Assembly: GCA_030704615.1 (NCBI GenBank)
Contig: CM060732.1
Span: 48,236,001-48,300,000 of the forward strand
From: Takakia lepidozioides
Taxonomy: Eukaryota > Plantae > Bryophyta
Direction of reading: 5' to 3'
Length of the DNA: 64,000 bases
Part shown: piece after piece, positions 1 to 64,000 of the stretch
Layout: each line of letters starts with the position of its first letter
How positions within the stretch are numbered: position 1 is the first letter of the stretch
Notes under the pieces: model-generated
Databases searched by the model: none
Seen by the model: the letters and a program-made list of their open reading frames with translations, nothing else
Told to the model about the DNA's origin: nothing
Translations under genes and position numbers: made by a program

Positions 1-40
1 TATTCTTTAAAACCATTAAATTATATATTAATGGAAATAA

Positions 41-212
41 CTATCCATACCCGAAAACTATTCATACCCTTAGGGTATATTTTGGCATATATATCCATAC
101 CCGGGGGGTATATAGAAATATGAAAAGTTAATTTATCCATACCCGGAGGGTAAATGATTTGACAAAAATAATTTAATTATACCCTAAGGGTATATTGAAA
201 TCAATATACCCG
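41..212. repeat. Cluster of short palindromic ATACCC-nn-GGGTAT / TATCCATACCCG motifs
   Basis: Five to six related copies (41, 62, 91, 134, 178, 204) in AT-rich sequence at the window edge; possibly a transposon subterminal region. Confidence 0.5.
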
Positions 213-379
213 CACAACACTGGTTGACACGTACCTGGATAGTTGTATAATTTGCCGTCTGAGCCGATTCAGATGTCGAATGGCAGCACATCCTGGGTGG
301 CTGATTCGGCCTAAGAATAAGTATAGAAAAACGGCAGAATACTCCACACCTGATTTTAACGGTTTAAAGTAAAAGATAC

Positions 380-1727
380 ATGCGCAATCAAGATACACTT
401 ATTAGTGGATTTCAGCTGCTAGGGGCTCACCTTGACTGTGCAATTGACGAAGACAATTACAGATTGGAGATTCAAAAGACCCGCGAATACATGAACGTTT
501 CCAATGTGGTTGACACCTCTTCTACATCTACAGACCCCCGTGAGGACTCATCGTATGATACAACTCGAAACGCCAAGAAAGCTGGCAGCAACCTGGCAGT
601 GGAAGCTCTGCAAATTTTGCCTCCATCCATCATGGGAACGTCCAACCTCAACTCACAGACAGGCAGCCAACCTTCTTCTCCACCTAAAGTCACAACACCT
701 TCTTCCCCTCTCTCTTCTGCCCAGGTGCCTTTTTCACCCACCCCTTGCTTCATCTACCAGAGTATGTCAAAGAATACTAATAGGTGCTGGATGTTGTGTG
801 GCAAAAAAAATCCAATAGGAGGGAAATAGAAAAGACACTTACTCCCTGTCATAGACTTACTATAAAATGTCCCCTCTGGAACCCTCTCATCGCCTCCACC
901 TGGTTTTGTCTGGGTCAACTCACTTTGCCCAAGGGATCGCAGAGTTAAATTTGCCTTCCTAAACAATAGGCCATCAAATGGGACTCTGAGCCTAAGCCTA
1001 CCCCTTCTTCTCAATGATCCTTAACCTCCAATCTTGGAACATTAGAGGGCTTGGATCGGACCAGGCTTCTCTCAAAATATTGAAGATCAAAACATGGCTA
1101 GCCCCCTTTCTTTTCCAGTGACTCAATAATCTTTTTGCAGGAACACAAACTCGATCAGGATAAAATAGATAATCTTACAGACTATTTATGGCCCCTAGCA
1201 AGTGCAAACTGGAAACCCACTTCCTCGACACAAAAGGAGGGACATCAATTCTGCTTTCCCCTCCATTCATCCCTTTCTTTTATCTCAAGATATTTGGATC
1301 CCAGGTAGGCTACAGTTATGCTCGATAGCACTTCCCAACTCAGGTGGCTCCATCGGGCTAGTGAATGTATACACACCCAACACCTCTTTGGAGAGATCCA
1401 AGTTTTGGAATACCCTTAACCTTCGAATGAGAGAACAGCCTGCAATAGATAGTTGGTTAGTGGCAGGTGACTTCAATATGGTAGAATCTCAGGATGATAG
1501 AAGAGGGGGGGAATTGTTCAACCCCAACCCAGACGAAATGGATCAATGGTTCAACTGTATGTAAACTCATAGCTTTTCAGAGGCTGTTCCCATCTTTGGG
1601 CAGACTTCAAATATCAGATTCACATGGTCAAACAACATATCACTAACTTAGTATGGCTCGGCTGGACATAGTTTACATCTCCCTCAACCTGGTTCAGCTT
1701 TCCAAAAGATCTCCACAGGAACCCATC
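380..1727 (+). mobile_element. L1-type LINE, 5' part (ORF1 tail and degenerate AP endonuclease)
   Basis: APE motifs SWNIRGLG (~1032), IFLQEHKL (~1130), VNVYTPN and WLVAGDFN (ORF 1202-1564); broken at 1727 by an LTR element; frameshifts and stops. Confidence 0.85.
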
Positions 1728-2718
1728 TGTTAGAGGGCTGCTTGGGACTTAGACGCTTTTACGGGATCTGTGGGGTACCCTTAATTTTTACACAGACTGA
1801 GACCAACAGGAGCCTTAGGGGGTGACAGCAACAGGCTTTAGGGGGGAAGATACACAACCCGACACAGTCCTGCACAGCCATCACAGCTTCGCACAGTCAA
1901 CACAGCCCGTCACAGTCCAACACAGCCCGTCACAGTCCAACACAGCTCGTCATAGTCCAACATAGCCCGTCATAGCCAATCACAGCCCGACACAGCCGCC
2001 ACAGCTTCGCACAGCCCTACACAGCCCGACACAGCCAGTCATAGCCCGCCACAACGTGATACAGCCAGTCACAACTCGGCACAGTTGGGGAACACTTACC
2101 ATTGGCAAGGAACGACTGTGGGGGAACGACATCTGAAAAAGGAACGTGTACTACAAAGATAACGGTTAGTTAGGAAAGCGGTTAGAACGGCTTGTAAATA
2201 GATAAAGCGAGAAGCGGGACATCTGGGGGGATCACTTCTTGGGGGGAACTTCTGGCATCAGGGCCTGAAAATAGAAGGGAGAGCACATCTCTGAGTGGAA
2301 AGATGAAGAGCATGGAGTAGGAGAAGTGACGATCGGTTGTTACTTGATGAATGCAAGCTGTAGAATTGTAATATAGAGTAGATTAGAGACACCATGGCTT
2401 CAGCCTGATACTTGATAGATATTAATCTGATACATACTTCATACTCACACTGTGTAGAGAGACCTGAGTGAAGCTGTGGAATGAATGGATGGAATTGATA
2501 GATTTCTGAAGCAAACTGATACTCAATTGCAGATAGTAAGGTAACTCGCTAACATGAATGCGGGAAGGAGTACAAATAGGAAAACCCCCATGATACACTA
2601 GCTGTAGGTCATGACTGATTGTTCTGAGCGGGCTGAGTGCTTAGAGATTTCCAACTCTTCTATCTTGGAGTTCCCACCTCGGATAGCGAAGGGATGGGTG
2701 AGTAAAAGCCGCTCGACA
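1728..2718 (+). repeat. 5' LTR
   Basis: TGTTAGAGG...TCGACA; near-identical to 10508-11501; contains a CACAGCC minisatellite (~1850-2085). Confidence 0.95.
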
Positions 2719-2720
2719 TT

Positions 2721-2738
2721 TGGCGACCATACTGGGGA
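2721..2738 (+). promoter_or_regulatory. Primer binding site (tRNA-Arg-like)
   Basis: TGGCGACCATACTGGGGA 2 nt after the LTR; resembles the tRNA-Arg PBS of plant non-chromoviruses. Confidence 0.75.
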
Positions 2739-3069
2739 ACTGGGTCATGAACAACCAGATGTGACAGGCATCTGGTGGGATCATGGTGGATGGAGAATTA
2801 AAGAATTTGATGTGAATCAAATTCCCTGTGAAACTGAGAAGGAAAGATTGTCCAAACGATTCTTTCAGAGGTTCTTGGAATTGCCAGACGGTTGTAAAGA
2901 AAACATTCTTAAAAGAGTGCATGATGCTGACCCTGAATGGGGTCTAGAGAAAGGAGTGATAAAGATTTATCAGGTGGCCTGTAGAGGAAGAGCACATTGG
3001 TTACCAACACTGGTTTATGTGATAGCATTGTTATCCATTAAGCGAGTAGAGTTTGAAGGCTAGGAGGAA

Positions 3070-5950
3070 ATGAAGGTGAATGTTTATCCAGCCACTGTGA
3101 GTTTACAGGATGAAGTGGTGACTGGTTGGACAATCACAGCTGATGAGCAAGTGAGGGAAGTGAATGTGGGAACTGAAGAGGAACCGAGGATGGTAAAGGT
3201 AGGAGCTGATTTGGAGCCAGAATTCTTTGAAGAAGCTAAGAGTTTGTTTATCAAATACAGAGATGTATTTGCTTGGAGCTATGAGGATCTAAAAGGGATA
3301 CCACCTGAAATCTGTCAGCATAAGATTGAACTGGAACCAGGGTCAGTACCAATCAAGCAGGCAAGGTACAGAATGAATCCCAACTATGCACAGAAGGTTG
3401 GAGAAGAGATCAAGAAGTTGGCTGAAGCTAAGTTTATATACCCGATAGAGTATACAACTTGGTTGTCACCCATTGTGATAGTTCCCAAGAAAAATGATAA
3501 ACTGAGAGTTTGTGTGAACTATAAGAAGTTGAATGCTTGCACGAAGAAAAATCTTTTTCCCTTACCATTCACAGAAGTGGTATTGGACATTGTGGCAGGC
3601 CATGAGATGTACTCATTCATGGATGGCTTCAGTGGTTATAATCAAGTGTAAGTGGCAAAAGAAGACCAAGGAAAGACAGCTTTCATCACAGACTGGGGTG
3701 CTTATGCATACAAAGTCATGCCCTTTGGACTTTGCAATGCACTAGCAACCTTTCAGAGAGTGATAAGTGAATCTTTTCATGAGTATCTGGATGATTTCAT
3801 GTAGGTGTTCTTGGATGATTTCAGTGTGTATAGCTCTAAGAATGAGCACTTGCATAAATTGGAGTTATGTCTGGCCAGATGCAGGATGAGAGGTCTGGGC
3901 CTGAATCCATAGAAGTGTACTTTCTGTGTGAACTCAGGGGTGCTTCTGGGACACATTGTGTGTAAGAGGGGACTTCTTGTGGATCCCAGGAAAACAGAGG
4001 CCATTAAAGCCTCTCCACCACCAGTAAATGTTAAGAGTCTAAGGAGATTCCTTGGGCAAACCAGTTATTACAGAAGATTTGTCAAAAGGTATGCACAGAT
4101 AGCAGCACCATTGAGCAAGCTTCTGAAGAAAGATGCAGTGTTTGCATGGACAGCTGAATGTCAACAGGCTTTTGAGGAACTTACATTGTCAGTAACAACT
4201 ACACCTGTGCTGATTAACCCTCACTAGCATGTAGTATTTCATGTTCACTGTGATGCCTCAGGAGAAGCATTGGGAGCAGTGTTAGCCCAGAATGTTACAG
4301 GGAATATAGATTCACCTGTGTACTATGCTAGCAGGTTGATGAACAGTGCTGAAAGGAACTATAGCACAACTAAAAGAGAAGCACTGGCAATGATTTATGC
4401 AGTCAAGAAATTCAGGCATTACCTATTGGGAAGAAAGTTTATGTTTTATGTGGATCACCAGGCTCTGATATATCTGGTGAACAAACCTTTGATAAGTGGA
4501 AGGATAGCAAGGTGGTTAATAATCTTGCACGAGTTTGAGTTCGAGGTTGTTTACAAGCCTGGCCGTTTGCAGCTTGTGGCAGATCATTTGTCACGACTAA
4601 CAACAGGAGAAGCCGCCACAGGAGTAGACGATCAGTTACCTGATGCGAGTTTATTTGTAATGGGGGTGCAATGAAGTACAGATGAATGGTTAGATTGGCA
4701 GTGGCCAATCAAATACTACCTTACTCATGGTCAGTGCCCACCTAGTTATGGTAAGGAGCAGAGGAAGAGAATCGCTATCAAAGCTTTACCTTATACTATG
4801 GTAGGAAGCAGAATGTATAAGCTAGGACCTGATGGAGTACTTAAACGATGCTTGTACCACCATGAAGTAAATAAAGTTTTGGAGGAAGTTCATAAAGGAG
4901 TGGCTGGAGGTCATTTTGGAGAAGAGACTACCAGTAGGAAGATACTACTTGCAGGTTACTGGTGGCCTACCTTGTTCAAAAATGTACACAAGTATTGTCA
5001 GAGTTGTGATGAATGTCAGAGGCTAGGACCTTTGCAGAGATTTGGGAAGATGGCTTTGCATCCTACAATGCCTACTGAACCATTTCAGAAATAGGGACTA
5101 GACTTTGTTGGACCAATTAACCCACCAGCCAAGAATACACAGAACATGTACATAATTAGAGCCACTGATTATACTACAAAGTGGGTGGAAGCTAAAGCTT
5201 TGAGGGACAACACAGCCAAGTCCACAGCAAGGTTCCTGTACGAGAACATACTTACACGATTTGGCTGTCCCTTGGAATTTATCAGTGATCAGGGAAGTCA
5301 CTTCATTAATGAGACCATTGAACTATTGACTAAAGAGTTCATGATTGTGCATAAGAAGAGTACAACGTATTACCCACAGGGTAATGGGCAGGCAGAGGCT
5401 TTCAACAAAATTTATGTACTATCTTGGCTAAGATAGTCAATGCAAACAGAACGGATTGGGATACAAAGCTGCTGACAGCTTTGTGGTCATACAGGACTTC
5501 ATATAAAGTCACCACTAAGTATACACCATTCCAATTAGTTTATGGTATGGAAGCTTTATTTCCAGTGGAATTCCTGTTACCTACCATGAGAACGGAATGG
5601 GGAAAGAGAATGGAATTGCAAGATTCAATTAAGGTCAGGAAACATGAATTATACCATGTGGAAGAAGTACGTGCTAATGCAGCTGATAACATGACCAGAA
5701 TTCAGATGAAGAGAAAGGAACAGTTTGACGAAGGCAAGTTAAAGAATTTTAAGACGGGAGATTTGGTTCTCTGGTTGCAGAAGAAGGAAAAGATTAAAGC
5801 TTCTAAGCTTAAATCACCATGGACAGGACCTTATGTCATACAGAAGATGTATGATAACAACACCGCCATGTTACAAACCATTAACAAAGAGATGTTGGGA
5901 AGAGTCAATGTCAATAAGTTGAAGGGGTACAGTGGTATCTATGACAAACC
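3070..5950 (+). pseudogene. Gypsy pol (RT, RNase H, integrase) with stops and a frameshift
   Basis: WLSPIVIVPKK, FMDGFSGYNQ, VFLDDF; HCDAS...ERNYSTT...VADHLSR; HHCC (H..GGHFG...CDECQR); GLDFVGP / SDQGSHF / NGQAE; WTGPY. Confidence 0.95.
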
Positions 5951-6074
5951 ATTGCAGCATGATTTGCATGTTAAAACGCAGAAGCAGTCGCGGGCTGCGC
6001 CAGTGATACCAACGGAGTATGGAGCACTTGTCGCTAGGCCGAGCGTATATGACCAGGGCGGGCAGTACAAGTGT

Positions 6075-6195
6075 GGCACAGCCTATCACAGCCCATCACG
6101 GTTTCACACAACCTATCACAACCTACCACAACGTGTCACAGCCTATCACAGCGTACCACAGTATGACACAGCCTGTCACAGCTCAACACAGCTTA
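6075..6195 (+). repeat. Internal CACAGCC-type minisatellite related to the LTR repeat
   Basis: Repeated TCACAGCC/TCACAACC units just after the integrase. Confidence 0.7.
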
Positions 6196-6926
6196 CTGGG
6201 GTTACACAATCCATAGGATCAGTGACAGATGGACGTGGGTTAACAACCGGAGAGTGACCGGTGGAAAAGTGGACGGAGGCACGTTTAAAAATAGACACGT
6301 GGACGCCAAGGCGAGACACACAGCCAGACATGGATTGCAAAGGCGAGTGTCATCAAGGAAGAAGACAAAATTGGCCGTCAAAGTATCTACCCGGCACATT
6401 AACTTATTATGGGCCCATTAATGAATACGGGGAAAGGGTAACGGAACCCTTTAAAAGTACCGAAAAGCGAAATCCATGTCACATGTGCTATCCTAGTGGA
6501 CAGTCTAGAGTGGAAAATCCATGGAAGGAAATTAAATTACAAAACAAATCACACAGCCAACAGCCAATCACCAGCCAGAATTATCTGCAGAGGGTAATTT
6601 CCAAGAAACGAAATCAAGAAAATGGAGGGATTTTAAGCGTAAGAGTCGGCGTCGTTCCAAGTAACGGACGTCTCGACGGGACAGACCATCAATGCTATAG
6701 CTTTGAAGCTATGGAGGAACTAACAGACTATACGCTCGCGATACTACTTACGCAGTAGTACGGGGATAGAAGAACAGAGAGTATCTTTTCTCTTAATCGA
6801 TGCTTGCAAGCCCTGCAGGCTTACAAGAAATTACCCATAGCATTTTGTGGCAACCATACGTTTATGCTTTGTGCCCGGCAGGCATTTCTTCAATTGTTAC
6901 AGCCAAAACCTTTCTGAGGGTCTAGA

Positions 6927-9900
6927 ATGAAGAGAGTGAGAGGAATGGAAGAAATCAGGGTGAAGAGCACCACAATCCTGCAGAAACAAACGATTGCTAC
7001 TCCACAGGCGGTACAGTTACTTAAGGAGCTGCGATTAGAAGGATTGCAAAGCAAAGATTGGACATTGCACCATAGGCAGTACATGTTACAATTCTTGCAG
7101 AACTTTGAGCCTAGGACAGGAGCAACAACGGTGAAGGGAGTTGAATTAGAAGTTACTCCCCTATACCTACAGCAATTGTTTGAATTGCCATCAGGTCAGG
7201 TACATGTGGAGGAGCACAGGGCAAGACTGCAAATAGGGGACTTATTCCAAGAAGGGAGTTTCTTTAAAACTCAGGGTTATGCTTGTACCAAGGCCGTGTA
7301 CCCAGGGCTAAGGGAGGTAGGCCAGGTATTGAACGTTCTGTTTGCCATGAAACAGAACCAACAGTATTTGAGCAGATCCTTCACAGAGGAAATACTCAAA
7401 GCCCTGAGAGGAGAAGAGGTAGCATGGGCGGACATAATGTACAACGGACTGGTAGAGGAGATGAAGAGATTACAAGGCACTGCCGCAAAGTCTCCTATCA
7501 TAGTGTCTGGGCCAATCATTGCACAAATTATTCTAGACTCGTGCATACTTGATGCGAGAGAAAGGAAGGAGATGGGAGTGTTTGAGACAACAACCACTGC
7601 CATAGAAGAGCAAGGTTCTTCACAGGGTGAATGGGGATTGGCAGAGCATCAACAGCCTAAGAGGCAGAGGAAAGCAATCACATTAGAAGCAGAACCATTG
7701 GCTACGAGACAGCAAGAGGAAGAAGTTACTCATACTCTTGTGCAAGAGGGGGCACAGCAGCACAGAGAGATGTGGGTACAAACAACGCAACCTGTGGAGA
7801 GAGAACATGAGGTTACTTCAGTATCACAGCCAGATGATCGGCTTATCACAGAGTTACCACAAGTTGTCCATGCAGTTCCACCACAAATAATTGATTTGGA
7901 GAAAGAAGGGTTAGATATTCCCACTACAGAACAGGTGGTGGCAGAAATTGAGAAGGGGGACCTTCTCTATGAAAATTCTGGTTTGGTCAGGGAAACAATG
8001 ATTCCGGAGGTGCAGCGGTTGTCTAGGGGAAATCCTGCTGTTGTTGTAATACCCACACCTCTGACGGAGGTACCACAGGTAGAATGTCAAGACACTGCAG
8101 CACCTGTAGCGGATGAGGTGGTTCAGGAAGAAAATCTGGTGGGGCAATGGCCTGAATGGTTCGTGAGGCATCACACTGTTGAGTATCAGGGAGAACAGCA
8201 ACAAGCTCACCATGATGACCCTCAACAGACCATGCTTATGAGTTCCATAAGCATGACACTTAATTTGTTGGGCACTTATGTCAAATCCCATGTTCCAACT
8301 ACCCAATTGGCAGCTTTGAGGGAGGAACTCAGGAAGGAGTTTGAGACTCGACTTGCCACTGAGACAAGGTCGATGAGGAGGTCACTCTCAAGTTACAGCA
8401 AGAGTTAGAGGATACAACAGCTGCTTTGCAGTTGGCCAAAGAACATTTGATTGAAGCAGGCCTCGCGCAGGACCAGTTGCACGAAGCACATAAGCAACAA
8501 CTATACCAAATGCAGGTAAAACATGAGAGCAAGTTGCAAGAAGTGAATGCACTACATACGGAGTTGCAGACAGTACATGAGAGGATGGCCATACAATGTG
8601 CTACACTCACAACTATGCTTGAGCAAACTACATTAGAAGTTAACAACCAAGCGGAAAGATGTATGAAGGCACAGGCTGATAATCTCGAGCAGACGAAACT
8701 CATTATTGATATGAAGAATACAATCTGTCGCAACGAGAACACTCACAATCAATACAGACAGGTTGAAGGTGACCAAGAGAGGTACATCCTGGAGTTGCAA
8801 CAAACGCTCATGGTAAATAGAAATGAACTCTCTGTCGCTAACAAGGCTTGGAAGGAAGCCAATAATCTGGCTGCTGCATATGCGAGTTTGGTTGAACCTC
8901 ATGCAAAGCGCATGGAGGCTTTATAGCAGCAAATAGATGTGTACAGGCTCACAGAGGAGTAGACTCTCAGGGGTGCCACAAGCAACTTGGTGGATAACCA
9001 CCTTATGCAGGTCTGGTTAGCACAAGGGCCGGTGGAAGGCAAAGCACCACAAAAGCTCACCCAAAGCGAGATGAATGAGCTCAGACTGCAAGTGCAGAAC
9101 ATTGCCACAATTACTATAGACAATGTCTATAGTAGGATAGCGGAGCTACAAGAGGATGTAGACGGCCTGCAGACTCAGGTGGAGGACCTGACATCAAATC
9201 TTGACAAGAGAGTCTTTGTACCTGAGGAGCAGCTGATGGCTTCTTATTTACAAGCCAGAACTTTGGCTTTTCAGTCTTCTTCGCAGGGGGTGCAGGAGAT
9301 GCCAGTGGTACAAGAGCCAGTGCCACCAAGACCACAACAAGTCACTGTGACAGTAGCTGACCTTGTTGTTACTACAGCCACACCACAGCCACCACAGCCT
9401 GAGGTATGGGGGCATGCTGCTTTTAACCTACCTAAAACTCCTGCTGCACGGGAGTACAGTCGGGCTATGATTATGCCCTTCAACCAAATTCCCATTGTGT
9501 TGGATTTGGCTTGGAAGGAATTTAGTCCTCCATAGTCGTTGGCACATTACTACCAGATCATGCACATTTGGCTGCCAGTGGCAACTAGGACTAAGGTTCT
9601 TCCGAAAAATCGACCCATTGAGGATCATCACTTTGCGAGGTACTGGCATGAGGCAAGTACCATATTGAAGGAATTAATTGTCTTCCAAGTTGTACATGGG
9701 TACATTTATACCAAGACCAAGGAGGTAGCAAGTATTGTCATGGGCTGCGGGTTATACTATGCTGCTTGTTTTCTGGCACGTTATCACATTGAGCAGCAGA
9801 AGATGCAATCGCGCTTTCTGAATTATTCCAGTGGTGTTCATCGGGTTTTACCTTCAGTGCCACCTCATATGTACCTCTATGATGCAAAGGTGATGATGCA

Positions 9901-10468
9901 AAAGGACTCCCAACTTCATTCATGGTTTCATGCGGCCTGGAATAATTTGTCAACACAGAAATTCGGGCCTGACGATATTTTCTTTAAGGGCCATGAGGCA
10001 TGGAAAAACTTGCACAATTCACAAGTCATTGGTACACCACTCACCTGGACAGACAAGGAGTTCAGGGTCTTCACCAATTTTGCAATTCAGCGCTTACAAC
10101 AAGTTTTACAGTTTAAACTTCCAGACATGGTGGGACCACATTGTATGCCCCAGAGGATTCCACAAAAAGTTCGGCTGTTAAAACACCTGAGAGACGATGA
10201 GGATTCTGATACTACTGATTCTTCAGCGAACTCTTTTGACATGGCAGAGGACTATGCAATTCAGATGGCAGAGAAGAAGCGACGGGGGTCTCCTATGCCT
10301 GGGAGATTACCTCGATATCAGCCAAAGGAGGGACTAACTTTTCCAGGTAGTGCTCAATCATCTCCGTCAACTAGTGACAGACCTCGGGCTCGCACACAGA
10401 GTCCTTCACGAGACTCTCACCGTCAGAAGGGGGTTCATTCACAACGGTTTGCTAATCCCAAACAGTAA
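6927..10468 (+). pseudogene. Extra 3' ORF (env-like position), ~1150 codons, interrupted
   Basis: Consecutive ORFs 6927-8408, 8426-8926, 8987-9535 and 9539-10468 joined by one frameshift and point stops. N-terminal QFLQNF...VKGVELEVTP...LFELP...LRGEEVAWADI resembles the plant-transposon domain of Athila 3' ORFs; central coiled coil. Confidence 0.75.
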
Positions 10469-10489
10469 ACCGTGAGGACACGGCTTTTT

Positions 10490-10503
10490 GAGAGGGGGAG
10501 GGG
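10490..10503 (+). promoter_or_regulatory. Polypurine tract
   Basis: GAGAGGGGGAGGGG 4 nt upstream of the 3' LTR. Confidence 0.85.
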
Positions 10504-10507
10504 CAAA

Positions 10508-11501
10508 TGTTAGAGGGTTGCTTGGGACTTAGACGCTTTTACGGGATCTGTGGGGTACCCTTAATTTTTACACAGACTGAGACCAACAGGAGCCTTAGGG
10601 GGTGACAGCAACAGGCTTTAGGGGGGAAGATACACAACCCGACACAGTCCTGCACAGCCCTACACAGCCCGACACAGTCCGACACAGCCATCACAGCTTC
10701 GCACAGTCAACACAGCCCGTCACAGTCCAACACAGCCCGCCACAGCCAGTCACAGCCTGACACAGCCGCCACAGCTTCGCACAGCCCTACACAGCCCGAC
10801 ACAGCCCGACACAGCCAGTCACAGCCCGCCACAGCATGATACAGCCAGTCACAGCTCGGCACAGCTGGGGAACAGTTACCATTGGCAAGGAACGACTGTG
10901 GGGGAACGACATCTGAAAAAGGAACGTGTACTACAAAGATAACGGTTAGTTAGGAAAGCGGTTAGAACGGCTTGTAAATAGATAAAGCGAGAAACGGGGA
11001 CATCTGGGGGGATCACTTCTTGGGGGGGACTTCTGGCATCAGGGCCTGAAAATAGAAGGGAGAGCACATCTCTGAGTGGAAAGATGAAGAGCATGGAGTA
11101 GGAGAAGTGACGATCGGTTGTTACTTGATGAATGCAAGCTGTAGAATTGTAATATAGAGTAGATTAGAGACACCATGGCTTCAGCCTGATACTTGATAGA
11201 TATTAATCTGATACATACTTCATACTCACACTGTGTAGAGAGACCTGAGTGAAGCTGTGGAATGAATGGATGGAATTTGATAGATTTCTGAAGCAAACTG
11301 ATACTCAATTGCAGATAGTAAGGTAACTCGCTAACATGAATGCGGGAAGGAGTACAAATAGGAAACACCCCCATGATACACTAGCTGTAGGTCATGACTG
11401 ATTGTTCTGAGCGGGCTGAGTGCTTAGAGATTTCCAACTCTTCTATCTTGGAGTTCCCACCTTGGATAGCGAAGGGATGGGTGAGTAAAAGCCGTTCGAC
11501 A
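10508..11501 (+). repeat. 3' LTR
   Basis: Direct repeat of 1728-2718 followed by TSD CCATC. Confidence 0.95.
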
Positions 11502-11506
11502 CCATC

Positions 11507-13040
11507 CCACCGAGTTTTGATCATGCCCCAACAACTCTCTCTCTCTCACCACACCAGATGCTCAGAGGCGAGGTAGAGGCCTGTACAAAATAAATAACTT
11601 GTTGCTCAAACTGCCCTCCTTTAAGCAAGGCCTGCTCCAAGCATGGACTAAAGCTGGCAGTGCCCAACGTCTAAATCCATCAGAGCTTTTTATGGTCAAA
11701 CTCAAAACTGTAAACATAGAAAGCCAGAGAATGAGTAGGGAGCTAGCTGCAATAAGGAAAAGAAAAGTTAAGGCATCAACCAAATGCCTGAAAGTTTGCC
11801 AAGCCAAAATAGAATCCCCTCGTTGTGACCAATACGCCTATAGTACCTATACGGAAGCCAAAACAATTTGGATGTCCATTACAAAATCCAAGAAAGGAAA
11901 TGGAAGCTTCAGGCGGCTATCAACTGGTCTTCAAAAGGAGAAAAAATGACCAAGTATTTTTTCGACAAAACTAAACTGCGTAGGGCATCTCAAACCATCT
12001 CAAAGCTAATAGACCAGCCAACCAACTCTTTGGCATCAACACCCAAAGACATGGCTGGCTTAGCAGCAAGACATTTTCATGACCTTTTTCATAGTGATAT
12101 TTCATCACTGAACCCTTCCCCATATCAATCAGCATGTCTGTCCCACACACCTACTCTCCTCTCTAGCCACTGTGCCTTGCAGTTGGAAAGGAGAATTTAC
12201 GGATATAGAATTGGGAGAAGCCCTCTCAAAACTGAGCAACAATAAATCGCCTGGAATGGATGGACTCTCGGTGGAATTTTACAAGGCCTTATGGCCAGAC
12301 ATATCTGGTGACTTCACCTCCATGTGCCCAACTACCTTTTTCTCCAGGGACACATGCCTCCCTATATGCCTCAAGGGGTTATAATCTTGCCCTCCTAAAT
12401 GTAGCATACAAAATTATAGCAAAGGCTCTAGCTCTTAGATTGCAGCCCCTCCTCCCAGCCATTATTCGACCCAACCAAACTGACTTCATTAAAGGTAGGT
12501 ATATACTGGATAACCTTCTTTTGGCTCAGGAAATTCCAGCCTATGCTTCAAGAACTAATCAGGCCATAGCCCTTCTTTTACTGGACTTTGAAAAGGCATT
12601 TGACAGGGTAGAATGGTCCTACATGCTTGCAGCTCTGGAGAAACTAAGGTTTCCTCAATCTTTCTGCAAATGGGTTAAAATTCTGCTTACCACCTCATCC
12701 AGTAGGGTTATGGTTAATGGATACTTATCAACCTCCTTCCCTCTGCAACGGTTTGTCCGCCAGGGACGCCCACTCTCCCCCTTCATGTTCCTTGTAGTGG
12801 CAGATACCCTAGGATATATGCTGCAACAAAATCAATCCATCAAAGGCCTAACTTGGATTACAAACTACATAACTAGAAAATTCACCCACCTCACTGACTC
12901 AATGTTGGGACCGATACATTCTTGATGCTTCAAGCCATTCCGGAAAACTTAGACAATACCAGTAACACTCTTAAATCATTCTGCAAAGCCTCTGGCTTCA
13001 AAATCAACTGGAACAAGACATCTGGCTTGCTAGTTGGCAA
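11507..13040 (+). mobile_element. L1-type LINE, 3' part (end of endonuclease and RT), truncated
   Basis: Resumes with SFDHAP (APE SDH motif); GEKMTKYFF, NKSPGMDG..VEFYK, YKIIAKALA.RL, LLDFEKAFDRVEW, VRQG.PLSP, INWNKTS. Confidence 0.9.
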
Positions 13041-13689
13041 GCACGGGTGTTCGTGGTGTTGGTACTTTTGCAGGGCTGGGGTTTGTGACATCATTTGTGT
13101 TTATCTTCTTGGTGGCAGTGTTTGTGTCATCATGGATCAAAGCCCCAATGCTACTTGTTGGGGAGTGGTTTATTAAGCGGATATCACTGGTGAAACACAT
13201 ATACTTTGCCTCTAAGCAGATCAATGCTGTCATTTCCCCAGGTGATTATCTTGGACATCATCCAGACCTGCTCGCTGCCAGTGGTCACTACAACAGATCC
13301 CGGCTTTAACGTCTACCACATTTGCCCAGTCGTAGCATATATGTCTACAAAATGCAAGGGGCAGTCCTGGTTGCCAATTGTGACCACCAGAAGTCGTATA
13401 TGCCACCTTGTATCTCCGTCACGTCAGGATCTGTGGTCAAACACGTTTGACCAGATAGGGAAAGATGGTAGATACGACTAGGAGTCATGGCCAAAACTGC
13501 AATAGGATGACGTGGGCATGGGAATGTATGACTGCCAGTATTCACGACTGCACGTGGCGATTGTCGGTTGCCCAATGAGTGTCTACGTGGACGATGCAAA
13601 CATAAATGGATGAAACAGATGCACAATGTGATTGCAAATGACGACGTGTCAACATATCATTGCTCGCGGGCACTAAGCCACACCCTATG

Positions 13690-14210
13690 AATGAATGAAT
13701 GAATGGATGAATGAATGATTAGGATGAATTAGGATGAATTAGGATGAATGTGCTCGAATTTAGGGTTGTTAGGTCGCAGTGTTAAGTATGAGGATAATAA
13801 GTAGTAAAAATATTTAACTACTGTTTCACTGACCCAGCAGATTAACAGTAAAACTAATCGACTGCTCGTTAAGATTAGTGAAACAAAACAACTGTATTAT
13901 CTCAACGAATGATACACAAATGCCTTGCTGGCAACTATTGGATGAACGTATCAAACATAACTTTTGTGCACTGGATGAACGTATGAATGAATGATACAAC
14001 AAACGCCTTGCTGGCAACTATTGGATGAACGTAGGAATGAATGATAATGCAAACGCTGAGCTGGCAGCTATTGGATGAACTGACAGTGAAACTCATTTAA
14101 GGATTTTTTTTGGATGAATGGATGAAATTAAAATGGCCAAAAATTTGGAAAAAAACAAATGAATGGATGGATATATTGATGGAAAACCCAAATCCATCCA
14201 TCTATCCATC
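13690..14210 (+). repeat. GGATGAA-rich tandem repeats
   Basis: (TGAA)n, (TTAGGATGAA)x3 and about three copies of CTTGCTGGCAACTATTGGATGAACG. Confidence 0.7.
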
Positions 14211-14439
14211 CAGTCATGAGTAGAGGGGACTTAGCGTTTTTTTTGTCTCCCCTGCCATCTGTTTGTTTCCTTTGTGTTGAGTTTGATCGTGAGAAGGACG
14301 GAGCTGTGTTTGCTTTCTTTTATTCTCGAGTCTGATCATGAGAGACATCGAACAGGGCGGAGCTATGTTTGTTTTGTTTTAGGGTCGAGTCTGATCATAA
14401 GAGACGACGAGCGAAGCTGGTGGATAGGGGGCAGACATG

Positions 14440-14545
14440 TACTCAAACCCTAGAATCGGGGCATGAAGATGTGGTGCACGATGTGGCCATCGACTACTAT
14501 GGGAAGCGGCTGGCCACCTTCACGATGGACAACCGCAGTCGCAAG
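14440..14545 (+). pseudogene. SEC13: Orphan N-terminal fragment of Sec13 (WD40)
   Basis: QTLESGHEDVVHDVAIDYYGKRLAT matches the Sec13 N-terminus; followed by AAG|GTATGG; no downstream Sec13 sequence seen. Confidence 0.8.
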
Positions 14546-15868
14546 GTATGGCTTTTTCTCAATGTATGATGTGAAGAAGTTTGTCCATCCTGCAAATGTG
14601 GGCTCTTGGCGGCTGTTAGTACCATGATTTGGTATTCTTCCTGCTGTTTACAAGGTTCTTCGGAGAGTCAGCTTGCTCTAAGCAAGTCGTGTTTCAATCT
14701 CTGCTCGCTCAGCTGCACTGTGGTCGTCTTGTTTGGCTGTAGGTGGGATGACTCAGTTTTTGGATGCTTGTGTTGATGTTTTCGAGGATAAACTGGGCAA
14801 GCATTCACAAATAGGAATATCTTATGGATGTGCAAATATGTCGATCAAGTGCTTTCAGTTTTCACCTCCTGTCTTTGATTGTCTGGTTCGAAGTGGCCAC
14901 TCAAATATTGATGAACTTCAGGTAGGGAAAATGAAATGAAATGAAACGAAATGGTACTTTCTAACGTCCGCGGAAAGCTCAGTCGGAGAGAGTCGGTTTT
15001 GTCAGCGCTTGGGGTGGGAGATAAATGGGCTCCGGCAGCTCGAAGTCCAGCTCCGGACCTTCTGATACTTTGATACCTAAGGTCAGCTGTTCAAAGAGAT
15101 TGTCTGCTCCACGCTCTCTCTCTCTCTTTTCTCTTGAATACAACTGATTGATGGGCTTTTCCTGTTATTCTATTTTGTCCTGTAGGACCTGTAGTCCCTG
15201 TGGATTCATCCAGTTTGTTTTTTTTCTCTCCCTGCAGCGATTCTGGTCTGGTTTCTGCTTTACTGTTGGACTTTCATGGATGTTATAAAGCTTATCATGG
15301 TTTTGGTTTGCCAGCTTTCTACACTGTTATTCTAATCTGTAGACCTCCCTGGCCAACATGATGATCAATTATTCTTATCAGATTAGCACTGAGCAGCTGC
15401 GACTATTTGTTTCAAGCCGCGTGCAATAACTCATAGAAAGAGATTCTCAACTTGGATAGTGTTTGAAGTGCCTTACAGAGTTTTGCTGGTGCTTTGTATC
15501 CAGTGGTACGTAAACTTGGACACCCAATGTTCCAAGTCCTTCTTCAGCAAACAAATACGGTAAGGAGTCTAGATCTTCACTTTGATCTATGTAATGTAAT
15601 GTGTGCCTTCTTTTGGACATGCATAGGAAAACATGTAGTCCGTATTCTGTAACATTTTGGTATGGCACAGTCCTGTGGTGTATGCTTTGAAATTATTATG
15701 TGTTTTCTCTATCATCTGTGCTTTGGCAAGACATTGATGAATATGGACAATCTTGATATTTGAAGAGACAGAAAGAAAGTGTGAAGATGAAATGTAGTCG
15801 ACATGATGTAATTAGGTGCCCTCCTTCGCTGATGATGCTGGTCTACATGTGGGTATGTGAATGTACAG

Positions 15869-15952
15869 GGGCGTGGAACAGTGGTCACAGGGTGTGTGGA
15901 ACAGGGGATATTTAAGGTTGGCGAGGAAGTTGAAGTGGTTGGGCTTCGCACG
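15869..15952 (+). pseudogene. tufA: Orphan exon of organellar (probably mitochondrial) EF-Tu
   Basis: CAG|[28 protein letters not shown]|GTAA: 84-bp phase-0 exon matching EF-Tu domain II; no neighbouring exons recognised. Confidence 0.8.
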
Positions 15953-16644
15953 GTAACAATCTTCCTTGCACAGAAACCTAGGCCCATATAACTTTCCTTC
16001 CTTTGGCAATGTCAATACAGGGATTTGCTGTGTGATTCACTTCAGTTGGGTCATGACACAAGGTCAAGGACAATGTGGTGAAGGCACCTTCTTCTTTGAA
16101 CAATGGACTCACTTTCAAGCGTGGGATAAGTGGAAAGTAATGCCTTTTCTTATCTCACCCACAAACACGACAAATATATCAACATTTATTTTATTCATAT
16201 CCACGTATTGCACATAAGCGAGGGAGAGATATATATTTCTAATGACAATTTATAAATATTTTATAAAGTCAACACGAATTGAACCAATTATTTCTCCTAT
16301 CTTCAAACCCTAAATAGAAGCCTAAAAACTCAATTATAATATCTTCAATTGTAACATGACCCAGAACACGTAAATGCATATTTATTGTGTACGTACGGTC
16401 CACATATTACATATATCTTTCTCTCAGCTCTTTTATGTGTAAGAACTAATTATCATATCAAAATATTATTTATTGGAATGATATAACCTATTAAACCCTA
16501 AACCCTAAAATGATATATGAGTTTGTGAACATATCACTATATATTTACATATATATGTATAGTCATGTACATATAAGTTTTGTGTATGTTCATTTTTACT
16601 AAACTTGAAATAGTCAAAAAAGAATATATATATAAGTAAAATGT

Positions 16645-17150
16645 ACCTTTCGTGGATTGTGTACATTGATGACGTGCACTAGCACGCTCATGCTCTCCGT
16701 AGTACAAGGTGCAATCACTAGGACATAGATGAATAATTTTGTGGCCCATCCCCACCGTCTAGAACCTCTTCCGCCTTTTTTCTTGAATGTGGCATTTTAT
16801 GCTCCACATGGGGGACGAGGATGTGGTCTGTAAATTAAGCAACAACAATATGGTGGAAAACCGACTCACTCTTGCCCCTTGTACAATGATGTGTTTGCCT
16901 CAGCCTCCATTGGATTGGGATTGGCATCCTCATGAACCAACATATCTGGCGTGATATCAACCTCCCCAATGTGTTGTCGATCCCTCATCCAAGTGGTTCA
17001 CTAAGAGATCTTTCATGGCTCTCACATCCCGGGTCCATACTATGCTCATTATCAGTATTATCGATACCCGCGTCCTCGGTACTTATATAAAGGTCCTCTT
17101 CTTTGTGTCCATCAATATATTGGGCGCCATACTCATCAGCCTCAGTCTCC
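16645..17150 (-). pseudogene. Decayed CACTA Tnp2/TnpD N-terminal fragment
   Basis: SRFSTILLLLNL, KMPHSRKKA and GMGHKIIHLCPSDCTLYYGEH; homologous to 44249-44880. Confidence 0.75.
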
Positions 17151-17869
17151 TTGTTTGTTGGATGTTCAAACGATCAGAATTGTTTCTGTACACGGACCTT
17201 AATATACACATAGTTTATTAAGTCTTGATATATGGAGTACTGCTTTATTAAGTCTTAATATGTGGAGTACTTTGACATTGTTGAAATGGCCGGGGTAAAA
17301 TGGATAGGCACATTATATTGGCAATTTTCATTGGTCAAGTACTCTCTACTTTGATAAAAACAATCATTATATAACATTAATTGTATAGACCAATGTCATC
17401 AATATATGAAGCGAGGTAGTTTGTTTTGTTTAGTTTTGTAGCATTGAGATGTCCCAAACTGTGGCCCAGCCCTAGTGCTTGGTACCGTTGGAAAGCCCTC
17501 GATGAGGTGGGATGCACCGACTTAGTCTCATGATTTTTGGACCTGCGGCGTGGGAGATATGGAATTTCAAGTACTTTTGGTTGCTGGAAATTTGTGAAAA
17601 ATAGCAAAGTGGGCATTCCTAGAACAATGATAGGATATATTACTACTCAATAAATTCATGGAAAAACATAAATTGGTTTTTCCAAGATATGATTGTATAT
17701 ATAGAAGTATTAATATAAACTTCTAACTCTTTCACCAAATTCCAATCTCTGAATCACATTTTGCTCATTTTGTTCATGTTTACAATATTCTTTAAACATT
17801 AGTTCATTTACGTACCACGCATTCTTTGTAACTAAACAATCATCCAACTTCATCTTAGTATATCGATTT

Positions 17870-19640
17870 CAATTCTTCACACATGGGCCTCGACATAGGA
17901 GACGCACTTGGATACAGGGGATTGTACTTGGACTTAGATGACACTGGACACTTGGGTCAACGGCACAGGCTAGTACCCTAGTTGTACATAAAAGGGGATT
18001 GTACTTGGACTTAGATGACACTGGACACTTGGGTCAACGGCACAGGCTAGTACCCTAGTTGTACATAAAAACCACAACGTGGAATGTAGAAGTCGTCTCT
18101 TTGCACACCTAATTGTCATGGCCTACCGGCCCTCATGAAATAATTCGTACAATGCAAACAACTATTTATTAAGATCCAGCAAAATTTCCTCCTCATCCTT
18201 TTTTTATTTAAATATCAATCGAGGTGGGTGGACGATTTTGAGCAAGATTTGCTGAATCCGGCAACATTGTCAAATACGTCGGGATTGCCATCACAATATG
18301 CAATTTTTTCATGTCCATTGCCACTCGACTACCTCAATCTCATTGACACCTAGAATGTATGGGCAAATGTAAGGGGCAGCTAGCGCCCACTCAACAACAA
18401 TATAGGATGGACCGAAAAATGGAAACTAATCCATTGTAAGAACCTAAAAAAACCTACAGTTTTCATCAAATAACCGGCAGGTCTTTGGCGGATCTTTGAC
18501 AGTTTTTAGGTTATTTCAAAACTGCGTAAGCGGTTGTTATGAGCCTTTGCCGGTTGTTTTGAGAATTGCGCCGGTTATATTGCACTTGGGCTTAGATTGT
18601 AATTCTTCATACATGGGCCAATGACACAGGCTACCCTAGATCTCCCAAACAGGGGGGTCACTAGATGCATAGGGGATTGCACTTGGACTTAGATGTCATT
18701 GGACACTTGGGCCAACGACCGACCGACTTGGTTTCACAAAACTTGGACCTACGGACCGAGAATTATAGAAATATAAAACAATTTTGGTCATTGAAAATTC
18801 AACTAAATTACAAAATTGAGTGTTGGAATGACACTGAAGGTCCATGAGATAAGCACTTGGATACATAGGAGATTGCACTTGGGCTTAGATGGGCCTTAAT
18901 ATAGGAGACACACTTGGATACATATAAGGAAACATCACTTGGTCTTAGATTTCAATTCTTCACACTTGGGCCAACGGCACAAGCTACCCTAGAGGTTGCA
19001 CTTGGGCCTCAATATGGGAGATGCACTTGGGGTGCTTATAAGATGACACTAGACACTTGGGCAAAGTGGCTCTGTTGGAACAATGACGTGGAGACGTGCA
19101 AGGTCTCTGGATGCATAAGGGATTGCACTTGGACTTAGCTGACATTGGACACTAGAGGTTGCACTTGGGCCTCTACATGGGAAAAACACTTGGATACATA
19201 GGAGATTGCACTTGGGCTTAGATTTCAATTCTTCACACATGGACCAGCACAGGCTACCATAGGCCTACATCTCCCAAACAAGAGGGTCTCTTTGGGCACT
19301 GGAGGTCGCACTTGGGCCTCTAAATAAGAGACGCACTTGGATACATAGGAGATTGCACTTGGGTTTAGATGACAGTGGACATTGGGGCCTCTACACGAGA
19401 GATGCGCTTGGATACCGTAGAAGACTGCACTTGGCTTAGATGGGCCTCGACATAGGAGACGCACTGGAATACATAAAGAATTGCACTTGGACTTAGAGTT
19501 CAATTCTTCACACATGGGCAACAGAACATGCTACCCTAGAGGTCGCACTTGGGCCTCGAAGGCGCACTTGGATACATAGAATATTGCACTTGGGCTTAGA
19601 TGGCACTGGACACTTGGGCCAACGGCACAGGCTACCCTAG
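17870..19640 (+). repeat. CACTTGG-based satellite (~100-bp unit), interrupted
   Basis: Repeating CTAGAGGTCGCACTTGGGCCTCGACATAGGAGACGCACTTGGATACATAGGAGATTGCACTTGG...; perfect 77-bp tandem duplication at 17917/17994. Confidence 0.85.
18120..18437 (-). pseudogene. Decayed SET-domain fragment homologous to 45840-46763
   Basis: Reverse-strand reading FPFFGPSY...APYICPYILGVN...IAYCDGNPDVFDNVAGF versus FPYYGPYY...APYILPYILCVN...IRFCDGDPDIFGNVAGL. Confidence 0.75.
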
Positions 19641-19723
19641 TCAATATATGAAGGAAGCCACTTTGTTTTGTTTTGTTTTGTTTTTAGCGTTGAGATGTCC
19701 CAAACAGCGGGGCCCCAGCGTTG

Positions 19724-21075
19724 CAACGACACAACAGAGTGAGCCCCGCGCGTGAGCATGTGAGCACACGCTCACACAATGGTGATGTGGCGTGAGCCTA
19801 CGCTCACAGCAGCGTATGTGGCGTGAGTGCAAGGTCATGCCACGTGGCATGAGCATGCTGAGGTGGAGCGGGTATGCTGATGTGGCACTGCGACTGACAT
19901 CGCCACGTCATCCGATCATCACTTCTGCCTTTTTTTTGGGGGGGGGGGGGGGGGGGGGGGGTAGGAAAAAAAAAAAAAAAAAAAAAAAAAACGGCACCGA
20001 TCATCACTTTTGTTCTGTTTTGGCATTTGGGTAGTTGTAATGATTGTCGACGATCGTCACCTCTGCTAGATGGAGTTTAGGGTTATGATTTAGGGTCAGG
20101 GTTTGCGGTTTAGGGTTTAAGATTTGAACATGATTGAACACACAGTTCGATGCCATGGTAATCGCGAAGCCTACTTTGCGCAGTCTCTCCTCCATCTCTG
20201 TCACGCCCGCCATCACCCCTCCCTCCTTGCCTGTCCACCTCCCTGCCTGTATTGGTTTGTTTTTCTCTACGATTACATATACATATTGCGATTGTGTATA
20301 TATATTTGCCACAAATACGTACGTACGTACACACACGAGTTGGACACATTCATCTATGCAGAGGACTGTGCATCCAGATCCACAAACATTCATCCATAAG
20401 AAGTGCATTTGCTTGTGTCAAGACAAACTGATACATTGACTTTCTTCCCGACCATCTCGGAGAATGTTTCATTCAAACACAACGACTTCCTAACATGCAA
20501 GGGCTTAATATGTAGACCATATCTAAATCAGTCTATTCCATCTGGGCAATTTTTACGTAGGAAAGCCTCAATTTCACTCCGGCTAACTTTGAGGGTTGGG
20601 GATCTGCACTGGGAACTGCTACTACACCTTGTTATCAACTGATACAAAAGTTCGTTGTAATTAGCATGCTCATTCTCCCTTTTTCATGGGAGGGATAAAG
20701 GTCTCACTTCGGCAATCGCACACTTATCAAATCGCAGTTTATGACACGAGGGCCGGCGGTGGGATGGATATTAAAGATGCACTCTGCAATGACTGGAAAG
20801 GGTAAATCATTCCGTGGAAATAGGCACCTACCTCACGCCTTTGGGCTCACGATCTAGCATTCCCTCATTCCGCCTGTTCTGTCCGCGGTTATAGGTCCGT
20901 CCCTATGGAAATAACGTGGCATGACGTGACGTGGCGTCAACCACGCTAGTGAGGACTGTTGACGTGCCGTGACACCCGTGAACCAACGTCGTGGCGAGAA
21001 CTACTGACGTACCGTGAGCCTGATTCCGCTCACGTGCTCGCACGCTCACGCGGCCAGGCTCACGCGGAGGCATCC
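19724..21075. mobile_element. Non-autonomous TIR insertion (Mutator-like)
   Basis: Flanked by CCCCAGCGTTG (19713-19723, 21076-21086); degenerate GTGAGC-rich inverted ends; splits a repeat whose uninterrupted copy is at ~17445-17620. Confidence 0.65.
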
Positions 21076-21469
21076 CCCCAGCGTTGGTGCTTGGTCCCCT
21101 TGGAAAGCCCTCGAGGAGGAGGGGTGCACCGGCTTGGTCTCATGATTTTGGACCTGCGGTGTAGGAGATGTCGAATTTCAAGTACTTTGGGTTGCTGGAA
21201 ATTCGTGAAAAATAGCAAAATGGGCTTTCCTGGGACAATGATTGGAGCCTCGACAGGAGAGATATCAAGGGAAAGGTCTCCAGTTCAAATCTAGTCGTAG
21301 GCTCTTTGGAACAAAAATGATTGGCCCTTCATTTCTCTTTTGTGAATGTGGATACAAATGTAAATTGGGTCATTTTAGAATATTGGCGTTCACAATATGT
21401 TTTGTAGCGTCGTTGAGATCTCCCAAACCGTGGGGCCTCTGGCCATGATTTTGGTACCGTTGGAAAGAA

Positions 21470-22545
21470 AATGACTTAGATGACATTGGACACTTGGGCC
21501 AACGGCACATGCTACCCTAGGACATTGATTGGAGCCTGGACAAAAGATATAATATCAATAATGATCAGATATATTATGACTCAATAAATTCTTGAAAAGG
21601 GAAAAATTGGGCCTTAACATGGGAGACGTACTTCGATACATAGGAGATTGCACACTGGGCTTAGATGGGCCTCGACATAGGAGACGCACTGGGAAACATA
21701 GGGAAATTGCACTTGGTCTTAGATGTCAGTTCTTCACACATGGGCCAAAGGTATAGGCTGCCCTAGAGGTTGCACTTGGGCCTCGACATAGGAGACGCAC
21801 TGGGATACATAGAAGATCTTACACTTGGGCTTCTAGATGACACTGGACACTTGGGCCAACCGCAGAGGCTATCCTAGAGGTCGCATTTGGGCCTCGACAT
21901 AGGAGATGCACTTGGATACATACGGGATTGCACTTGGACTTAGATGGCACTGGACGCTTGGGCCAATGGCACAGGCTACCCTAAATCAAGGGAAAGGTCT
22001 CCGGTTCAAATCTGGTCGTAGGCTTTGTGGAAAAAAAAATGATTAGACTAAGATGACTTAGATGACATTCGACACTTGGGCCAAACACTTGGGCCAACGG
22101 CACAGGCTACCCTAGAGGTCGCATTTGGGTCTAGACATAGGAGACGCACTTGGATACACATGAGATTGCACTTGGACTTAGATTTTAATTCTTCACACAT
22201 GCGCCAACGGCATGGACTACGCTAGAGGTCGCGCTTGGGCCTCAACATAAGAGACGCATTGCATACATAGGAAATTGCGCTTGGTCTTAGATTTTCAATT
22301 CTTCACACATGGGCCAAAGGTACCGGCTATCCTAGAGGTTGCACTTGGGCCTCGACATAGGAGATGCACTGGGATACATAGAAGATCTTACACTTGGACT
22401 TAGATGACACTTGAGCCCATGGCACATGCTACCCTAGAGGTCGCATTTGGGCCTCGCCATAGAAGACACACTTGGTTACAGAGAGGATTGCACTTGGACT
22501 TAGATGGCATTGGAACTTGGGCCAATGGCACAGGCTACCCTAGTA
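21470..22545 (+). repeat. CACTTGG-based satellite, second block
   Basis: Same unit as 17870-19640. Confidence 0.85.
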
Positions 22546-22549
22546 ACTT

Positions 22550-23100
22550 TCTTGATAACATCCGTGGGTTTGTAGCTGAATCAAAGAACATCCCAACATA
22601 AGAAGAGACCTCTTAACGCCTTGGGAAATGTGGTGACTGGTCATAGGTAGAGATACATGGATGATGGGATATGTGGCGTTCTATCCCTCTGTGTGGTACT
22701 CAAATGTTTCTATCTGGTGATAGACCAACATACAATAGCTGTGAGTCATTTTTCCCTGCTCTAAGAAACAAGCTTATGAGCAAGGAGAAGAATCAGGAGT
22801 GTTTAGTTGTTGGCAGCTCCCTAAGATAGAATCACCGTAAGGTTAGTATTTGTAAAATTCACACTAACAATATTATATCTTGGTATATTGTATGATACAT
22901 CCATGAGCCTGTTGACTGTTGTCTTGCCACAGCGCAAGGCAGTCCATTCACTCATGTATTGTTGGATGCTATATGAGAGGTGTTTGGTCTCTCTCCATGG
23001 CAAGTCAGAAGAACTGAAATTTCTATCATGCACTCTTCCATGGTTAGAGAGAGAAGACTCCGGTCAGTGGAATATTTAAAAAATTAAAAACAAATATTAG

Positions 23101-23135
<35 letters not shown>
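22550..23135 (+). mobile_element. Possible 3' end of a retroposed/LINE fragment with poly(A)
   Basis: Short ORF ends at 23079, followed by A30 at 23106-23135; no TSD identified. Confidence 0.35.
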
Positions 23136-23136
<1 letters not shown>

Positions 23137-24361
23137 ACTATTGTCTTGTATGCGCGGCGCGTACGAAATACGTAACTAAGAGCCACTTCGCCTTATGGCT
23201 ACTGCTCCCTTTCGGGGGTGGGCGTACATTGCTGTTATATGATGGATGATTGAAAGTTAACTCAAAGATTTTGATCGAGTAATCACAATTGAATGACTTT
23301 CGACAAATCAAAGCTAGAACAAAATTTATAAGTGGAAGATAAGATGACAGGGTGTTTGCTTTTGCTCGAACATCGGATGGTCCATTCTATTCAAAACATG
23401 TTCTCACTGTTGGAATCTTGAGACTACCGCAAAGAATTAAATAAGCTTGAATTGTTGAGATCGTCGTCCCAAAATATACAAACACTTTAAATAGACGCCC
23501 AATTGATATAATCTATACGCACAATTGATCCTAGATTTGAGAAATCTATATGTATAGGAGACTGGAGTAAGCTAGGAAGGAGCAATGACTCACGATCTAC
23601 CTCACGTAACTATAGAATACCAAGTGGCAGTTTTTTGCAAGGACCATGTAAAGTATCCAAATTGGATTATTCTCTTCTTGTTTTGAACTTTGAATGTTGC
23701 TCGGTCACTTGTATACCATTGAATAGTTGTTTTGGATGACAGACAATTTAAGTTTGACAAGAGCTCTGCATATTCTGGTGAAAACCTTTCAAGAACTCTA
23801 GTATACACAATGGTCTTCTTTTTGAGCAATGGTGAACTTAAGGTCCCCTCGTAATTTTTGGAAGTGATTTTTAGTTTGCCAACAATACTCTAGAAAGAAC
23901 TGTATATAGTGTCAAGTTAGCAATAATTCTCTATGTTAAAATTCAATCATGTACATTTAAGAGAATTGAAATATTTATTTCAACTAGATAATTATGTGAC
24001 AGATGTACATTCGATCCTAATGTGATGCAATTGCATTTCGTGGACTTTTACTTTTGACAAAATTTGATATATGTCTCAGTACTAGTGTATGTCACGTATT
24101 CAATAAGTCTGATATAGAATGCATTGATATCAATTGTGCAATCAAGTTATAGTTATAGCTACAAAAGGAATGTCTATGTATATTGCGCAACAAATTCACA
24201 TATATATATGCAGCAGCAGTACTATAACAACTTGTCCGTAGAATAGAATTATATCAGTCAGACTAATTAGGGTCCTAATCAGGTTCAATAGACTAATGCG
24301 AGAAGAGATCGCGATGGAAGGATGCATGTGAGACTTTGGTAAACTAAACCACAAAGTCCTA

Positions 24362-25463
24362 CTAGGGGCAGAAGACCACTTCGTAGTCGGAGCCAGTGTT
24401 GCAGACATAGTCGACGTTGTCGTTATCTGTTGAGTAGGAGAAGGCATTGGGGCATGCATTTTTGAAGGCAATGGTACCACTAGTAGGACCACTACTGTAG
24501 GGGCCATCAATGTTATAGCAACCGGCCGCCGAGGCATCAGTAAGTGTGTTGGGACTCGTGCAGAATCCATTCTGAAGGTTGCTGATGACGCAGGTTGGCG
24601 ATCCACAGTAAAGCCCATCGAGTTGCCCCCCACTCGTTGGGCTCACCCGCATCGGCAAATTATAAGCATTCTGCCAAATCAAAAACCTTCATCATGTATC
24701 AATTATACCCTTGACACAAATATCCACTGTAATAAAACAACTGCATTGATCATTAATTAGTACTAGAACCATCAATTGCAACATGTAAACTAGATCAATG
24801 CAATGTCAACTTGTTTCAACCTTTTGTTATATGCTAAAGATCATTATCTACAACATATGTCTGATATCTTGGGTGTTGCTAGAAGGGAGATGGCATGCAT
24901 GCATACCACATTGCTGATGTCATAGTGATCCAAGTTGTTGGCCCCGCCAATGGTGATTTCAGCAAGGTTGGCCTGGGGCTTGGCATTGATGCCGACGGAT
25001 GGATCGTTGTTGTCACCATGATAGCCCCAAATGAGACCACCAGGCCAATTGCTGCTCAAATCGAGCTGCTGGAAGCCATAGCTGGGTCCCAGCGCATAGC
25101 AGTTCACCGACGCTCCTACATCATTGCACGTCGCACATGCCGTGATGTCTTGCGAGCATTGATTAATGATATTGATCCTTGCAGCTGCAAAAACAAAACC
25201 CCACATCACATCTCATTTAACTCTAGCAGTAATATTGTCAGTCACCGATTGATAGAATTACGATAGAATTACATATGTGATCATGTGATTTTGTTTATCA
25301 TTTGTCGAGCATTCGTCCAGAACTATTACTACAAATTATAGCGTTCATCAAATCAAACATTGGAGAGTTCCCAGGAGTCGCACTAACCCTCGACTAAGCT
25401 GAGCATACACCAAGACACCACAATAAGCACTAGGGCAATGATCGTCCTGCTCGACTTCGCCAT
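24362..25463 (-). CDS. Secreted thaumatin-like (PR-5) protein, 220 aa, exons 25463-25388, 25184-24907, 24670-24362
   Basis: Hydrophobic signal peptide; GT-AG introns in consistent phase (76+278+309=663 nt); motifs IINQC, ANLAEITI, DHYDISNVNAYNLPM, FKNACPNAFSYS.D, YEVVFCP*. Confidence 0.93.
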
Positions 25464-25562
25464 TGAATGAAAATGTGCATAGAGCAATTCCGAGAACTAG
25501 GCCGAGAACTAGAATGAAGGTGGTGACTTATACACAATGGTAGTCAGTGCTATCCATATCAC

Positions 25563-25572
25563 TTTATTTATA
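25563..25572 (-). promoter_or_regulatory. Candidate TATA box of the thaumatin-like gene
   Basis: TATAAATA on the - strand ~100 bp upstream of the ATG. Confidence 0.5.
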
Positions 25573-26739
25573 TCTTTCTCTGGAGCTTGCAAATTATTTC
25601 TTAAGTCTCAGCTCTTGATCTAGACCATGGAACAACAGACCAAGATCTTGGAATCATTCTTTAGAATGTTTTTTCTTTTTTTAGATTATATTTTAAGCTA
25701 CCTATCCTTCATCTTATATCCTCCGATATTTTTGGGTGAACACCATGTGGATTAAATATTAAGGGGGAATGGCAAAAAAGTTAGCAAGAATCACACACAT
25801 AATTTGCTTCATCCAATAGAGACAACTCGTGTACATATATCACAATGCAAGACCAGTTTAAACCAGTTGGACCATGTATTGTCTTTCCCAATGTTGAACT
25901 TGTACACCAAGCAGTAGAGGTCACATATCATTTATAAGAATAAGTTTATTATAATCGTTAATAATAATAATAATAAACCTATAAGATATAATGAGACACA
26001 TGCTGCCATGCCATGCTAGCTAGATTCTATCTCATTGTAGCCGTCCGTGACTGAAATGCCAAGATGATGCCAACCTACTTGAGATAACCTCAAGTGGAAG
26101 ATTTGAACCAAGCCGCCGTAGATGCCAAAAGAGGGAGTGGCCAAAGTCATAACCGCCTTATGTAAGTAAGGGGTTTAATACGTTTTATTAAAGAAGAAAA
26201 ATGAAGACTCTTGCCGAAGCAATTGTAGCTTATGGTGTCGCCTACCCGCCCCCAAAAGGCTATTGCCTTCCATTTGGAATGCAACGTAGTTGCCCAATCC
26301 TCCACCAAGGACTGAACAGCCCAGAGAGTTCGCGTTACCGACACGTTTAAATAACACATTGGCCCAATTGTGCATAATTCTCTATCTTTGTCCATCGTTG
26401 GCCATAATAGGTGACGTGGCTTTACCACTTGTGTAAGGCGGCCTAGAGCCCTAACCACAGCTAGACCATCTATTGCATGTTGTGTTATTAACGTATAATG
26501 ATAATATATTGTTTTCTTATACACATTCATAAGATGGCACCATGTAGAGAAATTGTATAAGAGATCTATTTCTCTCATTTCACCATCATCTGGATCAACC
26601 AAGTTTTCCAACTTGGTATACACTACAGCAAGAGAAATGGGTTTACCTTCCACCACTTTGAGTTCACGTCTTGTAAATTTTTCAACCGTCTTCTTAACTA
26701 GTGTGGAATGAGCCAAAATGAGCATGACGGTCATTCTTT

Positions 26740-28275
26740 TGTATAACCCAGAAATAGAAGAAGGTTGTGGCTTTTATTGCCGGGAATTGTTTGTTAGACT
26801 GCAAATGGAATTTTGTCACGAAGTGCGTGCTTCTTGTAGGTATATGTGGCTACTATGGTGTAGGATGCATGATTAGATTTGTGTGCATAATGTTCGATCA
26901 TGTGGTGATTGATGGCATTCTTCAACTCGTTATACCGAGGAACGATATACGTTGCTTTGTCCTACAATTCGTTAAATAATTGAGTTTTAGGTTCGACAGG
27001 AATCTCGTCGGTATATTTGGAAAATCCGCATTTGAGAACGCACATTTCCGAAGAATTTATAACAATATGGCATATTGCTTGTCTCAATTGTTGCAAGGTT
27101 AATATGATTGTGTTAGGACGTATGTAATTCTCCCAAAGGCTTTTACCTAGACATTTTCCTCCGTATATTTTGTGAATGTCACTGTGGGTTGTATGTTGAT
27201 TGAGTGCAGAGGTTTTTCTTTGAATTTTTGTAAAGGTTTTAGATGAATATCAGATATCCGGTTGCATCCAACCATTGATACTTCGTCTATGATCAAGTAG
27301 TATGTATCTGACCATTCGTTTTTGAAACTTTTTGTGTTTGGGTCGCTAATTAACAATTGGATGTGATGTCAGTCCTAATAGATGGTGAATGGTTGATCCT
27401 TATATTAAGGTTTTGTGATTTGCTGTGTAAGCACACCAATTTTCAGCATTTTTGGTCTTCTAATCTTCATAAAATATGTTTAAATTGCTTTAATAATTTC
27501 CGTCTTTCCGGTTCCAACAGCACCTCCCACATGTATTAATGTTTGTTTTTTAAATTTGAGATGGTGGCTTTGTGGGGTTATAAAACATTCAATTGCTGCT
27601 TCCTATGAAGTGTTGAGCTTATAGTTGATCTTCACATGAATGATGATGAAATCAGTGTCTGTATCATAGAATTCATCATCCGTGATATCCATATTCGATT
27701 GATTTGTGTTTTTGAGAATTCTCTCAATTATGGTTTTTATCATGTCGCTCGAGAAACTTCCATAATTCAATTGCGCTTGTGAATTCGGAGAGTTCTTTGT
27801 CAATGTCAGTGGACGTTGTTTTGGATTTATGTAAAATTTTCAACCATTATTTGTTATGAGGTGGTTTTTTATTAGATATTTTTGACGTACTGGACCATTC
27901 CTATTTTTGGTGCTGCTGGCGGTGATATTTTTGCGTTGGCATCTGAAACGAACTTGTTGGTAATTTCAGTCACATATTTGTTTTCACTTGTATTACACAC
28001 AAAGTATTAATTAATTTGTAATTTTTGATTTTTTGTAACTGTGTCTTCTATACGTTGTAGCACTGAATTGTCGTCTACATATATATCATCATTATCATCT
28101 TCTTGCATTTCGCCGGTATATCATTGAAAAGTGGATCAACGTTGATGTCTTCTCCATTCTCGTGCACCCAGTCATTTTCTGCATTTGCATTGTGAAGTAA
28201 TAGCTTGTCAGAATCTCATGATTCTTTGCATTCAAGCAACATATCGATATTTGCAATGGTTTTGCAGTGTGAAAG
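26740..28275 (-). mobile_element. Degenerate Helitron-like PIF1 helicase fragment
   Basis: NIDMLLECKES, Walker A HVGGAVGTGKTEIIKAI (~27480-27540), Walker B YLIIDEVSMVG, QQLRQ, IVPR.NELKNAIN; many frameshifts. Confidence 0.8.
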
Positions 28276-29743
28276 AAGGGGCATAAAACCCTATAATAGA
28301 ACTAGGTTCTAATCTGGTCATTGACAGAGAAACTTGTTACTGCCCTATGGCTCACACCCTACTTGTTTCTAAAATTGTTCATGGCCAGAGGTTTTATACC
28401 CTTATCCACACCGCAGCGGAGGGGAAGATATGGGTAGGGCTAAGTTTATCTATTATGGTATTTAATTACTTTAATGAAAAATGATACCACATATGCCGAC
28501 AATCTTCTTCCCGATGGTCAACATCAGTTCCAAAGTCAGGGTTAGCTAGTACGTATCCATGAAATACATTCATTTGCTGATACTTACAGGGCAGACCCAC
28601 AAGATTGTAGTTGCTTATTTCAAAGATAGGGTGTCTCTGTTTTTTTTTTTTCCTTTTAAGGGAAACACCTAGGAGCGACAACTCACAAATCAGGCCCTTG
28701 ATAGTGATGAGAGGAGAAATAACCTATTCACAGAACCTCGCCGTGAAGGCTTTCCGATGCGACACATGGCAGGGGGGGGGGGAGGGAGAGCGCGAAGAGA
28801 GAAAGTAGGGGGGGAGAGAAGGGATTTGGCGGGAGTGCAAACAAGGGGAGACTGAGGAGAGAGCGTGGACCACACCCGTCAAGTAGCAGGAATTTGACTG
28901 TGTTCAGAGTAATCTTGGAGGGCACTCGTTCACTTACCAACTGAGATACTGATTGTTTGTTGTTGGTCTCAGTTTGGACGTCATCAGGCAGTTTTTTCAG
29001 TGAGGACTGTGTTTCTGGTGTTCATGTATCTTGCTTGTTTTAATAAAGTTCATCTGTACTATAAAAGATCATTGTTCTATTACACCACTATGCGACATAT
29101 ACAATGTAATTTTTTTTTTTTTTTTTTTTTTGCGAATTAAGTGGAATGAACTATAAGAATGCTAGGACGTTTGGCTCATCAAAACATTGTTGTAATCTGC
29201 AAGTTTTTGTGCTAGGACTCTAAAAACATATTTAAATTATAATTTTTGTGCTAGGACTCTAAAAACATATTTAAATTATAATGAGCTTGACCTTTTCAAA
29301 GAAATACGTGGTCCCACTTTTTTCTCCTTTAGCAGACCAATTGATCATACCAACGTGCATCTGCATTTTCTGCTCAGTAAGGGTCTGGAAAATATCTAAG
29401 TGTTGACGAGCTTCGAGGTAAGTAAGGAGGGTGTGTTCATAACAGGATGTGGTTTAAATTTTCTTTTGGCAAATTCCAAGGCATTTATTCAGAGATAGAA
29501 TTAGCCTTTTCTACTAGTTAGAAATTGTCATACCAACATATAATCTAGGAGGCCAGGTTTGTATATGGACAAATGGTCATACACTCTTAAGATTGACTCC
29601 TAAATTGTTACTCCTAAATTGTTACTAAAGATGTTAAGTATATTATTGTCTGTTTTTATAAGAATCAAACTGAAAAACAATGTTCCAAAAAACAAAACAA
29701 AACTTTCATGGACGTCACCATCTGCCAAAAGTGAGACACCCTA

Positions 29744-30020
29744 TCATGCAACTGCCCATTTGCGTTCTATCATTTTTTTTTTTTTAAAAGAGTGATGATT
29801 CCTTGGGACATAGAAGAGAGGCATAAGTCCATTAATCTTGATCGAGTTAGCCATCACACATAAGTCATCAGAGATTTGTAGCCAGAGGGTTTTGTAAAAC
29901 TCCACTGGCATTCCATCAATTCCCGGTGCATTATTGTTGTTCATCTTGGCAAGGGGATCTTCCATCTCTTGGCTCGTGAATTCCGCGAGGTGTAGGGAGT
30001 CTTCCTGATTGAGTTTCCTA
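29744..30020 (-). mobile_element. L1-type LINE RT fragment
   Basis: EFTSQEM...NNAPGIDGMPVEFYKTLW. Confidence 0.75.
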
Positions 30021-30024
30021 AGGA

Positions 30025-31154
30025 TTGCCTGAGGGCAGGCGTACTTCATTCAACGCCCCTACTCCACAATTGCACCATCTTCCGATCATGGGATTGGGCT
30101 ACAGGTGGAGTCTTGACTTCGCAGGGCCGTTGCCACTGACCATGCGCCACAACAAGTACGTGTTGGTGATGGTGGAGCACTTCTCCAAGTGGATTGAATT
30201 GGTTCCATTGCCTGATAAGGCTAGTGAGGGAGCTGCGTATGCATTCCTGGATTGTGTGCTTAGCCGATTCGGTGCTCCAGCTGAGGTACTCACGGACCAA
30301 GGGAGAGAGTTCTTGGGGGAGTTTCAGGCTTTGTGTGACAAGGCCTTGATAGACCACCGCACCACTTCTCGGGATCATCCTGAAGCCGATGGCTTGGCAG
30401 AGAGAGTTGTTCAGACAATAAAGAGGGGTTTGCGCAAGTATGGCTTGCAGAAGGGACACCTAGGAGATTGGGACCTTCAGTTACCCTGGTTAGCCATGGG
30501 CTACAGGTTCAGCAAGCAAGCATCACTTGCCTCCTTCTCACCATACTTTCTTCTCTTTGGCCGAGAGCCGGATTTGCCTACATCCATTCGCAGAGAAGCT
30601 GCTACAGTTCTTAACCTTGACAATCCGGACGTGTGGGCACGTGCATGTGAGCAGCGTGCAGAGTTGTTCAAGAGAGTCATGCCCATGGCTTTCGAGAACC
30701 TTGCCATTGCACAACACCGTGATACGTTGAGGTATGCTACCATACGTGGTGGGGGCTATCGTCCTGGGGTTTGGAGATTCAACCTGGTGACTATGTCTAT
30801 CTGCAGCAGACTGCTCCTACGACCCTGGATGTGACTGCAGGACGTGTTATTTTGAGGGTTCGAGAGGTCTTGCCCTCAGGCGTCTTGGTCTTGGAGGGTC
30901 GGGATGGCATAACTTGGAAGGACCATGTGCGTAATTGTACGCCATGTCACCTTCCGAATGTTGATGGCAGGATTGACCCAAACCTGGTAGTGGTATCTGC
31001 AGGTTTGAGGTGCATGTTGTGTGGGTCTGCTAAAGGGGCAGCCACCATGCTGGTGTGCGATCGATGCTCTAGAGGTTGGCATATGGGATGCTTGACTCCA
31101 CCTCTTGAGATGGTTCCGGATGGGGATTGGTTATGTCCACATTGCATTGGATAG
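30025..31154 (+). pseudogene. Gypsy integrase core with C-terminal PHD finger (one frameshift near 30770)
   Basis: WSLDFAGP, VLTDQGREF, DGLAERVV; then CMLC...LVCDRCSRGWHMGCLTPPL..VPDGDWLCPHC (C4HC3); G-rich PPT-like run ~31403-31409 followed by TGT. Confidence 0.9.
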
Positions 31155-31491
31155 TGGGAGTGGATACAACCATGGAAGGCTAACAAGAAACGCAAGGCCC
31201 AGCTACTAGGAGACCTTGAACACACGAGGTCCTGGCTCAAGTTCACAGATTGCAAGATGGCGACTAACGATGGGGCTACTCTTGTACCCGGCCTCTTGGT
31301 CTATAGAGTTTGAGTACAATAGGGACAGTGATAGAGGACTTAGTATGGCTGTGGCTATTACATCTTGTAGCTATCTGGAGGTAGAGGGACCTATCCACAG
31401 CTAGGGGGGCGATTGTGGCAGACTACTTTATTGTGCATATATGTGTTGGACAACGATGTAGTTGTGTAGCGATATGTATGCGCACGACAGC

Positions 31492-32889
31492 TGTCAAGTT
31501 AAATAAGCACAGTGTGAAAACAGCTAGAATAAAACTAGTTATTTGTATTTAACACTTGGATTTAGGTCAAGTGTTAAATCAGGTGTCAAGTTTAGTTTGA
31601 CACCTGGTCCGTCTTATCTTTGTTAGAGGACTGTAGGGGACTTAGACACTTATACGGGATCTGTAGGGTACCCTTAATTTTTGCACAGACTAAGACCAAC
31701 AGGAGCCTTAGGGGTGACAGCAGCGCACTGTAGAGGGGGGTTTACACAGTCAACACAGCCGTCACAGTCGTCACAGCCCACACAGCCAAACACAGCCCGT
31801 CACAGTCATCACAGCCCACACAGCCAACACAGCCCGTCACAGCCGACACAGCCCACACAGTTGTCACAGCAGACACAGCCCACACAGCCCGTCACAGTCG
31901 TCACAGCAGACACAGCCCCACACACCAGTCACAGCCCGACACAGCCAAACACAGCCAGTCACCGCTTGACACAGGCTGTCACGATAATAGGGAACGACTG
32001 TGGGGAACAACACCTGTGAAGGGAACATGTTAGTTCACAGACGACGGTTAGAGAGGGAAACGGTTAGAACCGCGGATAGGAGGATAAAGGGAGAAACGGG
32101 GAATGAAGGGGGGGATCATCATTAGTCGGAGGAGGACTTCGGAGTCAGGCAGGAGCGGAGATCGGAGGCAAGAGATGGAGAGCACGATGAAGGAGAAAAG
32201 AGGATTAGTAGATGTTTGTATATGCAAAACTGTAGTGATATTGGAGAGCAGATTAGAGACATAATGGCTTCGGCCTGATACCTGATAAATCATAATCTGA
32301 TACATATACGATACAATCACACTGTGTAGAGAGATCTGAGAGAAGCTGTGGATTGAATGGATGAGTGAAGGAAACCGATAGATTGATGAAGCAAACTGAT
32401 ACTTAATTATCAATGCCAAAGGTAGCTAAGATGAATGCGGAAAGGGAAACGCATAGGAAACACCCCCATGATACACTAGCTGTAGGTCATGACTGATTGT
32501 TCTGCGCGGGCTGAGTACTTAGAGATTTCCAACTCTTCTATCTTAGAGTTTCCGCCTCGGATAGCGAAGGGATGGGTGAGTAAAAGCCGCGCGACAATCT
32601 TCACGAGAGCGGCAGTCGCGCGGCTCATCTTTCTTGAGTTGAGCCTGCGCGACCGAGCTCCTGCATGCGTTTAGATCTGAGTGTACTCATGATGGGAGTG
32701 TAGGTTGTTGTGGGGTGGAATCCCCATAGCTTGGGGTGCCCCTGGCTCGACTACTATTATAAAGAGTGATAGCGATGGATTTCATATGTTTTGTGTCAAT
32801 AGTGTCTCTATGACTACTTTATTGTGCATATATGTGTGGTGTGGTTTGGACAGCGATGTAGTTGTGTAGCGATATGTATGCGCACGACA
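31492..32889 (+). repeat. 5' LTR of a Tcn1-like Gypsy (~417 bp net), interrupted by a solo LTR
   Basis: TGTC...GACA ends; gag ATG 10 nt downstream; no tRNA-type PBS seen. Confidence 0.65.
31621..32596 (+). mobile_element. Solo LTR related to the 1728-11501 element
   Basis: TGTTAGAGG...GCGACA, CACAGCC minisatellite, U5 almost identical to 2580-2718; TSD ATCTT (31616-31620, 32597-32601). Confidence 0.93.
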
Positions 32890-32899
32890 GAGTCAAACA

Positions 32900-33449
32900 A
32901 TGGATCTTCAACTATACGAGTCCCTACTGCAATAGCTCCTACTACAACGGTTCATCTTCAACAGATTACGAGAGAACCAAAGATCAGCATGGGACAAGAT
33001 CAAGATTTCGCGGTTTTGTTCAACAAGTACGACTATTCCTATGACTACATCCATAATGCTACCCCGATGAAGGTATTCAAGTGGGATGCGTGGGCACCCT
33101 TCTATCAGGCACTGCCCTATGTTGGTTTGCACCGCTATTAGAAAAAAATTTCGCATTTACTATACAATTTTGAAGCATTCATGTCCAAGTTCACTGTAAC
33201 GTTTGGAGAGAATAATAGAGAGAGAGTTGCAGAGACAAAGATTCAAAATTTTCGACAAGGAGCACGTCCTGCTTCTGTTTATGCTGCCGAATTTCGACAA
33301 CTTGCGTGCGACCTCGACTGGGATTAGAAGAGCCTCATTAATCAGTTTCGATGTGGGCTAAAAGATGATGTAAAAGATTTGTTGCTGACAATGTCAAACG
33401 TGAGCACACTTAGCGAATTCATCACCCAAGTCATTGCATGCGATAATCG
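32900..33449 (+). pseudogene. Tcn1-like gag, 5' part
   Basis: REPKIS, GTRSRFRGFVQQVRLFL, RQGARPASVYAAEFRQLACDLDWD, GLKDDVKDLL...IACDNR; continues at 62492. Confidence 0.9.
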
Positions 33450-34576
33450 CACTAGAAGCATTTGTGTCATTTACCACTGGGGTAATGACTCATTTTGAGT
33501 CGTAAAAGTAAAAAAAATGGGATCAACTGGAAGTTACAAACGACTAGTTACAACAGACGTGGTAGTTGGGTTGGACATCCAATGATTGGAGTGGTAAAGG
33601 ACGCAGACGCGCGAACAATTGCTCAGCGATTAATGCTGAAGAACCACGTGGCGTAACCAGGCCGGCCGCCCTTGTGTCTGACCTTTTGGGCTGACTTTGA
33701 CTTCTCCCTCCAGATGAGTGGACTGACTCGCTGGGGCGCGGTGACACATGGATGCGGACGTGGACGTGGACGAACGACAACGTGGACGCCGATGTGGCGG
33801 CGCCGCGACGAGCAGCAATGCTGCCGCGTGGCCACGGGCCGAGGACGCCACGTCGCAGTCGGCCACATAACTTGGAGTGCTATATGTCAGGTGGCAACAG
33901 CGACTGGCGAAGTCGACTGCAGAACTGCCGGTAGACGAATCCACGGGGACCACGTGGAGAGTGTGTGGATTGACGCGTAGCGTCGTCCCCATGCAATGGC
34001 AGTGAGGGGTACAACTGCTAGTGAAAAGACGCGGAGTGGTTATGCCCTCTCGGGACTGCTTTGGCCAACTCTGCTGCCACTGTGCTAGTTGGTTGCACTA
34101 CACGAGGAAAGCACTGCAAACAAGCACTTGTAGTGGTTTGTGTGAGTTCTGCAAATGACCTGCATTCTAAGGTGAAAATATGGTTCTGATGCATTCTAGT
34201 GGTTTTAGTGGTTCACCCATATGCAGGGGGAATTGAGAAGCAATGATACTGGGCAAAACTCAGAATACAGACCACGATGCATGCACAACATCACGCTAAT
34301 GAACCAAATAGACGTAGTCCAGGGAGACCAAAGACCATCACACATACACATAGAAGGTGGACGGACACGACGACAAGTCAGGAAAATATGATATCACATT
34401 CAGATAAGAGACCGTCACGGCACACCTGCGTATGAGCAAGACAAAATGCCAACATACATGGGGGCCGGACATTACATAAACTGTCATGGCCCGAATGTTC
34501 AAAACCGGTAACATGAGTATCATACACACTTCTATGAGTATCATACACACCCAACAGGGACTACAAACATGAAATC

Positions 34577-37500
34577 TCACTTGACACTTTTACCTTTCCT
34601 CATACTCTTCTCTGGCCATAGAGTCACCGTGCCTTTCATGTGCGCTAGTGTGGTCTGGGGGGGGGGGGGGGGGGGCAATCGTCCAAATTTGGGCAAGGCA
34701 ACGTAACACTTGGAAGCATGATCTCGTGGACTTTCACCTTGTACCACCCGGAACGAATTATGTCCTTGCAGTGAAACTTGTCAACCCCGACTATTCCCAC
34801 CACTTCCGCCTTTGCTGCGGCTGTCTTCGACGCTTGTCATTGGGGTTCAGGAGAAACACAGGATCTGATATCTGCAGACACCAACATCAACTGCCACTCA
34901 GCAACAAACATAGCAATGACAGGGTGAAAGTCAAGCGCACGTGGTCATGGAAACGATCTTGGTTGCCACGATACTGAATCAGCAGCAAATTCAGGGTGTT
35001 TCTTCGTACCTTGAAGCGAGGCTCGTCGTTGAGGGTGGCAACCGAGAAAAGCTGCCCACGTGTCTTCAACTGCAGTAGCAAAAAGAGGTTTAGTCAGACG
35101 GATAAGAATAACATGAACTCTGGTTGCTGCAATGGTATAAACACACCTCCACGGAGCAAGCTAACAAACACCCTACTTAGACCCTGCAAACTACAACTTC
35201 ATGGCAAAAATAACCCTACTAAAAACCAGGCAAAAGCAAGGAGCCATGAATGCATCCCTGGGGAACCGCGTCCTGCTGCGATGATGGTGCCGGGGACAAC
35301 CCACTCCTCTTGCTCACCTGCAATGAACACACAATGCAATGCTTCAGGAAGTGTATCCATAAAGGAAACCAGCCAAGCAAGTTTGCGGAGAGGGGCTGGG
35401 AACAAACCATACCTTGGGCGCTGCCTCCTCATGCCGGGGGGCAGATCCGGAATGCTGGCGCCGTAGCACTATGGTCCTTGGCGCAGAACCCACCTTCTTC
35501 ACATTCGACCCCAATGTCACTCCCTGTGGTCCCTGCAAAACATATAGTGCCAGCCATGCGTGAGAGGGCATCCGGGGGGAACAAAACAAACATCTCATTT
35601 GGCTTCGATGTCATCTTGCAAACAGTAAGGTTAGTTTCACCTGCATGGGCATAGAAGCACTTCCCCCAACGACCCCATCCTCTCCCGCATTCAAGCTGCC
35701 AGTCGGGGTCAGCTTCCGCGTACTTAGGAAGACACGCACATCCTTGGAGCAAAACAAATCTTGGCAGTAGGGCCAGACTGTTTCTAAAAGGTAGTCTGAA
35801 TCGGGCCCCTCACTGACATTGCTAGTAACATTAAACAAAAATGGATGGACCATGTTCAAAGGGGAGTTCCCCTTCCCCTTGTGTGGTGAATCGTCCACTA
35901 AGAGGGTGTTGGATTCGTTAAATCCAGAAAATTCCGACCACACCCTCGATAGTCTCTTTTGTAAGTTCTGTATGGTAGGCCCTTTTGTGGGGTGTGGCTC
36001 TATCGAGGGGTCACACTCCTCTTGTGACCACACGAAGAGGGGAGAACCCTTGACCCCCTGCACCACCACTTTCAAGATGTCTGCAACATTCCCCTTGGAA
36101 GCACAGGACCATATCCCAATGTAGAAATACCGGAAGAGAAGGTTTAAAAACTCGCAGACCTGGGGCCTTGGGAAAACATACTTGTTGGTGGTCAACACCC
36201 ATGGCCAATGACGCCTCGGGGGTTGGGCTGAAAGTTAGGAATAGAGTGGCACAGGATCTCGTTCAGGTCTAGAACAATTAGTTTCGACTTTTCAATGAAA
36301 GGAGCTTTTGAAGGGGTGTCACGGGGTCTCACCTCAGTGGGTTGGGAGACAACAGTCACCCCGGAGGGCAAAGTTTCAGTCCCCCTACAGCCTGGACCAG
36401 GCAAACTACCACCCTCTCCCCCTACAGCTTCCCCTTTTCCCCCATCATCAGCAATGACCCCCCCATCGTCCATGTCATCCCCATCAACTTGCTGGACCTC
36501 TCCCCCTTCAACGAGTGGACCCTGCCCCCCACTGTGAATATCATCAACAACAGGCTGGACCTCAGTCACATCCCTACCCACTACAATTACTTCCTCATTG
36601 TCAAGTACAATGGTCGCAGCAGGGGGGTCTTCCATACTGCCACCCGTCACACCCCCTTCTTGCCCCATCATGAGTTCCACTATCTTCTTCAGCTGTGCTT
36701 CCATACCCCTCTCCCGCTCCGCAGAGAGAGCCGCAAGTCTCTCCAGGGCCCCGATGCGGGCTGCCATTGAGTTCCCCGCTCCCTGCGCATACAAACACCC
36801 ACCCGTCATGTTTAAAAACCAGAAGAAGAGGCCGAATGCGCGGGATTTCAGGCATTCCGAGATGGTTGGATTTAGTATAACATCCCTCGTGTACCATGCG
36901 TGGGGGACCCATATACCCACCAAATCTTAGTACAACAACAGATTCATGAATGGAAACCGGACTTCAAAACATACCTGGCTCAAAACAGACTCGGATGGGG
37001 TGCCAATCGCAGCGTTCTTTTGCTCCGCCCCGAGCTCAGACAGTGACGGGCTCCACGCTTTGCGTCTTTTCTGTATTTGCCCACCCACACACTGTCAGTA
37101 CAAAATGCCAGGAGCATATGGACAAAGCACTACATTGCATATCACATAACAACAAATTCTGCACAAGGGATAAAACCCACTTGTGGGTGTCTCTTCCATC
37201 GCAACGTGCCACAACGTAAGAGCAACGAGAAGGGGGTGTGGGAGATTACCAAACGGGCTGCTTGGCCTGCAATTCTTGCCCGGCCCCAACGCGAGGGGTT
37301 CGTGACACGAGCACGCGCTTGCTTCATCCCTTCGGCCTTTGCAAGTCCACGAGGGGACTCCCAGTAGGCAACAAGCTTATCCCAATAGGCGGGTTCAGTG
37401 TTCATTGGCCTCACACCAGTCTTCGCCCATTTATCTTTCAGTTTTGCTCTTTCTCCTTTCATTATCTTCCCACATTGCTTGACTATAAAATCGCGATTGG

Positions 37501-37978
37501 CAGGGATAGGTGTGTACTTGTACATGCCCTCTATTACCGTTGACATGGCACTCTGGGACTGCTGGTCAATGTCTTGTACGCTTGAGTCAAGGTAACGCAA
37601 TGCCAGGCCACGCAAATCACGCTGCCAATGTTCCTTACCTTCGCAGCCAGCATTGATGACTCCATTTCCATGCACCTCCACCTTGTGGCGCTTTAGCCCT
37701 GCAGCCACCCTTCCCTCTCCATCTCCTTCCCACTTTTTCATGGCATGGCGTCGTTCCTTCCTCAGCTCTGATGACCGTTTCCTGCCCCCATGCTCTGGAG
37801 TAACGCCGTCATGCGTTGTGGGGGGTGACTGATGTGTGCCGGTGGAGGGAGGGCCGTATGGAGATGTGGGAGGCCCCCATTGTGACGTGACAGCATCAGG
37901 AAGCCAGCGCCACAACCCCGAAGGGCTCCCCATGGTGCACTCTGCTATGGAAACCATCCGGCAGGGGGTGGGTGCCAA
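34577..37978 (-). pseudogene. Multi-exon TnpA-like gene with an internal FCP1-type domain
   Basis: 37142-37978 YWDKLVAYWES...KQARARV.NPSRWGR (Transposase_24-like); last exon ~34870-34577 KAEVVGIVG...FH...GWYKVKV...LPCP...GTVTLWP (Tnp1/En-Spm C-terminal-like); exon joins not fully resolved. Confidence 0.65.
35700..36290 (-). pseudogene. FCP1/SCP-like (NIF, HAD-fold) phosphatase domain
   Basis: KLIVLDLNEIL, RPQVCEFL, IGIWSCA, PLFVWSQEEC, KRLSRVW, NTLLVDDSPHK; frameshift near 36200. Confidence 0.85.
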
Positions 37979-38554
37979 GGTTGGTGTTGGTTGGCATTAT
38001 ATGGTGGCTGTGAGTGCTTTGCTGCAGCTTCACTCCCCTTCCGCTGCCACAACATCCCACACACAAGGTGCATCAGCTGTAGTCCTGCTAAACACAACGT
38101 CACCAGAGCACAAACCATCCCACAACCACAACCACAACCACAAGCAGCAGACCTCAAACCCACTCCCCTGCAGCGCAAGTGCCAAAAAATGAAAAGGAGA
38201 AGGACAGAATGTCCTCATAACATGTGCGGCCATTCATTGGTGAAGAAGCGGAATGTGGATGGGTTCACATCAGTACCACATGAAACTTACTAGGAAACAG
38301 AACATCCATCCGGGTTTTCCGCATATCCAGTAGACATCTATTCATACAATCATGTGCTGGCTGTATGTGCTTGCCCAACAACGGAGCCCCAAAAGGCCTA
38401 AAGACTCTCAATGTTGGTAAACATAGGTGCATGCACAATTCAATTGATAGCTTGGATATCTGGTGGTTTGTCTGGTGATAGCACCCCGGGCAGTGAATCA
38501 GACAATGAATATTGTGATTGTGGAGCCCACAGAATGGGCAATAGCACTCTCTCA

Positions 38555-39720
38555 TCTCTCAACTTCTGTTTGTTGTCCAAAGGTAGGCTTCCTCACCAAA
38601 GTTTAAATTTCAGTTTGGTGCACATAGTGGGTAGACCCTTCAGGTCATCCAGGATGTCCTCCCCCATGTCACAATCTGGAAACAGGTTCAGGGATGTTTT
38701 CTTCACACATGGCTTTGGACACTACAGTCTTTAAGTCACATGGTTCCAACAGGGTCAAGACTTGCCGGTCCACATTGAGTCTCTTCTAGTCTCTTCTGCC
38801 AGGACTTGGCCTGTTTGGCTGGGCGGTCCTATTTCCAAGATATAGAGTCGATTAACTTACGATATCTGGTGTAAAGACATGTGTTGCAGCAGACTCCACC
38901 ATCTCACCTTGAATTCATCTCCTCGGGAGGTTAAGAAAGGGATGCCAAACTCACCATGAACAGCCACATTGGCTGATTTGGAGCATGCGGACATCCACTC
39001 CTTAAGCACCCCCCACTTGGAACGATTATGTAGACCTAGCCTCATTGGAGTTATCAACCCATATAGCAAATGCGTAGTCCAACGCAGGTCCAATGACGTG
39101 ACAAAGCAAAATTTCCTTGACCTAAAAGTTAGTCCCTCTGCACACAGTGGTAGACCCTTCGGTTTTTCCACGATGTCCTCCCCCATGTCACAGACTGAAA
39201 ACATGTTCAGGGATGTTTTCTGCCTAACTTCATTTTCATTACACATTTTTTCTGGTAGCACTCACTTCCGTGGACACTACAGTCTCTAAGTCGCATTTAT
39301 CCAGAAGGATGAAGACGTGCGGGTCCACATTCAGATCCTTGAGAGTCAGTTCTATTGTCTTCTGCCAGGACTTGGCCTATTTGGCTGGACGGTCCTGTTT
39401 CCAAGATATAGAGTCGATTAACTTACGATATCTGGTGTGAAGACATGTGTTGCAACAGACTCCACCATCTCACCTTCAATTAATCTCCGCAAGAGCTTAA
39501 GGAAGGGATGTCGCACCCACCCCTGAACAGCCACATTGGCTATTTTGGAGCATGCGGACATCCACTCCTTAAGCACCCCCACTTGGAAGGATTCTATAGA
39601 CCTACCCTGGTTGGAGTTATGAACCCATATAGCAAATGCGTACTCCAAGGCAAGTCCAATGACGCGACAAAGCAAGGTTTTCTTGACCTCAAAGTTAATC
39701 CCTCTGCAGTGGAACAATTT
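38555..39720 (-). repeat. Tandemly reiterated non-LTR retrotransposon C-terminal fragments
   Basis: Two to three overlapping copies encoding LEYA.AIW...ANVAV.GE.G.P...RWW..LQHMS...KLIDSISW; related copy at 48500-48920. Confidence 0.6.
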
Positions 39721-41934
39721 AGTGAGACTCAGCGCTTTGCCCTTCCTGTTATCCCACTTTCAGTTTGAGGAGAACTCAACACCCAAAAAACATGAACACG
39801 AGTAGGGGTAGAACTCACCCCATGCGCAGCGGGTTTGTGCCGTTTGCGCATCTTCGGAGAGACTCTGCAGATGGAGGTGCAGTTTCCGCCGAATTGTCCT
39901 CCACGTCGTCGTCGTCGCCCATGCTGTACTCGCTTGTGTCAGAATCCGAGCTCGAAGACCGCCCACCGTACTGCCTTCCTTCTCGCACCGAGGCCATCTT
40001 CAGTGGATTCAGTCAAGCCAAGCGGGGGCTCCTTCGCACCGCGGGGCTGGAATGTGCAGAAGTGGGAGGAGGCGATGTTGCCTCGGCGGTCGAGCGCTTC
40101 TTACTAGACGTGGACATAGACCATGAAAGACCAAGACATGCAAAGGAGGAAAGAAGGACAAGGAGGGGGGAGTGTGATCACACACCCCCCCAAACTTGGG
40201 TGAAGATCCGGCCGTTGTTGTTTTCAAATAGGAACACGTGTCGTGCATCCGACACTATGGCCTTTTCGACTTTGAGACGTTTCAAAATAACCACTTTCAA
40301 TCCTCCAGACAACTAGATGTAGTGATTCACACAACTGACATGGATCCGTTAACTTTATTTCGTTCAAAATTGGGCGAAGGAAACACACTACAACGATGCC
40401 GTGTATGGCTCCGCTTTACATGCATTCTTGGAGAAAATGCGCATGATCAGAGAGAAGTGAACATAGTGCTCTGCCAAATAATTCAGCAAAAACAAACTCA
40501 ACTGTAGTGGTCCATTCGACAGAGAAGGGTCCATTCGACACCCATCGCACCATGCCAGGTTGAGATCCTCACACACACACCTGCACACCGAGAATTTGCG
40601 AACCCACATCAGTTGGGAGAACATGGAAATTACCCCGTGGATCACATGCAAGCATGAATGGGAAATGGAAGGAGAATTGCATGGGAGATTTTGGTGTACC
40701 TGCTCGACGTGCAACTCTGTCTACATACTCCATAAGTCACTGTCCCAAGACCCAAGTGGACAGGGGAGGCCGGTGAGTCTGTACCACAAATGGTAGTAAT
40801 ATAGCAGAGGGTATTGCCGCCCAACTCGCAAAAGCCGCCGGCTGCAGGATGCTAGGCATGCGAACTCCGGCACAGCACGCCTCCTCTGCACCCCACTCCG
40901 TCCCAACCAGTGCAAAACAACCGTGCATGCATTGACTGCCCTCTGGCTTTCTCTCCAGGCATTTGGGGGTCTGTGATCTGCTACACGTAAGTGTCTTTGA
41001 AGACGACGATCAAAGGATCCGGTCACTTGCAGTTGCCGTCTCAAGGGCAGCATTGCAAGAATCACAATTAAGTAAGAAAGATGGTGGAAGAAGCTGCAAA
41101 CTGGAAATGAGTGAAGTGGCAGGGCGATGCTCCATTCTTAACATGCTCCCCTTCCTGCCATGGTGATAGAGCCACACAAATGGACTCCCTTCCCGCCACG
41201 GTGCAATTTCAAGGCAACGGAACGGGATTGTCCGCCGAAACGTGATTTGGAGTGCACGGCCGAATCCGTGATGGAATTCGACCTTCCAATACATGATTCC
41301 TTAATCCGTCTCGCTCTTCCACTGAGGGTGGCATGGGGCAAACTACCCCCTGCTACAAACTTTTGATCGTAATGCGATTTTGAGAGAGGAATCGATGCAA
41401 CGGAAAATTGTGCAGACGATGACTGGCGATGATTGGATTTCACAGAGCATGGCCTGAGACAAGTGGCGCAGGTTCTGGCCTTGTAGTCGGGTTGTTCGCA
41501 CTTCAATGCACACATTTGATACACATTCGACCATATGCCAAAGATCACAACGTCCTGAATCCTGAAAATTGAAATTCCACGTACGTCCTCCAATTCCTCA
41601 CACACACACGAACTATAGAGGCAGGTGGTTTTCGAGGATGTCGTTGTTTGAGCCGATTTTGGTCATTTCTCTCAGTGTCTTGTTGAAAGGATTCCAGTTA
41701 TGATGGGAAGCATCTTGATGGCTTTTAAATGGTTTGTTGTTGAGTGTAACTTTCCATCATGTTCTGGAATCTACGAGTTGGTATAAAATGTCAACTGTCT
41801 TCTCTGCCAAAGGATGTGCGGCTGAACCTTTCAAATTGAGATTGCGGGAGGAGGGAATTGACGGTAGTGAAATAGGAGTGGCAGAGCCAAATTGAGGAGT
41901 CTCTGCAGAGGAGAATCCGGCCCCCTGCAACGGC

Positions 41935-43530
41935 GTGCACAAACTGCATTGCAGAGGCTCCCCAACAAAAATGACTCCCCCTCGCCCATGCGGAGGACTT
42001 CCAATTAATCACCCATGTAGACAGAACACCCGGGATGACAGGTTGTGGGAAAGAGAAGTGGCACGTGCCCGAGCCCTTGGGCTTTCAAGGATGTCATGCC
42101 CATGTGAACGTTGTTTGGGCACTACAAGTAGATCTGAGGACGGTGTGCGCACACATCTTCTTCACCACAAAAGACATGAAGCATTTCGGGTGTGGATTGG
42201 AGATGGACCTGCAGACTCCAAGGACGAGGAGTGGGCACAATTCGACAATGCACACCTCCGGGGGAGCCATACAGACAGGCCAGACCAGGACTATGTCATG
42301 GGCGCAGGACATGAACCAGGCATGGACAGAGGGGTGGAGATTACTCGAATGTTGCAGGAAGCATTCCACATCATGGACGATGCTGAAGAGGGGGACGGCG
42401 CTGCGACAACTGGGAATGGTGATGACGCACGAAATGAAGGCATTCAGGTGGGGGAAGGCGTGGAAGGAGGTGGAGATGGAGATGAGAATTTGACGCACTG
42501 TACGAGGGATGCAATTCCACAAAGCTTGCTGCCACCATGCTGTTGATGAACCTGTGCACAACCCACGGTGTCTCAGACCATTTTGTGGACGAATTGTTCT
42601 CTTTGCTTCGGCTGAACTTGCTTCCACAACCAAATGTAATGCCAAAAACCTGTCACATGGCCAACAAAATGATTGGGAAGCTCGGCCTCAACTACACAAA
42701 GATACATGCATGTCCAAAAGGACATGTACTTTTTAGAAGAGAGTACAAGGACGTTATGGAGTGCCCCAAATGTGGTGCAGCCCGGTACCATGATGTGGGC
42801 AGGTTACAACAGCCAGCCAAGGTGTTGAGGCACTTTCCCCTTATCCCCCGTCTATTACAAATGTACAAATGCAAGACCATTAGTGAGCTCATGACTTGGC
42901 ATTCCAGGAATGCCTCAAACGATGGTTTGGTAAGTCATGTCCCAGATTCCCTTGCATGGAAGCATATAGATGCAACTTGGCCCGATTTCGCCGAGGACCC
43001 ACGCAATGTGTGATTGGCTATATCTACGGATGGAGTAAATCCGTACGGATCAAAGAGCTGCACATGGTCCACATGGCCGGTGCAGTTGGTGGCATACAAC
43101 ATGCCACCATGGTTGACAACAAAGAAATTCTTTGTCATGTTGTCTCTCTTGATTCCAGGCAAGGAGTCCGTGACAAATTCAAACATAGATGTGTATTTGC
43201 AACCATTGATTGAAGAGCTACAGGAACTATGGATTGGAGTTGAAGCTTACGACATTTTGAAACCAGTAGGGCAACGGAGTTTCATCCTCCGTGCCATACT
43301 TATGTGATCAATCCACGATTTCCCCGCATATGGCCTTCTTGCGGGTTGCAGGACCAAGGGCTACAAAGGGTGCCCCATTTGTGGGCCCTATGTGGATTCA
43401 TGGCACTCAAAGCCATTGGGGAAGATAGTATACATGGGGCATCGAAGATACCTTGCAAGAAACCACCCCTACCGACAAGCAGGAAGGCACTTCAATGGAT
43501 GTGTTGAAAGGAGAATGGCACCAAATGTTG
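41935..43530 (+). pseudogene. CACTA Tnp2/TnpD transposase (Transposase_21), 3'-truncated
   Basis: CPCERC...H; IHACPKGHVLFR..CPKCG..RY; LRHFPLIPRL; AWKHID..WPDFAEDPRNV; STDGVNPY; YNMPPW; IDVYLQPLIEEL..LW; HDFPAYG; CPIC. Two stops and one frameshift. Confidence 0.95.
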
Positions 43531-43791
43531 TGAAGATGGCGGGAGCTATGTGCATCAAGATCAGCGCCACAATGCAAGCATGCATGGTACCCTTTGGTGC
43601 TTAGCCCCGAGCAAACAGTTAGTCATGTACTATACATCCCGCCACATTAGCAAAAACAAAAAGTTGTCATGTGCATGGCCCATAATGCCATCTACCCCAC
43701 TATGATGCACAAAGACTGTCGCCGCTACTTCAATCAATCCCAATCCTCATCGATATTATCCGGCATTGACAAGTGAATGTACGTGGGTTGT

Positions 43792-44878
43792 TCATGGGGA
43801 ACATAATATACCTGGATAATCATGCATTGTCCAAAGCAAGATGCCTCTCATCTGAAAAGATTGTCCGGCCATAGGGTTAAGCGATGCGAGGCGTGCCATC
43901 TCATGAGTTTGGCCAATTCGGGGCTTCGGTAGTGTGCCCTCAATCGCGGGATGATCGGAAAGTAATGCATTTTCTAGGATGAAATACCCCACGCCCCCCA
44001 CATGTAATCATCCCATTAGCACACATAATACAATACCCTTATGTCTTTCCCTTTATGCAGCCTCTCCCTCATTTGGGTGTGAATGGTCAAAACCAAACGT
44101 CGTTCCTTCCACTCCTCACTCACTCCTTCCAAAACCACAATCAGATCTTGCATGAGTACTATTCTCTAAACCCTAAACTTTGTGGAATACACTTTACATA
44201 CATTGAGAAGATTAAAGAAAATAATCTCCATGCGAGGGGGAATGGCGCTTATACCTTGCATGGTACTTTTTTCCCTTGGACATCATCCCGATATCGGTCT
44301 TTCTTGCACTTTGGGCACTTGGTGAGATGCGAATCCTCTCCGTAGTATAGGGTTTTATCACATGGACTCTTATAGCCCATCCCCATAGAGTCCAAGACTT
44401 CGCGCGCCTCTTTCCGCGACCGTGGCATCTTGGGTTTCAAGTGTGGAACAAGGATATAGTCTGCAATAGTTCGCATTATGGCAGACATCCCAACATTACT
44501 TATGCCAAATCGAATTTGAAGATTGAGCAAAAGTAAGATTGTTGAAAGTCGACTCACTTTCGCCCCTTCGTACAAGGGAGTTCTCGCCTCCCTCTCCATG
44601 TCATTTGAGGGGGCCATTTCATGATCATCGATTGGCCGGGTTCCCTTTTCATGGGATGCATGAGCGCCCACATGATGCATTAAGAGATCCTCCATGGCTT
44701 GCACATCCTCCTGGTTAATTCCATGCTCATTGTTGTTGTCACTGTCACTATCATTGTCATCGTCATCATCGTCTGATACCGTGGGGGCGGCGTCTCGCCC
44801 ACGGCTCCCGCCTGATGTACTTGGGTTGTTTTCGGATGGGGTGCCAAGAGAAAAGACCGGGAAGGGATGGACAAAGTC
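43792..44878 (-). pseudogene. Second CACTA Tnp2 fragment in opposite orientation
   Basis: ARTPLYEGAKVSRLSTILLLLNL, MPRSR, LYYGEDSHLTKCPKCKKDRY, FQMRGILLWTMHDYPG; internal deletion. Confidence 0.85.
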
Positions 44879-45839
44879 CTGATACAAACAAATGAACATA
44901 GGGACATATATGTCCTTACAACCATACACTTCATTATAAGCGAAATGCAAACAACAACCTTCAATGTGTGTGTGCATCAAATATGTCATTCAGTAATTAC
45001 ATGTATGTGCGCAACGTACACGCATGCAAAGTTTCAAACCCAAACAAAATCATTTGCCCCCCCAATGACGCATTCACCCTATCAACCAATTTTTGTTTAT
45101 TAATGTGAAAGAAAATCCTCTCATGCCATTGCACCCAACGAACGGATGTGGCTCAAGCTTCATTTTTTCCTACATGTGCTTAAATATGTGTGCAACACCT
45201 GTACAAAGATCCAGCGGGAGAAAAAAAAATAAAAAAAATAAAAAAATAAAAAATTGCCTCCCCAACGACGCACTCACCCTTGCACAAATTTTGAATTAAA
45301 TCGAATTTAAATGAATTTAAAATAAATAATTGTATTTAGAAAATATATGATTGCGGTTTTGAGGGGCGTAATTATTTTATTTTTAGCTCTACTTTATTCT
45401 GTGACATCGGGTTTTGCACCACTACATCCATGCAAAAAATGGGACAAAAACAAACTGGAAAAAAAATAAGTGAGTTTCTAGGGTCACTTTTGCAGAACTC
45501 TATGAAGAGTGCATGAAGTTACAAATAACTCAATTTTAGAATGCAAATGAGAGAACAAAATCTGGTGATGGGTCCAAATGACTTTTGTTTACTCCCAAAT
45601 TTTGCACGCACATTGCATATGCTATCATTAAGCATATGGCTTGAAAATGGAATTAAAAAATAATAATCTGCAGGCGAAAGACAAGTTACCGTCTCTACGA
45701 CACGTAGCTGCGTTAAACACTAGAATGACCCATTGAATCAACTTGGTTCAAGCTTATATTTGGTCCACATGTGCATAAGTATGTTTAGATCACATATGCA
45801 AAGTTGCAACCCACATGAGCAACAAAAATAATAATTACA

Positions 45840-46763
45840 TCAATCGATTAATCGGATGTATACAAAGTACATGCAATAGTATGATGCAAATAGTTCGCTG
45901 CCAGCCCTAATAGTCCTACTAGCACATGTCATCACAAACATGTGCATCCCCTCACAGTATACTGACGTACGACCACAAAAACTCTCATGCCCATCGCTTC
46001 GCTCGTCCCATACTACATTGGTTGTCTTAGGATGACCAAAAGAACTATTGACCAGCCCAGCAACATTGCCGAAGATGTCAGGGTCACCATCACAAAATCT
46101 GATCTCAACGGGAGACAACCCTCGTCTACGTACATCCTGTCCGTTGACACACAAAATGTAGGGTAGGATGTATGGGGCTTCGAGGCGTAATGTACGGAAC
46201 TCCGCGGAGGTGTAGTATGGACCGTAGTAGGGAAACAAGTCCACCATGCTGTTTCTCCGAGGAGGAACCACAATATCATTGACCATGAATAAACCCCGAC
46301 CCATAGCAGGGTCTGTAGCGACTCTCACAACATACCGTCTCCCCCAATACTCAAACTCCACATTTTCTCGGATGAGGGTGGGAGGGTCGAGATGATTCCC
46401 CCAACAACGAGGCTGGACGGTCCTCAGTAACATCGTCCTATGCGCTTCCCATCGGGGGCGAGGATCCGGCTCAGGCCGCCCAAGCCGAAGGGGAGGAAAC
46501 CTAGGGCGAAGCCGACCCCTCATAGGGGTTCGGGGGGCACATGCACGTGGAGGTGGAGGTGGAGGTGGAGGTGGAGGTGGTATTGCTGGCAGAGGAGATG
46601 AAAGTGGAGGTGGTTGAGGATGTAATGTCAGAGGTGCAGCTGGGGGTACAACGTCTGGATCAGGCAAAGAAACAGACCCGGGGGGGGGGGGGGGGTGGGC
46701 CTGCTCGTCGCCGGCCATAACGCCTACGACACCTACGATACCCCTCGACCCTACGCATCTCAT
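45840..46763 (-). CDS. SET-domain protein with Pro-rich N-terminus (start and exon limits uncertain)
   Basis: GRGLF..NDI, FPYYG, DG...GNVAGLVNSS...N, ASRTIRAGSELFASY match SET motifs; 307 uninterrupted codons. Confidence 0.8.
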   Translation of the reverse strand: MRCVGSRGIVGVVGVMAGDEQAHPPPPPGSVSLPDPDVVPPAAPLTLHPQPPPLSSPLPAIPPPPPPPPPPPRACAPRTPMRGRLRPRFPPLRLGRPEPDPRPRWEAHRTMLLRTVQPRCWGNHLDPPTLIRENVEFEYWGRRYVVRVATDPAMGRGLFMVNDIVVPPRRNSMVDLFPYYGPYYTSAEFRTLRLEAPYILPYILCVNGQDVRRRGLSPVEIRFCDGDPDIFGNVAGLVNSSFGHPKTTNVVWDERSDGHESFCGRTSVYCEGMHMFVMTCASRTIRAGSELFASYYCMYFVYIRLID

Positions 46764-46978
46764 CTACGTGCTGCTGGGGGAACCAACTGGTCACATCGGA
46801 CACATGCTCTGGCACAAATTTTGCAAGTAGACCGGCGCGAAATGCCTCCTGTGCAATGTGATTGCGAGCTTGGGCATCAAGTCGTGGCTGCAATGTGCGT
46901 AGTGAACGACGCATCAATACTTATGTCGTAATTTTGATTCATGTATGCTTACCAATCATACTATATTATTAGATAAAC

Positions 46979-47428
46979 CTAAATGTACCTTAAATAAATG
47001 TTAATGAGAGGGGTGGGAAAAACACTCACCTTTGCCGCATCCGCAATCTTGTTTTTCTTGTAATGTTTTTCAACAACATGCGGTCGCCGCCTCAGTGGTC
47101 TGGTGCCGCCCGGTGGTATCCATTCCCAACACTTAGTGCACCAACACTCAATCCTGTCGGGGGGGGGGGTCAAAGGTGGACGTGGTTGGACGGGTGGCCC
47201 GCGAGGGGACAACCCGCGGCGCGCCCGACTCGATCCCGGAGTGTCAACACCCTCCGCATCACCTGAATTTTGGCCCCGGTCCCTTCTACGATTGTGCCCG
47301 GCAGCCTGTATTGGATCAGGTGCAATGGGTGCTTCCTCGCCACGAAAAATGGTCGCTCTAGGGCCACAATCGATATGTGGTATCACCTCCCCATCCTCGA
47401 GGGAGACGGGTCGATGTTTCCTCACCAT
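46979..47428 (-). other. Exon with CxCxxC...H motif (transposase-associated Zn-like domain)
   Basis: ECWCTKC...VVEKH followed by an AAG|GTGAGT donor near 47029. Confidence 0.5.
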
Positions 47429-47829
47429 CCCATCCTAATTAACACACACCACCAACACTTTCATTTCTCAAAATCCGTTGGCAAAAAAACCCTATGCCTT
47501 AGCCTCGGGGCTTTCAAAATTGGTAACCAAAGGCAGAGCATCCATATGGTGTTAGAGCCAAGACAATAAATCATTCATCTCGTTCTATCTTCAGGATGCT
47601 CATACTATGGAAAAATTTGTTGAGACCCAGCGCTTTGCGATTATTAGATTGAACCACATTTTGGGTATGTGAATCCTAATTACACCGTTTATCCTTTTAA
47701 TCCCAAGACCCACAACCAAAACCGCCAATCCAAAACCCAATACCATAAAGAAAAGCAAACACCCTAACCCAGTACCGTATGAAAAAATAAATAAAAACTA
47801 AGAAACCCAAAAGGCCCTAAACCCTAAAT

Positions 47830-48063
47830 CCAGAAAGGCCGGCCGTCGCCTCGTGCAACACCCTGGCGTCGCATTGGACGACGAGTTTTTTTTTATTTTT
47901 TACCTGGGGGTCGCACCCCGCGACGGACAGCCGTCGCGGGGGGCGACGTGTTTTTTTTATTTATGGGGCCAGGGGTCGCAAGAAACGACGGCCAGCCGTC
48001 GCAATCTTCATTTTTACATTTCAAAAAACGGCCGGGCGCCACGCCTTTTTTTTTCCCTAAGTG
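47830..48063 (-). repeat. Probable terminus of the nested CACTA (CGACG/CGTCG subterminal inverted repeats)
   Basis: Several CGACGG..CCGTCG pairs ending TTTTTTTTCCCTAAGTG, similar to CACTAGGGAAAAAAA at 51180. Confidence 0.5.
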
Positions 48064-48927
48064 CTTGAAGTATCTCTTTCCCCTCCCGTTTTCGTTTGTT
48101 CTTTGGGAGAGAGGTAGTTCAGAGAGTGGGGTTTAGGGTGGAGGAGAAATGCACTTGCTGCTGAGCCCGAGGTGGTCGCAAGGCCCCAAGGAGTTTGCCC
48201 CAACGCCGCTCCAACGCCCAAGGTAAGCACCGCCTCCTCCCTCACTTTCTGTCTTTCTTTCTTGCCCTAAGCACGGGCTGATGTCTCTCTCCCCTGTGTG
48301 GTAGGAACGCCGCGCAGAGGCGCGACCTAACGAGTTGAAGAGAGAGAGAGCCATGGTGAGCGGGGGAGAGACGCCCTGCAGCGGCGGGGACCCGTGCCGC
48401 TGGCAGCCGCAGCTGCTCACCGCGCCAACTCGCTTCAAGCACCAGCAGCAGCAGAGGTACGTCAGGGAAATTGCACTCTCCCTTTCCTCTCTGCTTCTGT
48501 TTACTATTCAAAGGTAGTCTTCCTGCCCTGAGTTTAAATTTAGGTCTGGTGCCAAAAGTGGGATAGACCCTTGAGCGCGTCCATGATGTCCTCCCCCATG
48601 TCACAGACTGGAAACAGGTTCAGGGAAGTTTTCTTCCTAACTTCATTTTCATCGGGCAATTTTTTGGTAACAGACATGGCTTTGGACACTACACTCTCTA
48701 AGTCAGGTTTATCCTGCAAGGTCAAGACTTGCGGGTCCAGATTCAGATCCTTGAGAATCTCTTTTACTCTCTTCTCCCAGGGCTCACCCTGTTTGACAGG
48801 GCAGTCCTGTTTCCAAGATATAGAGTCGATTAACTTAGGATATCTAGTGTTGGACATATGTTGCAGCTGAACCCACCATCTGACCTTGAATTTAGGGTGT
48901 CGGGAGCTTAAAAGAGAGCAGCACAGA

Positions 48928-50611
48928 AGAGAGGGAAGATACTTTTTGTCATGTCAAGACAAAGACAGGACCCCTAGGGTCGTTGTCATGAATAAGAAGA
49001 ATAATCAGACATATCAGCCACTTAACAGTGGCACCATCCATCAATCATCAAGCTTAGAAAATCCAGAATTATATCCATGCACAATAATGTGTTCAAGTCA
49101 GAATTATTCATAACCCAAAGAGTATTCCACTGATGCTGATTGACCATCATTCATGATCATGACACATTCAGAGGTCTGGGTGGATGGCGGGTACTTGGCC
49201 ATATTTTGGCCTTGATGTGGTGCAGGTCAAATGGTCATACAGATTTACTGTCCGCAAGCTGTAATCCAAGCATACTTACTCAAACCCCATGGGTGTCATG
49301 GAGGGTTTTTTTTTAAAAAGAAAAAAGAACACTTGGATATCACAAATTTAAATACCTTGCCCTGCCAGTATTTGTTTAAACTGGTCTGCAGGACAGCTTG
49401 CCCCCACAGGGGTATGTCTGGTAAGTTTTCCAGACTACCCCTATACCATTATTTCTTGCTACAGCTGAAAATCAAAGTTCATGACACAACAAGGTACAAA
49501 TAAAGGACTGCAGACACATCCTGTGACAGTATATGATACTCTCAGCACACCCTATTCACATCATTCCACGTTTGACCATGTCATTACACCATGTCCAGGG
49601 GGTATTTCCACTTAACCACCCTGGCTGCCTCAAAAACCAGTTACCAATTATATTGCTGCCATATTTCAGTGTCAGCCAAATAGCCACAGGTAGAATCTTC
49701 ACAATACCCTGGCCTAAGCATCTAGCTAACAAAGCCATCCGGGTTGGAATATAACAGGGCCATTTTACCATCATGGGTACCCGAGTAGCTGCAGCAAACA
49801 GTTCCTTGCAACCTCTCATTTTGTTTCCAACTACCATAAGGTAAGCAAAGCAAACTAGGGCCTGGAAAACAGATGTGTGTCTCTCACACAAGCCATCATA
49901 AACCCGGCTGTCACAACAAAGCAGAGGTCTTCCACTGCCTGGGCCGAAATAGCCCACCTTAGAAAGCATTACACTTGTTCTTCATAAATAAAGGAAGGAA
50001 AGAGGTAGGATCAAGAAAACCATAGAGTAGTTTAGTTTTTCAACATTTTAAGTTGAGTCCCTGGCAAACGATTCCTTCCCTTGCTCTGCAATCCCACTTG
50101 GCATCCAGCAGCACCTAGACATCAGTATTTCAAGTGGAAGCCCTCACCTGTGCACGTCCCAAAAACAACCACAACGCATTGTGAGTTAGTGAGGATGCAC
50201 GAGGTGAATAGCAGGCTTCCACACTTGCTATTGAGGTCAAATACACTTCAATCTAAGCGCAAAGAATGCGAAAGAAAGCAGGGAAGCATGACAAGCAGAA
50301 AAAGAACATTTTTTACTGTTTGGGGGAGAGTCGTCATCTCTCCACGAGCCTAACCGTGCAGGGAGGTCTTCGCCAGCACCACACCACTGCTACCTTAACC
50401 AAAGCAAAGTCTTGCCAAGCACAAGAAAAAAGAGCTCGGTCTCAAAAGGTAGGGTTTATAAAGGGAGGGAGAGAGACTTCCTTGTTCTACCAAGACGCCG
50501 CCATTCATCAAAGATCCAGAGGAGGGCTCCTAGGGAAATGTCATAAGCATGCAGGTGGTACCTCCGCCATCACTGCCGCGGTTCCCTTGTGCAGCAAAAA
50601 AACAGACAAAT
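48928..50611 (+). repeat. 1.7-kb direct repeat, copy 1
   Basis: Highly similar to 59825-61513 (paired ORFs 49533/60440, 49556/60463, 50266/61168). Confidence 0.95.
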
Positions 50612-52125
50612 GAGACAGTGATCTTCCCTCATCTCTAAGCCACCGCCATTGCCTTAAAGAGCCCGCCTAAGCGGCACTCATAGGAGCCATAAACACTCAA
50701 GGATTGGCAGCTCAAGGTATCTGCAACACGAGCACCATCGCTCCTCCCAAGCCGCCATCGCGCGCGCTCTCGCAGCGCCAAAAGAAAGACATTAGGGTTA
50801 TGCAGGGTTTTCCCCTGTCTGGCCCGTCATTCATCCTTCTCAGGATGAAAAACATCCGCCAGCCTGTACGCCCGACGGACGTTGTCCGTTTCTCATTCGT
50901 GGAAGATGAAAGACATCGTGCGTTCATCCTGTCTTGAACTCGACGGATGCAGTCCGCTTTTCATCTAGGTTAGATGAAAAACATCGGGGAGTTTTAAAAA
51001 AAAAAACTTTTTTATACCTGTCTTGCCCCGGATTTAGGTCCTGTCAGATGAAATCCTTTTTTCATCCAGGTTGGATTGAAAAAATAAAAACTGACGGGAG
51101 TTTTGCAATCAGTATATTCCGGTTTGATGTTCGGATGAAGCAAAAAAACCTCACACAAGTATTTAGTGAAGAAATGTTTCACTAGGGAAAAAAATGTATT
51201 TTGGATGAAAAACATCCAAAATTCCCTGCAACCCTATTTTTTCAACTTTTTCAAAAATGGAAGTCGGGACAACAATTCCATAAACCCAATTTCCAGAGGG
51301 AGAGAGAGGGAGAGAGAGGGAATCCCACCATCCAACCCCTGGTATGGCAGGCCCTTACGGAGTGAGTGTGGTATGCACTCACCCCGTAAGAGAGTGCATA
51401 CCAGACTCCTTCTCCAAAAGGGTAACCTCTCCCTACTCATTAGCAAATCCTTCGGAAGGTGTACCATAGAGGATTATCAAGCTATCCCTTATTCAATCTG
51501 GGTAATCAGAACAAGCATATGAAATCGAGCATATTGTTGGGGTATGTACTAAGCATAGACCCCAAAAGGAACTAGTTATAGAAGAAATCACATGTGTAAG
51601 AAACCATGGTATTTACTTACTCTAGTTTTTTGTGAACTCCACCATCATAAGCATATCTGCTTTCAAGGAAAAGGACACACCATATTTAGGCTGTCAAAAA
51701 TCACACCCTAGCGCCGACATTTTTGTGTGGTGCTACAAAGAGCGAAGCCACATCCAGGAGAAGCCAAAAAGCATGTGAGCCGAAGACCAACTAAATTCTG
51801 ACATAAGGCATTGGCTACAGGGGATCAGTTAACAAGAACGATGTATAGTGACCGGATCATGTAGAAGGTGTGTACATATGCAATTTTGATGATAAAATCG
51901 GCCACTCTGCCAGGTTGTAAACACCCCTTATTGGAAGCTCAGAGAGTGTGCGGCAACGTACACTGTTTGAGCCCACCTTTCTGCTTGTTTTTTGTTGTGA
52001 AAATCGGCCACCTTGGGCCCACTCTGCCAGGTTGTTAGCACCCCTAATTGGAAGCTCAAACAGTGTGCGTCAACGCACACTGTTTGAGCCCCCTTGTGCC
52101 CAGCAGTGATGTTACTCCTGTGCAG

Positions 52126-55100
52126 GAGGTCGTTACGAAGCAGGTGGCCGTGCATACTCGGGAGCGCCCATCCAACACAGCGCTGTCTTTGCGGGCGTTG
52201 AAGGACAAGGCACAAGTGGGAGGCAGCATGTGAGCAGTGGATTTGGAGACGGACAGCGCTGAACAGAGTCTCATTCAGGTAGCACCACCATTGCGATGCA
52301 TAGTTCAGTTCGTTTTTGCATTGTTAGAGATGAAAACTGGTGGAGCCAGCGGAGTATGCCCTGCATTTTAAGATGTCGTTGACGACAGCTTAATCTGCAA
52401 GCGCATCCTCAGCCTTACCCTCCTCTCTATTTCCCACATGTTCCAATGTAGTGCCAAATTAAGGTGTCGTTAACACAAGCTTAAAATGGGCCTGATTTGT
52501 CGATCAAACAATGGTTGATGTTTTGCAGAGGAAACAGAAGAAAGCCTAGGAGAGTCTCCGTGAGTTACCAGCCGAGAAGAACACAGCAGACCAGAACTCT
52601 GAAATGGTCGTCAACGTGGTGAATGAGGAGGAGGTGCCAAGGGTTCACTCTCCGCAGCGGGCTGTGGCTACAGTGGAGCAGCCAGTGGACACACAAGCAC
52701 GAGTGAAGGGGAAGACACAAGTGCAAGGAACAATGTGACCTGCAGAGAAGGGGTCTTCCAGTGGCCGTCCAAAGCCTGCTAAGGTTCGTTCTAGGTTGCC
52801 CATTCTCATCTGTGAGGGTTCCTGTGAATCAGAAAAGAGGTCGATAAGTTCGAAGCCTGCCATGGTTTTTTGAAGCATAGAAGACAAGGCTGGTGGGTAT
52901 TTCAGAGACTTTCATAAGAACTGGAGGAGGCTGATTAAGGCATCGTTGACGATACCTTAATCTGGTCAGCCATTCACATATTGAGGGTTAGTTTCCGCTT
53001 CATGAGTGGACTCTGAAGCAGAATGAAGAATGCAGATTAAGGCATCGTTGACGATACCTTAATCTGGTCTGCTATTCCCAGGGTTTCTTTGAAACAGAGA
53101 CGAACAGGCTTACTGTTAGGCATACACACTGGTGAGGGTTTCTGAAGCAGAATGAAACATGTAGATTAAGGCATCGTTGACGACACTTTAATATAGTCTG
53201 TCATTCCCGGTTTGAGGGTTTGAGTGGTGGGTAGTCTGCACAGTGAGGGGATAGCTGAAACAGAAATGAGGAGGGAAATTAAGGCATCGTTGACGACACC
53301 TTAATCTGGGAGTGGGAATCCGTTTAGCGAATACTTTGATGCAGAGAGGAACAGGATCAGGAGTTGACAATATATACATTCAGTGGTTGTTTTCTTCTAA
53401 AATATGGAGGACGATTAAGGCATCGTTGACGATGCCATAATCTAGCCTGTAAAATGTACGTAGAGGCATAGTTTGAGGCAGTGATGAACAGGATTAGGGG
53501 TGGATAGTCTGCCTAGTGAGGAGACGTTCGAAACCAAAAATATGAGTGGTATTAAGGCATCGTTGACAATGCCTTAATCTCGAGTGAAAACCTAGTTTTG
53601 ATTGGACTTTCAAGCAGAGATGAACAGGATCCAGGGTTGAGAGTATCAAAATTCAATGGCTATTTTGAACAGAAATAAGGAGGCAGATTAAGGCATCGTT
53701 GACGACAACTTAATCTGAACTGTCAAACACACTTTTCGGGCATACTTTGAAGTAGTTCAGAGACAAGATTAGTGGTGGGTACTCTGCACTTTGAGGGATA
53801 TCTTGAACATAAATGAAGATGCAAATTAAGGCGTCGTTGACGATACCTTAATCTGGAGTGTAAAATCTGTTTCTGGGGATACTATGAAGCAGAGAGGAAC
53901 ACGATCAGTCGTTGAGAATATGTTCATTGAAGGGCTGTTTTATACATAAAAAATGAGGCAGATTAAGGCATCGTTGACGACACCTTAATCTGGCCTGTCA
54001 AACACACTTTTCATGCATACTTTGAAGCAGATCTGAACAGGATTAGTGCTGGGTAATCTGCACTTTGAGGGATGTCTAGAACATAAATGAAGATGCGAAT
54101 TAAGGTATCGTTGACGATACCTTAATGTAGAGTGTAAAATCTGTTTCTGGGGATACTATGAAACAGAGAGGAACTCGATGATGGTGGAGAATATGCTCAT
54201 TGAAGGGCTGTTTTAAATACAATCAAGGAGGAAGATTAAGGCATCGTTGCCGATACCTTAATCTGGAGTGTAAAATCTGTTTCTAGAGATACTATGAATC
54301 AGAGAGGAACACGATCAGGGGTGGGGAATGAGGTCATAGAAGGGCTGTTTAAATATAAACAAGGAGGCAGATTAACGTATCGTTGACGACACCTTAATCT
54401 GGCCTGTCAAAAAAACTTTTCAGGCATACTTTGAAGCAGTTCAGAGATATGATTATGGTGGGTAGTCTGCACTTTGAGGGTTGTCTTGAACATAAATGAA
54501 GATGCGAATTAAGGCATCGTTGACGATACCTTAATCTGGAGTGTAAAATCTGGACTTCGATTCATAGAGGAAGAGGATGGGGTGTGGAGCGTAGTCACAT
54601 TCAATGAGTGTTTTACACAGAAATAAGGAGGCAGATTAAGGCATCGTTGACGACACCTTATTCTGTCCTGTCAAATACAGTTTGCTTACTTTCAATCGGA
54701 GAGGAACAGTGTCATGGGTCCAGAGTGTGACTACAACTTGATCTATGATATTATTTCGAATGTGGTGTATACTTTGAAGCATATGAAGTATATTTTTCAA
54801 AAGGTGGGCGTGTCTACAATCAAGGAGGAAGAGTCATAATAAGGCATCGCTGACGACACCTTAATAGTGGTTTGAATTGTGGGAAAACACAAATGAATGC
54901 AGAAAAAAAGGAAGAAGGCGGGGGAAAGCCAACCTGCACAGGAGACATCTGTTCCTGATACTCAAGATGAAGACCCATCTGACAATTACAAAGATAAAGT
55001 GCATTCACTGATGTATACCTCCAAGGTAAACTCCAGGAAGGTCATAAATTCCATGGAAGTTCGGGACGGCACTCTTATGATTCCCCTATGCAGGATGATT

Positions 55101-58100
55101 TCCATGCCTGCCGTTCGTCCAGCCCTGCATCATGATATCAAGAAGCTACAGGGTGATTTCATCCACGGGTACTTGAAGGGCTCCGCAGTTTTTTACGTGC
55201 CAGTACAGACATCCAGGGATCAGAAAAACTGGTTGACGAAGAGATTATGGCCAGTTGGGACCCGCTTTGGAATGAGGTGAATTCGGAGTTTGAGGCAGAG
55301 CTTTCCCAGAACCCATCTCACACGCAGTACATGGGGAAGATGTTCTTCGTATGGGATGGTAATCACCGTTTAGTTGCCTGGATGGAATATATCACAAGAA
55401 TGTATGCCGACAACAAAGACTGGCACCACCGAGTTCTGTCAATGGTTTTGGATCCACAAGGCAAAATAACCCAACTTATGACTGCCATGCACGATGTCAA
55501 CAAGTAAGTTTTGTTTTGTTTCCTCTTTGTGAACTACATTTTTGTCCCTTGCTTCATTTCTTGTACTCATTTTCTTTCAATGCAGGCGAGACGTCACACG
55601 TCACCACGAACATAGTGCATACACTGTTTCGGATGCAAAGTATAGGAGTCATGCCTTTGGAAACATTCTCCAGCGTCTTGTTTGCGGAGACACTGAAGAA
55701 ATGCCAGACAATCAAGAAGTCTGAAACTTGGTACAATCTAACGAGGGAAGCTTTCCTCGAGTACTTGTACGCGGTAAGACTATTTCCTTGTCTGTCTTGA
55801 TTTATCTTTCATTTTTGGTTTGAACTTGTCCCTACATGGCCTGACATGTAATAATAGGCCACCGTTCTTGTGTCACAGCAAGAAATTGCGGATGCTAGAG
55901 AGCGAGTGAAGCTGGAGTATTATGCCACTACTCCGGAGGAAGAGAGAACAACGAATGGGGTGGAGACCAAAATGAAAGATGAGATGGATACGGCACGGAA
56001 AAACCTCAAAAGTGCGTTTGACAAGCACATACGAATTGCTGACCCTGGGGTGGGAAAGGGGTTTCTGGAGCAGATTCGGATACACTGGAACAAGCCCACC
56101 AAGCCTGAGATGACACAGGAAAAGATCCACCGTCTGTCGATTTCCATGGTTGAGCCGGCTCAAAAGGTGAGGTGGCTCGAAATCTGGAACTCGGATCCAA
56201 TCGTCCGGGACACAAATAATTTCCCAAAACCGCATAGGGACCCTGAGACAGGAGTGGTGACATCAGTGAGCGATCGTGCATTTGAGACATGGTTGCACAA
56301 AGCCACCTTTTGGAGCTAGGTAAGAATTTCCAAACGTTCCACATTGTTCGCAATGACTTCGCTATTTATATGGTTGAAACACTGCACATATGGTCGTTCT
56401 TTTTGCAGCTGGAGAAGCGGGCCATTGAAACATTGGAGAAGTCACTACTAGACTACAAAATCACCATGACATCTCCCAGCATCAAGTTTGAGTCCTACGT
56501 TCGTAAATGGAGAAGGGAGCTCTGGAAGTATGCATTTTTCCGGGAGTTCGAGAAGGAGGGAGGGATTCTTCGATCTAATATTTCGATCATCAGTACAACG
56601 GCGAGGAGGCAATGAAACGTGTGCTGTACAGGTGCGTGCACTGACTCATTTCTCTTTCTGTGAGGGGGAAATTAAAGTGTCGTCAACGACACCTTAGTTT
56701 GCGCATTATAGGTATGCCCATATCCTGCTTACAAATGGACCTTGTGGGACTTTGATCCTGTAAGGGGGTTTGAATTAAGGGGGCCTCAATCTCTGCAGCA
56801 CTGTCCCTACTTTCAATTGCAATGCAGTCTTGTGCAGTTCTGTATTGTGTCATTCTCTTCTTTGATTGTTATCTGAAAGAAAATTAAGGTGTCGTTGACG
56901 ATACCTTAAATCCGTGCCCTCTTGGGATGAATTTGCCATGAAGGGGGATCGTACATGGTCTGATTGTTTGGAAAATTGGCAACATCAGTTATGGAGTCCT
57001 CTCTTAGTGCCTGGATTAAGATGTCGTTGACGACACCTTAGTCCTCAGAGTGAAATGCAGCCATTTATGGCAGTTCAATGGCCATTTCTATTGCGTTCAA
57101 GGAAACTATCTAAGCGGGATGGTCTTATTGTCTGCAGGTACTTTCGCTTTGTTCTTATTCCGGAGAACATACTGAGTGAGGATCCAGACTTCATTCGTGG
57201 ATGGGCGAACCCAAACGATGAAACCACAATGTACACTGCTGGCATTGTGAAGGACTGGGGTCGGGCACATTACCATGACTGTGGGTGGTACGTGGACTGC
57301 CGAGCTTCGACTCCCTGGGAGGAGAATGTCATGAGGAATCAGAATGAGAACGCAGATTCACTGGCCCCCCGGACAGATGAGGAATTGCAGCAAAGAGCCT
57401 TGGCGCTTCTGAATAAGAAAGAGCCTACAAAACCGGCCACCCCTGCTGACGGCAAGAAGAAAAAGAAGGGGAAACAGACAGTGGATGCTTCAGCGGCTGC
57501 TGGGGAAGCAGTGGCAGACCCTCCTGACACTGCTGGGCCAGCTGGGGGTTCTGTAGATTTGACTTTACAACCTGCCAAGAAACAGCAGACACAGGTCGCC
57601 ATCACATCCACCGCAGTAGATCGGCGCAGTACACACATAGCAAAGAAACGCCCTTACGGAGCACGGCTGTGTGTGTCCAGGGTGGTGGGCCCGCACTTCC
57701 AGCGTAAAATGGCCAACGTGAGCTTCCTCCGTATGATGGAGTCAAGAAAGTCCACTTTCGTGGGTGGCAAGTCACCTACATGGGACCATCTGTGCTCTTT
57801 CCTCACCCTGGTGAGCACGCCACATCTATCGTAATCTGATCATTTTTGTTGCATTGTTGGGGGAGCGTAGGTGGTGCATTAAGGTGTCATCAACGACATC
57901 TACGGTACAACGGATCACTGGTTCGGGTGTCTCCACTGCAATTTGTCAATCTCATTCGATTGCCTGTCCTCATTTCAGGTGACCAGGACGCCATGTTGGG
58001 TGAATGGAGTGCAGCAGCCCTACGCAACAGATCTTGTCATCCTTGACATCCCAGATGGGCTTCCGGTGCCTGATATCATTCCCACAGATGTGACTCCAGC

Positions 58101-58955
58101 CTGGAATGCTCATAATCCACTTTATTGGTAGTGGGCCTTCTCTTTCAGCAACAAGTTTCTGTCTGACGCTGGGTCGCTTTTGATTTTCCAGGGTGAAGAC
58201 ATGGCATCCCGCCGGATGCTTCACAACTACATGAAGTCCTCGGGGTTCAAAATCCGCAAAATTTGGACCTGTGTCAACACCTTGCCACTATCTAGTGCAG
58301 AGTTTCCCGGGCAGAAGGTACTCACCTGGGTTTTTTTGTGTGCTCGTGTTTCGTGGAATTGCCCTTAACAACATTGGTGCTGCTGCAGACACATATGTTC
58401 AAGGCCATTTGTCTTGCTCGAATTCGGCCAGACACCACTCCTGCTCATGTTGGCCATTTCGACGTTTGGGAAGGGGGGCTTCACATAGACCCGGAATGCG
58501 ACCCTGTGGAATCCGATGTTATCCACAACTATGTGGACTCCTCCCAGACATTGAAAAAAACTGGTGGCATTCCATGGAGAGGTGTGCGGGAGAAGTCACC
58601 CGCTTTCATGCAGACTTTGATTGAGACATGCAGCCGACATGGTGGGAAAGTGGTGGACCTGTCCATGAGAACAGGTTGGTGCCCAATCAAATTCCATTTC
58701 TTGGGTGCACTTCTTTGCCTTCAGATTGTGCTTCTTACTTTGTTTCGTGGATCCATTTGCACTGTTGCAGGGGCTTCCTTCCATGCATGCAGGCATTTTT
58801 TCGGGATGGAGGGGGACGAGCACCTCTACTCTCAAGTCATCGCACCTCTGTCTGGGGGTTCATCGCATTCGACCCAGACTGAGAACATTGTTGTGGAGCC
58901 GGATCTGCAAGAGCCCGATGCTCTGGATGTTGATTCCAATTTCTCATGTGAGTAA
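52126..58955 (+). pseudogene. Multi-exon gene: ParB/Srx-like domain plus beta-class N6-A/N4-C DNA methyltransferase-like domain
   Basis: Predicted exons 52126-52278, 52529-52783, 54903-55503, ~55581-55773, ~55858-56319, 56409-56631, 56712-56759, 57139-57810, 57979-58317, 58388-58674, 58771-~58950. VRP...IKKL..DF and FFVWDGNHRLVAW (55355); DLVILDIPDG (58030-58059), FL..AGSLLIF, REKSPAFMQTLIETCSRHGGKVVDLSMRTGASFHAC.RHFFGMEGD. Several stops and a frameshift. Confidence 0.75.
52367..54865. repeat. Array of 28-bp palindromes ATTAAGGYRTCGT-TG-ACGAYRCCTTAAT (~137-bp period in the core)
   Basis: Copies at 52367, 52458, 52934, 53036, 53165, 53278, 53414, 53551, 53687, 53825, 53962, 54099, 54235, 54371, 54508, 54635, 54838; dispersed copies at 56671, 56883, 57015, 57878. 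Confidence 0.95.
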
Positions 58956-59824
58956 GTGCTAGTTCAGTTGTGGCAATTCACTGACACGACGACGCATCCT
59001 TCCATTTCCATCTTTCTTGCACAAGTTGGGCAGCTGAATGTATATGGACTTACATTGTTTGTTTGTGTGTAGAGGAGCCCAAGGTCGCCACGGTTCCTCC
59101 CTTTCTTTGCAAACCTGCAATTTTTCCCAAGTCCGAAAGCAGATTTTAAATTGCCATGTTATGCGGAGGCTGCAGCTTCGGAATTTAGTCTCCTCTCTTC
59201 TCCCCCTGGTTTGCTTTTAAACAGAGAGGGTTTTGTGCAAAGCAGGGCTAGTGTCTTCATAGACAGTTCTGCCTTCGTTTTGGACGCCGACTCCAGTAGC
59301 ACGGAATATTCTTCGTGGAATGAATCTTTAGTTATTAAACAATTTCCTTTGAAGCACCAAATGGCCTCTCCACCTTCTTTGCAAATGTGTGTCAGCAACT
59401 ATGTCGACTTCTGATTGTTGATGAAAGGACAATCACAACCCTCACCAGTGGGCAGAAGTTCACTCTAGAGGTAGGGGGATTTAGCAACCACTACTGAAAA
59501 ATGCATCTTAGTTTTGCATTCATCTAGAAACTACATTCATCCATGTACCATTCGTCGAACATCCTTTCATCCCCCATTCATCCATCGTTCATCCATAACG
59601 ATGAATGACGAATGCATGATATACTTGACACAACCCGCAGTAATAGGTCGTCTAGGCCGAATAGGTATCCGCGGTTATAGGTGAGCACATGCAGATCCGT
59701 GAGCAGAATTCTGCTCACGGAATTTTCTGCTCACGGAATCTGCTCGCGGTTTAGCAATCCCCAAAAATCAGCATGGTAATCAATGGATAGTGTATGCAGA
59801 AACCACTAAGCATACTGGACAACG

Positions 59825-61513
59825 AGAGAGGGAAGATATTTTTTGTCATGTCAAGACAAAGACAGGACCCCTAGGGTCGTTGTCATGAATAAGAAGAATA
59901 ATCAGACATATCAGCCACTTAACAGTGGCACCATCCATCAATCATCAAGCTTAGAAAATCCAGAATTATATCCATGCACAATAATAAGGTCATGTCAGAA
60001 TTATTCATAACCCAAAGAGTATTCCACTGATGCTGATTGACCATCATTCATGATCATGATACACATTCAGAGGTCTGGGTGGGATGGCGGGTACTTGGCC
60101 ATACTTTGGCTTTGATGTTGTGCAGGTCAAATGGTCATACAGATTTACTATCCGCAAGCTGTAATCCAAGCATACTTACTCAAACCCCATGGGTGTCATG
60201 GAGGGTTTTTTTAAAAAAAGAAAAAAGAACACTTGGATATCACAGATTTAAATACCTTGCCCTTCCAGTATTTGTTTAAACTGGTCTGCAGCACAGCTTG
60301 CCCCCACAGGGGAGGGGGATATGTCTGGTAAGTTTTCCAGACTACCCCTATACCATTATTTCTTGCTACAGCTGAAAATCAAAGTTCATGACACAGCAAG
60401 GTACAAATAAAGGACTGCATACACATCCTGTGACAGTATATGATACTGTCAGCACACCCTATTCACATCATTCCACGTTTGACCATGTCATTACACCATG
60501 TCCAGGGGGTATTTCCACTTAACCACCCTGGCTGCCTCAAAAACCAGTTACCAATTATATTGCTGCCATATTTCAGTGTCAGCCAAATAGCCACAGGTAG
60601 AATCTTCACAATACCCTGGCCTAAGCATCTAGCTAACAAAGCCATCCGGGTTGGAACATAACAGGGCCATTTTACCATCATGGGTACCCGAGTAGCTGCA
60701 GCAAACAGTTCCTTGCAACCTCTCATTTTGTTTCCAACTACCATAAGGTAAGCAAAGCAAACTAGGGCCTGGAAAACAGATGTGTGTCTCTCACACAAGC
60801 CATCCCGACTGTCACAACAAAGCAGAGGTCTTCCACTGCCTGGGCCGAAATAGCCCACCTTAGAAAGCATTACACTTGTTCTTCATAAATAAAGGAAGGA
60901 AAGAGGTAGAATCAAGAAAAACCATAGAGTAGTTTAGTGTTTCAACATTTTAAGATGAGTCCCTGGCAAGCGATTCCTTCCCCTGCTCTGCAATCCCACT
61001 TGGCATCCAGCAGCACCTAGACATCAGTATTTCAAGTGGAAGCCCTCACCAATGCCCATCCCAAAAACAACCACAATGCATTGTGAGTTAGTGAGGATGC
61101 ACGAGGTGAATAGCAGGCTTCCACACTTGCCATCGAGGTCAAATACACTTCAATCTAAGCGCAAAGAATGCGAAAGAAAGCAGGGAAGCAAGACAAGCAG
61201 AAAAAGAACTTTTTTTACTGTTTGGGGGAGAGTCGTCATCTCTCCACAAGCCTAACCGTGCAGGGAGGTCTCCGCCAGCACCACACCACTGCTACCTTAA
61301 CCAAAGCAAAGTCTTGCCAAGCACAAGAAAAAAGAGCTTGGTCTCAAAAGGTAGGGTTTATTAAGGGAGGGAGAGAGACTTCCTTGTTCTACCAAGACGC
61401 CGCCATTCATCAAAGATCCAGAGGAGGGCTCCTAGGGAAACGTCATAAGCATGCAGGTGGTACCTCCGCCATCATTGCCACGGTTCCCTTGTGCAGCAAA
61501 AAAACAGACAAAT
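59825..61513 (+). repeat. 1.7-kb direct repeat, copy 2
   Basis: Direct copy of 48928-50611 with scattered substitutions and small indels. Confidence 0.95.
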
Positions 61514-62491
61514 AGGTGTCACAACTGCCTTCAAGTCAACATCGGAATTAAGTCCCACTACTCGCAAATGCAGAATGTCTCCCTCATCGGCGTGGGAAAA
61601 ATGGGGTTTGGCATGATATGATTGTAGTTCACAACCAAAGGGCATATCCTTCAGCCTTGACGTCTTTGCGATCTTATTCTGTGACGCATTTTTCATAACT
61701 TGTGAAATGGAAAAGCAGCTACACATCAAATTATTGCAAGGCCACTCAATGGCACTATGAACGTGTCGAGCATGCTGTCAGAAAACTAGACGGGCAAAAA
61801 CCCAATTCAACAGCCTCACCTAGCGTGGATACTTGGGAATTGATGCCAGAAGGGCATACCCGTATGCGCACTCCATCGTGCCTCCATCTAGCACATTCTG
61901 TAAATGTTGAATGACCAAAACCCCGATGTCACACCCTTCTGAGAGGCCACTACGTGCGCTCACAGTATACGAAGGCCTTGCCGTGTCAGGATTCGCATTC
62001 CCACGTCCTGCCATGTCCGACGCAGCACTTGCATCCCTGTCTCTGCCAGGTGGAGGCAACATATATTAAAATATCTATTCCCCCAAGGCCACATTTTGTT
62101 TACCTCTTTTTGTGAAAACCACGTCAGCAAATGTGCTGCCGAATCACAGGTGCAATGAATGCATAGTGGTTCATGGAGTCGTTGAGTCGACTACATATTC
62201 ACTTTAATGAATAAATATCTTTATTCCATTAATCGAATGAGGAATGAAAATTTGTAGTCGCGTGTGCAGTAATTACAACCACTTGTAATTTTGGTTTTTT
62301 CAAATTTTATGTATTTACGCAATTCGTGAAATAGCCCGGAATTATGCTACGACTCCGGAGTCGTTGACCCCACTTCCGTTCGCCGTCCGAAATGCCCTCC
62401 ATGGGCCCACATTGTCTGTTCCGACTCTCCAATAGTCCTAAGTGGTTCCCGGAGTGGTGGCGGATATGCAGTCGATTCGCTTCTAGTGTCG

Positions 62492-64000
62492 TTTGTTCGA
62501 AAGACGTCAAGAAAAACGATCTGGATGGTCGACAACGCATCATGCCGCTGCTACTACGACACCAAACACAACGATCCATCAGACATCCGATAGTGATCCT
62601 ATGCAGATTGATGCTATCAAGCCATTGACGCCACAAGAAAAACAAAGATGGCGCTCGAATGGATTATGCCTCTATTGCGGAGAAGAAGATCACATAGCAT
62701 TAAACTGCCCCAATAAGAGAAGATTCAAAGCTCGGGGCGCAATTCAAGTGTTCGATACGAGGACGTCGGAAAACGAAGATGTCCAGTCACAGTAGGGACC
62801 ATGCGGCTGGACACCACAAATCCCTTAAAAAAAAAAAGGTCTCTTTCTACCTCTTGACATGCACCTTGCTTCACAGTTCCAGTAAAAATCAAAGTGCAAA
62901 ATCGAGATATCTCTGTAGAAGCACTTTTGGACTCATGGGCTTCAACATGTTTTATTGACAAAAACTTTGCGAAACAACACAATTTAACGCTCGTAAAGAA
63001 CAAACTCTCGGCCCCCGTTGAAGTCATCAATGGACGACCGTTAGCATCAGGAAATGTTGACCATGAAACTCGACCACTTGAAGTGAAGCTTGAAGATCAA
63101 GCATCACATATTGTTTTCAACGTCATCTAGTCTCCAACGAATCTTGTAATCCTTGGACTTCCCTGGTTCGTACTTCACAATCCTAACATCGACTAGCAAT
63201 CGCGAAATTTTTTTGCAAGACAAAAATGTAGAAATATCAAAAGTATTCAACTGATGTTCCTTGGAGTTAGAGCTTTCATGAGAGCTACCAAAAAAGATGC
63301 GACATTTGCACTTTATGCGACTCCGATCAAGACCACAACAGACAAAAGTACTACAACAGTACCCACTCAATATCAAGATTTCAAGGATGTCTTCGAGAAG
63401 AAAAATGCAGACATATTGCCAGAACATCGACCTTATGACTGTGCAATTGAATTACAAGAAGGAGCCCAACCACCATTCGGCCCAATCTATAACTTATCCC
63501 AAACGAAGTTGGCTGCGTTACGTGAGTACATTGATGAAAATTTGTGGAAGAACTTCATCCGACATTAAAAAATCACCTGCGGGGGCGCCTATCTTGTTTG
63601 TGAAAAAGAATGACGGATCATTACGCATGTATGTAGACTATCGTGGTCTCATCAAAGTCACAATTAAGAATTGTTATCTGTTGCCGGTGATTTCTAGGCT
63701 TCTTGACCAGCTGGGACGAGCGAAGATTTTCACGAAAATTGATTTGAGAGGAGCTTATAACCTTGTATGGATAAAAGAAAGAGATGAATGGAAAACAACT
63801 TTTTGAATAAAGTATGGACATTTTGAATACAGTGTTATGCCTTGCGGGCTTACAAATGCTCCAACAATTTTCCAACATATGATGAATGACGTCTTTCGAG
63901 AATTTTTAGATGACGTTGTAGTCATTTATTTGGACGACATTTTGATATTTTCACAGAATGAAGAAGAACATGGTCGCCATGTACGCCTTGTCCTTGATAA
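62492..64000 (+). pseudogene. Tcn1-like Gypsy gag 3' part, protease and RT (runs off the window)
   Basis: DPMQID, CLYCGEEDHIALNC zinc knuckle, ALLDSWAS (degenerate DSG), [56 protein letters not shown]. Confidence 0.93.
62768..62812 (+). promoter_or_regulatory. Candidate gag-pol -1 ribosomal frameshift signal
   Basis: G_GAA_AAC in gag frame, 6-nt spacer, hairpin GTCCAGTCACA...TGCGGCTGGAC spanning the gag stop; protease ORF is in the -1 frame. Confidence 0.6.

Follow-up and report, generated by a model that had tools for sequence, protein, structure and literature searches.

The 64-kb window analysed here, from Takakia lepidozioides, holds on its plus strand a spliced gene of nine exons (54903-59414). 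Along it the motifs run in the order WDGNHR, DLVILDIPDG, EKS..LIE, VVDLSMRTG and FFGMEGD, as an earlier sequence-only reading of this DNA had described, and the description is borne out by the homologous loci, where exon order is identical (L012, L016, L023, L025 and L039) and intron positions agree in the three loci in which the intron sites were read (L012, L034 and L002). In particular, exon A (54903-55503) encodes the ParB/Srx-fold domain, with WDGNHR near 55355 and a frameshift near 55205-55214; exon B (55586-55773) is conserved and matches no known family; exon C (55879-56319) is conserved, probably helical, and has a terminal in-frame TAG; exon D (56409-56631) carries a frameshift near 56600-56615; and exon E (57138-57810) has a conserved start, followed by a Lys/Ala-rich low-complexity linker. 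Exon F (57979-58317) encodes the methyltransferase-like strand 4, with DIPD replacing DPPY and a TAG at 58129-58131, exon G (58389-58674) encodes PWRGxREK, the motif X helix and a degenerate motif I (DLSMRTG), and exon H (58771-58951) the motif II region (FFGMEGD). The last exon (59073-59414), homologous to L023 and L004, lies beyond the extent given earlier (52126-58955), of which the core exons stand. Its upstream part is less secure: the putative plus-strand exons at about 52126-52279 and 52530-52783 are of low complexity, contain stops and are indicated by splice signals only, and no homology links them to the first exons of L038, L023 and L025. Related contigs map in this region, on 52097-52378 and 52622-52958. 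The stops already reported for this copy are present, together with frameshifts, two of each, and the copy is dead. The gene was present in no RNA run searched.

Judging by structural models, the N-terminal domain is a ParB/Srx fold, in agreement with what had been proposed. Namely, the model of the exon A homolog in L016 has a pLDDT of 91.8, and its top Foldseek matches are all ParB, Noc, SerK, Srx, PadC or KorB, none of them reaching an E-value of 0.001; with VIA-align, the best alignment of this exon model is to KorB (Z 8.0, rmsd 2.3, 90 aligned). Folding exon A from its sequence alone gave an unreliable model (pLDDT 58), which was left out. The evidence for the fold is structural, Pfam being blank: no ParB family was matched by the 39 homologous exons. 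The nucleotide-binding patch GxxR reads GNHR in 36 of 38 aligned sequences. The canonical ParB boxes are GERRxRA and ENxxR; these are missing here, and DGNHRLxA and MHDxN stand in their place. No HTH DNA-binding domain was picked up by profile searches with exons B and C. A weak profile match of exon C to RXLR effectors (E 0.012, best stretch E 2.4) was treated as helical noise, as were matches to ribosomal proteins.

The C-terminal domain is, by sequence comparison, related to the beta-class N6/N4 methyltransferases. PF01555 (N6_N4_Mtase) is detected in 3 of 25 homologs, with a best E-value of 7.6e-6 and a best score of 26.5 bits, the cut-off being 26.7; ESM features give 0.94 to N6_N4_Mtase clusters, weak matches to DpnA and M.RsrI extend over motif X-I, and the permuted order IV...X-I-II is present, all of which upholds the beta-class amino-methyltransferase-like domain of the sequence-only reading. 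Its expectation that the spliced exons would match ParBc and PF01555 came true in part, through Foldseek for the ParB/Srx fold and through the homologs for PF01555; the exons of the spliced model served as separate queries, and those of the window itself matched nothing by sequence in Pfam or PDB. As for the catalytic motifs, motif IV of the form (D/N/S)PP(Y/F), including DPPY, occurs in 0 of 15 homologs, which have D, E or K at the aromatic position; the strand-4 Asp is conserved, and so is the Pro that follows it. FxGxG is likewise not found as motif I, which is mostly Dx(S/T)xxTG-like in the homologs; its last Gly and an acidic motif II are retained. The divergence of these motifs had been noted as a caveat and is real, but it was listed beside the stops of this copy, whereas the comparison with homologs identifies DIPD as the family form and not as decay. 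The ratio of substitutions (pN 0.26 versus pS 0.84 in L034 for the ParB half, and versus 0.71 in L002 for the methyltransferase half) shows purifying selection on both domains. Since the divergent forms of DPPY and FxGxG are conserved throughout the family, canonical 4mC/6mA writing is less likely than binding.

Around and within the gene lies a 26-bp palindrome of the form arm-CG-TTGA-CG-arm, with 21 copies under a looser match, all of them outside exons. With up to 3 mismatches there are 19 matches, as opposed to 0 expected from 100 shuffles, and the array reported earlier is hereby confirmed. Seventeen copies (52368-54864) are located 5' of the ParB exon, most of them within a satellite of about 137 bp (52935-54661) that forms the core of the array, three are in the D-E intron (56672-57041), and one decayed copy is in the E-F intron (57879-57904). 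Pairwise identity is 90% for the palindromes versus 59% for the satellite flanks, satellite copies of the palindrome not being independent of each other. The two core CpGs are retained in 39 of 42 cases, with a spacer CpG o/e of 0.36, and dinucleotides near the core CpGs resemble decayed CpGs. A viral scan for the palindrome was blank. A CRISPR array or a structured RNA was considered and rejected, the spacers being satellite copies and Rfam giving no match. A different palindrome, of 36 bp with perfect arms and the same CG-N4-CG core, is present in two copies at 51937-52089; it is found in many other genomic contexts and probably belongs to another abundant family. The unusually large array is the main addition of this dead copy.

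The same core recurs in relatives. Eight families of the gene have private arms and a common CG-N4-CG core, with arrays in the window, L003, L023, L025/L030, L034/L038, L035 and L036; only the 4-base spacer between the CGs is enriched, and L039, which was fetched after the rule had been set, fits it. In particular, the sister gene L038 (support 98/94) has the CG-TYRA-CG core in common with the window copy and uses the same introns, and its element bears palindromes of its own in the same D-E intron. The suggestion that the gene goes with cognate palindromes is sustained in eight families, where arms vary with lineage, but not in L037, which has no array despite 4.3 kb of upstream sequence.

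That the gene is of transposon origin, as had been claimed, is supported by its relatives. Namely, L038 and three other loci, that is, all four loci with upstream context, have the gene head-to-head with a GCM/Mutator/SWIM-type transposase; the SWIM part of the L038 transposase is a Pfam match (E 2e-4), the only one, and the GCM and DDE parts (DDE, CxxH motifs) were assigned by motif inspection. In the 64-kb window there is no Mutator-type transposase, and neither an inverted terminal pair around the gene nor long TIRs with a 9-bp target duplication were found in the remnant. The 1.7-kb direct repeats were rejected as LTRs of the element: they have no TG..CA ends, the left copy continues into flanking sequence of its own, and a Gypsy LTR near 61517 apparently interrupts the right one. 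Searching phages with P0017 gave nothing, and the single match in 185,579 prokaryotic genomes contains introns, so that its probable source is plant DNA binned with a metagenome.

The reading we favour, and hold with about even confidence, is that of a dead, transposase-less Mutator-type remnant, whose gene and palindromes together make up a predicted VANC-like self-recognition and anti-silencing module. In other words, the helper gene probably serves the element for self-recognition and for protection from silencing. The stretch with the gene would be a Mutator-type (GCM/DDE/SWIM) remnant of seed-free land plants, lying between two pieces of an unrelated repeat; in intact relatives the spliced accessory gene sits head-to-head with the transposase. 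The palindromes are family-specific, placed in introns and flanks and amplified as tandem repeats, and the protein would bind as a dimer to the two-fold symmetric site of its family, with the arms giving specificity. The methyltransferase-like module may contact both CpGs, though probably with no canonical catalysis, and nucleotide-dependent dimerisation or spreading may fall to the ParB domain. As a result, the non-coding regulatory parts of the element would be spared host 5mC silencing, much as VANC protects VANDAL, itself Mutator-like.

One competing view concerns the element class only. The sequence-only reading had placed the gene inside a CACTA, and one could argue that a CACTA with Tnp2 and a SET-like gene, comparable to the red-algal Plavaka cassette, took up this copy and now carries it along. 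Indeed, the window has a Tnp2 transposase at 41.9-43.6 kb, a weak SET match at 45.8-46.4 kb (E 0.063) and a CACTA-like start at 51180 that faces the gene and resembles the end at 48063, and it is without a Mutator transposase. That said, the ends at 48063 and 51180 point apart, no paired right end or 3-bp target duplication for the 51180 start is found in the window (nested insertions could displace one outside), and very few contigs cover 51443-51639, between the repeat and the gene, depth being used here for contig location and not for copy number. Tnp2 is linked to the gene in none of the four informative relatives and the sister gene is Mutator-borne, so that we consider the placement inside a CACTA unsupported and capture by one quite improbable. 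Very improbable, in our judgement, is that the palindromes are no sites for this protein but structural elements (a cruciform or an RNA hairpin) or by-products of mutation, spread by satellite formation. Within L035 and within L036, changes in the arms do compensate each other, which would also be expected from hairpin-level selection or template-switch repair, TG..CA replaces both CGs in 6 of 6 copies of a sub-array beyond the L038 transposase, and the arrayless L037 fits this view as well. Against it stands the exact CG-N4-CG spacing in eight families with unrelated arms; Rfam, moreover, has no match, and RNA stems are made less likely by sense-strand mismatches, among which A-C (38) outnumber G-T (15), and by palindrome centres in both orientations.

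The remaining views grant the protein its sites and differ in what it does there. It could be a transposition helper with no epigenetic role, which binds the palindromes and, by ParB-like bridging or compaction, joins the ends or loads the transposase. The head-to-head arrangement in all four loci, the palindromes beyond the transposase 3' end in L036 and L038 and the ParB fold are in its favour; however, the sites lie for the most part inside the element and in introns and not at subterminal positions, and a retained methyltransferase-like domain and a CpG-centred core would go unexplained, making this distinctly unlikely. Alternatively, the protein could be an active, non-canonical N4-cytosine (or N6-adenine) methyltransferase, whose 4mC on the CpGs of CG-N4-CG blocks 5mC and deamination and marks self. 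The conserved Asp and Pro of strand 4, purifying selection on the methyltransferase exons and core CpGs that escape decay next to dinucleotides that look like decayed CpGs are what one would expect, and Marchantia MpDN4MT1 does write 4mC at CG (10.1101/2021.02.12.428880). The family-wide state of motifs IV and I speaks against activity, as do the loss of activity in rotifer N4CMT upon changing SPPY to APPA (PMC8885841) and the methyltransferase domains of the DIRS1 transposon and METTL14, which are precedents for conserved yet inactive domains (PMC4738411), and we deem this view unlikely. A fuller version, in which a ParB-fold protein of land-plant Mutator elements loads at family-specific CG-N4-CG palindromes, writes 4mC on their CpGs via a non-canonical active site (or shields them) and spreads over the element, giving self-addressed anti-silencing with an arm code that co-evolves with the protein, strikes us as doubtful.

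VANC is the only transposon protein proven to bind its own element and change its epigenetic state (10.1101/2025.02.11.637652). Should our favoured reading be true, there would be a second anti-silencing system of independent origin, ParB biology would reach into eukaryotic chromatin, and an epigenome tool addressable by sequence would suggest itself. The ParB accessory genes of algae are predictions without a defined site, whereas a candidate site can be named here, arm-CG-N4-CG-arm, with private arms in eight families. Such a simple site rule, along with apparently intact relatives (L023) in transformable plants, makes the self-recognition hypothesis directly testable.

The idea of a gene with its palindromes is less new than the sequence-only reading implied, because it was put forward earlier for transposons of algae, in which ParB-methylase helper genes and, next to ParB, arrays of inverted repeats were predicted in 2025 (10.1101/2025.02.11.637652, PMC12477816). 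We found no land-plant paper on such genes. According to PMC12477816, an accessory protein of the Ectocarpus transposon Sola1-1_Ec32 likewise unites a ParB-like and an N4C/N6A methyltransferase domain and is encoded on the strand opposite the transposase, as in the relatives here; its proposed role is to bind the element that encodes it and to modify it. The likeness is one of description, the host being a brown alga and the element of the Sola superfamily, and, unlike here, the passage on this gene mentions neither a palindrome array nor a degenerate catalytic motif. The red-algal Plavaka PAG2/PAG3 cassette, which occurs in several transposon superfamilies including Mutator, also has a ParB-domain accessory gene beside tandem inverted-repeat arrays (10.1101/2025.02.11.637652), but its ParB domain is joined to a 2OG oxygenase in one gene and its methylase to SET in another, while the present gene unites ParB with the methyltransferase-like domain. 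VANC of Arabidopsis VANDAL is, similarly, an accessory protein of a plant DNA transposon with family-specific motifs tandemly repeated in introns and upstream; it differs in its DUF1985/DUF287 domains, its 9-bp non-palindromic motifs and its proven activity (PMC5735166), function here being predicted only. Pfam gave no DUF1985/DUF287 match, and homology to VANC was not seen in our gene. With bacterial ParB-parS, a CTP clamp, it shares the ParB/Srx fold with its GxxR patch and clustered palindromes near the gene, and departs from it in having GNHR and not GERR, MHDxN and not ENxxR, no HTH found, no ParA and a site that is not parS. Finally, rotifer N4CMT, which has SPPY and serves silencing (PMC8885841), and Marchantia MpDN4MT1 (10.1101/2021.02.12.428880) likewise represent a permuted, bacterial-type amino-methyltransferase fold in a eukaryote; these are active host genes, whereas the gene here is transposon cargo, with D-x-P-[DE] and a fusion to ParB.

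The plus-strand gene of the window joins a ParB/Srx-fold domain (exon A) to a methyltransferase-like domain (exons F-H), and all of the protein motifs quoted in the sequence-only reading are found on that strand, in the order claimed. Its ParB-like assignment is borne out by structural comparison. Namely, from an exon A alignment of 39 rows, the homolog from locus L016 (one of the homologous loci, L002 to L039, fetched for comparison) was modelled with a pLDDT of 91.8; every top Foldseek row for this model is ParB, Noc, SerK, sulfiredoxin, PadC or KorB, none of them reaching E 0.001, and VIA-align gives KorB at Z 8.0 (rmsd 2.3, 90 residues), with further members of the same superfamily next. 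The atlas comparison is consistent with this assignment. Of 38 sequences, 36 retain a GNHR patch; the aligned family sequences lack the canonical ParB boxes, so that a CTP clamp can only be conjectured despite the patch. Exons B-C yielded no HTH. The methyltransferase-like identity likewise stands: PF01555 is matched by 3 of 25 homologs (best E 7.6e-6), ESM features of the C-terminal domain lead to N6_N4_Mtase clusters, and its profile matches DpnA and M.RsrI weakly at motif X-I, all of which indicates a relationship to PF01555. As had been cautioned, the motifs depart from DPPY and FxGxG. In particular, motif IV reads D-x-P-[DE] or near it in 15 of 15 sequences and DPPY in none, and motif I is without FxGxG; this divergence is the state of the whole family rather than decay of the window copy.

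Searched one exon at a time rather than as a joined protein, the window's own exons have no match in Pfam or the PDB, while a search of 1.84 billion representatives with the G-H region brought up 67 relatives. Exon order is the same in the fetched loci L012, L016, L023, L025 and L039, and intron sites agree in L012, L002 and L034, where they were read. The gene is thus spliced, as proposed, and it ends past the proposed position of 58955, since L023 and L004 both share a conserved ninth exon (59073-59414). The window copy is dead: it carries stops at 56317 and 58129 and frameshifts near 55210 and 56610. Values of pN 0.26 and pS 0.84 for the ParB half against L034, and of pN 0.26 and pS 0.71 for the methyltransferase half against L002, indicate that its ancestors evolved under purifying selection. 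At L023 9979-14540, an apparently intact homolog, preceded by seven palindromes, faces a long transposase ORF head-to-head; this homolog is a good candidate for experiments.

The reported palindrome array (26-bp sites with a CG-TTGA-CG core, 52368-57904) is real, with 19 matches at ≤3 mismatches versus 0 in 100 shuffles, and 21 copies under a looser match. Of these, 17 precede the ParB exon, and the D-E and E-F introns contain three and one, respectively; the modelled exons contain none of the 21. Most of the upstream copies are units of a satellite with a period of 136-138 bp, in which pairwise identity is 90% for palindromes and 59% for flanks. The two core CpGs are retained in 39 of 42 cases, and the spacer CpG o/e is 0.36. 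Sense-strand mismatches are more often A-C (38) than G-T (15) and centres occur in both orientations, observations that suit a DNA site better than an RNA stem. A 36-bp palindrome at 52054-52089 and 51937-51972 has a CG-N4-CG core as in the array, with other arms; in contigs it occurs in many other contexts, also in tandem and with longer arms, and it may be the site of a different family that is very abundant.

Clustering without an assumed motif found arrays in L003, L023, L025/L030, L034, L035 and L036, whose arms differ and which all share an arm-CG-N4-CG-arm plan; only the 4-base spacer is enriched. L039, fetched once this rule was already fixed, carries three sites of this plan ahead of its ParB exon. 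This locus (contig CADCWO010000058.1), an intron-containing gene copy with CG-GATC-CG palindromes, sits in a cyanobacterial metagenome bin and is probably plant contamination of the assembly. The sister of the window gene, at L038 (support 98/94 in a tree of the A2 piece), has a CG-TYRA-CG core as in the window and sites in the same two introns. That said, two observations speak against a strict rule: six palindromes of 42-bp period at L038 1-260, beyond the transposase 3' end, where TG..CA replaces both CGs in all six, and compensating paired arm changes within L035 and within L036.

Which transposon carries the gene? It had been placed inside a CACTA, and this found no support. A broken CACTA Tnp2 (Transpos_assoc and Transposase_21 matches) is present at 41896-43600 (+), and CACTA-like termini occur at 48063, 51180 (51168-51195) and 59489, the first two sharing a CACT(T)AGGG-A-run motif and oriented away from each other; no pair among the three encloses the gene. 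In all four loci having upstream context (L023, L030, L036, L038), the gene is head-to-head with one transposase family, which has a SWIM finger and, by inspection, Mutator-like DDE and CxxH motifs and a GCM-like zinc domain. The window holds no trace of a Mutator-type transposase. Clusters of GATGAA/TTCATC repeats lie at 50825-51220 and 59500-59620, and a 1.7-kb direct repeat, 96.6% identical (48928-50611 and 59825-61513), flanks the gene and belongs to an abundant family; the minus-strand repeated domain of this family is also found at 38.5-39.7 kb. Among contigs from four DNA runs, whose depth here is not copy number, many cover 47.7-51.25 kb whereas 51443-51639 has very few, so that the repeat-gene junction is no common arrangement. 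Capture of the gene by a CACTA element is conceivable but rather improbable; most simply, the stretch is read as a Mutator-derived remnant amid nested insertions. The introns, the neighbouring retroelements and a plant-labelled run suggest that the host is a seed-free land plant.

The window also contains a small MITE-like, hairpin-rich piece with GA-rich ends and many related contigs (51290-51435); a probable Gypsy LTR start with decayed gag-pol, Tcn1-like by inspection (61517-64000, +); an integrase fragment followed by a PHD-finger-like C-terminus (30022-31151, +); and, adjoining the CACTA transposase, an ORF that contains a run of prolines and weakly matches the SET domain (45843-46763, -; E 0.063). 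A minus-strand ORF cluster (35614-37996), including a NIF-type phosphatase (PF03031, E 3.8e-9), adjoins the repeated-domain region and is probably transposon cargo. Repeats of about 1 kb bearing ACACAGCCCG microsatellites lie at 1728-2718, 10508-11501 and 31621-32596; the first two, 94.7% identical, look like an LTR pair.

Three things are established: the two-domain gene is conserved, it is linked to a transposase, and the symmetric sites are lineage-specific and keep an invariant CpG spacing. Beyond this, a dimer of the protein would bind the palindrome of its own family, the arms conferring specificity and the methyltransferase-like module contacting the core CpGs, the ParB domain would dimerise or spread, and host silencing would be held off the element; we regard this model, taken whole, as an even call. 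The protein might instead be an active writer of 4mC by non-canonical catalysis, which we consider unlikely. Loss of the motif IV aromatic residue makes canonical catalysis doubtful and suggests that it is absent; rotifer N4CMT needs SPPY (PMC8885841), and the methyltransferase domains of DIRS1 elements and METTL14 are conserved yet inactive (PMC4738411). That it is a transposition helper seems to us rather improbable, and that the palindromes have no relation to the protein very improbable. As to the latter, the proposed co-occurrence of gene and palindromes is seen in eight families, counting the window and L039, and breaks down at L037, whose 4.3 kb of upstream DNA hold no array; none is seen either in L004, L012 and L016, which include little DNA on that side.

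The general kind, a ParB-methyltransferase accessory gene of a transposon, is already known, as a prediction. No paper on a land-plant form was found in the literature searched, which lay mostly outside subscription journals, and neither the form carried by land-plant Mutators nor the degenerate catalytic motif nor the CG-N4-CG rule seems to have been described so far. An Ectocarpus element of the Sola superfamily is reported to have an accessory gene with ParB and N4/N6 methyltransferase domains, like the window gene, and similar proteins are cited there for green and red algae (PMC12477816). In Plavaka, a ParB gene adjoins inverted-repeat arrays (10.1101/2025.02.11.637652), as in the window, but in red algae rather than a land plant. 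Finally, the targets of VANC, from the Arabidopsis VANDAL anti-silencing system, build up as intronic tandem repeats (PMC5735166), and the window palindromes resemble them in their tandem repetition and in lying partly in introns.
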